A DNA stretch of 64,000 nucleotides from Octopus sinensis (Eukaryota). The position numbers and the translations under genes were made by a program. The notes beneath the pieces are model-generated. The model had not been told where the DNA came from, searched no databases, and was given only the letters and a program-made list of their open reading frames with translations. The DNA lies in the NCBI RefSeq assembly GCF_006345805.1, contig NC_043025.1:620001-684000 (forward strand), written 5' to 3'. The stretch's first letter is position 1; each line of letters opens with the position of its first letter. This document shows positions 1 to 64,000 of the stretch, piece after piece.

Positions 1-262
1 TTCTCATCAAACCCGACTTTGAGGGATTTGAAAACGAACTCACTTAATCTCTCACATTTTGGCTAAAAAACAAATATACAGGATAGTTTTGAAGTGGAAA
101 TGATTGAATTAACCACTTCAGAATTATGGGGAAAAAATTTATGGAATTACTAAAATCTCTTGAAAGAAGCAGCTTAGAGAAGTCAGTTGCCATCTTCAAT
201 TGCTGGGAGACGTTGCCTGAAAGATTCAATTCTTTGAAGAAAATCGCCTCAGCTCTGCTTTC
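1..262 (+). mobile_element. hAT transposase C-terminal fragment (SPIN/GTF2IRD2-like), decayed
   Basis: ORF 126..365 contains IFNCWETLPERFNSLKKIASALLS, resembling the start of the hAT dimerisation domain; truncated next to a SINE fragment. Confidence 0.55.
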
Positions 263-1059
263 AGTCCAACATATACAGGATTACCCAAAAACAACAGAAC
301 CCATAAAATTTCGGTTTCCGTCTACCAAATCCACTCAAAAAGATTTGGTCATTCCGAGACTATAGTAGAAAACAATTTCCCAAAATGCCATGCAGTGGAA
401 ACTGAAAAAGGATCTACGTGCTTGCGAAGTAAGTTTCTTACCACACAGCCACGCCTATGCATGTGTGTTTATGTATAAGTCTATATATAGGATGAAAAGG
501 ACAAACAAATATTTAAATAATAGTTCTGACGTGCGTGTAACAACGTTATGGTTGCTTGGAACCAAATGCTCACCGACAAATGACCGTCAGGAACAAAGTT
601 ATTCTTTTACGTTGCATAGTTATAGAAAGATAGAGAGAGAGGGAAAAATAAATCATATATACATGTGTGTGTGTAGATACAAATGTTAAATCTTAAAAGA
701 AAAGTAACAAAAATTTAAAGTCATTTGAGTGCGACGTTGCTGGAGTGCCACCTCAAAAGACTTAAAGCCGAAGAGCCGAAGAAATTTACCTCTGGGCTTA
801 TTTTTTGTAAGCCTGGTACATATTTTATTGATCGCTTTTGCCGAACAGCTATGTTACGGCGGGCGTAAAAGATCTGATGTCAAACTATGAACGGGTAACA
901 AACAGAGTCACACAGACACACACACACAGGCAAACACACACACACACAACACTCACACATACACACACACAAACACACTCACACACACACACACACACAC
1001 ACAAATACGACACACACACTCACACAAACATATGTATATATTTATAAAACGGACTTCCT

Positions 1060-1733
1060 TTGTGTCCGTCTACAATACCCAGTCGCAAGTCTTTGCTCAG
1101 CCCGTGGCTATAGTAGAAGACACTTTCCCAGGTTCCCATGCAGCGAAATTAAACCTGGATCTATGTGCTTGCGGAGCAAGTTTCTTACCACACAGCCACC
1201 CCTATGCATGTGTGTTTATGTATAAGTCTATATATAGTGAGAAAAGGACAAACAAATGTTTAAATAATAGTTCTTACGTGCGTGTAACAACGTTATGGTT
1301 GCTTGGAACCAAATGCTCACCGACAAACGACCGCCAGGAACAACGTTATTCTATTACGTTGCATAGTTATAGAAAGATAGAGAGAGAGGGAAAAATAAAT
1401 CATATATACATGTGTGTGTGTAGATACAAATGTTAAATCTTAAAAGAAAAGTAACAAACATTGTTTGTCTCTTTGCGTTCTGAGTTCTGAATCCAATTAG
1501 TCGACTGTCCACCTCCCCCACAAAACACAACCACTGGCATTCTACCTAAGCCAGAAACCACTTTATAGGAGGCAATCTAGGATTTCAGGACAAAGAATTG
1601 CTACGCGCGGGGTCATATGTAATCATGTATGGTTATAAAGATGCATGAGGATATATATACATAAACAAACACGCACAACTATATGTGTGTGTATGAGTGT
1701 GTGTGCATGTGAGTGTGTGTATGTACGTACGTT

Positions 1734-1785
<52 letters not shown>

Positions 1786-2221
1786 ATGAATGTATATGTG
1801 AGCGTGTATCTACATGTATGTGAATACATGCACAAGGGTACGAGGCGAAACATTCAAACACACACATATATATATAAATATATATAGGTATATAAATACA
1901 TATATATATATTCATACGCGTTTAGATATATACACACGCATATATAAATGTGTATTCTTTTTCTTTAATTCTGTTACTTGTTGAAGTCATTTGCTACGCC
2001 CATGATGGAGCACCATATCAAAAGCCTTTAAGCCTAATAAATTGACATCAGGGCTTATTCTTTGTAAGCCAAGTACTTATTTTATTGGCCTCTTTTGCCG
2101 AACCGCAATGTTAAGGAGGGGGCGTGAAAACCTGCTGTCAAGATATGAAAGGGTAACAAACATAGTCGCGAAGACAGACACACACATACACAAACAAACA
2201 AACTCACACACACTTATGCAT

Positions 2222-2298
<77 letters not shown>

Positions 2299-2305
2299 AT
2301 AATAT

Positions 2306-2374
<69 letters not shown>

Positions 2375-3810
2375 CGAACTTCTTTCGGTTTTTTCGTGTA
2401 CCAAATCCACTCGTACGGTTTTGGTCAGCCCGAAGCTATAATAGAAGACACTTTCCCAAATTGCCATGCAGTGAAACTGAACCTGAAACTATCTGCTTGT
2501 GAAGCATCTATCTTACCACATAGCCACGCCTATGCATGTGTGTTTATATATAAGTCTTTATACAGGATGAACAAGACGAACAAATGTTTAAATAATAATT
2601 CTGACGTGCATGTAACAATGTTATGGTTGCTTGGAACCAAATGCTCACCGACAAATGATTGTCAGGAACAACATTATTCTATTAAGTTGAATAGTTATAG
2701 AATGATAGAGAGAGAGGGAAAAATAAATCATATATACATGTGTGTGTAGATACAAATGCTAAATCTTAAAAGAAAAGTAACAAAAATTTATTTACCTTTA
2801 TAAAGCCGACTCCAAATATTACTTCAGTTTCAAATTTTTTTACAGAAATTAAAAGTCTTATCCACTTATCTGAATATTCTATTGCCTCATATAAATTTTT
2901 TGTCTCACCTTCCAGCTTCTATCCGAAATGCATACTGAATGAAATATCCTGTTGTAATAATTCTCTATATTTTTTAAACGAGAGTGGCAGTATTTTCCCT
3001 TGATGTATGTGATTGGCTGAAATACTTTAATATCCGGAAAATAAATCCATATTCCAGCTAGTCACCATTCCTACACGTCAAGTGTTGAAATGGTCGCTGT
3101 GTAACATAAGATGAAGTGTTCTGCGCACAATACACCACTCGTCCCAGGATCTGAAATCATGACCTTAATCACGATTTCATGTGTCCTCGACTTCAATTAT
3201 ATTACCAAAATGGTATTTTTCATATGTCCTGGCAACACCCAGAGAATATTCTTATCTACTTGACGCTTTTCTAAAACAAACGCCATTGTTTTTATCGATT
3301 ATTGGGATTGCGATATCTGCTCAAAGACACGACCTCATCTCTCTAGTTACTAAAATGCAAACCCAACCAATTTTCCTCGTTTCCCAGAATATATTTCAGT
3401 TGGTTGTAAAGTATTCTAGTTGTTCACTGGCGGAAAGACTATGACCGCAGGCGTTTCGGTCATGATCATCCCGTTGATTTATTTACATCGTAATGTGTGT
3501 TCTATTCTTTCCGTGGTTAAGACGGTAGGGTGGTAGACAATGGAATATCATTGTCTCAAATGCTTACGATAGGGCTGATAGCGCAAATGTTCAAGTAATG
3601 GACATTCATTAGTCCTGAAACCTATATTTGCAATAATTATTGTAATGCATCACATGATGTGGATTTTAATTTCCATAGATCTCTCCGAAATATTAGTCCG
3701 ACCTTACTATCAAGATGACGCATCAATTTATTAAATGACATCTAGGCCTGAATTATTCTGCTACTAGCAGAAGAATGAAAGCGATATATTCTACGTGGTT
3801 TACTCTCCAT
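1060..3810. repeat. Local duplication block, paralogous to 14320..16960; contains an internal ~400-bp unit (also at 310..720, 2385..2790, 15530..15930)
   Basis: Colinear near-identical text, e.g. GTTATGGTTGCTTGGAACCAAATGCTCACCGACAAA recurs; partial third copy at 13415..14310. Confidence 0.9.
1960..2535 (-). mobile_element. tRNA-type SINE family A, decayed (further minus-strand copies at 720..1210 and 15180..15675; fragments at 310..460 and 14320..14465)
   Basis: Reverse complement matches the family A copy at 33673..34090 (head, TCTTCTACTATAGCC, GAGTGGATTTGGTAGACGG, internal CA/TA tract). Confidence 0.75.
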
Positions 3811-4059
3811 GTGTGTAACTTTCATGTTCATGGGTTATCTCAAGTGCAGCATTCTCTGTATGGTTTAGGGGCGTCCAGTTCACCCTGTGTAACTTGCCGG
3901 AGGTCTCACACAGCAGATGCAGGTATTAGAGGGTAAAGACGGTACTGAATCCCTAAGCTGTTCACGTGTGAATCCGCATATCAATTTATTATTATTCCAT
4001 ATACAAACAACAGTTTATATTGTGTGAGTACGTTTGTGTATATATATATATATATATAT

Positions 4060-4690
4060 ACACAATTAAGATTTTGCTTACAAACTTTGTCTCCCCTTTC
4101 AGCTTCCTTTCAGCAACCATAACCATGTCTCAATATTACTATTTCCTGCAACTATCTTTGCCAATCTACCAGGGAAAAACATTCTCTTGTCAATTAGATA
4201 ATCTCTCTTCTTTTTTCTGGTTTTAATTTCATTTGGCTTTTTCCTTTCCTGTCTCCTACTGTAACTCTTGCAACTCATAAATTATATTCACTATTATATA
4301 CATCAACTCTAGCTAACTCTATGGTACCTTCTGCTGATATTAAACCTCACCCACCTTCGTTATTCTAAGTAAATCTTGCTCTTCGTAATCGAGGCTGAAG
4401 TCCTCCATTCATATCGAATTCCTTCCTAGTTATTTTGTCAAGATTTGCAAATTGAGATCTTTTCCAATCAACAAAAACTGCTGAATACCGAAGTAACCAT
4501 ACTTCCCAAAGTTTTTACAACCTTTACTAGATTTAGAACACTAAGCTTTCCCTTTATTAGCTTCTTTTCCCTTCCGATGTACTCCTTATCTATTTCCATT
4601 GTTAGTACACTCTCAGATTCTAATACTCAGAAGCACTTATGTTTCTCTGCCTTCAGTGATTTTACTCTCTTGCTATCTGACATTCACTGC
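4060..4690 (-). mobile_element. Old, degenerate R4/Dong-clade LINE fragment (RT thumb region)
   Basis: Manual minus-strand translation gives KEYIGREKKLIKGKL..NLVK..LLRYSAVFVDW..LDKITRK..MNGGLQP..EGG*GLISAE, colinear with the RT C-terminal part of ORF 8813..10906; contains stops. Confidence 0.65.
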
Positions 4691-5327
4691 TGACTATCTG
4701 TCCCCTTTTTATGACTTATGTGGCGCACATATCTATGCCAAATTCCTATATGTTTGCTGAAGAATCTTACAATTCTTGTTCCTATAGATATACACACTTA
4801 TGTGTGAATATATATAGGAATATGCCACTGCATATATGTGTGCATATGTTAGTGCGTGTATGTATATGTAGGTCTCTCTCTCTATGCATGTCTGTGTATA
4901 CATTCGTCCCCTTAACCCCTAAGTCAAACACATCCTCACTATAAAAACTAATCTCTATATACTCTCATATGTTTCTCATTCGCCAAATAATAGACTCTTC
5001 CAAGGCCTTCCAAATCTGATTCACTTTCTATTCAAAGATGCAACTGTTAACTTCCATTATCCTTTGCCAGGGACTTTCCTGGAAACTTTACTAACTCTTC
5101 GATCACGAAAATACCCAACACATTTATCTGAGAATTCCATGGTTTCCCAAAAGACTGGTAACGAATAATATCCTCGATAAAGGATATTATGCATTTCTGC
5201 ATTTTCTTCTTCTTTCTCCAATAACGGAATGATTTGCTCAGATGGAATTCTTTACTCAATAACATGCTTAGCTATTCTAGAAACAGCTATAAAAGACTTT
5301 GCCAATTTCTATAACCACTCTGCACAG

Positions 5328-5709
5328 TTCTTTTATTTGTTTCAGCCATTTCACTGCGGCCATGCTGGAGCCCTGCCTTTTTAATCGAACTTATTATTTG
5401 TAAGACTTGTACTTATTCTATGCGTCTCCTTTACTGAACCACTAAATTACGGGGACGTAAATTCACCAACATCGGTTGTCAAGCGATGTTGGTGGACAAA
5501 CACAGACACACAAACTCACACACACACACACACACCCACGCACATGATGGTCTTCTTTCAGTTTCAGTCTTCCAGATCCACTAACAAGGCTTAGGTCGGC
5601 CCGAGGCTATAGTAGAACGCATTTTCCCAGTGTGCCACGCAGTGGGACTGAACCCCGAACCATGTGATTGGTAAGCACGCTACTTACTAAACAGCCACTC
5701 CTGCACCTA
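5328..5709 (-). mobile_element. tRNA-type SINE family A, near full length
   Basis: Minus strand begins GGTGCAGGAGTGGCTG..GGTTCGGGGTTCAGTCCCACTGCGTGGCAC, has an internal (TG)n, and ends near GCTCCAGCATGGCCGCAG. Confidence 0.85.
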
Positions 5710-6280
5710 TACTTATATTATAAATTATAAAATGAATGTTCTTGATTAACGCTAAATATTTTTCTTGATCATTATCTGTTATAATTTATGTCCCTCCGCT
5801 CAATGATCAACCACTTCATATCACCTTTGATACACAATTTCTGCACCACATTTTTCTGTTCAAGCCGGTGTTTTAGTGGTAAACCAAACTGAGCAGTCAC
5901 ACTACATACGACCTTTTACATGATTTTCTTTTGTATGAACGCTAAGGTATAATATATACTTTTATGTGGCTTTGGGGAGTGGCATGAAACGGATTTCTTC
6001 TATTTGTATGTGCTTCAATTACTTGTGTAACGAACAATTGCTTCAACGAACATGGCTCGGAAAGGATTATGTGTATATATAAAGATGCCACTGGTTTGAG
6101 AAGTTTTGAGTCGAATTAATTCTGTACTTAATTTTTTAAGCCTGGTACTTATGTTATTGGCGTATTTTGGTGAACCGCTAAGTTACCAGAACGTAAATAC
6201 ACCAACACAGGTCGTCAAGCGGTGGGACAAACACGGACACAAGGACACATACAGACTGATACATACAGATAGACATATAT

Positions 6281-6637
6281 TGGCATAGGAGTGGCCGTAG
6301 AGTAAGAAGCACATGGTTCCGGGTTCAGTCCCACTGCGTGACACCTTGCATGAGTGTCTTCTACTATAGCCTAGGGCCGACCAAAACCATGTGAGTGGAT
6401 TTCATAGATGGAAACTCAAATAGGCCCGTCATATGTATGTGTCTATATTTGTCCCTACACCATCCCCTGACAACCGATGTTGGTGTGCTTACGTCCCTTT
6501 AACCTAGCGGTTCTGGAAAAGAGACCGATAGAATAAGTACAAAGCTTTAAATGATTAAGTCCTAGGGTCGATTTGTTCGACTAAAGGCGGAGCTCCAACA
6601 TGGCCGCAGTCAAATGACTGAAAGAAGTAAAAGAATA
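6281..6637 (+). mobile_element. SINE family A nested in an opposite-strand family A copy (about 6090..6790)
   Basis: Head GGCATAGGAGTGGCC..GGTTCAGTCCCACTGCG and tail AAATGACTGAAAGAAGTAAAAGA; the flanks are the two halves of a minus-strand copy. Confidence 0.8.
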
Positions 6638-7273
6638 GTCACGATGGGCTTCTTTCAGTTTCCATCTACAAAGTCCACTTATGAAGAGTCCAATGGCCAC
6701 AGGAGAAGACATGTGCTTAGTGTGCCACGCAGTGGAACTGAACCCGAAACCAGATTTGGAAGCAAGCGTCTTACCAGACAGCCGCGCCTAAACATGCCCC
6801 CCTACACAGATTGAATCCAAGGAAACACGCAAAAAGATGAGACACTCTCCAAGCCGTTCACTTTATAATTTGCTAAAACTATTTACATGGTGTCCGTTAG
6901 TGAGTAATGCTGTGTTTTGTTTTATTTCTCCTACACATTGATTTCAAATTTTGGCACAACACCAGCAATTTCGGGAGAGGGAGTAAGTTGATTACATCGA
7001 CCCCAGTACTTAACTGATATTGATTTCATCGACCCCGAAAGGATAAAAGGCAAAGACAACCTCGGCGGAATATTTCTACTTAATATTTAATATCATTACG
7101 TTCATGCATTTTTGAAATTGGGTGTTAAAACAGAAATTCTTCTATTTGGAGATGGTCGTATGTTGCCAATGAAACACGCGCAATATATATTTGATCTTCA
7201 CTTCATTATTATTATTGTTGTTGTTGTTATTGGTACGCCGGGCTAAACGCTTAGAAGTATTTCGTTTCCCCGA

Positions 7274-7505
7274 AGGCGGCGAGCTGGCAGAAATGTTAGC
7301 ACGTCGGGCGAAATGCTTTGCAGTATTTCGTCTGAGGTTACGTTCTGAGTTCAAATTCCGCCGAGGTCGACATTGCCTTTCATCCTTTCGGGGACGATTA
7401 AATAAGTACCAGTTACGCACTGGTGTCGATATAATCGACTTATTCCGTTTGTCTGTCCATGTTTGTCCTCTCTGTGTTTAGCCCTTTGTGGGCAGTAAAG
7501 AAATA
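7274..7505 (+). mobile_element. SINE family B variant with Tx1-like 3' tail, inserted in another family B SINE (about 7234..7650)
   Basis: Head GGCGGCGAGCTGGCAGAA, B-box-like GAGTTCAAATTCC, tail TGTGTTTAGCCCTTTGTGGGCAGTAAAGAAATA; imperfect TSD 7256..7270 / 7506..7520. Confidence 0.8.
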
Positions 7506-7649
7506 GGTATTTCGTCTCTCACTACGTTCTGAGTTCAAATTCCGTCGAGGTCGACTTCGCCTTTATTCTTTTCGGGGACGATAAATTAAGTACCAGTTAC
7601 ACACTGGGACCGATGTAATGGACTTGTCCTTAGGCTTCCAGTAGAAAGG

Positions 7650-8394
<745 letters not shown>

Positions 8395-8395
<1 letters not shown>

Positions 8396-10834
8396 TATGT
8401 TTGACTTTTGCTTTATATTTGTACAAGTTGGCTCCAAGTATCACCCAGAGACCTCAAGAGACAACAGGGTTGGAAGTTCATGTTGTTGTTATGCCTAGTG
8501 TGCCATATATTTGGGGGGTGGGGATGTACTAATGAATGTCTAAAAAAAAAGTTTTTTTTTTTTTTTTTTAAACCGAAAATTATGTTTGTTTTAAACCTTG
8601 AGATTACATAGAGAGTATTTTGCGTAGGATATGAGCAGTTCCCATGAGCACTATCTTTTGAACTTCTGCCATTTTTGGGTTTCCTGGTATCTGAGTTAGG
8701 TAGCTATCAGCCCCTTTTGCTATCATTCCCAGGGCACCTATGACAACAGGTATTGTTTTAGTCTTCAGCTTCCACATTTTGCTGATTTCTATTTCAAGAT
8801 CTTTATATTTGCTCAGTTTTGGTAGGTCTTGACAGATACGTTTATATCGATTGGGACAGTCATATCAATGAGGAGGCATGTTCTTTGTTTGAAGTTTTTC
8901 AATATGATGTCTGGCCTATTTGCATCTATCTTCCTGTCAGTTTGAATGGTGAAGTTCCAGAAGAGTGAGATGTGGTCATTTTCAAGCACTGGGGGTGGTT
9001 TGTGTTCCCACCAGTTTTTTTCATGGGGCAAATCCAGGTTTTTACAGATTACCCAGTGAATATATTGTGCAGCTCTATCGTGCCTGTTGAGATACTCTGT
9101 AGGCGCTAGAAGACTGCACTTGGAGACCACATGGTCAATGGTTTCATTTTGTTGCTTGCATACACGACACGTTGGACTGCTTCTGATCTTTAATATGTTG
9201 GCCTGGTAGTTTCTTGTTGGTAGGCATTGATCTTGAGCTGCTATGATAAACCCCTCTGTTTCAGATTTTAAGCCAGAGGCCATTAGCCATTGATGGGTCA
9301 GGGCTTTGTCGATATCTGCATTATTCGCTCTCTTTGGGTATTTGCCATAGAGAGGTTTTTCTTGCCATTTATTATTCAGAATATCTAAGGCCGCAGTTTT
9401 GGCACGGGTTTTCATGCGCCTAGCTTTTTCTGTGCTTGTTTCTTGTATATCTATCTCTAATTCCGAAATTGGTTGTATTCGGAATTCACTTAGATATTCC
9501 TTTGTCTGTTTTGTGACTGAGTATGATGCTTTCTTGTTTTCATGTTTTGAGACAAGTTTTAGCATCCAGTCCTCAGAGTTTTTCAGGTAGGTGTCTAGGC
9601 CAATTGTAGCAATCTTCATTGTTATTGCCAGTTGCAAAAGACCACGGCCTCCCTCTTTTCTTGGCAGATAGAGTCGTTCTGTAGCTGCCTTAGGGTGGTG
9701 CATTCTATGCATTGTCAACAGTTTCCTTATTTTTCTGTCGAGCTGACATATTTCAGTAATTGACCAGTTAACAATATTGAAACTGTAAGTCACGACTGGT
9801 ATAGCTAATGCATTGATTGCTTCGATCCTGTTTCTTGCATTCAGCTCTGTCTTGAGTATTGCTCTCACTCTTCGATAGCATTCTCTCCTGATCCTTTCCT
9901 TCATCTCTGAATGCCTTATTCCGTTCCCTTCAATTATCCCTAGGTACTTGTAGCTCTCCGCTGGGTCTAGTTCTTTTATGACATTCTGTTGGTCAAGGTT
10001 AACGTTAGATGTTTCTGTCATTTTTCCTTTGATAAAGGTAGCCTTTGCACATTTATCGAGGCCGAATTGCATTCTGATGTCGTCACTGAATTGTTTGACT
10101 ATCGCTAGTAAGCCCTTGAGTTGTTGATCATTTTTTGCAAAAAGCTTTAAATCATCCATGTAAACGAGATGATTTATATTTTTATCAAACATTTTATACC
10201 CGTACTGCGCATCATTGAGCAGCTTTGAGAGAGGTATTAAGGATAAACAAAAGAGGAGTGGTGACAGTGAGTCACCCTGGAAAATGCCACACGAAATTTT
10301 TACATCACCAGCATTTAGGGATTCACTGTCACTGTTCAGAGTTAGTGTGGTTCCCCATGATCTCATACTTACAGTCAAGAAGTTTCGCAGAGTTGGTGCT
10401 ATCTTATACATTTCAAGGCATTTCCTAATCCAGCTATGTGGTAGGCTATCAAAAGCCTTTTTATAGTCTATCCAGGCTATTGATAAGTTTTTGTGTCGTT
10501 TGTGACAATCTTCTAAGATCATCTTATTGATGAGTAGTTGGTCTTTACAGCCGTAGGATCCACGTTTACATCCTTTCTGTTCATTAGGGAATATGCTGCT
10601 GTCTGTTAAAAAACTATAGGTATATTCCGTCAGGACAGATGTTAGTGTTTTGTACATAGTTGTTAAGCAGGTTATGGGTCTATAGTTTTTTGGTTCATTT
10701 GTTTCTGCACTTTTTGGAAGCAGGAATGTTAACCCATTAACTAGCCAAGGAGGCATCCTACTAGGGTGTTGCAAAACATCATTGTACAGTTCTGTTAGCA
10801 GTTCATGGCTCTCTGGGAAGGCATTCAGCCAGAA

Positions 10835-10835
<1 letters not shown>
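8395..10835 (-). mobile_element. R4/Dong-clade LINE lineage B, 5'-truncated, 2.4 kb
   Basis: RT plus RLE coding region with a 3' UTR ending AAGCAAAAGTCAAACATAG(AAT)n; (TAA)n on both sides. Confidence 0.95.
8604..10835 (-). pseudogene. Non-LTR reverse transcriptase / CCHC / restriction-like endonuclease ORF with one frameshift at about 8817
   Basis: WIDYKKAFDS, GIFQGDSLSPLLF, YMDDLKLF, YKYLG, CRVC..HVVSKC, RHD, RPDIIL..LID; a T4 run versus T5 in the 11203 copy shifts the frame, and the C-terminus continues to the stop at 8604..8606. The poly-N start of the listed ORF is microsatellite. Confidence 0.93.
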
Positions 10836-10900
<65 letters not shown>

Positions 10901-10910
10901 TATCATTATT

Positions 10911-11127
10911 AAGGCGGAGAGCTGGCAGAATCGTTAGCACGCCGGGAAAAATGCTTGGTGGTATTTCATCCATCATTAGTTTCTGAGTTCAAATACCCCT
11001 GAGGTCAACTTAGAATTTCATCACTTAAAGGTCTATAAATTAAATACCAGTTCTGTACTAGGGGTATGTAACCGACTAACTCACCCCCCAAAATATTTCA
11101 GGCCTTGTGCCTATAGTAGGAACGACT
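10911..11127 (+). mobile_element. SINE family B, ordinary form ending in an (ATT)n tail
   Basis: Head GGCGGAGAGCTGGCAGAATCGTTAGCACGCCGGG, GAGTTCAAAT, end GGCCTTGTGCCTATAGTAG; related fragments at 6935..7070 (-) and 19085..19300 (+). Confidence 0.8.
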
Positions 11128-11160
11128 GTTATTATTGTTATTATTATTATTGTGATTGTG

Positions 11161-11202
<42 letters not shown>

Positions 11203-11203
<1 letters not shown>

Positions 11204-11664
11204 TATGTTTGACTTTTGCTTTATGTCTGTACAAGTTGGCTCCAAGTCTCACCCAGAGACCTCAAGAGACAACAGGTTGGAAGTTCTGAGCCATATATTT
11301 GTTTTTTTTTTGTTTTTTTGATGTTGTACTAGTGAATGTCTAATACATAAAAAAATAATAATAAATAAATAAAAAAAAGTTTGATTTAAACCTTGGGATT
11401 ACATAGAGTGTATTTTGCGTAGGATATGAGCAGTTCCCATGAGCACTATCTTTTGAATTTCTGCCATTTTGGGGTTTCCTGGTATCTGAGTTAGGTAGCA
11501 GTCAGCCCCTTTCGCTATCATTCCCAGGGCACCTATGACAACAGGTATTGTTTTAGTCTTCAGCTTCCACATTTTGCTGATTTCTATTTCAAGATCTTTA
11601 TATTTGCTCAGTTTTTGGTAGGTCTTGACAGATACGTTTATATCGATTGGGACAGTCATATCAA

Positions 11665-11665
<1 letters not shown>
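11203..11665 (-). mobile_element. R4/Dong lineage B, short 5'-truncated copy
   Basis: ORF 11399..11659 matches the C-terminus of the 8395 copy; same 3' UTR; (TAA)n on both sides. Confidence 0.92.
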
Positions 11666-11730
<65 letters not shown>

Positions 11731-12223
11731 CATTAGTTTATTTAAATTCTTTCGTCTCACATAATATGATCTCCTGGGCGTCTCTCTGCTCCACCTGTTT
11801 CTTCTTATTCCGCTTATTCTCGATTAAAAATTATTAAATGTCTACTTATCTACTGTTTGTCAAGTGGATTGTTTATCAAATAATTTATACTCGGAACAAT
11901 TGTACATATTTCCCTGGTTAAAACGGAATTTCCCACTTGGTGCAGCTACGTAATTTAGTAAGTGTTTGCAAGTGCTATGAAACTTGGGAAGCGGATTTTG
12001 AACGACGCAAATGTCTCGTATTGACAAATGCAAGTTGATTGTTGCATTCAGAATTCGGACAAGGAGTAGACGGAATGGGTAGCGAAGGTCGGTGGAGGGT
12101 GTTGAAACCCTTTTGGTGAGAGGAGGAATACAGACGAATGAATACACGCAGATACACAACACACACACACACACACTCACACACTCACTCACACACACAT
12201 TCACACACACACACAGACACACT

Positions 12224-12283
<60 letters not shown>

Positions 12284-12725
12284 CTTGGAGAGAGAGAGAC
12301 TTTTAGGGGAGCCAACCAGATCGACCCATCTCAAGTGTAACTGCCCGAGATGGTCGTGACTTCTGGGACTTGACTGAGGAAAGAAAGCCACGAATGAGCC
12401 GTCTTTTTTTGCCTGTCCTTCTAATCGTTGTTTCTCCTGCCCGCCTTTCTATCGTCTATCAGTCCGAATCTTTTATTGTCTTCTATTGCGTTTTTTTACC
12501 ATTTATATATGTATGTGTGTGTGTATGAGTGTGTGTGTGAGTGTGTGTGTGTGTGTGTGTATGTGTCTATCTATCAATCTATTTATAGAAGTTTCTATTT
12601 GTTTATCTGTCTAATTATTATTCGATTTATCTCTCTCTTTCTCTATTTCTTTCATTTTCTTTCCCTCTCTCTCTGTTCCACACATTCTTTTTCTCTCTCT
12701 TTTTCTCTCCTCCTGTCTTTCTCTC

Positions 12726-12762
<37 letters not shown>

Positions 12763-12908
12763 GCTGCTATTTTTAGTGTGCTGTTGCTGCTTGTAGGACC
12801 TTTAATTATTAATTAATGAGGCTTTACCTTATGGGATTGTTTTTACGCATGCTTGCCACCTGATATTATTGGAAGCAATAATATCCTTATATATATATAT
12901 ACATATAT

Positions 12909-12968
<60 letters not shown>

Positions 12969-14899
12969 GCATATAAATACATACACACACACACACACAT
13001 ATATATATTATATATATATATTCACTAATACACAGGTGTGTATAGAAGAATATATTATTAAACATGGTACATGGCATATGTAGGTGTGACAGCAACCCAG
13101 GAATCACTCTTATCTACTAGGCGTTTTACTGAAGCAACACCCACTGAATTCTCATGGATCCCCAAAACGATCTGAGCGTTACTCCTAAGAGATGCCTCTC
13201 GTCAGCTAACAATATGGCGTTGTATCATGTACTGATAGAAAGACTGACGCAGAAAATTGCGGAGTTTGGTGTGGTGATACAAAGTCTGAGAACGAAGCCA
13301 ACCTTAAGTACATATGTTTGTTTGATTTTTTGTGTTTTATTTAGGGTGTTGTGGTCGACGTTGTTGTTTGCCCTGATCGTAGTTTTGCACAAAGTCATTC
13401 CAACTCTAGCCATCTAATTCTATTGAATCATATAAGATTTTTGTCTCACGTTTCAGCTGCTATCCGAAAAGCATAACCAATGAAATACCCGTTTGAAATA
13501 ATTCTCTATTTTTTTTAAAAACGAGAGTGGCAGTAATTTTCCTTGATGTTTGTGATTGGCTGCAATTCTTTAACATCTGGAAAATAAATCTATTTTCCAG
13601 CTATTCACCATTCCTACACGACAAGTGCTGAAATGGTGTCTGTGCAACATGAGATGAAGTGTTTGCGCGCAATACACCTCCCGTTGCAGGATTTGAAATC
13701 GCAACCTTGTTATCGAGAGCAGCACCTTTAACCACGATGTTATGTATTCTCGACTTCTATTATATTACCAAAATGGTATTCTTCATATGTCCTGGAACAC
13801 CCAGAGAATATTCTTATCTACTTGACACATTTCTAAAACAAACGCCATTGTTTTTATCGATTATTGGGATGGCGATATCTGCTCAAAGACACGACCTCAT
13901 CTCTCGAGTTACTAAAATGCAAACCCGACGAATTTCCCTCGTTTCCCAGAATATATTTCAGTTGGTTGTAAAGGATGCTTGTTGTTCACTGACGAGAAGA
14001 CTATGATCAGAGGCGTTTCCGTCGTGATCATCCCGTCGATTTACATATATTGCAATTGGTGTTGTGTTCTTTCCGTTGTTAAGACGGTAGGGCGTGAGAC
14101 AATGGAATATCATTTTCCCAAATGCTTACGATAGGGATGATAGCGCAAATATACAAGTAATGGACATTCATTAGTCCTGAAACCTACATCTAACAATCAT
14201 TATTGTAATACATCACATGATGTGGATGTTAATTTTCATAGATCTTTCCGATGTATAAGTTCGACCTTACTATCAAGATGAACCATCAATTTATTAATTG
14301 ACATCTAGGGCTTCCTTAGGGTCCGTCTACAATACCCACTCACAAGTCTTTGCTCGGACCGAGGCTATAGTAGAAGAAACTTTCCCAGGTTGCCATGCAG
14401 CGAAGCTAAACTTGGATCTAAGTGCTTACGGAGCAAGTTTCTTACCACATAGCCACGCCTATGCATGTGTGTTTATGTATAAGTCTATATATAGGATGAA
14501 CAGGACAAACAAATGTTTAACTAATAGTTTTTACATGCGTGTAACAACGTTATGGTTGCTTGGAAAAGAAAAGTAACAAAAATTGATTTATCTATTCGCG
14601 TTCTGAGTTCTATCCTGTCGAACTCCCATTTGCCTTTCATTTCTCAGAGGTACTGAAGTCCAATTAGTCGACAGTCCACCTTCCCCACAAAACACAACTA
14701 CTGGCATTCTACCTAAACCCGAAACCACTTTATAGGTGGCAATCTAGGATTTTAGGCCGAAGAATTGGTACGCGGTGTCATATGTAATCATGTATATAAA
14801 GATGCATGAGGATATATATACATACACAAACACGCACAAATATGTGTGCGTGTACGAGTGTGTGTGCATATGAGTGTGTGTATGTATGTACGTTTGTAT

Positions 14900-14958
<59 letters not shown>

Positions 14959-15037
14959 TGTATATGTGAGCGTGTGTCTACATGTATGTGAATACATGCA
15001 CAAGTGTACGAGGCGAAACATCCAAACACACACACAA

Positions 15038-15096
<59 letters not shown>

Positions 15097-15479
15097 TATA
15101 TAAATACTTATATATGTATTCATACGCATTTAGATATATACACACACATAAGCACACACATATATCAATGTGTATACTTTTTCTTTAATTCTTTTACTTG
15201 TTGAAGTCATTTGCCTGCGTCCATGCTGGAGCACAATATCATAAGCCTATAAGCCCAATACATTGACATCAGGGATTATTCTTTGTAAGCCAAGTACTTA
15301 TTTTATTGGCCTCTTTTGCCGAACCGCAATGTTAAGGAGGAGGGGGCGTGAAAACCTGCTGTCAAGATATGAAAGGGTAACAAACATAGTCGCGAAGACA
15401 GAAACCCACATACACAAACAAAATCACACACACACACATATACTCAATATATATATTATATATATATATATATATATAT

Positions 15480-15518
<39 letters not shown>

Positions 15519-17327
15519 CGAACTTCTTTCGATATACGTCTACCAAATCCACTCGTAAGGCTTTGGTCGGCCCGAGGCTATAGTAGAAGACACTTTCCCA
15601 AATTGCCATGCAGTGAAACTGAACCTGGATCTATCTACTTGCGAACCATGTTTCTTACCACACAGCAACGCCTATGCATATGTGTTTATGTATAAGTCTT
15701 TATACAGGATGAACAAGACAAACAAATATTTAAATAATAATTCTGACGTGCATGTAACAATGTTATGGTTGCTAGGAACCAAATGCTCACCGACAAATGA
15801 TAGTCAGGAACATGGTTATTCTATGAAGTTCCGTAGTAATAGAAATATAGAGAGAGAGGGAGAAATAAATCATATATACATGTGTGTTTAGATACAAATG
15901 TTAAATCTTAAAAGAAAAGTAACAAAAATTGGTTTACCTCTATAACGCCGACTCCAAATATTACTTCAGTTTGAAATTTTCTACAGAAATTAAAAGTTTT
16001 ATCCACTTATCTGAATATTCTATTGCCTCATATAAATTTTTAGTCTCACGTTCCGGCTGCTATCCGATAAGCATACTGAATGAAATACCCTGTTGTAATA
16101 ATTCTCAATATTTTTTAAACGAGAGTGGCAGTATTTTCCCCTTGATGTACGTGATTGGCTGAAATTCTTTAATATCCGGAAAATAAATCCATTTTCCAGC
16201 TAGTCACCATTCCTACACGTCAAGTGTTGAAATGGTCGCTGTGTAACATGAGATGAAGTATCTAGTGCGCAATACACATCTCGGTCCTGTATTTGAAATC
16301 ACGACCTTGTACCCCAATCACGACTTCATGTGTACTCGACTTCTTTTATATTACAAAATTTATTTTTCATATGTCCTGGCAACACCCAGAGAATATTCTT
16401 ATCTACTTGAAGGTTTTTGTAAAACAAACGCTATTGTTTTTATCGATTATTGGAATGGCGATATCTGCTCTCAATAAAAACGACCTCATCTCTCTAATTA
16501 CTAAAATGCAAAGCCGACGAATTTTCCTTGTTTCACAGAATATATTTCAGTTGGTTGTAAAGTATTCTTGCTGTTCTCTGATGACAAGACGAAGATCAGA
16601 GGCGTTTCGGTCATGATCATCCCTTTGATTTATTTACATCGTAATGTGTGTTCTATTCTTTCCGTGGTTAAGACGGTAGGGTGTGAGACAATGGAATATC
16701 ATTGTCTCAAATGCTTACGATAGGGCTGATAGCGCAAATGTTCAAGTAATGGGCATTCATTAGTCCTGAAACCTACAGCTACAATCATTATTGTAATATA
16801 TCACGTGATGTAATTGTTAATTTTCATAGATCTCTCCGACATATAAGTCTGACCTTACTATCAAGATGAACAATCAATTTATTAAATGGCATCTAGGCCT
16901 GAATTATTCTGCTACTAGCAGAAAAATGAAAGGGATATTCTACGTGGTTTACTCTCCATGTGTCTTTAGGCTAAAACTTTATACTTTTGATATCTTCATT
17001 ATTAATTACCAGAAAAAAGAAAAACATGAATGCAATTATCGCCAGCGGCAGGCAATTCTGCATCAGAAGTAAATACTTTGAAAATAATGTGGTAAAAATT
17101 TGAAAAGTTTCAAGTGGTTGTAAGGAACTTAACAAGATACCGATCGGCCAAATTACTGGGATGTAAAAAATCGGAACCTGTTCCCAAGCGGTCATAGTGG
17201 ATAAACTGAAACACATACACATATACATACACACGCTCACATATACATAGATATATACATATATGTAAAAAAAAAATATATATATATATACATAAGTGTG
17301 TGTGTGTGTGTATATATATAACAAAGT

Positions 17328-17652
17328 GAGGGCGCGTGGCTTAGTGGTTAGGGCATTCGGCTCATGATCGTAAGGTTGTGAGTTCGATTCCCGGCGACGC
17401 GTTGTGTCCTTGAGCAAGACACTTTATTTCACGTTGCTCCAGTTCACTCAGCTGGCAAAAATGAGTTGTACTTGTATTTCAAAGGGTCAGCCTTGTCACT
17501 CTCTGTGTCACGCTGATTATCCTCGAGAACTACGTTAAGGGTACACGTGTCTGTGGAATGCTCAGCCATTTGCACGTTAATTTCACGAGCAAGCTGTTCC
17601 GTTGATCGTATCAGCTGGGACCCTCGTCGTCGTAACCGGCGGAGTCTTTTTA
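17328..17652 (+). mobile_element. tRNA-derived SINE family C, full length, with 14-bp TSD
   Basis: A box TGGCTTAGTGG, B box GAGTTCGATTCCC, CORE-like GTGTCCTTGAGCAAGACACTT; TSD ATATATAACAAAGT at 17314..17327 and 17653..17666; empty site at 43462..43475. Confidence 0.93.
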
Positions 17653-17666
17653 ATATATAACAAAGT

Positions 17667-18145
17667 AAGTTTGGGGCTACTAATAAATATATATAATTGA
17701 AATATAGGATAAAATTTTTACGAGGATTTATTAAGTAGTTATTGTGAAAAACCTCAGAAGGGATAACTTATTAATTATTCCCTATGAATATATTTATATA
17801 TATTAAGGGCATTACTATACATAAATGCCTCACGCTAGGAGGGTCTCTTGATGTCAAAACTACTATAATGCCCACATTGTACAAACCGCGAGGGAATGCA
17901 ACTCTCAAAGCGAGCCTCCAGAAACAGACTTAGCTGAATATGATTTCGTAATTAGTGCAGAAAATGCACTTTTCACTCATCGGCGCAACCTTAGTCAAGA
18001 CATATAAAAATTATCAAAAATCAATTTACCAGACGAACACATGTATTCTTGCGTTTGATACAATGTGGTTATTATAGTAGTGTTGACTTCAAGAGTCCCC
18101 CTTAGCGCGAGGCATTTCTATATAGTAATGCCCTTAATATAAATA
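17667..18145 (-). mobile_element. Probable Penelope-like terminal remnant with an inverted repeat and decayed hammerhead (paralog 43476..43890)
   Basis: 17801..17900 is inverted at 18040..18140; hammerhead-like core between the arms. Confidence 0.5.
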
Positions 18146-18146
18146 T

Positions 18147-18192
<46 letters not shown>

Positions 18193-20103
18193 GTGCGTAT
18201 GTATATGTGTTTATATATATACATACATATTCATATATATTATTTTCTACTTTAAATAAAGGTGTTCACTATATATAGAAACACTTCGAAGTGCTGAAGA
18301 GATTAGAACTTGAGACTTTTGATATGTAAAGAAACGACAAGCAAATTAGATATTTATTTACATTTACATATATGAAGATACATTGAATCGAAAACAAAAA
18401 GGTAAATGTGTATGGATATTAAGAAGACATAGTCTAAATTTCAGATAAAACAGTATCACAAAGAGAATAGGTAGAGTTTTAAGTGTTCTACGGCCGTTTC
18501 AGGGATCTTTGTGGTCCTGATATATGACATATATCAGGGTCCATTGTTGGATAACATCACCTCTCCAGGGGAAGAATTTTATATTAAAAATTTCGCATTT
18601 AAAATGTTGACATGACAGAGGGTAAAGACTGATTGATTTTATAGAGGGCTACATTTATTAGGAAGGGGAGTTAGGGATGTTTAGACAGAGAATAGTTGCA
18701 GGATGGAGAAAATAGATTTCAAGATCATAAGACCACTGATGGTATTAAAGGTGAGAGTGGTAGAAAGTGGATTAGTTTATGTCCAAGTTAAATTAGTGAA
18801 AAAAGGATGGACTTAAGCGGTTCGATATCAGATAAGGGTATGAGAGGGAGGTTATAACTTCTATTCTAGGCTTTCCATCCGACTCATTTGCCCCAGAAAA
18901 TCCGACTTGGGTCGAATTAGTTAATGCATTGTTGACCGTATTATACACCGTGTCAGGAATAACGTTGAGCTCCCGCTATGGAATTGCACTTGAGATGTTA
19001 TTTTTGGTTTCCCTCTTTCCACCATAGACGCACGAATTTCCTTCAGTTTGACATGTCAAATTATTGCAATATTTACAATGGACAAGGCGCCGAGTAGTCA
19101 GAAACGTTTGCACGCAGGGCAAAATGCTTAGCGTTCTGTTTTTACGTTATGAGTTCAAAATTTCGCCGATTTCGACTTTACCTTTCATCCTTTCGGGTTT
19201 GAAACAGTAAGTACCCGTTGCATAGTGGGGTCGATCTAATCAATTGGGCTCTACCCCAAAATTTCGGGCTTTATGACTAGAGTAGATAAGAATAATTACA
19301 ATCGACAGACAGGTGTCCTCATCTTGTTAGTTGTTACTACAACGTTTCGGCTGAGGAATTCTCCAGGCTTCTTCAGATGTCCTATTAACAATAAAGTGTA
19401 GACATCTACCCGTCCAATTCAAATATCATACATAATTCCTCAACTCTAAATTATAAAACAGTATCAAATGATTACCCGTCAATATCACAAATACTTTTGG
19501 ATAAAACCTTAATATTTGCCCGAAATTATGCTACCATCCTAAATGCCGTTGAGGAGGCTTGACGATGGCCAATAGAAGGCCGATATAATATAATGAAAAT
19601 CGTAACTTACCAAAGAATTGGTTTCACCTCTGTTCGTAAGAGTTAGTGAATGTTTATATATATATTTGCGCATATATATATATATATATATGTTACGTCA
19701 TTTGTTTATTTACCATACATTTTTTCATTGAAGTAGCGGAACACAACGCACACAATTATGCATATATATATATATATGTCTGTGTGTGTGTGTGTTTGTG
19801 TGTGTAGATATAGATTGGCGTCTTTGTTTCTCATTATATGAAAGCGATATGAAAAGTTTGCGTCAGCAGTCAAAGATGGGCGGTGCTAGTGGAAGAGTGT
19901 AAATAAGAGAGGGGAAAGAAAGTGATAGAAAGAGAGAGGGAGGGCGGGAGAAAGAAGATGTAGTGGGTTTTGTGTGTGTTTGTGTGTGTGTGTATGCGTA
20001 AATGTATGAGACTGTTTGCATCCGCGAAACTGAAATTAACTTGAAATAATCTAAGTACAATTTTACAAATTGTGATATCTCTGTATGTGTGTGTATATGT
20101 ATG

Positions 20104-20142
<39 letters not shown>

Positions 20143-20212
20143 ACGCACACACAGTTATCAGAATAATATATACGAATATATTCATGTATATGTATATATC
20201 TAAATATACATA

Positions 20213-20252
<40 letters not shown>

Positions 20253-20446
20253 TATTATATTATATATATATATATATATCAGTGGCGTGCGGTGACTTCC
20301 GGGACTGGACATGCAATGAATTTCTGTGCCCCCCCCCCGGACAATTTTTCAGGAAAAAAACTTTGGAATTCCTACGATTTACATATGGGAGATTCTGAAT
20401 ATTCAATCAACCCCGTATGACCTAGAATAAAAAAAAACGTCGCCTT

Positions 20447-20698
20447 GGTACTATTTAAGAAAAGTGGTCCCGTTGCGCGCGCTCGCGCATCCGCGCTGGC
20501 TAGTCGTGACTAGTCGATCCTACGACTATCTAGCAAACTAAATAAAATTTTTAAACAAAATATATAAAACACAAAAACACAAAGTAAATAATGTTTTAAA
20601 CAAAGTAAATAAAACACAAAGTAAGGATCGACTAGTCACGACTAGCTGGCGTGGATGCTCGGGTGCGCGCACCGAGACCACTCTTCTTAAATAGTACC
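20447..20698. mobile_element. MITE-like fold-back element with ~77-bp TIRs
   Basis: GGTACTATTTAAGAAAAGTGGTC..GACTAGTCGATCCTAC is mirrored at 20620..20698 around an A-rich spacer. Confidence 0.75.
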
Positions 20699-20912
20699 CA
20701 TGATTTTTAAATTGTTTGCAATACTCATCAAATTTGTTGAAATTCGAAAGTTCCATGAATTTAAACTCTTCTAAGGATGAATATCGTGCTTTTATTTGGT
20801 CAACTATTGTACTGATAATTTTGTTATAAAGCATTTTATAATGTCGTTGGGGCTCAAAAGATATATTCTTGGATCTCTGAATTCCGATTCCTGCATCGAC
20901 TCCATACACCCC

Positions 20913-21234
20913 CCCGGGTTCAGTTCCACTGCGTGGCACCTTGGGCAAGGGTCTTCTACTATAGTGTCGGGCCGACCAAAGCCTTGTGAGTGGATTTGGT
21001 AGACGGAAACTGAAAGAAGCCCGTGGTATATATGTATATATATGCGTGTGTGTGTTTGTGCGTCTGTGTTTGTCCCCCTAGCATTGCTTGGCAACCGATG
21101 CTGGGTGTGTTATGTCCCCGTTACTTAGCGGTTCGGCAAAATAGACCGATAGAATAAGTCCCGGGGTCGAGTTGCTCGATTAAAGGCGGTGCTCGAGCAT
21201 GGCCGCATTCAAATGACTGAAACAAGTAAAAGAG
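20913..21234 (+). mobile_element. SINE family A, 5'-truncated, interrupting the hAT transposase
   Basis: CCGGGTTCAGTTCCACTGCGTGGCACC..AAATGACTGAAACAAGTAAAAGAG. Confidence 0.85.
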
Positions 21235-22542
21235 ATTGAAAAATTATCAAGTTTGTTTTCGAGTACAGTTCTAGTTTTATCTATTTGATCTTTACAATAC
21301 ACTATGTCATGACTTTTACTCTGGAGGATGTTAAATATGAAAAAAGAAAAAATCTTACTGAATACTTCTAACAAAAATAAGAAATCAGGAGCTTTTAAAG
21401 TTTGGAAGGATCCAATTGCTGAATTTATGGTGGTATCATCCCATGCTTCAGGAGTTTCAATGATGTGCTCAAAAAGGCTGATTATGAAATGATAATTTTC
21501 CTTGTGGTAATAATAAGCCGTGAGGCTGTTGCCTTCGGAAATCTTTTTTTTTAACAATGTTATCTAATGCATTAGCCCTTTTCGGTCTTGGTCTCCCACC
21601 GATATAATTAATTATTTTCCATCGAATTCTCCTTTCGAAAAACTATTTCTCAAAATATCGTTTATAACACACATTTCACTCATTTCGTAAAAGGCTGTTC
21701 TTATATACGAACACACGTGGAAGCGCCGGCGTAAATTGTAAGTCAATTTCAACAAAACAAAAAGATACAGAAAGTGGGTATCATGCGGTCAGCTCATAGC
21801 ATGACATGCCACTGAGAGAAAGAGGAAGGGGGTACAAGATATTATGAACGACCTTTCCTCCTAGCATCTGCTTTATCAATTTACTAAGAGAGAGAGAGAG
21901 GAAGGAGGGACAAACTAAGAAACAGAGAGGGAGGTCATGCGGATCTTCTCACAGCATAGCCACTAAGAGAAAGAGGAAGGGAGTAAAAATATTTCAAATG
22001 CCCTATCCCCTTAGCATGTCTTTTAAACAAGTCGCTAAGAGTGAGAGAGAGATGAAGGAAGGACAAACTGAGACAGAGAGGGAGTGTCTAACATGCTGGT
22101 CTTGTCAATGCATGACTTCTAAAAGCAGAAGTAGAATCACTGAGAGAGAAGGGGAGAAAAATACAACTGGACGGATTTTCTTTGAAACAAAGTAACTATT
22201 TTATCTAATTTTCCGATCATATGGATAAAAAAATCACAGGGCATGCAACGCATACCTTGCATACCTGATAGTGCACGCCCCTGATATATATATATATATA
22301 TATATTATACATTCATGCACATTTATGTGTGGGTGTGTGCCGCATCCCTGAAATCTGAAATAATCTAAGTACTATTTTACAAATTGTGATATCGGTGTGT
22401 GTGTATATGTATGTATATATATATATAAACACGCACACACAATTATCAGAATTATATATACGTATATATTCATGTATATGAATATATCTATATACATATA
22501 TATGTATATGTATATATACATATCATACATTTATGCACATAT

Positions 22543-22584
<42 letters not shown>

Positions 22585-22734
22585 CGTATCACTGAAATCT
22601 GAAATATTAGAAGAAATTTACCAAAAACTTTCAACCATTATAAAAATGATTGCCTTGCTGATGCCTTCCATGAAATGGCACAAAAGACGCAAATCTACAT
22701 AGAAACACACATGCACGCACTTATATAAACATAT

Positions 22735-22932
22735 GCAAACAGTCTCATACATTTACGCATACACACACACACACACACAAAACCCTCTTCCTCTTCTTTC
22801 TCTCCCCTCTCTCTTTCTATCACTTTCTTTCCCCTCTCTCATTTACACTCTTCCACTTGCACCGCCCATCTTTGACTGCTGACGCAAACTTTTCATATCG
22901 CTTTCATATAATGAGAAACAAAGACGCCAATC

Positions 22933-22964
<32 letters not shown>

Positions 22965-23320
22965 ACACATATATATATATATATATGCATAATTGTGTGC
23001 GTTGTGTTCCGCTACTTCAATGAAAAATGTATGGCAAATAAACAAATGACGTAACAAGCTGTAATGTGAAACAAAAGTCAACCTGACATTCGACAAGTGA
23101 ACACATTCCAAATAACTTATATATGTGTGTGTGTATGTGTGTATGTGTGTCTATGAATGCATATATGTATGTATATATATACAAGCTCTTACATACATAA
23201 ATGCAAACACACACACATACACGCACATATATAAAAATATAAACTCCTACATTAATATATCTTTTGCGTCATTTGTTTATTTACCATTCATGAAGTATAG
23301 GAACACACCGCACACAATTA

Positions 23321-23356
<36 letters not shown>

Positions 23357-23600
23357 TGTTTGTGTGTGCGTGTGTGTGTGTAGATATAGATTGACGTCTT
23401 TATTTCTCATTATATGAATGCGATATGAAAAGTTTGCGTCAGCAGTCAAAGATGAGCGTTGATAGTGGAAGAGTGTAAATGAGAGAGGGGAAAGAAAGTA
23501 ATAGAGAGAGAGAGAGAGAGGGCGGGAGAAAGAAAAGCAAGAGGGTTTTGTGTGTGTATGTGTGTGTGTGTATATGCGTAACTGTATGAGACTTTTTGCA
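22735..23600. repeat. Inverted repeat with ~310-340-bp arms (22735..23050 / 23265..23600)
   Basis: ATCTTTGACTGCTGACGCAAACTTTTCATATCGC versus GCGATATGAAAAGTTTGCGTCAGCAGTCAAAGAT; direct copies at 19690, 31505 and 48365. Confidence 0.85.
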
Positions 23601-23694
23601 TCCGAGTAACTGAAATTAACTTGATATAATCTAGTACTATTTGACAAATTGTGATATCTCTGTGTGGTCTATATATGTATGGATATATATATAT

Positions 23695-23765
<71 letters not shown>

Positions 23766-23774
23766 TATATATAG

Positions 23775-23844
<70 letters not shown>

Positions 23845-23942
23845 ATATATATATATATATTTATATATATATATAATAAACACGCACACACAGTTATCAG
23901 AATTACATATCGTATATATTCATTTATATGTAATATCTAGAT

Positions 23943-23990
<48 letters not shown>

Positions 23991-25114
23991 TCATGCACAT
24001 TTGTGTGTGTGTGTGTGTATGTGTGTGTGTTTGTGTGTGTGTGTGTGCTGAATCACTAAAATCTGAAATATTATGAGAAGAAATTTACCAAAAACTTTCA
24101 ACCATGATAAAAAATGAATGCCTTGCTGATGCCTTCCATGAAATGGCACAAAAGACGCAAATCTACATAGAAACACTTTATTCCCTTCTTCCATACCAAC
24201 AACAAAATGAGAACCAAAGCAGAACTCCAGAAACGGATATCCACAACCTAAATTCAACCACACAAGACGTACTAAAAGAATTGAATGAACTCAGCTTGGA
24301 AAAAGGAGACATACAAAAAGAGAAATCAAATGAAAAACATCCGGGTTAAGATTTTAAATAAAAGAAACCAAGCCCTAAACAATGAAAACCTAGCCAACAC
24401 TTATGAACAGTGGAGGGGCAGAGAAGAAGTAATACTCTCAAGAAACTTTCGTATCAAAGAAATAACGTCAGAAGCAAAGGAAGAAACAAAAAATATTTGA
24501 GAAAAATCGTTTAAAAGCGACATTAACCGGAAATGATCAAAATATTGTTATACGATCAGACGACAGATTTTTCATGTTTTAGAATCGATCTCACTTTTGC
24601 TCGATAACTATTGATCATCGATCTCTTCCCAAATACAACGTCTAAAGTCAACATTAAAATGAAGTACATTTCTAAATTCTTTGTTAGACCCTCCAGTGTT
24701 CACATTGTAATCCACCATTCTCTTCGTGAGGAATCTGTGAAGCTTAAGCTTGATGTGCTAGAAATAGCAGCCAAATATTTCCTCTGAGCAGACGATAGAT
24801 TCATTTAACGATAGTGTCACTTCAGAAAATCACGTTATCAATAACGATAATGATTTAAATGGTATATATAATGATTGACATGGAAGCAAACGATACAAAT
24901 TCATTTAACAATAGTTCGTTTCAGAAAATTACGTTTGTGAAATAAAGTATATGATAGAGAAATGATAACAATTCTGAAGAGGAATTAAATGTTTTAGCAG
25001 CTTTAAAGTTATTGGAAACGAATTTTCGTTATCAAAGTAGCAATATTTTATACGAATGAAGGATGACAGGCGAGGATTTTGTGGTGTGAAGGTTCTTCAA
25101 GTGTATATGTCCTG

Positions 25115-25157
<43 letters not shown>

Positions 25158-25848
25158 GTGTGTGTTTGTGTGTGATGCAATGAGATACATAACCATGCCT
25201 AAGTGTTTCTTTAATATAAAACTGAAGTGAATATTAATGATAATATTAAATTATAATATTAAATGACATAATTTTTCTGTGAAGGAGGTTTAGTCTTCAA
25301 TGATTTCAGTCTCGTCCATCACTCTACTTCTTTAGCCACCGGGCAGAAGAAACTGCTTTTCATTCCCGGCCAAAAGAAGGTGGCGGGGCGATCTTTACAA
25401 TGAACTCGGCTCGTAAACTAGAAGGACGAGTGCATGCAGGACTATTTCATCGCCCTGCGCACATACAGACATATCCGTCCGACAACACTTTCGTATCTGT
25501 AGAGCCTGTCTTGAATGGGCAGAGCTCCCCGGTAGCACTGCCAGGCCAGGGATTTCTGGAAGTTAAGGACCAGTTAGTTGATTCCCTCCACCAACGCCCA
25601 GAATTTACCCGGATTTTCTCGAGGTCTACAGCAGACTAGACCCCAAGCAGTTTAACCTGTCTTTCCGTCTAGCGCCCTACAAACTGTCGGTTGGTATGGG
25701 TCTGCCTCTCCAACTGCCGGTTTGCAGGCCCACCGACTTCTCTTGGATAAGCTTTGCCCCTATCAACGCTTCGTGGACAGTATTATGATGACACAGTCCG
25801 TGTTAGCTGATACGAACATTCCACATCCTAAGACACACATATATACAC

Positions 25849-25923
<75 letters not shown>

Positions 25924-26454
25924 GCGGTTCGGAAAAATGGACCGATAGAATAAGTACTTGGCTTACAAATAAGTCCCGGGGTTGATTTGCTCGACTAAAG
26001 GCGGTGCTCCAGCATGGCCGCAGTCAAATGACTGAAACAAGTGTAAGAGTTAAAAGTGTTTATATATATATATATATATTTATATATATGTGTTATCTGT
26101 ATTTCTAATTATATTATTTCGGTTTGAAAATTTCAGGCAGCAGTTTATGATTATTGGCGGTGGAAGTGGAAGAGTTAAAATGAGAGAGTGGGGAGAGGGA
26201 GTGATAGAAGAGAGAGAGGGGAAAGAAGAGGAGGAGAGTTGATGTGTACGATTGTGAGTGTGTGTGTGTGTGTCTCTGTGTGTGATGTAATATATACATA
26301 ACCCTGCCTAAGCTTTTCTTTAATATAAAACTGAAGGGAATGTCACATTAACTATTGCATTAATTGACATAATTTTATTGTAAAGAAGTGAGTGAAAAGT
26401 TTAGCCGGAAAAAAATTCCAATAATAATAATTATAATAATAATAATAATAATTT

Positions 26455-26632
26455 TTTTTATTTATTTATTTATTTTTTTTTTATGTATTAGACATTCACT
26501 AGTACAACACCAAGAAAAAAAGAAAAATAAAACCCAGATATATGGCACAGAATTTCCAACCTGTTGTCTCTTGAGGTCTCTGGGTGAGACTTGGAGCCAA
26601 CTTGTACGGACATAAAGCAAAAGTCAAACAGA
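26455..26632 (+). mobile_element. R4/Dong lineage B 3' UTR-only copy (paralog 37560..37733)
   Basis: Reverse complement of 11203..11380, followed by (AAT)n. Confidence 0.85.
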
Positions 26633-26650
26633 ATAATAATAATAATAATA

Positions 26651-26722
<72 letters not shown>

Positions 26723-26759
26723 TTAATAATAATAATGATAATGATAATAATACTAATAA

Positions 26760-26790
<31 letters not shown>

Positions 26791-26838
26791 AATTATTATT
26801 ATTATTAGTATTATTATCATTATCATTATTATTATTAA

Positions 26839-26869
<31 letters not shown>

Positions 26870-26968
26870 ATTATAATTATTATAATAATAATAATTATTA
26901 TAATAATAGTGATAATTATTATATTATTATTATTATTATTATTAATATTAGTATTATTATCGTTATCA

Positions 26969-27013
<45 letters not shown>

Positions 27014-27033
27014 TTGTTATTATTATTATTATT

Positions 27034-28372
27034 ATTTGCCAATAGGGCCGGCATATGGGAGAAGATACAGTAGAAAATGCGGTGAGAGCTGGCAGAATCT
27101 TCAGTACGTCGGGCGAAATGCTTAGCGGTATTTCTTCTGCCGTTACCTTCTGAGTTCAAATTCCCCCGAGGTCGACTTTGCCTTTCATACTTTCGGGGTC
27201 GATTAAAGAAGTACCAGTTACGCACTGTGATCGATATAATCGAATTAATCCGTTTGTCTGTCCTTGTTTGGCCTCTCTGTGTTTAGCCCCTTGTGGGTAG
27301 TAAAGAAACAGGACACAGTAGACATGAACACTGGAGATTTAACGCAGAGACAACGAGTACACAGTTAAAAGAATAACAATGATATCCGACCAAAGAATAT
27401 AACAATGAAAGTTGGTAATAGGTGCAGGTAATCCCCTGGAGTTGGCTCAGGTACCCCCACCCCAATCCTGAACCACTCGACGCTTCGAGGGCATCTGGGA
27501 AGAGCACTCTCCTCCCTCTCAAATTCACTAGCCCAAAGGCGTGTTATTAGAGTAGGTCCACTCACACGTACCCTTTTCTCTGTTCATCCACCTTTTGGCA
27601 AATGTACTGGGAGGCAGCACTTCACTCTGCACCCTCATCTTCCTTTCCAAAGGAAATTTGAAAAAGGTGACCCGTGATTGGCCGTAGAGAAAAGTCTCTG
27701 TCTTTAGTCCGTTTAACCTGGTCCACAATACAGCCTCTTTCGCTACTGCTATTAGACTGATGGAAAGCGGCTGATCGATCTTCACTACGGACTCGGCCGA
27801 TAGATAGAACCACCCTACACGTGATAACAGCTGTTCAACATAACTCCACATGTCAGTAATGCAAGGACACTGGACGAGTGCGTGCAGAATGATTTCATAG
27901 CTCTGCGCACATGTCGGGTAGGTCGGTCAGACAGCACTTCCGTGCTTGTAGAGTTTATCTCGAACCGGCAGTGCCCCCCGACAGCACTGCAAAACAAGGG
28001 ACTTCTAGAAGTTATCCATCATCCCCGTCTTGAAAGTCCTTCTCAACAGACTGATTAGTTCAATTTTGTCAACGCCTAACGTCTCTCCAAGTGCTTCATC
28101 GCACTTTCCCTCCACTAACCCTCCATAGAACTTCAGAGTGGATTTTCCACTGATCGCATTGCCCACCTGGTAGAGGACAGTGAGTGCCTAGCAACATTCC
28201 AGATGCCAGTAACTCTTCCTCGGTCTCTTCTTTACCCAGGACTGCAGCTTACTCAAGGAAATGAGTTGTGGAAAAGCCTGTTTGACAAACGATGACCACA
28301 CCTGTTCACCATTTAGGCAGAATGTTTGGAGATGCCGCAGCCCCAGTTCATGTCTTCCAAAGCATGCCCAGT
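27034..28372 (-). mobile_element. Tx1/L1-clade LINE lineage 2, decayed 3' part (paralogs 38132..39495, 45115..45675, 56581..57553, 59735..61055)
   Basis: MWSYVEQLLSRVG..LSAESVVKI..AKEAVLWTRL..GQSLVNFFKF..KRW is homologous to ORF 63173..63673; 3' end GCCCTATTGGCAAA(TAA)n. Confidence 0.8.
27079..27310 (+). mobile_element. SINE family B with Tx1-like tail inserted in the lineage 2 3' UTR (paralogs 38176..38407, 44962..45114, 56625..56856, 59779..60012)
   Basis: Same head and tail as the 7274 copy; TSD GATACAGTAGA is exact at 38161..38171 / 38409..38419. Confidence 0.85.
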
Positions 28373-29225
28373 GTTCCGGAAATCGGAAAGCGAAAGCACA
28401 AAAACGAAAATGGGAAAAGGGAAAAGTAAAAACAGCATTTAAGAGTTCTCCTCGTTAGATCTTGAATTATAAGGCTAAAAAGATATCAAAAATTTAATCA
28501 AGAAAAGACGGAATTTTTCAGTTCTTCAAAATATATTTATACTTGACAACGACTGAAAATTTCCGACCTAGAGTCCAATAGAGAATTAAGCATCTTAGAT
28601 CTGAACAGGATATGCACTCTTTCAGCTTAACAATGTTTATATTTATTCGATCCATTCACATAAGTTATGGATTCTCAATTACTTCCCATCCAGTCACATG
28701 TGGTGTTTCGTTTTCTTCCAAACTTAGCCACTTTCGTAGCTTTACTTTTGGCCTATGTCGGAAGGGGATTATGTGATTGGCATAACGACTTTAAAATTCA
28801 CCTTTAAATAAGCAAAGAATAAAAGAATAAAAGATTGTGTGTGTGTGTGTGTGTACATGCATACAAAAATACACCCACATACGCACGGATATGTACATAA
28901 GCGCGCACACACACACTCATAGGCGTATGGATTATTGTTTCGGTAAGTTGTGTCCACGAGAAAGACACTTCCAGTGCTCTCATCTGAAAAGCACCAGCAT
29001 TAACCAGGGGTTAACATTGCGACAGACTGGTATCCGGTGTGTTGTATCCTTGTATGTTGAAATACGTTCGATACCGAGATATACTGGGGGCCTAATGAGC
29101 CTGTAGATCAGGCAGAGAATTTAGCTTAGAAAATGCTTTAATATAGACATTTAGGCATGCGCAGTCAAGTGTTTGTGTAACGTTTATGGAGGAAAAGTCG
29201 ATATGAATATGACAAAAAAAGAAAC

Positions 29226-29320
29226 ACCGTATTTACCGGTGTATAAGCCGCTATTTTTTACCTGGGAAATTTAGTGTGCCGCTTAGAGAAAGGTGCGCCT
29301 AATGTGTGTAACTTTTTTTA
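29226..29320. mobile_element. Possible pogo/Tc2-type DNA transposon terminus (paralog at about 46400)
   Basis: CCGTATTTACCGGTGTATAAGCCGC resembles pogo-group TIRs; partner TIR not found. Confidence 0.4.
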
Positions 29321-29919
29321 TAGTTCCAGGAGGAAAATAATTTGTGTATGGAGATCGAATGATTCCACTGATTTTTTTGGAGGAAAGGTCGGTCGATGAA
29401 GACTATTGCTACAGGCATTGGTGCCTGGAAGAAAACAAAGCACAGTTTTTTTTTAACTTCATGTTTTGATAATGTTTTTTTTTATCCAATAAAGAATTTA
29501 ATATTGACGGAAGGTGTTTGTTGCTGATTATAGTAAGATAAAATAAAAAAAATCAACAATACATCTCAAAGTTGAAGAATAAAACATTTTGAAAATACAT
29601 ACACATCAACAACAACAAAGCTAGCAGCGGTCACGTGGCTCCATAAGTCTTTATAAAACACCGGTAGGCTTTATGTGTGGATAAAAACCAAAATTTTCCC
29701 CAAAATCCCAAGCTAAACTTCACAATACAATAATACAAACATTAATAAGCCACCTCAATTGTATAATACTAATCTTAAGCCAACATTCTACAACCCTGTC
29801 AACGAGACGACAAATATTAGTTCCATTACAACCTCTCAATCCGATACTAATATAAATCCCAATTTAGATTCTCCCCACTAACAACAAACCAACCAACATC
29901 AACATTACTAATAGTGAAC

Positions 29920-30325
29920 CCCAACCACTTGCAACTGTCGCGCTTCTGAAATATATGGTATGCAGACACCTGTCTCCTCAAAAGCGTAATCTATAAGTGC
30001 CACGTGATGACCACATGCACCCACCAGGCAAGGGTGTATATTAATGGCACTGAGGATTTTCAATGTCGTTGTCGTGCTCATATGTATTCTTTCACTAATC
30101 CCGAATCTAAACTATTTCAATCTTTAGCAACACACATATACAACCTCAATTCAAAACAATGTCCAACACGCTCTATCGTGGTCCTAGTATGTGAGCTTCC
30201 CTCTACAACACAAATATAGGTAAATGTATGTATGTATAAAAGGGTCATTAACTATCTTCGCCTCCACAACTCCTCACTGTTAAATTCTCTGACGTTATTT
30301 TTTATCGTAAGCATAAAAACTGCCC
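29920..30325 (+). pseudogene. Decayed GIY-YIG endonuclease of a Penelope-like element (partial paralog 46842..47142)
   Basis: Across frames: CNCR..CLLKSVIYKCHV..RVYINGTEDFQCR..HMYSFTNP..SLATHIYNL..YNTNIGKC..LLNS..RKHK, matching the PLE endonuclease layout. Confidence 0.7.
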
Positions 30326-30457
30326 GACATTCATGCACTTCCCTAATTCCAAATAAATAAAGCTGTAATGTAAAACAAGTGTCAACCTGACAATCGACAA
30401 GTGAACACATTCCAAATAGCAAATATGTGTGTGTGTGTCTATGTATACATATGTATG

Positions 30458-30511
<54 letters not shown>

Positions 30512-31556
30512 CATATGCAATACATATGAAATATCCAAAATTGCATTTACAAATACATAATATAACATACAAGCTCTTACATACCTTACATGCAGACACA
30601 ACACACATATACGCACAATATATATACATATAAACTCCTACATTAATACACAGTATTAAACATTAAGTAGTCAGCATATATATATAGATACCTACAGAAA
30701 TATAAATATATATAACACGCATCCCAAATTTATTCCATGTATTATGATCAATCGATTTTTCATCCTCCTCTCAGCCTCCTAAATCTCTCCAACACACATC
30801 ACAAATTTCTTCAAATTTTTGCTTTTCAACCGTCTCTACTCTCATTTGACCCTTCTCGGCTTCAAACAATAATTAACAAAAGTCAAATACTAAGAAAAAT
30901 ACCGACCCGATTTTTTGTACTACTAACATTCTTAACCACTCCCTCGTACCTGAAAAGTGTCCTTAAAAAATACCCCACGTAATTTGAGATGGAATTGTGT
31001 TTCATTATTGTACAAGCTAGAAGGGGATACTCCTTCAACATTCAGATGAATACTTATTTATTCACATCGTTTAAAATTAAACATACGTTATCTTCTAGCT
31101 TTGAGATTTTGATTATGTGATTGCTTACTTTTAGAATAACTTTGCATGGTGGTTGTGAAAGGGCTAATGTGTTCAGTTTCAACAGAAAACAGGAAGAATA
31201 TTTGGGCCCGACGTGGCCAGTGCCAATGCTAATGGGTTAACTGAAAATTACTGAAGAAAAATAAAAGCATAAAAAAACATTTTAGGTAATTTGGGGACGC
31301 AAATTTATGAAGTCTTAAGGGTGGAGAACCTTTTTATCTCATCCTTAATGCCGTTGAGGAGACTGGACAATGGCCAATAGAAGGCCGATATAATATAATG
31401 AAAATCGTAACTTACCAATAAAGTGCTGTTAGTCTCTGTTCGTAAGAGGTAGTGAATGTTTATATATATCTATATATATATATATGTGCGCATATATATA
31501 TATTGCGTCATTTGTTTATTTACCATACATTTTGTCATTGAAGTAGCACACAATTA

Positions 31557-31622
<66 letters not shown>

Positions 31623-32233
31623 ATAGATTGGCGTCTTTATTTCTCATTATATGAATCCGATATGAAAAGTTTGCGTCAGCAGTCAAAGATGGGCGTTGAT
31701 AGTGGAAGAGTGTAAATGAGAGAGGGGAAAGAAAGTGATAGAAAGAGAGAGAGAGAGAGGGAGGGAGAAAGAAGAAAAAGAGGGTTTTGTGTGTGTGTCT
31801 GTGTGTGTGTGTGTTTATGTGTGTGTGTGTGTTTGTGTGATGCTATTAGCTACATAACCATGTACTAAGGATTTGGTGAGATTGATACATTTTAATTCCC
31901 TTCACTTACTCAGTATACCCTGCTTCTTCCCCGACATTAGCATTCCAGCAGAAATGGAGAAATGAAAATTATGTCACTGTCTGGTGTTGCATGTGTGTAT
32001 GTATGTGTGTGTGTGTATATGCGTCACTGCATGAGACTGTTTACATCCGCGTAACTGAAATTAACTTGAAATAATCTAAGTACTATTTTACAAATTGTGA
32101 TATCTCGTGTGTGTGTGTTGTGTGGTGTATATATGTATATATATATATATATAATCACGCACACACAGTAATCAGAATTATATAAACGTATATATTCATG
32201 TATTTGTATATATATATATATATTATATATATA

Positions 32234-32285
<52 letters not shown>

Positions 32286-32460
32286 TAGGTGAATGAATTA
32301 TTCTAGCATGGAAAATTCGTTTAACCGATACCTGGGTAGCAAATTCACGTCGGAAAACACAGTTGAAGTGACCTGTCAAGGGTAGAAACTCGGGTTCTTG
32401 TGTGCAAATTTGTGTTATTTATATGAATAAATGAAAGAATGGAGTCGAACGAGGTTTTTA

Positions 32461-32542
32461 CTCTCGACACATGTTTCGAAGACGCATAATTTTAATTCCG
32501 AAGGAATAAATGGTGCATTATGCCATCTTCTCATCAGGAAAG
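32461..32542 (-). ncRNA. Type I hammerhead ribozyme (Penelope-type)
   Basis: CTTTC-CTGATGA-GAAGA..TCTTC-GAAA-CATGT-GTC-GAGAG; intact core and minimal helix III. Confidence 0.8.
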
Positions 32543-33549
32543 ATTAAGAGCCTCTTTCAGCCACAAGACGAACAAAATTTTTGATGATTGCTACATGGTG
32601 ACCACAGTGACAATGAGTGTTTTTTTTAAATAATCCGTTATAAGCAATGACTTAAAAAATGGGTAGAAGGAGGGAGTAGTAAAAATAGGTAGGGGACAAT
32701 ATGTATGCTGTATGTATGATGATGTACGGGTGTGTGCTTGTGTTAATGATTGCGAGTGATTGTGTATGTGTATGATGTGTAATAAACTGCATTTGTGTCT
32801 GTGTGTGTATGTGTTATTGTGTGTGTGAGGTAGACAAACGTCAAATACACTTAGTAGTAAGGTGTGAAATTTGTGTCTGTGTGTTTGATCGTGCGTGTTA
32901 TAGAGAGGGATATATATATATACATACGTCAAAGAAAGTTAGTAGCTATGGAACATAAAATCGTTTAAAAGCGGCATTAACCGGAAATGATTAAAATATT
33001 GTTATACGATCAGACGATAGATTTTTCATCTGTTAGAATCATCTCACTTTTGCTCGATAACTATTGATCATCGATCTCTTCCCAAATACAATGTCAAAAG
33101 CCAACATTAAAATGAAGTACATTTCTAAATTCATTGTCATCCACCATTCTCTTCGTGAAGAATCTCTGAAGTTTAAGCTGGATGTGCTAGAAATAGCAAT
33201 CAAATATTTCCTGTGAGCAGACGATAGATTCATTTAACGATAGCGTCACTTCAGAAAATCAAGTTAGCAATAACGATAATAATTTAAATGGTATATATAA
33301 TGATTGACATGGAAGCAAACGATACAAATTCACTTAACAATAGTTCGTTTCAGAAAATTACGTTTGTGAAATAAAGTATATGATAGAGAAATGATAACAA
33401 TTCTGAAGAGGAATTAAAGGTTTTAGCAGCTTTAAAGTTATAGGAAAAAATTTTCGTTATCAAGTAACAATATTTTATACGAAAGAAGGATGACAGGCGA
33501 GGATTTTGTGGTGTGAAGGTTCTTCAATTGTATATGTCCTGGTCTGTGT

Positions 33550-33600
<51 letters not shown>

Positions 33601-33672
33601 TGCCTGTGTGTGTGTTATGCACTGAGATATATAATGATTATAATAATGGACACAATTATATTCCAAACTTCT

Positions 33673-34090
33673 ATAGGCGCGGGAGTGGCTGTGTGGTAAG
33701 TAGCTTGCTTACCAACCACATTGTTCCGGGTTCAGTCCCACTGCGTGGCACTTTAGGCGAGCGTCTTCTACTATAGCCTCGGGCCGATTAAAGACTTGTG
33801 AGTGGATTTAGTAGACGGAAACTGAAAGAAGCCCGTTGTATATATGCATATATATATTTCTATGTGTGTGTTTGTGTGTCAGTGTTTGTCCCGCCCCCCC
33901 CCCCCCAACATCGCTTGACAACCGATGCTGGTGTGTTTATGTCCCTGTAAGTTAGCGGTTCCGGAAAAGAGACCGATAAAAGAAGTACTAGGCTTACATG
34001 AATAAGTCCTTGGGTCGATTTACTCGACAAAAGGCGGTGCTCCAGCACGGCCACATTCAAATCACTGAAACAAGTAAAAGAGTAAAAGAG
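33673..34090 (+). mobile_element. SINE family A, full length (paralog 50661..51070; 3' fragments at 25920, 36976, 52636, 57552)
   Basis: GGCGCGGGAGTGGCTGTGTGGTAAGTAGC..GGTTCAGTCCC..CAAGTAAAAGAGTAAAAGAG. Confidence 0.88.
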
Positions 34091-34469
34091 AGAGAGAGAG
34101 AGCTCATCTGTACCCAAACCTTCAATAGTTTGATGTCCTATTTTCATAGGAGTGAGGGGAAGAGGGAGATGAAAACATGCAGGGGCCTCTAAACTGTTTA
34201 ACGTATTTGTATCTGAGAAAGTCTCCAGTATTCTTGATGCCTTCTGCAAAAAGTGAAAGATAAAAAAGGAAATTGAAAAAAAACTAATTGTCTTCCAGTA
34301 TCTGTGTGTGTGTCTGTGTGCGTGTGTGTGTGTGTGTTTGTGTGTGATGCAATGAGATACATAACCATGCCTATGAGTTTCTTTAATATAAAACTGAAGT
34401 GAATATTAATGATAATATTAAATGATAATATTAAATGACATAATTTCATTGTGAAGGAGGTTTAATCTT

Positions 34470-35540
34470 TAATGTTTTCAGTCTCGTCCACCACACTACT
34501 TGTTTAGCCACCGGGCAGAAGAAACTGCTTTTCCTTCCCGGCCTAAAGAAGGTGGCGGGGCGATCTTTACAATGAACTCGGCACGTAAACTGGATGGACG
34601 AGTGCATGCAGGACTATTTCATCGCCCTGCGCACACCCCCGACATATCCGTCCGACAACACTTTCGTAACTGTAGAGCTTGTCTTGAATGGGCAGAGCTC
34701 CCCGGTAGCACTGCCAGGCCAGGGATTTCTGGAAGTTAAGGACCAGTTAGTTGATTCCCTCCACCAACGCCCAGAATTTACCCCGATTTCGTCGTTGTTC
34801 TTTCCCCTCTACTAATCCCCTATAGAAATCCAAGGTGGAACTATCAACGCCCGCGTTGCCCGACAGGCAGAAAGCTGTGAGAGCTTGCCGACACTCCAGG
34901 TGCCAAGCGCCCTTTCTTGGCCAACGCTTGACTCAGTACTGTAGCTTCTTCAGTGAGACGAGCCGCAGAATGTCCCGTTTGACAAACAGTAAATCCCCTA
35001 TTCTCGCCGCTAAAGAAACGAAGGAGCTGTCGCAGTCTCAGCGCATGTCTGCGAATCATTACCAACGGCATGTCCAGTACTCCACTGAGAGGTTGTTGAC
35101 AGAAGATGGACCGTCTGATGAGCGGAACACATACCTTCTTTAGAAAGCGGAATAACAAACGCTCTAACTTTATCGGGCATGGGACTACATTCAGGCAGTC
35201 ATAGATGACGGAAGCGATGTACGCATTCGCCACCTCGACTCGACCCTTCACGAACAGCTTCCTCTCTGCCAATTTCTGGGTGAGATCGACTATCCTGTTC
35301 GTCACCTCCCACCCGTTGTTGTCCACCTCGAGGTCTACAGCAGACCAGACCCCAAGCAGTTTAACCTGTCTTTCCGTCTAGCGCCCTACAAACTGTCGGT
35401 TGGTATGGTTCTGCCTCTCCAACTGCCGATTTGCAGGCCCACCGACTTCTCTTGGATAAGCTTTGCCCCTATCAACGCTTCGTGGACAGTATTATGATGA
35501 CACAGTCCGTGTTAGCTGATACGAACATTCCACATCCTAA
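34470..35540 (-). mobile_element. Tx1/L1-clade LINE lineage 3, decayed internal fragment (paralogs 25300..25835, 43890..44220, 51470..52535, 58110..59185)
   Basis: ORF 34844..35326 WEVTNRIVDLTQKLAERKLFVKGRVEVANAYIAS..LERLLFRFL is homologous to ORF 42087..42674. Confidence 0.8.
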
Positions 35541-35618
35541 GACACACATATATACATATATATATATATATGTATTATATATATATATATATATAATATA
35601 CATATAATATATATATCT

Positions 35619-35718
<100 letters not shown>

Positions 35719-35868
35719 CCAATTAAGGACTGAACACGAAAAGTGGACAGTCAACATGCTAGATAAGACGTCAAATCGCCATTCTCCACAAAAAGTCTAT
35801 GTTCTCAGATCAAACTCAACCAAACCAAAACAATAAACAAGTGAAAAATATACGAAATAAATATTTAC

Positions 35869-35931
35869 CCATGTACTAAATTCAGTTTCGGCTGTTTTTC
35901 CGCAAGAAAAGTGCAGCCATCATCAGCATGG
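35869..35931 (-). ncRNA. Type I hammerhead ribozyme
   Basis: Reverse complement CCATG-CTGATGA-T-GGCTG..CAGCC-GAAA-CTGAATTTAG-TA-CATGG. Confidence 0.83.
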
Positions 35932-36628
35932 TCCCATATAAAATGTAATTTGCTGTACTAAATGCCAACACGATACCGAAATAACACGTGCATGGAGTAC
36001 GGCCTATTACATTTGAAATATATATTTCAAATGTCTTTATTTTGGCGCGATGAGACCCGAGAAAACTAGCCTGCAGCTAATAGTTAGCAGCAGTTAATTT
36101 ATCGGTTAGAGAACAAATATTTATATAAAATTAAATTAAGGGTAAAAATTGATATTTATCAATTAGAACCAGTGGTCTAGCATATTAAAGAAAGAATCCG
36201 AAGATTAAAATATTGTTTATTGTTTTGGTTTGGTGTTGAGTTTGATCTGAGAACATAGACTTTTTGTGGAGAATGGCGATTTGACGTCTATATCTAGCAT
36301 GTTGACTGTCCACTTTTCGTGTTCAGTGCTTAATTGGTATATATAAATATTTTAATCTTCGGATTCTTTCTTTAATATGCTAGACCACTGGTTCTAATTG
36401 ATAAATATCAATTTTTACCCTTAATTTAATTTTATATAAATATTTGTTCTCTAACCGATAAATTAACTGCTGCTAACTATTAGCTGCAGGCTAGTTTTCT
36501 CGGGTCTCATCGCGCCAAAATAAAGACATTTGAAATATATATTTCAAATGTAATAGGCCGTACTCCATGCACGCGTTATTTCGGTATCGTGTTGGCATTT
36601 AGTACAGCAAATTACATTTTATATGGGA

Positions 36629-36693
36629 CCATGCTGATGATGGCTGCACTTTTCCTGCGGAAAATAACAGCCGAAACTGAATTTAGTACATGG
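36629..36693 (+). ncRNA. Type I hammerhead ribozyme
   Basis: Helix I CCATG/CATGG, core CTGATGA (36634) and GAAA (36673), helix II GGCTG/CAGCC extended by TTTTC/GAAAA, predicted cleavage triplet GTA at 36686..36688. Confidence 0.85.
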
Positions 36694-36933
36694 GTAAATA
36701 TTTTTTCGTATATTTTTCACTTGTTTATTGTTTTGGTTTGGTGTTGAGTTTGATCTGAGAACATAGACTTTTTGTGGAGAATGGCGATTTGACGTCTATA
36801 TCTAGCATGTTGACTGTCCACTTTTCGTGTTCAGTCCTTAATTGGTATATATAAATATTTTAATCTTCGGATTCTTTCTTTAATATGCTAGACCACTGGT
36901 TCTAATTGATAAATATCAATTTTTACCCTTAAT

Positions 36934-36978
<45 letters not shown>

Positions 36979-37732
36979 CGGTTCGGCAAAATGGACCGAT
37001 AGAATAAGTACTGGGCTTACAAATAATAAGTCCCGGGGTTGATTTGCTCGACTAAAGGCGGTGCTCCAGCATGGCCGCAGTCAAATGACTGAAACAAGTG
37101 AAAGATTTAAAAGTGTATTTTATATATATATATATATATATATGGCATCTGTATTTCTAATTATTTATTTCGGTTTGAAAAGTTTCAGTCAGCAGTTTAG
37201 ATGATTGGCGGTGGAAGTGGAAGAGTTTGAAATGAGAGAGTGGGGAGAGGGAGCGATAGAAGAGAGAGAGGGGAAAGAAGAGGAGGAGAGTTGATGTGTA
37301 CGATTGTGAGTGTGAGTTGTGTGTCTGTGTGTGTGATGCAATTAGATACACAACCCTGCCTAGCTTTTCTTTATATGAAACTGAAGGGAATATCACATTA
37401 CGATTGCATTAATGACATAATTTTATTGTAAAGAAGTGAGTGAAAAGTTTAGCCGGAAAAAATTCCAATAATAATATTATAATAATAATAATAATATTAT
37501 AATAATATAATAATAATAATAATAATAATAATATAATAATAATAATAATATTAATATATTTTTTTTTATTTATTTATTTATTTTTTATGTATTAGACATT
37601 CACTAGTACAACACCAAAAAAAAATAAAAAACCCAGATATATGGCACAGAACTTCCAACCTGTTGCCTCTTGAGGTCTCTGGGTGAGACTTGGAGCCAAC
37701 TTGTACGGACATAAAGCAAAAGTCAAACATAG

Positions 37733-37764
<32 letters not shown>

Positions 37765-37865
37765 TAATAATATAATAATACTATTAATAATAATATAATA
37801 ATATATATATTAATATTAATAATAAAAGATAATAATACAATAATAATAATAAAAATAATAATAAT

Positions 37866-37898
<33 letters not shown>

Positions 37899-37919
37899 CA
37901 TTATCATTATTATTATTAA

Positions 37920-37953
<34 letters not shown>

Positions 37954-38043
37954 ATAATTATAATTATTTTTATAATAATAATTATTATAATAATAATGAT
38001 AATTATTATTATTATTATTACTATTATTATTAATATTAGTATT

Positions 38044-38133
<90 letters not shown>

Positions 38134-40344
38134 TGCCAATAGGGTCGGCATATGGGAGAAGATACAGTAGAAAATGCGGTGAGAGCTGGCAGAATCTTCA
38201 GTACGTCGAGCGAAATGCTTAGCGGTATTTCTTCTGCCGTTTCCTTCTGAGTTCAAATTCCCTCGAGGTCGACTTTGCCTTTCATCCTTTCGGGGTTGAT
38301 TAAAGAAGTACCAGTTACGCACTGTGGTCGATATAATCGACTTACTCCGTTTGTCTGTCCTTGTTTGTCCTCTCTGTGTTTAGCCCCTTGTGGGTAGTAA
38401 AGAAACAGGATACAGTAGACATGGACAGTGGGGATTTCACGCAGAGACAACGAGTACACAGTTAAAAGATTAACAATGATATCTGACAAAAGAATATAAC
38501 AATGAAATTTTGTAATAGGTGCAGTTAATCCCCTGGAGTTGGCTCAGGTACCCACACCCCAATCCTGAACCACTCGACGCTTCGAGAGCATCTGGGAAGG
38601 GCACTCTCCTCCCTTTCAAATTCACGAGCCCACAGGTACGTTACTAGAGTAGGTCCTCTCACACGTACCATTTTCTCTGTTCATCCACCTTTTGGCAAAT
38701 GTACTGGGAGGCAGCACTTCACTCTGCACCCTCATCTTCCTTTCCAAAGGAAATTAAAAAAATATGACCCGTGATTGGCCGTAGAGAAAACTCTCTGCCT
38801 TTAGTCAGTTTAACCTGGTCCGCAATACAGCCACTTTCGCTACTGCTATTAGACAGAAGTTAATTGCCTGACCTTCCAGACTGATGGAAAGTGGCTGATC
38901 GATCTTCACTACGGACTCGGCCGATAGATAGAAACTGCCTACACTTAATAACAGCTTTTCAACATAACTCCACAAGTCAGTAATGCAAGGACACTGACGA
39001 GTGCGTGCAGAACGCTTTCATCGCTCTGCGCATATCTCGGGTAGGTCGGTCAGACAGCAATTCCGTGCTTGTAGAGTTTATCTCGATCCGGCAGTGCCCC
39101 CCGATAGCACTGCAAAGCAAGGGACTTCTAGAAGTTATCCATTATCCCCGTCTTGAAAGTCCTCCTCAACAGACTGGTTAGTTCAATTTTGTCAACGCCT
39201 AGCGTCTCTCCAAGTGCTTCATCGCACATTCCCTCCACTAACCCTCCATAGAACTTCAGAGTGGATTTTCCACTGATCGCATTGCCCACCTGGTAGAGGA
39301 CAGTGAGTGCCTAGCAACATTCCAGATGCCAGTAACCCTTCCTCGGTCTCTTCTTGACCCACGACTGCAGCTTACTCAAGGAGATGAGATGTGGAAAAGC
39401 CTGTTTGACAAACGATGACCACACCTGTTCACCGTTTACGCAGAATATTTGGAGGTGCCGCAGCCCCAGTTCATGTCTTCCACAGCATGCCCAGTGTTCC
39501 GGAAATCGGAAAGCGAAAGCACAAAAACGAAAATTTGAAAAGGGAAAAGTAAAAACAGCATTTAAGAGTTCTCCTTTTCAGACCTTGAATTATAAGGCTA
39601 ATAAAATATCAAAAATCTAATCAAGAATAGACGGAATTTTTCAGATCTTCAAAATATATTTATACTTGACAACGACTGAAAATTCCAGACCTAGAGTCCA
39701 ATAGAGAATTAAGCATCTTAGATCTGAACAGGATATGCACTCTTTCAGCTAAACAATGTTTATATTTATTCGATCCTTTCACATAAGTTATGGATTCACA
39801 ATTACTTCCCATCCAGTCACATGTGGTGTTTCGTTTTCTTCCAAACTTAGCCACTTTTGTAGCTTTTCTTTTGGCCTATATCGGAAGGGGATTATGTGAT
39901 TGGCATAACGACTTTAAAATTCACCTTTAAATAAACAAAAGAATAAAAGAATAAAAGATTATGTGTGTGTGTGTGTACATGCATACAAAAATACACCCAC
40001 ATACGCACGGATATGTACATAAGCGCGCACACACACACATTTATGCGTATGGACTATTGTTTCGGTAAGTTGTGTCCACGAGAAAGACACTTCCAGTGCT
40101 CTCATCTGAAAAGTACCAGCATTAACCAGGGGTTAACATTGCGACAGACTGGTATCCGGTGTGTTGTATCCTTGTGTGTTGAAATACGTTCGATACCGAG
40201 ATATACTGGGGGCCTAATGAGCCTGTAGATCAGGCAGAGAATTTAGCTTAGAAAATAGTTTAATGTAGACATTTAGGCATGCGCAGTGAAGTGTTTCTGT
40301 AACGTTTATGGAGGAAAAGTCGATATGAATATGACAAAAAAAGA

Positions 40345-41014
40345 AGTGAATATTAATGATAATATTAAATGATAATATTAATATTTTACATTCCACCGGT
40401 ATCAGTATCTGAGTCTAAAGTTATAATTACTGCATACTGGTGGTACAGTTTTCAACCAGCAGGATGTAACCTGATGCTAATGCTTATGATATACATGCAG
40501 CAGAAAGGCGTGTCGTTCACAGGTTTAAAATAACTAAATTGCATTGTATATAAAATATGCTAAAAAGTAAGTTACTTCATGGTAACATTTAATTCTTATT
40601 TTAATGTCTTTTACACAGGATAAAACCCGAAATAGTGAACTCGGAATTTTGGAACTAAGTGAAAGACAATGATTGTTTACCATAAAGATTTTCCCGTTTT
40701 GCCGGAACATTCGATGTGGTTTACCAGAGCCTGGATTGTAGTACAATGCTTGTAAGTTGCGTCCCATGATTTGATTTTCCTCTCCCTTTATATTATGTAT
40801 TTGTGTGTGAAAGTGTGTGTCTGCGTGTGTGTTTGTGTGTGAAAATAAGTAATGGTAAATGAATTATATATGTGATATATATATAATATATAGCGTATGT
40901 AGATAGATAGTATGAGAGAACTATAATGATCATGATAGAAGATAAAGATACAGCACAATGTAGTTTGATAGAGAGATAGCTAGACAGACACTGATAGTTT
41001 TGAGATTATATAGA

Positions 41015-41047
<33 letters not shown>

Positions 41048-42407
41048 ATAGATAGATAGATAATGATAGAATATAAAGAGAATAATAGATAGATATATAA
41101 TATTAGAGATAGATAGATAGATTGATTGATAGATAGATAATTAGATACATAGATAAGATAATAGGATAGATAAGATAGATGGACATGATAGATAGATAGA
41201 TAGAATATATATAGATAGATATGTTTCTTTATTAGCCACCAGGGCTGCACACAGATAGAACAAATTACAAGGTAGAGCTTTTCTTTGGGGGTAAAAAAAG
41301 TGGGGTTGGGTTTCGATCAAAAGGGATCGTAAAAGGAAAGAAAGAGGACAAAAAAGGGAGGATTTTTTTAAAAAAGGGGAAGAGGGGAAAAAATAAAAGG
41401 AAAGGGAGAGAAAAAAAGTTGATCAATAGGGATCGTAATCACAGAAATGTCAATATGAAGTGTAAAGAAAAGCCTACGGAAAAGACCACGGTAACCTCGG
41501 TCAATGAAGTCACATGTTATATTTCTTTCTTTTATTTTTTTTTTGCAAATAAGCAACTCTCTGTATTAATTTTTACGGTTCATAGAATCATAGTCAAGGT
41601 GGCTTCGTCATTCATACGTGCCATCCTTGCTACATTCACCCATCTTTTTTTAAAACATTCGCTAGACAAAATTTGCCTCTCTACTCTCACTTTCCTCTTC
41701 ATGTGATACTTGAAGAAGTTGATGAGAGATTGACCAGAGAGGAAAGTGTTTGTCTCCAATCCTTTCGGGCGCGTCCACCAGATACATTCTTTCGCCATAG
41801 CCACAAGTATGATAAAAATAGCTCTTCCTTCCCGTTTGAAGGAAGGAGGCGTGACGATATTAACGATAGACTCGGCTGATAAACCGACACGTCCCACACG
41901 TGACAGCAGTCGTTCGACATAAGCCCACAGGTCGGAAATTGCTGGACACTGAACGATTGCGTGCAGAGCGGTTTCGTCGCTCTGCCCGCATCTCGGGCAG
42001 GTCGGCCCCGTGTTTCTCGAGCCATGCCTATAGAGCTTATCCCGAACGGGTAGCGCTTCTCGGTAGCACCGCCAGGCCAGGGATCTCTAGAAGTTGTCCA
42101 TAGGTCCCGGGCCGAAAGTCGTTTGAAACAGGCGGGTCAGGTATTCCTCGTCGACGCCCAGGTTTGCCACGAGATCGTCGTCGTACCTCCCCTCCACTAA
42201 TCCCCTATAGAATTCTTTGGTTGTGTTGAAGTCACTCAAGGTCGACCTGGGACGGCAGAGTTGCTTGAGAGCAACGCGACACTCGCGGTGCCATTCGCCC
42301 TTCCTCGGCCTCTTTTTGCCCCACGACTGTTGTTCGGTCATGGAGACGAGTTGCGGGAATGCGTGCCTCACAAACGGTGACCACACCTGTTCACCGTCGT
42401 CTACATA
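40345..42407. repeat. Segmental duplication, paralogous to 61838..64000
   Basis: Colinear unique flank, (GATA)n and Tx1 copy, including a shared in-frame stop. Confidence 0.9.
40900..41221. repeat. Imperfect (GATA)n microsatellite; also at 42715..42840 and 62420..62814
   Basis: Direct reading. Confidence 0.95.
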
Positions 42408-42715
42408 GTGCTGGAGATGTCGCAGTCTCAGCGCGTGTCTGCGCATCATCAACCACGGCATGCCCAGCCCTTCTTTTAACGGGTGTTGGCAGCAAATGGA
42501 TCGCCTGACCATCGGGACGCATCCTTTCCACAAGAAGCGGAAGAGGATGCGTTCTAGTTTGGTGATGGTAGGGTCGGGACAAGGTACGACGGTCAGCGGT
42601 AGTAGATGATGGACGCGATGTAGGCGTTCGCCACCTCCGCCCGACCTTTTAGGGACACTTTCCTCTCGGCCCATTGCTGGGCGAGAGTGACCACCCTACT
42701 CGTTATCTCGTTCCA
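41222..42715 (-). mobile_element. Tx1/L1-clade LINE lineage 1, 5'-truncated, flanked by (GATA)n
   Basis: RT C-terminal ORF pieces (FRFLWKG..GLGMP), zinc finger CPRC..H..C, 3' UTR ending GGCTAATAAAGAAACA(TATC)n; 5' junction also runs into (TATC)n. Confidence 0.88.
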
Positions 42716-42748
42716 GATAGATAGATAGATATGTAGATATAATAGTAT

Positions 42749-42797
<49 letters not shown>

Positions 42798-43099
42798 GAT
42801 ATAGATAGAAGATCGATTGATTGATCGATAGATATAGATCATTTTCTATTGTTGCATCCTTTAAAATTTCAGGAACACAAACCACAGAGCTTCAAATCCC
42901 GTTCGCTGTCTTCGATGAGATCCGACAATTCTAATGTATGGCGTAGAATTTAAACCATAGCTGTAAACAATTCCTTACGTTTGTCATCCATTGGGCTGCG
43001 CCTATGCTGGGGCACTGCCTTAAAGTGTTTTAGTCGCACAAATCGACCCCAGTATTTGTTGTTAAGCCTGCTGCGTATTCTCGCGATCCCTTCCGCTGA

Positions 43100-43890
43100 T
43101 TTGGCTAGAGTTACGCAACTTTATGCTTTTGATTTTTTTATTATTACTTACCAGAAAAAAGAAAAACATGAAGTTAATTATCGTCAGCCGCAGGCAATTC
43201 TGAATCAGACGTAAATGCTTTGAAAATGACGTGGTAAAAATGTGAAAAGTTTCAAGTGGTTGTAAGGAATTTAATAAGATACCGATCGGCCAAATTACTG
43301 GGACGTAAAAAACCGGAACCTCTTCCCAAGCGGTCATAGTGGATAAACTGAAACACATACACATATACATACACACGCTCACATATACATAGATATATAC
43401 ATATATGTAAAATATATATATATATATATATATATACATAAGTGTGTGTGTGTGTGTATATATATATAACAAAGTAAGTTTGGGGCTACTAATAAATATA
43501 TATAATTGAAATATAGGATAAAATTTTTACGAGGATTTATCAAGTAGTTATTGTGAAAAACCTCAGAAGGGATAACTTATTAATTATTCCCTATGAATAT
43601 ATTTATATATATTAAGGGCATTACTTATACATAAATGCCTCACGCTAGGAGGGTCTCTTGAAGTATAAACTACTATAATGCCCACATTGTACAAAACGCG
43701 AGGGAATGCAACTCTCAAAGCGAGCCTCCAGAAACAGACGTAGCTGAACATCATATGATTCCGTAATTAGTGCACAAAATGCACTTTTCACTCATCAGCG
43801 CAGCCTTTGTCAAGACATAAAAATTAACAAAAATCAACGTACCAAACGAACACTTGTATCCTGGCGTTTGATACAATGTGGTTATTATAT
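43100..43890. repeat. Duplication of 16965..18070 lacking the family C SINE
   Basis: Colinear near-identity. Confidence 0.88.
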
Positions 43891-44218
43891 TCAGGCAGTC
43901 ATAGATGACGGAAGCGATGTACGCATTCGCCACCACGACTCGACACTTCACGAACAGCTTCCTCTCTGCCAATTTCTGGGTGAGATCGACTATCCTGTTC
44001 GTCACCTCCCACCCGTTGTTGTCCCACCTCGGGGTCTACAGCAGACCAGACCCCAAACAGTCTAACCTGTCTTTCCGTTTAGCGCCCTACAAACTGTCGG
44101 TTGGTATGGGTCTGCCTCTCCATCTGCCGAGTTGCAGGCCCACCGACTTCTCTTGGATAAGCTTTGCTCCTATCAACGCTTGGTCCGTGTTAGCGGATAC
44201 GAACATTCCACATCCTAA

Positions 44219-44261
<43 letters not shown>

Positions 44262-44615
44262 GGCATCTGTATTTCTAATTATATAATTTCGATTTGAAAA
44301 GTTTCAGTCAGCAGTTTATGATGATTGGCGGTGGAAGTGGAAGAGTTAAAATGAGAGAGGGGTAGAGAGAGTGATAGAAGAGATTGAGAGAGGGGAAAGA
44401 AGATGTGGAGGGTTGATGTGTACGATTTTGAGTGTGTGTGTGTGTGTCTGGGTGTGTGATGCAATTAGATACATAACCCTGCCTAAGCTTTTCTTTAATA
44501 TGAAACTGGAGGGAATATCACATTAACGATTGCATTAAATGATATAATTTTACTGTGAAGAAGTGAGTGAAATGTTTAGCCGGAAGAAATTTTCAATAAC
44601 AATAATAATAATAAT

Positions 44616-44664
<49 letters not shown>

Positions 44665-44672
44665 TAATAATA

Positions 44673-44710
<38 letters not shown>

Positions 44711-44711
<1 letters not shown>

Positions 44712-44960
44712 TTAGAGAGCAGTGCATGCCATCAAAGTGACACTAGGGTAAAATATACGAAGCCCAGTTACCCATCATGACTACCCGTCTGATAAGGGTA
44801 CACCAGGCACATGCATCACAACCATAAGTGCGAAACATGATGATCTCATATCAAGATAAAAAGCACATGACCTTGTATGTGGGGCCCAGTTAGAATTTTC
44901 TTCTGATCGAGTAACAGATCCTGCTCAAAAGGTCCCTGAGTAAGGGTTGTTTAAGGATTT
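44711..44960. mobile_element. Unclassified interspersed-repeat fragment abutting (TTA)n, possibly a retroelement 3' end
   Basis: Replaces the SINE 5' part found in the four paralogous segments; family not identified. Confidence 0.35.
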
Positions 44961-47274
44961 CAATTTCCCCCGAGGTCGACTTTGCCTTTCATCCTTTCGG
45001 GGTCGATTAAAGAAGTACCAGTTACGCACTGTGATCGATATAATCGGCTTAATCCGTTTGTCTGTCCTTGTTTGTCTTTTCTGTGTTTAGCCCCTTGTGG
45101 GTAGTAAAGAAACAGGATACAGTAGACATGGACAGTGGAGATTTAACGCTGAGACAACGAGTACACAGTTAAAAGAATAACAATGATATCCGACAAAAGA
45201 ATATAACAATGAAAGTTCGTAATAGGTGCAGGTAATCTCCTGGAGTTGGCTCAGGTACCCCCACCCCAATCCTGAACAACTCGACGCTTCGAGAGCATCT
45301 GGGAAGAACACTCTCCTTTCTTTCAAATTCACTAGCTCAAAGGCGTGTTATTAGAGTAAGTCCACTCACACGTACCATTTTCGCTATTCATCCACCTTTT
45401 GGCAAATGTACTGGGAGGCAGCACTTCACTCTGCACCCTCATCTTCCTTTCCAAAGAAAATTTGAAAAAGTTGACGAGTGATTGGCCGTAGAGAAAAGTC
45501 TCTGCCTTTAGTCCTTTTAACCTGGTCCACAACACAGCCTCTTTCGCTACTTGCTATTAGACATAAGTAAATTGCCTGACCTTCCGGACTGATTGAAAGT
45601 GGATGATCGATCTTCACTACGGACTCGGCCGATAGATAGAACCACCGTACACGTGATAACAGCTGTTCAACATAAGAAAAATCTAATCAAGAATAGACGG
45701 AATTTTTCAGTTCTTCAAAATATATTTATACTTGACAACGACTGAAAATTCCAGACCTAGAGTCCAATAGAGGATTAAGCATCTTAGATCTGAACAGGAT
45801 ATGCACTCTTTCAGCTAAACAATGTTTATATTTATTCGATCCATTCACATAAGTTATGGATTCTCAATTACTTCCCATCCAGTCACATGTGGTGTTTCGT
45901 TTTCTTCCAAACTTAGCCACTTTCGTAGCTTTACTTTTGGCCTATGTCGGAAGGGGATTATGTGATTGGCATAACGACTTTAAAATTCACCTTTAAATAA
46001 GCAAAAGAATAAAAGAATAAAAGATTGTGTGTGTGTGTGTGTACATGCATACAAAAATACACCCACATACGCACGGATATGTACATAAGCGCGCACACAC
46101 ACACTCATAGGCGTATGGATTATTGTTTCGGTAAGTTGTGTCCACGAGAAAGACACTTCCAGTGCTCTCATCTGAAAAGCACCAGCATTAACCAGGGGTT
46201 AACATTGCGACAGACTGGTATCCGGTGTGTTGTATCCTTGTGTGTTGAAATATATATACTGGGGGCCTAATGAGCCTGTAGATCAGGCAGAGAATTTAGC
46301 TTAGAAAATGCTTTAATATAGATATTTAGGCATGCGCAGTCAAGTGTTTGTGTAACGTTTATGGAGGAAAAGTCGATATGAATATGACAAAAAAAGAAAC
46401 ACCGTATTTTCCGGTGTGTAAGCCGCTATTTTTTACCTGGGAAATTTAGTGTGCCGCTTAGAGAAAGGTGCGCCTAATGTGTGTAACTTTTTTTATAGTT
46501 CCAGGAGGAAAATAATTTGTGTATGGAGATCGAATGATTCCACTGATTTTTTTGGAGGAAAGGTCGGTCGATGAAAGACTATTGCTACAGGACATTTGTG
46601 CCTGGAAGAAAACAAAGCACATTTGTTTTGTTTTAACTTCATGTTTTGATAATGTTTTTTTTTATCCAATAAAGAATTTAATATTGACGGAAGGTGTTTG
46701 TTGCTGATTATAGTAAGATAAAATAAAAAAAAATCAACAATACATCTCAAAGTTGAAGAATAAAACATTTTGAAAATACATACACATCAACAACAACAAA
46801 GCTAGCAGCGGTCACGTGGTTCCATAAGTCTTTATAAAACACAAGGGTGTATATTAATGGCACTGAGGATTTTCAATGTCGTTGCCGTGCTCATATGTAT
46901 TCCTTCACTAATCCCGAATCTAAACTATTTCAATCTTTAGCAACACACATATACAACCTCAATTCAAAACAATGCCCAACACGCTCTATCGTGGTCCATA
47001 GTATGTGAAGCTCCCCTCTACAACACAAATATAGGTAAATGTATGTTATGTATAAAAGGGTCATTAACTATTCTTCGCCTCCACAACCCCTCACTGTTAA
47101 ATTCTCTGACGTTATTTTTTATCGTAAATATAAATACTGCCCGACATTCATGCACTTCCCTAATTCCAAATAAATAAAGCTGTAACGTAAAACAAGTGTC
47201 AACCTGACAATCGACAAGTGAACACATTCCAAATAGCAAATGTGTGTGTGTGTCTATGTATACATATATGTATG

Positions 47275-47337
<63 letters not shown>

Positions 47338-48418
47338 CAGATTTATATATATATATATATATATATGAGCATATGCAATACATATGAAATATCCAAAATT
47401 GCATTTACAAATACATAATATATACATACAAGCTCTTACATACATACATGCAAACACACACACATATACGCACAATATATATACATATAAACTCCTACAT
47501 TAATACACAGTATTAAAAACATTAAGTAGTCAGCATATATATATAGATACCTACAGAAATATAAATATATATAACACGCATCCCAAATTTATTCCAAGTA
47601 TTATGATCAATCGATTTTTCATCCTCCTCTCAGCCTCCTAAATCTCTCCAACACACATCACAAATTTCTTCAAATTTTTGCTTTTCAACCGTCTCTACTC
47701 TCATTTGACCCTTCTCGGCTTCAAACAATAATTAACAAAAGTCAAATACTAAGAAAAATACCGACCCGATTTTTTGTACTACTAACATTCTTAACCACTC
47801 CCTCGTACCTGAAAAGTGTCCTTAAAAAATACCCCACGTAATTTGAGATGGAATTGCTGTTTCATTATTGTACCAGCTAGAAGGGGATACTCCTTCAACA
47901 TTCAGATGAATTACTTATTTATTCACATCGTTTAAAATTAAACATACGTTATCTTCTAGCTTTGAGATTTTGATTATGTGTTTGCTTACATTTAGAATAA
48001 CATTGCATGGTGGTTGTGAAAGGGTTAATGTGTTCAGTTTCAACAGAAAACAGGAAGAATATTTGGGCCCGACGTGGCCAGTGCCAATGCTAATGGGTTA
48101 ACTGAAAATTACTGAAGTAAAAATAAAAGCATAAAAAAACATTTTAGGTGATTTGGGGACCCAAATTTATGAGGTCTTAAGGGTGGAGAACCTTTTTATC
48201 CCATCCTTAATGCCGTTGAGGAGACTGGACAATGGCCAATAGAAGGCCGATATAATATAATGAAAATCGTAACTTACCAATAAAGTGCTGTTAGTCTCTG
48301 TTCGTAAGAGGTAGTGAATGTTTATATATATCTATATATATATATATGTGCGCATATATATATATTGCGTCATTTGTTTATTTACCATAAATTTTTTCAT
48401 TGAAGTAGCACACAATTA

Positions 48419-48484
<66 letters not shown>

Positions 48485-48655
48485 AAATATAGATTGGCGT
48501 CTTTATTTCTCATTATATGAATCCGATATGAAAAGTTTGCGTCAGCAGTCAAAGATGGGCGTTGATAGTGGAAGAGTGTAAATGAGAGAGGGGAAAGAAA
48601 GTGATAGAAAGAGAGAGAGAGGGAGGGAGAAAGAAGAAAAAGAGGGTTTTGTGTG

Positions 48656-48686
<31 letters not shown>

Positions 48687-48974
48687 TTGTGTGATGCTAT
48701 TAGCTACATAACCATGTACTAAGGATTTGGTGAGATTGATACATTTTAATTCCTTTCACTTACTCAGTATACCCTCCTTCTTCCGGGACATTAGCATTCC
48801 AGCAGAAATGGAGAAATGAAAATTATGTCACTGTCTGGTGTTGCATGTGTGTATGTATGTGTGTGTGTGTATATGCGTAACTTCATGAGACTGTTTACAT
48901 CCGCGTAACTGAAATGAACTTGAAATAATCTAAGTACTATTTTACAAATTGTGATATCTGTGTGTGTGTGTATA

Positions 48975-49011
<37 letters not shown>

Positions 49012-49075
49012 ACGCACACACAGTTATCAGAATTATAAAAACGTATATATTCATGTATTTGTATATATATATATC

Positions 49076-49197
<122 letters not shown>

Positions 49198-49371
49198 GGT
49201 GAATGAACTATTCTAGCATGGAAAATTCGTTTAACCGATACCTGGGTAGAAAATTCACGTCGGAAAACACAGTTGAAGTGACCTGTCAAGGGTAGAAACT
49301 CCGGGTTCTTGTGTGCAAATTTGTGTTATTTATATGAATAAATGAAAGAATGGAGTCGAACGAGGTTTTTA

Positions 49372-49454
49372 CTCTCGACACATGTTTCGAAGACGGCATA
49401 ATTTTAATTCCGAAGGAATAAATGGTGCATTATGCCATCTTCTCATCAGGAAAG
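49372..49454 (-). ncRNA. Type I hammerhead ribozyme (duplicate of 32461..32542)
   Basis: Same core; helix II GAAGATGGCATAAT..ATTATGCCGTCTTC pairs fully. Confidence 0.8.
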
Positions 49455-49820
49455 ATTAAGAGCCTCTTTCAGCCACAAGACGAACAAAATTTTTGATGAT
49501 TGCCTACATGGTGACCACAGTGACAATGAGTGTTTTTTAAAAATAATCCGTTATAAGCAATGACTTCAGAAATGGGTAGAAGGAGGGAGTAGTAAAAATA
49601 GGTAGGGGACAATATGTATGCTGTATGTATGATGATGTGCGGGTGTGTGCTTGTGTTAATGATTGCGAGTGATTGTGTATGTCTATGAGGGTGTATATAA
49701 CTGCATTTGTGTCTGTGTGTGTATGTGTTATTGTGTGTGTGAGGTAGACAAACGTGAAATACACTTAGTAGTAAGGTGTGAAATTTGTGTCTGTGTGTTT
49801 GATCGTGCGTGTTATAGAGA

Positions 49821-49890
<70 letters not shown>

Positions 49891-50543
49891 CGTCAAAGAA
49901 ATTTAGTAGCTATGGAACATAAAATCGTTTAAAGGCGACGTTAACCGGAAATGATTAAAATATTGTTATGCGATCAGACGATAGATTTTTCATCTGTTAG
50001 AATCATCTCACTTTTGTTCGATAACTATTGATCATCGATCTCTTCCCAAATACAATGTCAAAAGCCAACATTAAAATGAAGTACATTTCTAAATTCTTTG
50101 TTAGACCCTCCAGTGTTCACATTGTCATCCACCATTCTCTTCCTGAAGAATCTCTGAAGCTTAAGCTGGATGTGCTAGAAATAGCAGCCAAATATTTCCT
50201 CTGAGAAGACGATAGATACATTTAACGATAGTGTCACTACAGAAAATCAAGTTATCAATAACGATAATAATTTAAATGGTATATATAATGATTGACATGG
50301 AAGCAAACGATACAAATTCATTTAACAATAGTTCGTTTCTGAAAATTACGTTTGTGAAATAAAGTATATAACAATTATAACAATTCTGAAGAGGAATTAA
50401 AGGTTTTAGCAGCTTTAAAGTTATGGGAAAAGAATTTTCGTTATCAAAGTAATAATATTTTATACGAAAGAAGGATGACAGGCGAGGATTTTGTGGTGTG
50501 AAGGGTCTTCAAGTGTATACGTCCTGGTGTGTGTGTGTGTATG

Positions 50544-50588
<45 letters not shown>

Positions 50589-52563
50589 TGCCTGTGTGTG
50601 TGTGATGCACTGAGATATATAACGATTATAATAATTGACACAATTATATTCCAAACTTCTATAGGCGCGTAAGTGGCTGTGTGGTAAGTAGCTTGCTTAC
50701 CAACCACATTGTTCCGGGTTCAATCCCACTGCGTGGAACTTTGGGCGAGCGTCTTCTGCTATAGCCTCGGGCCGACTAAAGCCTTGTGAGTGATTTAGTA
50801 GACGGAAACTGAAATAAGCCCGTTGTATATATGCATATATATATATTTCTATGTGTGTGTTTGTGTGTCAGTGTTTGTCCCGCCTTCCCCCCAACATCGC
50901 TTGACAACCGATGCTGGTGTGTTTATGTCCCTGTAAGTTAGCGGTTCGGCAAAAGAGACCGATAGAAGAAGTACTAGGCTTACATGAATAAGTCCTTGGG
51001 TCGATTTACTCGACAAAAGGCGGTGCTCCATCACGGCCACATTAAAATCACTGAAACAAGTAAAAGAGTAAAAAAGAGAGAGAGAGAGCTCATCTGTACC
51101 CAAACATTCAATAGTTTGATGTCCTATTTTCATAGGAGTGAGGGGAAGAGGGAGAGGAAAACATGCAGGGGCCTCTAAACTGTTTAACGTATTTGTATCT
51201 GAGAAAGTCTCCAGGATTCTTGATGCCTTCTGCAAAAAGTGAAAGATAAAAAAGGAAATTGAAAGAAAAACTAATTGTCTTCCAGTATCTGTGTGTGTGT
51301 CTGTGTGCGTGTGTGTGTGTGTCTGTGTGAGTTTGTGTGTGATGCAATGAGATACATAACCATATCTATGAGTTTCTTTAATATAAAACTGAAGTGAATA
51401 TTTATGATAATATTAAATGATAATATTAAATGACATAATTTCATTGTGAAGGAGGATTAATCTTTAATGTTTTCAGTCTCGTCCACCACACAACTTGTTT
51501 AGCCCCCGGGCAGAAGAAACTGCTTTTCCTTCCCGGCCTAAAGAAGGTGGCGGGGCGATCTTTACAATGAACTCGGCTCGTAAACTGGACGGATGAGTGC
51601 ATGCAGGACTACTTCATCGCCCTGCGCACAACCCAAACATATCCCTCCGACAACACTTTCGTATCTGTAGAGCTTGTCTTGAATCGGCAGAGCTCCCCGG
51701 TAGCACTGCCAGGCCAGGGATTCCTGGAAGTTAAAGACCAGTTAGTTGATTCCCTCCACCTCCGCCCAGAATTTACCCCGATATCGTCGTTGTTCTTTCC
51801 CCTCTACTAATCCCCTATAGAAATCCATGGTGGAACTTTCAACGCCCGCGTTGCCTGACTGGCAGAAAGCTGTAAAAGCTTGCCGACACTCCAGGTGCCA
51901 AGCGCCATTTCTTGGCCAACGCTTGACTCAGTACTGTAGCTTCTTCAGTGAGACGAGCCGCAGAATGTCCCGTTTGACAAACAGTCAATCCCCTATTCTC
52001 GCCGCTAAAGAAACGAAGGAGCTGTCGCAGTCTCAGCGCATGTCTGCGAATCATTACCAACGGCATGTCCAGTACTCCACTGAGAGGTTGTTGACAGAAG
52101 ATGGACCGTCTGATGAGCGGAACACATCCCTTCTTTAGAAAGCGGAATAACAAACGCTCTAACTTTATCGGGCATGGGACTACATTCAGGCAGTCATAGA
52201 TGACGGAAGCGATGTACGCATTCGCCACCTCGACTCGACCCTCCACGAACAGCTTCCTCTCTGCCAATTTCTGGGTGAGATCGACTATCCTGTTCGTCAC
52301 CTTCCACCCGTTGTTGTCCACCCCGAGGTCAAGAGCAAACCAGACCCCAAGCAGTTTAACCTGTCTTTCCGTCTAGCGCCCTACAAACTGTCGGTTGGTA
52401 TGGGTCTGCCTCTCCAACTGCCGATTTGCAGGCCCACCGACTTCTCTTGGACAAGCTTTGCTCCTATCAACGCTTCGTGGACAGTATTATGATGACACAG
52501 TCCGTGTTAGCTGATACGAACATTCCACATCCTAAGACACACATATATACATATATATATATG

Positions 52564-52616
<53 letters not shown>

Positions 52617-52774
52617 TATATATATATATATATATTTAGCGGTTCGGCAAAATGGACCGATAGAATAAGTACTGGGCTTACAAATAATAAGTCCTGGGGT
52701 CGATTTGCTCGACTAAAGGCGGTGCTCCAGCATGGCCGAAATCAAATGACTGAAATAAGTAAAAGAGTTAAAAG

Positions 52775-52812
<38 letters not shown>

Positions 52813-52974
52813 CTGTATTTCTAATTATATTATTTCGGTTTGAAAAGTTTCAGTCAGCAGATTATGATGATTGGCGGTGGAAGTGGAAGAGTTAAAATGA
52901 GAGAGTGGGGAGAGGGAGTGATAGAAGAGAGAGAGGTGAAAGAAGAAGAGGAGAGTTGATGTGTACGATTTTGA

Positions 52975-53005
<31 letters not shown>

Positions 53006-53203
53006 ATGCAATTAGATACACAACCCTGCCTAAGCTTTTCTTTAATATGAAACTGAAGGGAATATCACATTAACCATTGCATTAAATGACATAATTTTAT
53101 TGTAAAGAAGTGAGTGAAAAGTTTAGCCGGAAAAAATTCCAATAATAATAATTATAATAATAATAATAATATAATAATAATAATAATAATAATAGTAATA
53201 ATA

Positions 53204-53250
<47 letters not shown>

Positions 53251-53266
53251 TAATAATAATAATAAT

Positions 53267-53302
<36 letters not shown>

Positions 53303-53386
53303 ATTAATAATAATAATAATAATTATAATAATAATAATAATAATAATATAATAATAATAATAATATTAATAATAATAATGATAATG

Positions 53387-53418
<32 letters not shown>

Positions 53419-53423
53419 AATAT

Positions 53424-54495
53424 CTACTTCAGAAGGAAGGAAAACTGATCCAGATAGCGGCAAAACACGAGCAAAACAAAAAACTGTTCTCAGTATTTAA
53501 GGAAGCTGACAAATACAAACAGGAAATCATACCACCTAATAAACATGAAGAAGAAGAAGATGAAGAAACAACAATAGCTATAAAACAAATGAAATCCAAA
53601 CTAAAAATAGAACAGCAACGAACCATGATAAAACGATGGCAAGAAAAGCCCCTTCATGGTAAATACTGGACTAAACTAAACGCAAAAATAGACAAGAAAA
53701 ATCCCAGCAATGGTTGAGAAGCTCAGGACTCAAAGCAGAAACAGAGGGATTTTTAATTGCAGCACAAGACCAAAGCCTCCCCACCAGAATTACCAAAAAC
53801 ATATAATGAAAAGAAATATTACAAGTAACTGCAGAATATGTGGAGATGGACAAGAAACAATAAATCATATTATCTCTAGCTGTCCAGTCCTGGCTAAGAA
53901 GGAATATATTCACAGACATGACAGAGTTGGAACCTACATACATTGGAAGCTATGCCAACATTATGGAATAACAACAGAAAAAAGATGGTATAGGCACACA
54001 CCAGAAAAGGTCACAGAAAACAAGAAAGCAACCATACTCTGGGATATGCCGATACACACAGATAGAGAAATTAAGGCCAACAGACCAGATATAGTTGTCA
54101 GAGATCATGAAGAATAAAATGCTTTCTGATTGATGTATCAATAGCGTCAGATGACAACGTGTCTCTAAAAGAAATGGAGAAACTTTCAAAATACAAAGAC
54201 CTGGAAATAGAGGTAACTAGAATGTGGAATCTGAAAACAGAAACAATTCCTATCATAGTAGGTGCATTAGGCATGATACAAAAATATTCAGACAAATACA
54301 TAACAAAAACACCAGGACTTACAAACACATATACCATACAGAAAATTGCACTACTAGGCACTGCCCACATCCTACGCAGAACACTTTCCATACAATAACC
54401 ATCAGAGCATCACAACAAATCACAGCACATACCCAAGGCACACAGAGCTGCGCTCGGTAGTGAAGTGAAAGCACGATATAAAAATAAAACTACTG

Positions 54496-54496
<1 letters not shown>
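53424..54496 (+). mobile_element. R4/Dong lineage A, 5'-truncated, frameshifted
   Basis: CRICGDGQETINHIISSC, HRHD, RPDIVV, KYKDL; (AAT)n on both sides. Confidence 0.92.
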
Positions 54497-54592
<96 letters not shown>

Positions 54593-54622
54593 TTTGTTAT
54601 TATTAATATTATTATTATTATT

Positions 54623-56522
54623 CAGTAGTTTTATTTTTATAGCGTGCTTTCACTTCACTACCGAGCGCAGCTCTGTGTGCCTTGGGTATGTGCTGTGATT
54701 TGTTGTGATGCTCTGATGGTTATTGTAGTGAAAGTGCTCTGCTTAGGATGTGTGCAGTGCCTAGTAGTGCAATTTTCTGTATGATATATGTGTTTGTAAG
54801 TCCTGGTGTTTTTGTTATGTATTTGTCTGAATATTTTTTTATCATGCCTAATGCACCTACTATGATAGGAATTGTTTCTGTTTTCAGATTCCACATTCTA
54901 GTTACCTCTATTTCCAGGTCTTTGTATTTTGAGAGTTTCTCCATTTCTTTTAGAGACACGTTGTCATCTGCCGGTATTGATACATCAATTAGAAAGCATT
55001 TTTTTCTTCATGATCTCTGACAACTATATCTGGTCTGTTGGCCTTAATTTCTCTATCTGTGTGTATCGGCATATCCCAGAGTATTGTTGCTTTCTCGTTT
55101 TCTGTAACCTTTTCTGGTGTGTGCCTATACCATCTTTTTTCTGTTGTTATTCCATAATGTTGGCATAGCTTCCAGTGTATGTAGGTTCCAACTCTGTCAT
55201 GTCTGTGAATATATTCCTTCTTAGCCAGGACTGGGCAGCTAGAGATAATATGATTTATTGTTTCTTGTCCATCTCCACATATTCTGCAGTTACTTGTAAT
55301 ATTTCTTTTCATTACATGTTTTTGGTAATTTCTGGTGGGGAGGCTTTGGTCTTGTGCTGCAATTAAAAATCCCTCTGTTTCTGCTTTGAGTCCTGAGCTT
55401 CTCAACCATTGCTGGGATCTTTCTTTGTCTATTTCTTTTGCGTTTAGTTTAGTGCAGTATTTACCATGAAGGGGCTTTTCTTGCCATCGTTTTATCATGG
55501 TTCGTTGCTGTTCTATCTTTAGTTTGGATTTCATTTGTTTTATAGCTTTTGTTGTTTCTTCATCATCTTCTTCTTCTTCTTCTTCGTGTTTATTAGGTGG
55601 TATGATTTCTTGTTTGTATTTGTCAGCTTCCTTAAATACTGAGAACAGTTTTTTGTTTTGCTCGTGTTTTGCTGCTATCTGGATCAGTTTTCCTTCCTTC
55701 TGATGTAGGTATTTTTGCAGTCCTATGGTGGTTATTTTATAGTAGTTTCCCAGCTGTATAAGGCCTCTACCACCTTCTACACGTTGTATATATAGTCTTT
55801 CTATGTCAGATTTTGGGTGATGCATCCTAGATCCTGTCAGTATTTTTCTTGTTTTCCTATCTATTTTGGACAGTTCATTTCGTGTCCAGTTAAGGATATT
55901 GTAGCTGTAACTTATAACTGGGACAGCTAAAGTGTTGATACCTATTATCTTGTTTTTAGCATTGAGCTCTGTTTTTAATATTGATCTAACTCGTCTATAA
56001 TATTCTTTTTTTATTTTCTCTTTCATTTGTGTGTGTTGTGTCTTATCTAGTTTATGGATTCCTAAGTATTTGTAAGTTTGGCTTTGGTCTAATTCTTTTA
56101 TTTCATTGGTTTTATCTAGTGTGATGTTGTTACTCTTAACTAGTTTTCCTCTTTTCATGGTTACTTTGGCGCATTTTTCTAATCCAAATTTCATATCTAT
56201 TTCTTTGGTAAATCCATGAACTGTCTTTAATAGTGTTTCCAGCTGTTTGTCATTTGCAGCGTATAGTTTTAGGTCATCCATATATAAAAGGTGGCTGATC
56301 GTTTTGCCGTAACATTTATATCCGCATCCAGTTCTATTTAGCATATCAGATAGAGGTGACAGTGCCAAGCAGAAAAGGAGTGGAGAGAGCGTGTCTCCCT
56401 GGAATATTCCTCTTCTGATGGGGATGTCTTTGGTTTTCATGAGTCCCTCTTTTGTTTGGAGATGTAGGACTGTTTGCCATTTATTCATAGAGTGCTCTAT
56501 GAATTTTATGATTGTTGGTGCT
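54623..56522 (-). mobile_element. R4/Dong lineage A, 5'-truncated, 1.9 kb; ORF 54720..56522 with one frameshift at about 55000
   Basis: GIFQGDTLSPLLF, YMDDLKLY, YKYLG, EGGRGL, CCHC, RHD, RPD; (TAA)n on both sides. Confidence 0.95.
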
Positions 56523-56524
56523 AC

Positions 56525-56572
<48 letters not shown>

Positions 56573-59545
56573 CATTATTATTTGCCAATAGGGCAGTCAT
56601 ATGGGAGAAGATACAGTAGAAAATGCGGTGAGAGCTGGCAGAATCTTCAGGACGTCGGGCGAAATGCTTAGCGGTATTTCTTCTGCCGTTACCTTCTGAG
56701 TTCAAATTCCTCCGAGGTCGACTTTGCCTTTCATCCTTTCGGGGTCGATTAAAGAAGTACTAGTTACGCACTGTGGTCGATATAATCAACTTAATCCGTT
56801 TGTCTGTCCTTGTTTGTCCTCTCTGTGTTTACCCCCTTGTGGGTAGTAAAGAAACAGGATACAGTAGACATGGACAGTGGAGATTTAACGCTGAGACAAC
56901 GAGTACACAGTTAAAAGAATAACAATGATATCCGACAAAAGAATATAACAATGAAAGTTCGTAATAGGTGCAGGTAATCCCCTGGAGTTGGATCAGGTAC
57001 CCACACCCCAATCCTGAACCACTCGACGCTTCGAGGGCATCTGGGAAGAGCACTCTCCTCCCTCTCAAATTCATTAGCCCACAGGTGCGTTATTAGAGTA
57101 GGTCCACTCACACGTACCATTTTCGCTATTCATCCACCTTTTGGCAAACGTACTGGGAGGCGGCACTTCACTCTGCACCCTCATCTTCCTTTCCAAAGGA
57201 AATTTGAGAAAGTTGACGAGTGATTGGCCGTAGAGAAAAGTCTCTGCCTTTAGTCCTTTTAACCTGATCCACAATACAGCCTCTTTCGCTACTGTTATAA
57301 GAATCGAAGTAAATTGTGTCACCTTCCGGAATGATGGAAAGCGGCTTAGCGATCTTCACTACGGACTCGGCCGATAGATAGAACAACCCTACACGTGATA
57401 ACAGATGTTCAACATAACTCCACATGTCAGTAATGCAAGGACACTGGACGAGTGCGTGCAGAACGCTTTCATCGCTCTGCGCACATCTCGGGTAGGTCGG
57501 TCAGACAGCACTTCCGTGCTTGTAGAGTTTATCTCGATCCGGCAGTGCCCCCCGATGCTGGTGTGTTTACGTCCCTGTAACTTAGCGTTTCGGCAAAAGA
57601 GACCGACAGAATAAGTACTAGGCTTACAAAGAATAAGTCCTGGGGTCGATTTACTCGACTAGAGGTCGTGCTCCAGCACGGCCACATTCAAATCACAGAA
57701 ACAAGTAAAAGAGTAAGAAGAGAGAGAGAGAGAGAGCTCATCTGTACCCAAACATTCAATAGTTTGATGTCCTATTTTCATAGGAGTGAGGGGAAGAGGG
57801 AGAGGAAGACATGCAGGGGTCTCTAAACTGTTTAATGTATTTGTATCTGAGAAAGTCTCCAGTATTCTTGATGCCTTCTGCAAAAAGTGAAAGATAAAAA
57901 AGGAAATTGAAAAAAAAACTAATTGTCTTCCAGTATCTGTGTGTGTGTCTGTGTGCGTGTGTGTGTGTGTCTGTGTGTGTTTGTGTGTGATGCAATGAGA
58001 TACATAACCATGCCTATAAGTTTCTTTAATATAAAACTGAAGTGAATATTAATGATAATATTAAATGATAATTTTAAATGACATAATTTTTCTGTGAAGA
58101 AGGTTTAGTCGTCAATGTTTTCAGTCTCGTCCACCACTCTACCTCTTTAGCCACCGGGCAGAAGAAACTGCTTTTCATTCCCGGCCAAAAGAAGGTGGCG
58201 GGGCGATCTTTACAATGAACTCGGCTCGTAAACTGGACTGATGAGTGCATGTAGGACTATTTCCTCGGCCTGCACACACCCCCGACATATCCGTCCGACA
58301 ACACTTTCGTATCTGTAGAGCTTGTCTTGAATCGGCAGAGCTTCCAGGTAGCACTGCCAGGACAGGGATTCCTGGAAGTTAAAGTCCAGTTAGTTGATTC
58401 CCTCCACCTCCGCCCAGAATTTACCCCGATTTTGTCGTTGTTCTTTCCCCTCTACTAATCCCCTATAGAAATCCATGTTGGAACTATCAACGCCCGCGTT
58501 GCCGACTGGCAGAAAGCTGTGAAAGCTTGCCGACATTCCAGGTGCCAAGCGCCCTTTCTTGGCCAACGCTTGACTCAGTACTGTAGCTTCATCAGTGAGA
58601 CGAGCTGCGGAAAGTGCCCGCTTCACAAACAGTCAATCCCCTATTCTCACCGCTAAAGAAACGAAGGAGCTGTCGCAGTCTCAGCGTATGTCTGCGAATC
58701 ATTAGCAACGACATGTCCAGTACTCTACTGAGAGGTTGTTGACAGCAGATGGACCGTCTGATGCGCGGAACACATCCCTTCTTTAGAAAGCGGTATAACA
58801 AACGCTCTAACTTTATCGGGCATGGGACTACATTCAGAAAGTCATAGATGACAGAAGGGATGTTCGCATTCGCCACTTCGACTCGACCCTTCACGAACAG
58901 CTTCCTCTCTGCCAACTTCTGGGTAAGATCGACTATCCTGTTCGTCACCTCCCAGACGTTGTTGTCCACCCCGAGGTCAAGAGCAAACCAGAATCCAAGC
59001 AGTTTAACCTGTCATTCCGTCTAGCGCCCTACAAACTGTCGGTTGGTATGGGTCTGCCTCTCCAACTGCCGATTTGCAGGCCCACCGACTTCTCTTGGAT
59101 AAGCTTTGCTCCTATCACCGCTTCGTGGCCTGTATTATGATGCCGTAGTCTGTGTTAGTTGATACGAACATTCCACATTCTAAGTCATATATATATATAT
59201 ATATAGCATCTGTATTTCTAATTATATAATTTCGAATTGAAAAGTTTCAATCAGCAGTTTATGACGATTGGCGGTGGAAGTGGAAGAGTTAAAATGAGAG
59301 AGTGGGGAGAGGGAGTGATAGAAGAGAGAGAGGGGAAAGAAGAGGAGGAGAGTTGATGTGTACAATTGTGAGTGTGTGTGTGTGTGTCTGTGTGTGTGTG
59401 TGTCTGTGTGCGTGATGCAATTAGATACACAACCCTGCCTAAACTTTTCTTTAATATGAAACTGGAGGGAATATCACATTAACGATTGCATTAAATGACA
59501 ATTTTACTGAGAAGTGAGTGAAAAGTTTAGCCTGAAAAAAATTCC

Positions 59546-59594
<49 letters not shown>

Positions 59595-59670
59595 GTAATA
59601 ATAATAATAATAATAATAATTAATAATAATAATGAAAATAATAATAATATTAATAATAATAATGATAATG

Positions 59671-59711
<41 letters not shown>

Positions 59712-61491
59712 TATTATTATTATTATTATTATTATTTGCCAATAGGGCCGGCATATGGGAGAAGATACAGTAGAAAATGCGGTGAGAGCTGGCAGAATCT
59801 TCAGTACGTCGGGCGAAATGCTTAGCGGTATTTCTTCTTCTGCCGTACCTTCTGAGTTCAAATTCCCCCGAGTTCGACTTTGCCTTTCATCCTTTCGGGG
59901 TCGATTAAAGAAGTACCAGTTACGCACTGTGATCGATATAATCGAATTAATCCGTTTGTCTGTCCTTGTTTGTCCTCTCTGTGTTTAGCCCCTTGTGGGT
60001 AGTAAAGAAACAGGACACAGTAGACATGGACAGTGGGGATTTAACACAGAGACAACGAGTACACAGTTAAAAGAATAACAATGATATCCGACAAAAGAAT
60101 ATAACAATGAAAGTTCGTAATAGGTGCAGGTAATCCCCTGGAGTTGGCTCAGGTACCCACACCCCAATCTTGAACCACTCGACGCTTCGAGAGCATCTGG
60201 GAAGAGCACTCTCCTCCCTTTAAAAATTCACTAGCACAAAGGCGTGTTATTAGAGTAGGTCCACTCACACGTACCATTTCACTCTGCACCCTCATCTTCC
60301 TTTCCAAAGGAAATTTGAAAAAGTTGACGAGTGATTGGCCGTAGAGAAAGTCTCTGCCTTTAGTCCTTTTAACCTGATCCACAATACAGCCTCTTTCGCT
60401 ACTGCTATTAGACATAAGTAAATTGCCTGACCTTCCGGACTAATGGAAAGCGGCTGAGCGATCTTCACTACGGACTCGGCCGATAGATAGAACCACCCTA
60501 CACGTGATAACAGCTGTTCAACATAACTCCACATGTCAGTAATGCAAGGACACTGGACGAGTGCGTGCAGAATGATTTCATAGCTCTGCGCACATGTCGG
60601 GTAGGTCGGTCAGACAGCACTTCCGTGCTTGTAGAGTTTATCTCGAACCGGCAGTGCCCCCCGATAACACTGCAAAACAAGAGACTTCTAGAAGTTATCC
60701 ATCATCCCCGTCTTGAAAGTCCTTCTCAACAGACTGATTAGTTCAATTTTGTCAACGCCTAACGTCTCTCCAAGTGCTTCATCGCACTATCCCTCCACTA
60801 ACCCTCCATAGAACTTCAGAGTGGATTTTCCACTGATCGCATTGCCCACCTGGTAGAGGACAGTGAGTGCCTAGCAACATTCCAGATGCCAGTAACTCTT
60901 CCTCGGTCTCTTCTTGACCCAGGACTGCAGCTTACTCAAGGAGATGAGTTGTGGAAAAGCCTGTTTGACAAACGATGACCACACCTGTTCACCATTTAGG
61001 CAGAATGTTTGGAGATGCCGCAGCCCCAGTTCATGTCTTCCACAGCATGCCCAGTGTTCCGGAAATCGGAAAGCGAAAGCACAAAAACGAAAATGGGAAA
61101 AGGGAAAAGTAAAAACAGCATTTAAGTGTTCTCCTTGTTAGACCTTGAATTATAAGGCTAATAAAATATCAAAAATCTAATCAAGAATAGACGGAATTTT
61201 CCAGATCTTCAAAATATATTTATACTTGACAACGACTGAAAATTCCCGACCTAGAGTCCAATAGAGAATTAAGCATCTTAGATCTGAACAGGATATGCAC
61301 TCTTTCAGCTAAATAATGTTTATATTTATTCGATCCATTCACATAAGTTATGGATTCTCAATTACTTCCCATCCAGTCATATGTGGTGTTTCGTTTTCTT
61401 CCAAACTTAGCCAGTTTCGTAGCTTTACTTTTGTCCTATGTCGGAAGGGGATTATGTGATTGGCATAACGACTTTGAAATTCACCTGAAGT

Positions 61492-61712
61492 GAATAACCA
61501 CCATAGGACTGCAAAAATACCTACTTCAGAAGGAAGGAAAACTGATCCAGATAGCAGCAAAACACGAGCAAAACAAAAGACTGTTCTCAGTATTTAAGGA
61601 AGCTGACAAATACAAACAAGAAATCATACCACCTAATAAACACGAAGAAGAAGAAGAAGAAGATGATGAAGAAACAACAAAAGCTATAAAACAAATGAAA
61701 TCCAAACTAAAT
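61492..61712 (+). mobile_element. Internal fragment of R4/Dong lineage A at a rearrangement junction
   Basis: Reverse complement of about 55520..55737; no 3' end and no (TAA)n flanks. Confidence 0.85.
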
Positions 61713-62494
61713 TTGAAATTGTCTGCCAGTATCTGTGTGTGTGTCTGTGTGTGCGAGTGTGTGTGTGTCTGTTTGTGTTTGTGTGTGATGCAATGAGATA
61801 CATTACCATGCCTATAAGTTTCTTTAATATAAAACTGAAGTGAATATTAATGATAATATTAAATGACAATATTAATATTTTACATTCCACCGGTATCAGT
61901 ATCTGAGGCTAAAGTTATAATTACTGCATACTGGTGGTACAGTTTTCAACCAGCAGGATGTAACCTGATGCTAATGCTTATAATATACATGCAGCAGAAA
62001 GGCGTGTCGTTCACAGGTTTAAAATAACTAAATTGCATTGTATATAAAATATGATAAAAAGTAAGTTACTTCATGTGTAACATTTAATTCTTATTTTAAT
62101 GTCTTTTACACAGGATAAAACCCGAAATAGTGAACTCGGAATTTTGGAACTAAGTGAAAGACAATGATTGTTTACCATAAAGATTTTCCCGTTTTGCCGG
62201 ACCATTCGATGTGGGTTACCAGAGCCTGGATTGTAGTACAATGCTTGTAAGTTGCGTTCCATGATTTGATTTTCCTCTCCCTTTATATTATGTATATGTG
62301 TGTGTGAAAGTGTGTGTCTGCGTGTGTGTTTGTGTGTGTGAAAATAAGTAAATGTAAATGAATGTATATATGTGTGTATATATATATATATATGTATATC
62401 GATATATGGAGAGACGTAATAGATAGAGAGATAGAAAGATAAAGATACAGACAATGATCGATAGAGAGATAGCTAGACAGACACATGATAGTTT

Positions 62495-62547
<53 letters not shown>

Positions 62548-62654
62548 CTAGATAGATAGATAGATAGAAAGATAGATAGAAATAAAAAGATAGATAGATA
62601 GATAGATAGATAGAAAGATGGAAAGATAGAGATAGATAGTCATAGATAGACAGT

Positions 62655-62692
<38 letters not shown>

Positions 62693-62814
62693 GATATATA
62701 GACATAGATAGATAGATAGATTGATTGATAGATAGATAGATAAATAGATACATAGATAGATAGATAGATGGATAGATAGAGATAGATGGACATAGATAGA
62801 TAGATAGATAGATA

Positions 62815-64000
62815 TGTTTCTTTATTAGCCACACAGGGCTGCACACAGACAGAACAAATTACAAGGTAGAGCTTTTCTTTTGGGGGTAAAAAAAGGGGGT
62901 TGGGTTTCGATCAAAAGGGATCGTAAAAGGAAAGAAAGAGGACAAAAAAGGGGGGATTTTTTATAAAAAAGGGGGGAGAGGGAAAAAATAAAAGGAAAGG
63001 GGAGAGGAAAAAAAGTTGATCAATAGGGATCGTAATCACAGAAATGTCAATATGAAGTGTAAAGAAAAGCCTACGGAAAAGACCACGGTAACCTCGGTCA
63101 ATGACGTCACATGTTATATTTTTTCTTTTATTTTTTTTTGCAAATAAGCAACTCTGTATTAATTTTTACGGTTCATAGAATCATAGTCAAGGTGGCTTCG
63201 TCATTCATACGTGCCATCCTTGCTACATTCACCCATCTTTTTTTAAAACATTCGCTAGACAAAATTTGCCTCTCTACTCTCACTTTCCTCTTCATGTGAT
63301 ACTTGAAGAAGTTGATGAGAGATTGACCAGAGAGGAAAGTGTTTGTCTCCAATCCTTTCGGGCGCGTCCACCAGATACATTCTTTCGCCATAGCCACAAG
63401 TATGTTAAAAATAGCTCTTCCTTCCCGTTTGAAGGAAGGAGGCGTGACGATATTAACGATAGACTCGGCTGATAAACCGACACGTCCCACACGTGACAGC
63501 AGTCGTTCGACATAAGCCCACAGGTCGGAAATTGCTGGACACTGAACGATTGCGTGCAGAGCGGTTTCGTCGCTCTGCCCGCATCTCGGGCAAGTCGGCC
63601 CCGTGTTTCTCGAGCCATGCCTATAGAGCTTATCCCGAACGGGTAGCGCTTCTCGGTAGCACCGCCAGACCATTGATCTCTAGAAGTTGTCCATAGGTCC
63701 CGGGCCGAAAGTCGTTTGAAACAGGCGGGTCAGGTATTCCTCGTCGATGCCCAGGTTTGCCACGAGATCGTCGTCGTACCTCCCCTCCACTAATCCCCTA
63801 TAGAATTCTTTGGTTGTGTTGAAGTCACTCAAGGTCGACCTGGGACGGCAGAATTGCTTGAGAGCAACGCGACACTCGCGGTGCCATTCGCCCTTCCTCG
63901 GCCTCTTTTTGATCCACGACTGTTGTTCGGTCATGGAGACCTGTTGCGGGAATGCGTGCCTCACAAACGGTGACCACACCTGTTCACCGTCGTCTACATA
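62815..64000 (-). mobile_element. Tx1/L1-clade LINE lineage 1 (duplicate of the 41222 copy; runs off the window)
   Basis: ORF 63173..63673 WRCYREALPVRDKL..CPRCGQSDETALHAIVQC is a zf-RVT-like domain; 3' end in (TATC)n. Confidence 0.88.

What the first reader, a model, noticed from the sequence alone, without database searches (positions are those of the whole stretch)
27255..27310. SINE variant whose 3' tail matches the Tx1 LINE 3' end, with a conserved stem-loop: candidate Tx1-mobilised SINE
Seen: the SINE tail TTTGTCCTCTCTGTGTTTAGCCCCTTGTGGGTAGTAAAGAAACA (38364..38407) aligns by eye at 36/45 positions with the Tx1 lineage 1 terminus TTTGTTCTGTCTGTGTGCAGCCCTGTGTGGCTAATAAAAGAAACA (reverse complement of about 62815..62860), and both end at the same base. 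A hairpin is kept in shifted register: AGCC-CTGTGT-GGCT in Tx1-1, GCCC-TTTGT-GGGC in the 7274 SINE, GCC-CTATT-GGC in Tx1-2. Ordinary family B copies (10911) lack this tail and end in (ATT)n. Two independent insertions (7274; 27079 and its duplicates) each show a TSD. Established: SINEs borrow the 3' end of their partner LINE, and Tx1-partnered SINEs are uncommon. Inference: a tail swap created a SINE subfamily that uses Tx1 machinery.
Basis: partly seen in the sequence, partly recalled or inferred. Interest (0 to 1): 0.75.

Follow-up and report, generated by a model that had tools for sequence, protein, structure and literature searches.

The report
SINE tail shared with L1-like LINE
The last 44 bases of a very abundant short retroposon (SINE) match the 3' end of L1/Tx1-like LINE elements in the same genome, so the SINE is likely copied by that LINE group's enzymes: a familiar kind of partnership with an uncommon kind of partner.

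Summary
The SINE tail (38364-38407, and its copy at 27255-27310) aligns without gaps to the LINE terminus (reverse complement of 62815-62858) at 36 of 44 positions, and both end on the same base. TSDs, the (ATT)n-ended "family B" tail and the hairpins are all present.

- The tail is not a rare variant. It is on 34 of 55 SINE copies in a random 390-kb genome sample, and its exact 24-mer occurs over 100,000 times.
- The LINE has APE, RT and zf-RVT domains, and its best solved relative is human L1 ORF2p. It sits inside (TATC)n on both sides, which is Tx1-like behaviour. Its place in the Tx1 clade could not be tested.
- Most SINE copies do not share that (TATC)n target. They are dispersed with 9-21-bp TSDs. 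A small class ends ...AAACA|(TATC)n exactly as the LINE does.
- A second LINE lineage of the same clade matches the tail about as well.
- The terminal 4-bp stem with a CTTGT loop covaries between the two SINE tails, so "tail swap" is too strong.
- The copy at 27079 is a passenger in the 3' UTR of another LINE lineage.

Verdict: a real SINE-LINE tail homology and a new member of a known kind. The driving lineage is unresolved.

The parts
27075..27311 (+). SINE copy holding the finding (tail 27255-27310). It lies antisense in the 3' UTR of LINE lineage 2 and ends ...GTAGTAAAGAAACAG.
   Evidence: Boundaries are fixed by the TSD and by the empty paralogous site in L211.
27064..27074 (+). 5' target-site duplication GATACAGTAGA of that SINE.
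27312..27322 (+). 3' target-site duplication GACACAGTAGA, with one mismatch to the 5' copy.
27035..28370 (-). The C-terminal ORF2 domain is 54% identical to lineage 1. It ends ...GCCGGCCCTATTGGCAAA followed by (TAA)n and is interrupted by the SINE.
   Evidence: All 30 best genomic copies carry the same SINE.
38172..38408 (+). Duplicate of the 27075 SINE, carried with LINE lineage 2.
44956..45115 (+). Partial duplicate of the same SINE copy.
56621..56857 (+). Duplicate of the same SINE copy.
59775..60013 (+). Duplicate of the same SINE copy.
7274..7505 (+). Independent tail-A SINE copy (hairpin GCCC-TTTGT-GGGC, end ...AAAGAAATA). It is nested in another SINE at the GGTATTTCG site; the TSD GTATTTCGT lies at 7257-7265 and 7507-7515.
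62815..64000 (-). Its terminus is ...GCAGCCCTGTGTGGCTAATAAAGAAACA at 62815.
41222..42716 (-). Duplicate, 5'-truncated copy of LINE lineage 1 (from position 3616 of the 5145-bp copy in L067), flanked on both sides by (TATC)n.
62700..62814 (-). (TATC)n tract directly after the LINE lineage 1 terminus.
10914..11135 (+). SINE with the other tail (tail B), ...TTTCAGGCCTTGTGCCTATAGTAGGAA..., running into (ATT)n and with (ATT)n upstream as well.

Best explanation
The 3' tail of this SINE is homologous to the 3' end of a clade of L1/Tx1-like LINEs in the same genome, and the SINE is likely copied in trans by that clade's ORF2 protein, which would recognise the shared terminal stem-loop and the AAUAAAGAAA end.

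Shown:
- The sequence match ends on the same base.
- The body-tail junction is fixed.
- The 4-bp stem with a CTTGT loop covaries.
- Isolated copies have 9-21-bp TSDs, and some copies are 5'-truncated.
- A minority of SINE copies abut (TATC)n in the phase the LINE uses.

Inferred:
- Recognition of the stem-loop by the LINE protein.
- Which lineage (lineage 1, lineage 4a or another relative) drove the 100,000-copy expansion.
- That the last bases of the RNA, pairing with the nicked target, choose the insertion site. On this view the LINE ending in (UAUC)n lands in (TATC)n, and SINE subfamilies ending in ...AUAGGUA land at GGTA sites.
For: Match. 36 of 44 gapless, same last base. Local scores are 23-29 against a random 99th percentile of 13.

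The LINE. The near full-length copy in L067 is 5145 bp. It has an ORF1 with a C-X2-C-X4-H-X4-C knuckle, Exo_endo_phos (2.1e-8), RVT_1 (2.5e-31) and zf-RVT (1.9e-7). Its RT matches human L1 ORF2p at E 6.7e-33, and R2 only at 5e-17 or weaker.

LINE target.
- 32 of 32 3' ends examined are followed by (TATC)n.
- 11 distinct 5'-truncation points are directly preceded by (TATC)n. 4 are not, and 5 lie at locus edges.

SINE abundance.
- 34 of 55 sampled copies carry tail A.
- Exact 24-mer counts are 96,654 (...AAATA) and 4,920 (...AAACA).

Stem-loop. On 52 sequences, 86.7% of cells are paired, against 60.0% in shuffles (0 of 500 reach it). The covariation score is 0.63 against 0.22 (0 of 500). Slid controls give 23-51%. 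All 4 pairs change on both sides.

LINE-style insertion.
- 12 of 41 independent full-length copies have flanking direct repeats of 9 nt or more.
- All 9 exact '...AAACA+TATCTATC' SINE places have different flanks. 6 have (TATC/TGTC)n on both sides and 2 are 5'-truncated.
- Among 81 SINE places next to (TATC)3, 64 use the LINE's phase with no spacer (counted by hand).
- ...AAACA ends are 8.3-fold more often next to (TATC)3 than ...AAATA ends (p 4e-13).

Second lineage. Lineage 4a has an RT 45-67% identical to lineage 1. It ends ...TATGTAAGCCCTTGTGGCTAATAAAGAAATA and scores 24-26 against the SINE tails.

Other LINEs. Of 44 tail-like places in the window plus 390 kb, 42 are SINEs and 2 are the window's lineage 1 ends.
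Against: - Most SINE copies do not share the LINE's obligatory (TATC)n context. ...AAATA ends lie next to (TATC)3 in about 0.06% of copies. (TATC/GATA)n covers 0.33% of the random sample.
- SINE ends also abut the opposite orientation, (GATA)3, with 153 pattern hits. Orientation therefore does not single out the LINE for the bulk of copies.
- The stems are only 3-4 bp, and predicted stability is ordinary (z +0.47 to -0.97).
- The LINE lineage 1 stem is in a shifted register relative to the SINE.
- Much of the covariation count comes from one split, tail A versus tail B, so it reflects few independent events.
- The lineage 4a terminus is rare as an exact string: 2 genome matches for the 30-mer.
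- Tail B did not score above background against any LINE end tested (7-12).
- The direction of transfer (LINE to SINE or SINE to LINE) is not resolved.
- The survey of LINE families was small.
Confidence: 0.6

Rival explanations
1. One specific Tx1 lineage, the (TATC)n-embedded LINE at 62815, is the driver, and a tail swap created a new SINE subfamily from an (ATT)n-ended ancestor.
For: The best scores for the ...AAACA-ended SINE copies are to this lineage: 27-29 against 25-26 for lineage 4a. Twenty SINE places among the 100 rows listed (of 109) end ...AAACA|TATC with no spacer, exactly like the LINE. Nine such places were examined, and they include 5'-truncated copies and copies flanked on both sides by the microsatellite.
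Against: Only about 0.5% of ...AAACA copies and 0.06% of ...AAATA copies lie by (TATC)3. ...AAATA-ended subfamilies score slightly better against lineage 4a: 25 against 23. Tail A and tail B share the stem-loop module, so no wholesale swap is needed. Tail A is the majority form.
Confidence: 0.15
2. The resemblance is a relic or a capture in the other direction. The LINE lineages took their last 50 bases from a SINE, or both inherited an old module, and the present SINE expansion is driven by a different, unsampled LINE.
For: LINEs here do pick up SINEs. All 30 best copies of the lineage 2 3' UTR carry the same antisense SINE. Most SINE copies do not share the (TATC)n target of lineage 1. Only the window and 390 kb were screened for other LINE ends.
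Against: The module sits at the very 3' end, in sense orientation, in at least two LINE lineages with diverged ORF2. SINE copies with the LINE's junction and phase exist. No other LINE end matched.
Confidence: 0.2
3. Chance similarity of two T/G-rich, A-ended sequences.
For: Both tails are compositionally simple in part (TGTCTGTG, AAAGAAA).
Against: E 5.7e-5 in the window. Scores are 23-29 against a random 99th percentile of 13. The terminal base is the same. SINE copies carry the LINE's exact junction to (TATC)n.
Confidence: 0.02

Closest known systems
Stringent-type LINE/SINE pairs with a shared 3' stem-loop: eel UnaL2/UnaSINE1 and zebrafish ZfL2-1/ZfL2-2. The eel pair is as summarised in passages of PMC3747384. 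For PMC4176376 I saw the search-listing abstract and two passages.
   Same: The SINE tail copies the LINE 3' end. A short stem-loop lies a few bases from the terminus. Short non-poly(A) repeats follow the end. Stem sequences vary while pairing is kept.
   Different: Those LINEs belong to the L2 clade and their dependence on the stem-loop was shown by assay. Here the LINE is in the L1 group, the stem is only 3-4 bp, and nothing has been tested at the bench.
L1-clade SINE/LINE pairs with a common tail: the maize/sorghum monocot L1 lineage with a hairpin and compensatory changes, and Chlamydomonas SINEX-3_CR/L1-1_CR (passages of PMC3747384).
   Same: An L1-group LINE that appears to use specific 3'-end recognition, not poly(A) alone. 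The conserved 3' hairpin has compensatory mutations.
   Different: Those are plant or algal elements ending in poly(A). Here it is an animal genome, the LINE ends in or at microsatellites, and the SINE has more than 100,000 copies.
SINEU mobilised by Tx1-Mar in crocodilians (Kojima 2015, PMC4494074; abstract and passages read).
   Same: A proposed SINE partner of a target-specific Tx1-type LINE.
   Different: That case rests on a shared insertion target, and SINEU ends in poly(A). Here the argument rests on a shared tail, and the target is shared only by a small minority of SINE copies.
Microsatellite-specific Tx1-clade LINEs: Kibi (TC)n, Koshi (TTC)n and crocodilian families in (TTCC)n/(TTTC)n (as described in PMC4494074).
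   Same: LINE lineage 1 is flanked on both sides by one microsatellite, (TATC)n. Lineage 2 ends at (TAA)n.
   Different: Membership of the Tx1 clade was not tested by phylogeny, and the repeat units are different.

Membership tests
SINE (short, non-coding, LINE-dependent retroposon) | Short, high-copy, dispersed, non-coding element with a fixed structure | tested here: met
   The element is about 232 bp. The random 390-kb sample holds 55 copies with a 3' side. The tail 24-mer has 101,574 exact matches. The body-tail junction is fixed in 30 of 30 aligned copies.
SINE (short, non-coding, LINE-dependent retroposon) | Head derived from a Pol III gene (tRNA, 5S or 7SL) with an internal promoter | tested here: inconclusive
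   ARAGORN found no tRNA and Rfam found no tRNA match in 7200-7700. A B-box-like GAGTTCAAATTCC is visible by eye. The tRNA origin is recalled from the cephalopod SINE literature and was not shown here.
SINE (short, non-coding, LINE-dependent retroposon) | Target-site duplications and 5' truncation, as left by target-primed reverse transcription | tested here: met
   12 of 41 independent full-length copies have direct repeats of 9-21 nt. 5'-truncated copies are seen. An empty paralogous site was found for the 27075 copy.
Stringent-type SINE/LINE pair | SINE 3' tail similar to the 3' end of a LINE of the same genome, ending at the same point | tested here: met
   36 of 44 gapless with the same last base. 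The score to lineage 4a is comparable.
Stringent-type SINE/LINE pair | Conserved 3' stem-loop supported by compensatory changes | tested here: met
   86.7% paired against 60% shuffled (0 of 500). All 4 pairs change on both sides. Caveats: few independent events, LINE lineage 1 in a shifted register, and ordinary stability.
Stringent-type SINE/LINE pair | Retrotransposition of the SINE depends on the LINE protein and on the tail | not testable with these tools
   This needs a cell-based retrotransposition assay.
Tx1 clade of non-LTR retrotransposons | L1-group architecture: ORF1, then ORF2 with an APE endonuclease, RT and a C-terminal zinc-binding domain | tested here: met
   Pfam finds Exo_endo_phos, RVT_1 and zf-RVT. 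The best solved relative is human L1 ORF2p, E 6.7e-33.
Tx1 clade of non-LTR retrotransposons | RT-domain phylogeny places the element inside Tx1 and not in L1 proper | not testable with these tools
   No Tx1 reference sequence could be brought in. The 120 listed homologues carry no clade names, and the atlas gave only 'reverse transcriptase'. Published octopus repeat tables list L1-Tx1 and no plain L1 (passages of PMC13282606), but the species of this genome was not established.
Tx1 clade of non-LTR retrotransposons | Sequence-specific insertion, typical of many Tx1 families | tested here: met
   Lineage 1: 32 of 32 3' ends are followed by (TATC)n, and 11 distinct 5' junctions are preceded by it.

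The most novel reading that the evidence does not exclude
The dominant SINE of this 2.7-Gb genome, with over 100,000 tail copies, is driven by a clade of microsatellite-homing L1/Tx1-like LINEs through a shared terminal stem-loop. The insertion site is chosen mainly by pairing between the last few bases of the RNA and the nicked DNA, not by the endonuclease. That one rule would explain four things: the LINE landing in (TATC)n, SINE subfamilies at GGTA or (GATA)n sites in a fixed phase, self-insertion at the SINE's own GGTATTTCG site, and the resulting 184-bp head-to-tail arrays.
Probability: 0.3. Interest if true: 0.7.

Novelty: new member of a known kind. Interest (0 to 1): 0.48.

Why it matters
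SINE-LINE tail sharing is textbook, but partners in the L1/Tx1 group are few. The review passages I read name plant and algal L1 pairs (PMC3747384). SINEU/Tx1-Mar is the only Tx1 case my searches found.

Here the SINE is one of the largest repeat families of a big animal genome. Naming its likely driver clade gives a handle on how that genome was inflated. The contrast between a target-locked LINE and a dispersed SINE with the same tail offers a natural test of what sets insertion sites in target-primed reverse transcription: the endonuclease or the RNA 3' end.

Tried and rejected
- Naming the LINE clade. The homologue search and the protein atlas gave no clade names. Earlier scan notes gave nothing usable.
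- tRNA origin of the head. ARAGORN and Rfam found nothing.
- Orientation test. I expected SINE ends only next to (TATC)n, but (GATA)n is at least as common. So I dropped 'shared microsatellite target' as evidence for the bulk of copies.
- 'Lineage 4a matches better than lineage 1.' Scores are about equal, and the exact 30-mer occurs only twice. I dropped the word 'better'.
- Tail B and lineage 4b. Both have a CTTGT loop, an AAAAGAAT end and (ATT)n. Alignment scores are at background (7-12), so this stays a lead only.
- Thermodynamic support for the hairpin. Z-scores are ordinary, apart from one tail-B copy at -2.34.
- Automatic anchoring of the hairpin failed twice, picking the wrong CTTGT or the ATTAT of the microsatellite. 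It was replaced by MAFFT columns. 4 of the 55 copies had a gap in the hairpin and were dropped. One further copy, whose 29-nt slice is identical to another's, was not sent to the alignment. That left 50 SINE slices plus 2 LINE ends.
- The supplement of PMC13282606 was listed but not read. It may hold family-level repeat tables that bear on the classification.

Full report
**What is at the coordinates.** Positions 27255-27310 are the 3' tail of a 237-bp SINE copy (27075-27311, + strand). The window lies at G000:C29:620001-684000 in a 2.72-Gb genome. The window contains one other independent copy with this tail (7274-7505). Four further copies (38172-38408, 44956-45115 partial, 56621-56857, 59775-60013) are duplicates of the 27075 copy.

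**Check of the observation.**
- 38364-38407 against the reverse complement of 62815-62858 gives 36 matches in 44 positions, with no gap and the same last base. With one 3-nt gap the match extends about 5 nt further upstream (CCTTG).
- BLAST inside the window gave E 5.7e-5.
- Random 75-mers of the genome score 7.6 +/- 2.4, with a 99th percentile of 13. Five SINE tails score 23-29 against this LINE end.
- The two LINE ends in the window (41222 and 62815) are duplicates of each other.
- The three quoted hairpins are there.
- The 'family B' copy at 10914 has another tail that runs into (ATT)n.
- Both independent insertions have TSDs: GATACAGTAGA/GACACAGTAGA for 27075-27311, and GTATTTCGT for 7274-7505.
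- For the first copy I found a paralogous empty site...catgTCTACTGTATCgtctcc... in L211. This fixes its ends.

**The tail is the main tail, not a variant.** A search with the 78-nt tail gave 348 candidates, and all 40 full-length scored matches were 97-100% identical. I took 39 stretches of 10 kb at fixed coordinates on 20 contigs. They hold 55 SINE bodies with their 3' side. 34 carry this tail ('tail A') and 21 carry the other ('tail B'...CCCCAAAATTTCAGGCCTTGTGCCTAGAGTAGAAAAGAAT followed by (ATT)n). The query came from a tail-A copy, so detection leans that way. Exact counts of the 24-mer CCCYTTGTGGGYARTAAAGAAA+ATA/ACA are 96,654 and 4,920. The junction between body and tail is the same in 30 of 30 aligned tail-A copies.

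**The LINE.** A near full-length copy (L067, 5145 bp, with frameshifts) has the following parts:
- an ORF1 with a CCHC-type knuckle;
- an APE endonuclease (Exo_endo_phos, 2.1e-8);
- RVT_1 (2.5e-31);
- zf-RVT (1.9e-7).

Its RT finds human L1 ORF2p at 6.7e-33 and R2 proteins only at 5e-17 or weaker. It is therefore in the L1 group. I could not run the RT phylogeny that defines the Tx1 clade. No Tx1 reference could be brought in, and the 120 listed homologues carry no clade names.

Its behaviour is Tx1-like. All 32 3' ends examined read ...GGCTAATAAAGAAACA followed by (TATC)n. Eleven different 5'-truncation points are directly preceded by (TATC)n, four are not, and five lie at the edge of the fetched DNA. 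Kojima (PMC4494074, passages read) describes target-specific Tx1 families, including families that home to microsatellites. Passages of a repeat survey of Octopus vulgaris (PMC13282606) list L1-Tx1 but no plain L1 among recently active LINEs. I did not establish that this genome is an octopus.

**Other lineages of the same clade.** The window holds at least two more.
- Lineage 2 (27035-28370, minus strand) has a C-terminal domain 54% identical to lineage 1 and ends ...GCCGGCCCTATTGGCAAA followed by (TAA)n.
- Lineage 3 lies around 34467-35404.
- Elsewhere, lineage 4 (RT 45-67% identical to lineage 1; 3359 candidates) ends in two forms. The rare form 4a is ...TATGTAAGCCCTTGTGGCTAATAAAGAAATA. The common form 4b is ...GAGCCCTTGTGGCCAATAAAAGAAT followed by (TAT)n.
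- Form 4a scores 24-26 against the SINE tails, about the same as lineage 1. It is slightly higher for ...AAATA-ended subfamilies and slightly lower for ...AAACA-ended ones. Its exact 30-mer occurs only twice.
- Tail B did not score above background against any LINE end (7-12).

In the window plus the 390-kb sample there were 44 tail-like places at E up to 0.05. 42 were attached to SINE bodies and 2 were the window's lineage 1 ends. No other LINE end appeared.

**The stem-loop.** I cut 29-nt slices around the hairpin from the MAFFT columns of the 55 sampled tails. Four were dropped for a gap in the hairpin, and one whose slice duplicates another's was not sent, leaving 50 slices. I aligned them with the ends of lineages 1 and 2. 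For the 4-bp stem flanking the CTTGT loop:
- 86.7% of cells pair, against 60.0% in shuffles (0 of 500 reach it);
- the covariation score is 0.63 against 0.22 (0 of 500);
- slid partners give 23-51%;
- all four pairs change on both sides.

Tail A has GCCC/GGG(C/T). Tail B has (A/T/G)GGC/GCC(T/A), with TGCT/AGCA once. Lineage 4a has AGCC/GGCT with the same loop. Lineage 1 has AGCC/GGCT with loop CTGTGT, which is a shifted register.

There are three caveats. Most of the counted changes trace to the A/B split and a few further events. The stems are short. Predicted stability is ordinary, with z = +0.47 to -0.97 for the window's tails. Because tail B keeps the same module, 'tail swap' overstates the difference. 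In the alignment, A and B differ mainly by about 20 extra bases in A and by the stem changes.

**Does the SINE insert like the LINE?** Partly.
- Isolated full-length tail-A copies have direct repeats of 9-21 nt (12 of 41 independent copies). These often start with GGTA, GGAT or GATA.
- Nine places match SINE-tail+AAACA+TATCTATC exactly. They have unrelated flanks, six have (TATC/TGTC)n on both sides, and two are 5'-truncated.
- A looser pattern found 109 hits next to (TATC)3. In the 100 listed rows I counted 81 places by hand. 64 have no spacer and use the LINE's phase, against an expectation of one in four. 24 of the 81 end ...AAACA.
- Per copy...AAACA ends are 8.3 times more often next to (TATC)3 than ...AAATA ends (p 4e-13).

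Against this:
- 153 hits abut the opposite orientation, (GATA)3, also in fixed phases such as ...AAATAA|GATA.
- (TATC/GATA)n covers 0.33% of the random sample. ...AAATA ends lie by (TATC)3 in only about 0.06% of copies.

So the bulk of the family does not home to this microsatellite. Lineage 1 is not shown to be its driver.

**Best reading.** The SINE tail and the 3' ends of this L1/Tx1-like clade are homologous. The SINE is likely mobilised by the clade's ORF2 protein through the stem-loop and AAUAAAGAAA module, as in stringent-type pairs (passages of PMC3747384; abstract and two passages of PMC4176376). Which lineage drove the expansion is open.

The fixed junction phases, and the way TSDs begin with bases that match the subfamily's own last bases, suggest that pairing of the RNA 3' end with the nicked DNA helps to pick the site. 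This is inference. The reverse direction (a LINE borrowing a SINE end) cannot be excluded. Lineage 2 shows that LINEs here do carry SINEs: all 30 best copies of its 3' UTR hold the same antisense SINE, with several different downstream flanks.

**Novelty.** My four full-text searches found no report of a SINE sharing its 3' tail with a Tx1-type LINE, and none naming the LINE partner of octopus SINEs. SINEU/Tx1-Mar is argued from a shared target and has poly(A) tails (PMC4494074). A bivalve survey names four partner clades and does not contain the term Tx1 (PMC11481361, term search). Repbase and Dfam could not be consulted, so the pair may already be annotated there. I rate it a new member of a known kind.

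Noticed in passing
L027 (five units, 184-bp period), L003, L019, L106; window 7274-7640: Tail-A SINEs very often sit in head-to-tail arrays. The end ...AAAGAAATA is joined to the internal head site GGTATTTCGTCTGCC of the next unit. Some arrays have near-identical units, which points to local duplication. Others have diverged units, which points to separate events. One copy (L025) shows a 17-nt TSD, GGTATTTCGCCTGCCGC, that is, insertion into another SINE at that site. A second fixed junction joins the tail to GAA(A/T)CGTTAGC of the head. Template switching or repeated self-insertion could both produce this.
   Followed up: partly
window 27035-28370 (-) with the SINE at 27075-27311; loci L117-L146: A subfamily of LINE lineage 2 carries the SINE antisense in its 3' UTR. 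All 30 best genomic matches to that 3' UTR have the SINE at the same site (1253 candidates). They are followed by (TAA)n and then by at least four kinds of downstream sequence. A diverged relative with the empty site is in L211.
   Followed up: partly
window 41100-41221, 42717-42838, 62700-62814; loci L031-L068: LINE lineage 1 is embedded in (TATC)n on both sides, and several loci hold chains of 5'-truncated copies separated by (TATC)n. This looks like a microsatellite-homing L1-group LINE with a repeat unit not among those named in the papers I read.
   Followed up: yes
G000:C1:44750713-44751009 (listing); L015 about 1426-1576: There are tandem arrays made of the SINE tail alone. Eight exact tail matches lie 39 bp apart on C1, and units of about 54 bp lie in L015.
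   Followed up: no
window 8584-10933 (-), 7671-8313, 53967-56596: A different LINE kind has RVT_1 and a weak zf-RVT match, a C-terminal ...GALGMI...GTAHILR... motif, and only 22% identity to the lineage 1 RT. One copy ends in an A-run and another in (TAA)n. Parts of it form an inverted duplication (7751-8325 against 54540-53967, 96.5%). Its 3' ends do not resemble either SINE tail.
   Followed up: no
window 24500-64000: Much of the window is built from repeated blocks that are 88-97% identical at irregular spacing. They are made of fragments of LINE lineages 1-3 and microsatellites. The same blocks recur on many small unplaced contigs.
   Followed up: no
L177-L206: Most lineage 4 LINE copies end ...AGCCCTTGTGGCCAATAAAAGAAT followed by (TAT)n. 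The loop, the A-rich end and the microsatellite are the same as in SINE tail B, although the alignment score is at background. This is a lead to the partner of tail B.
   Followed up: partly
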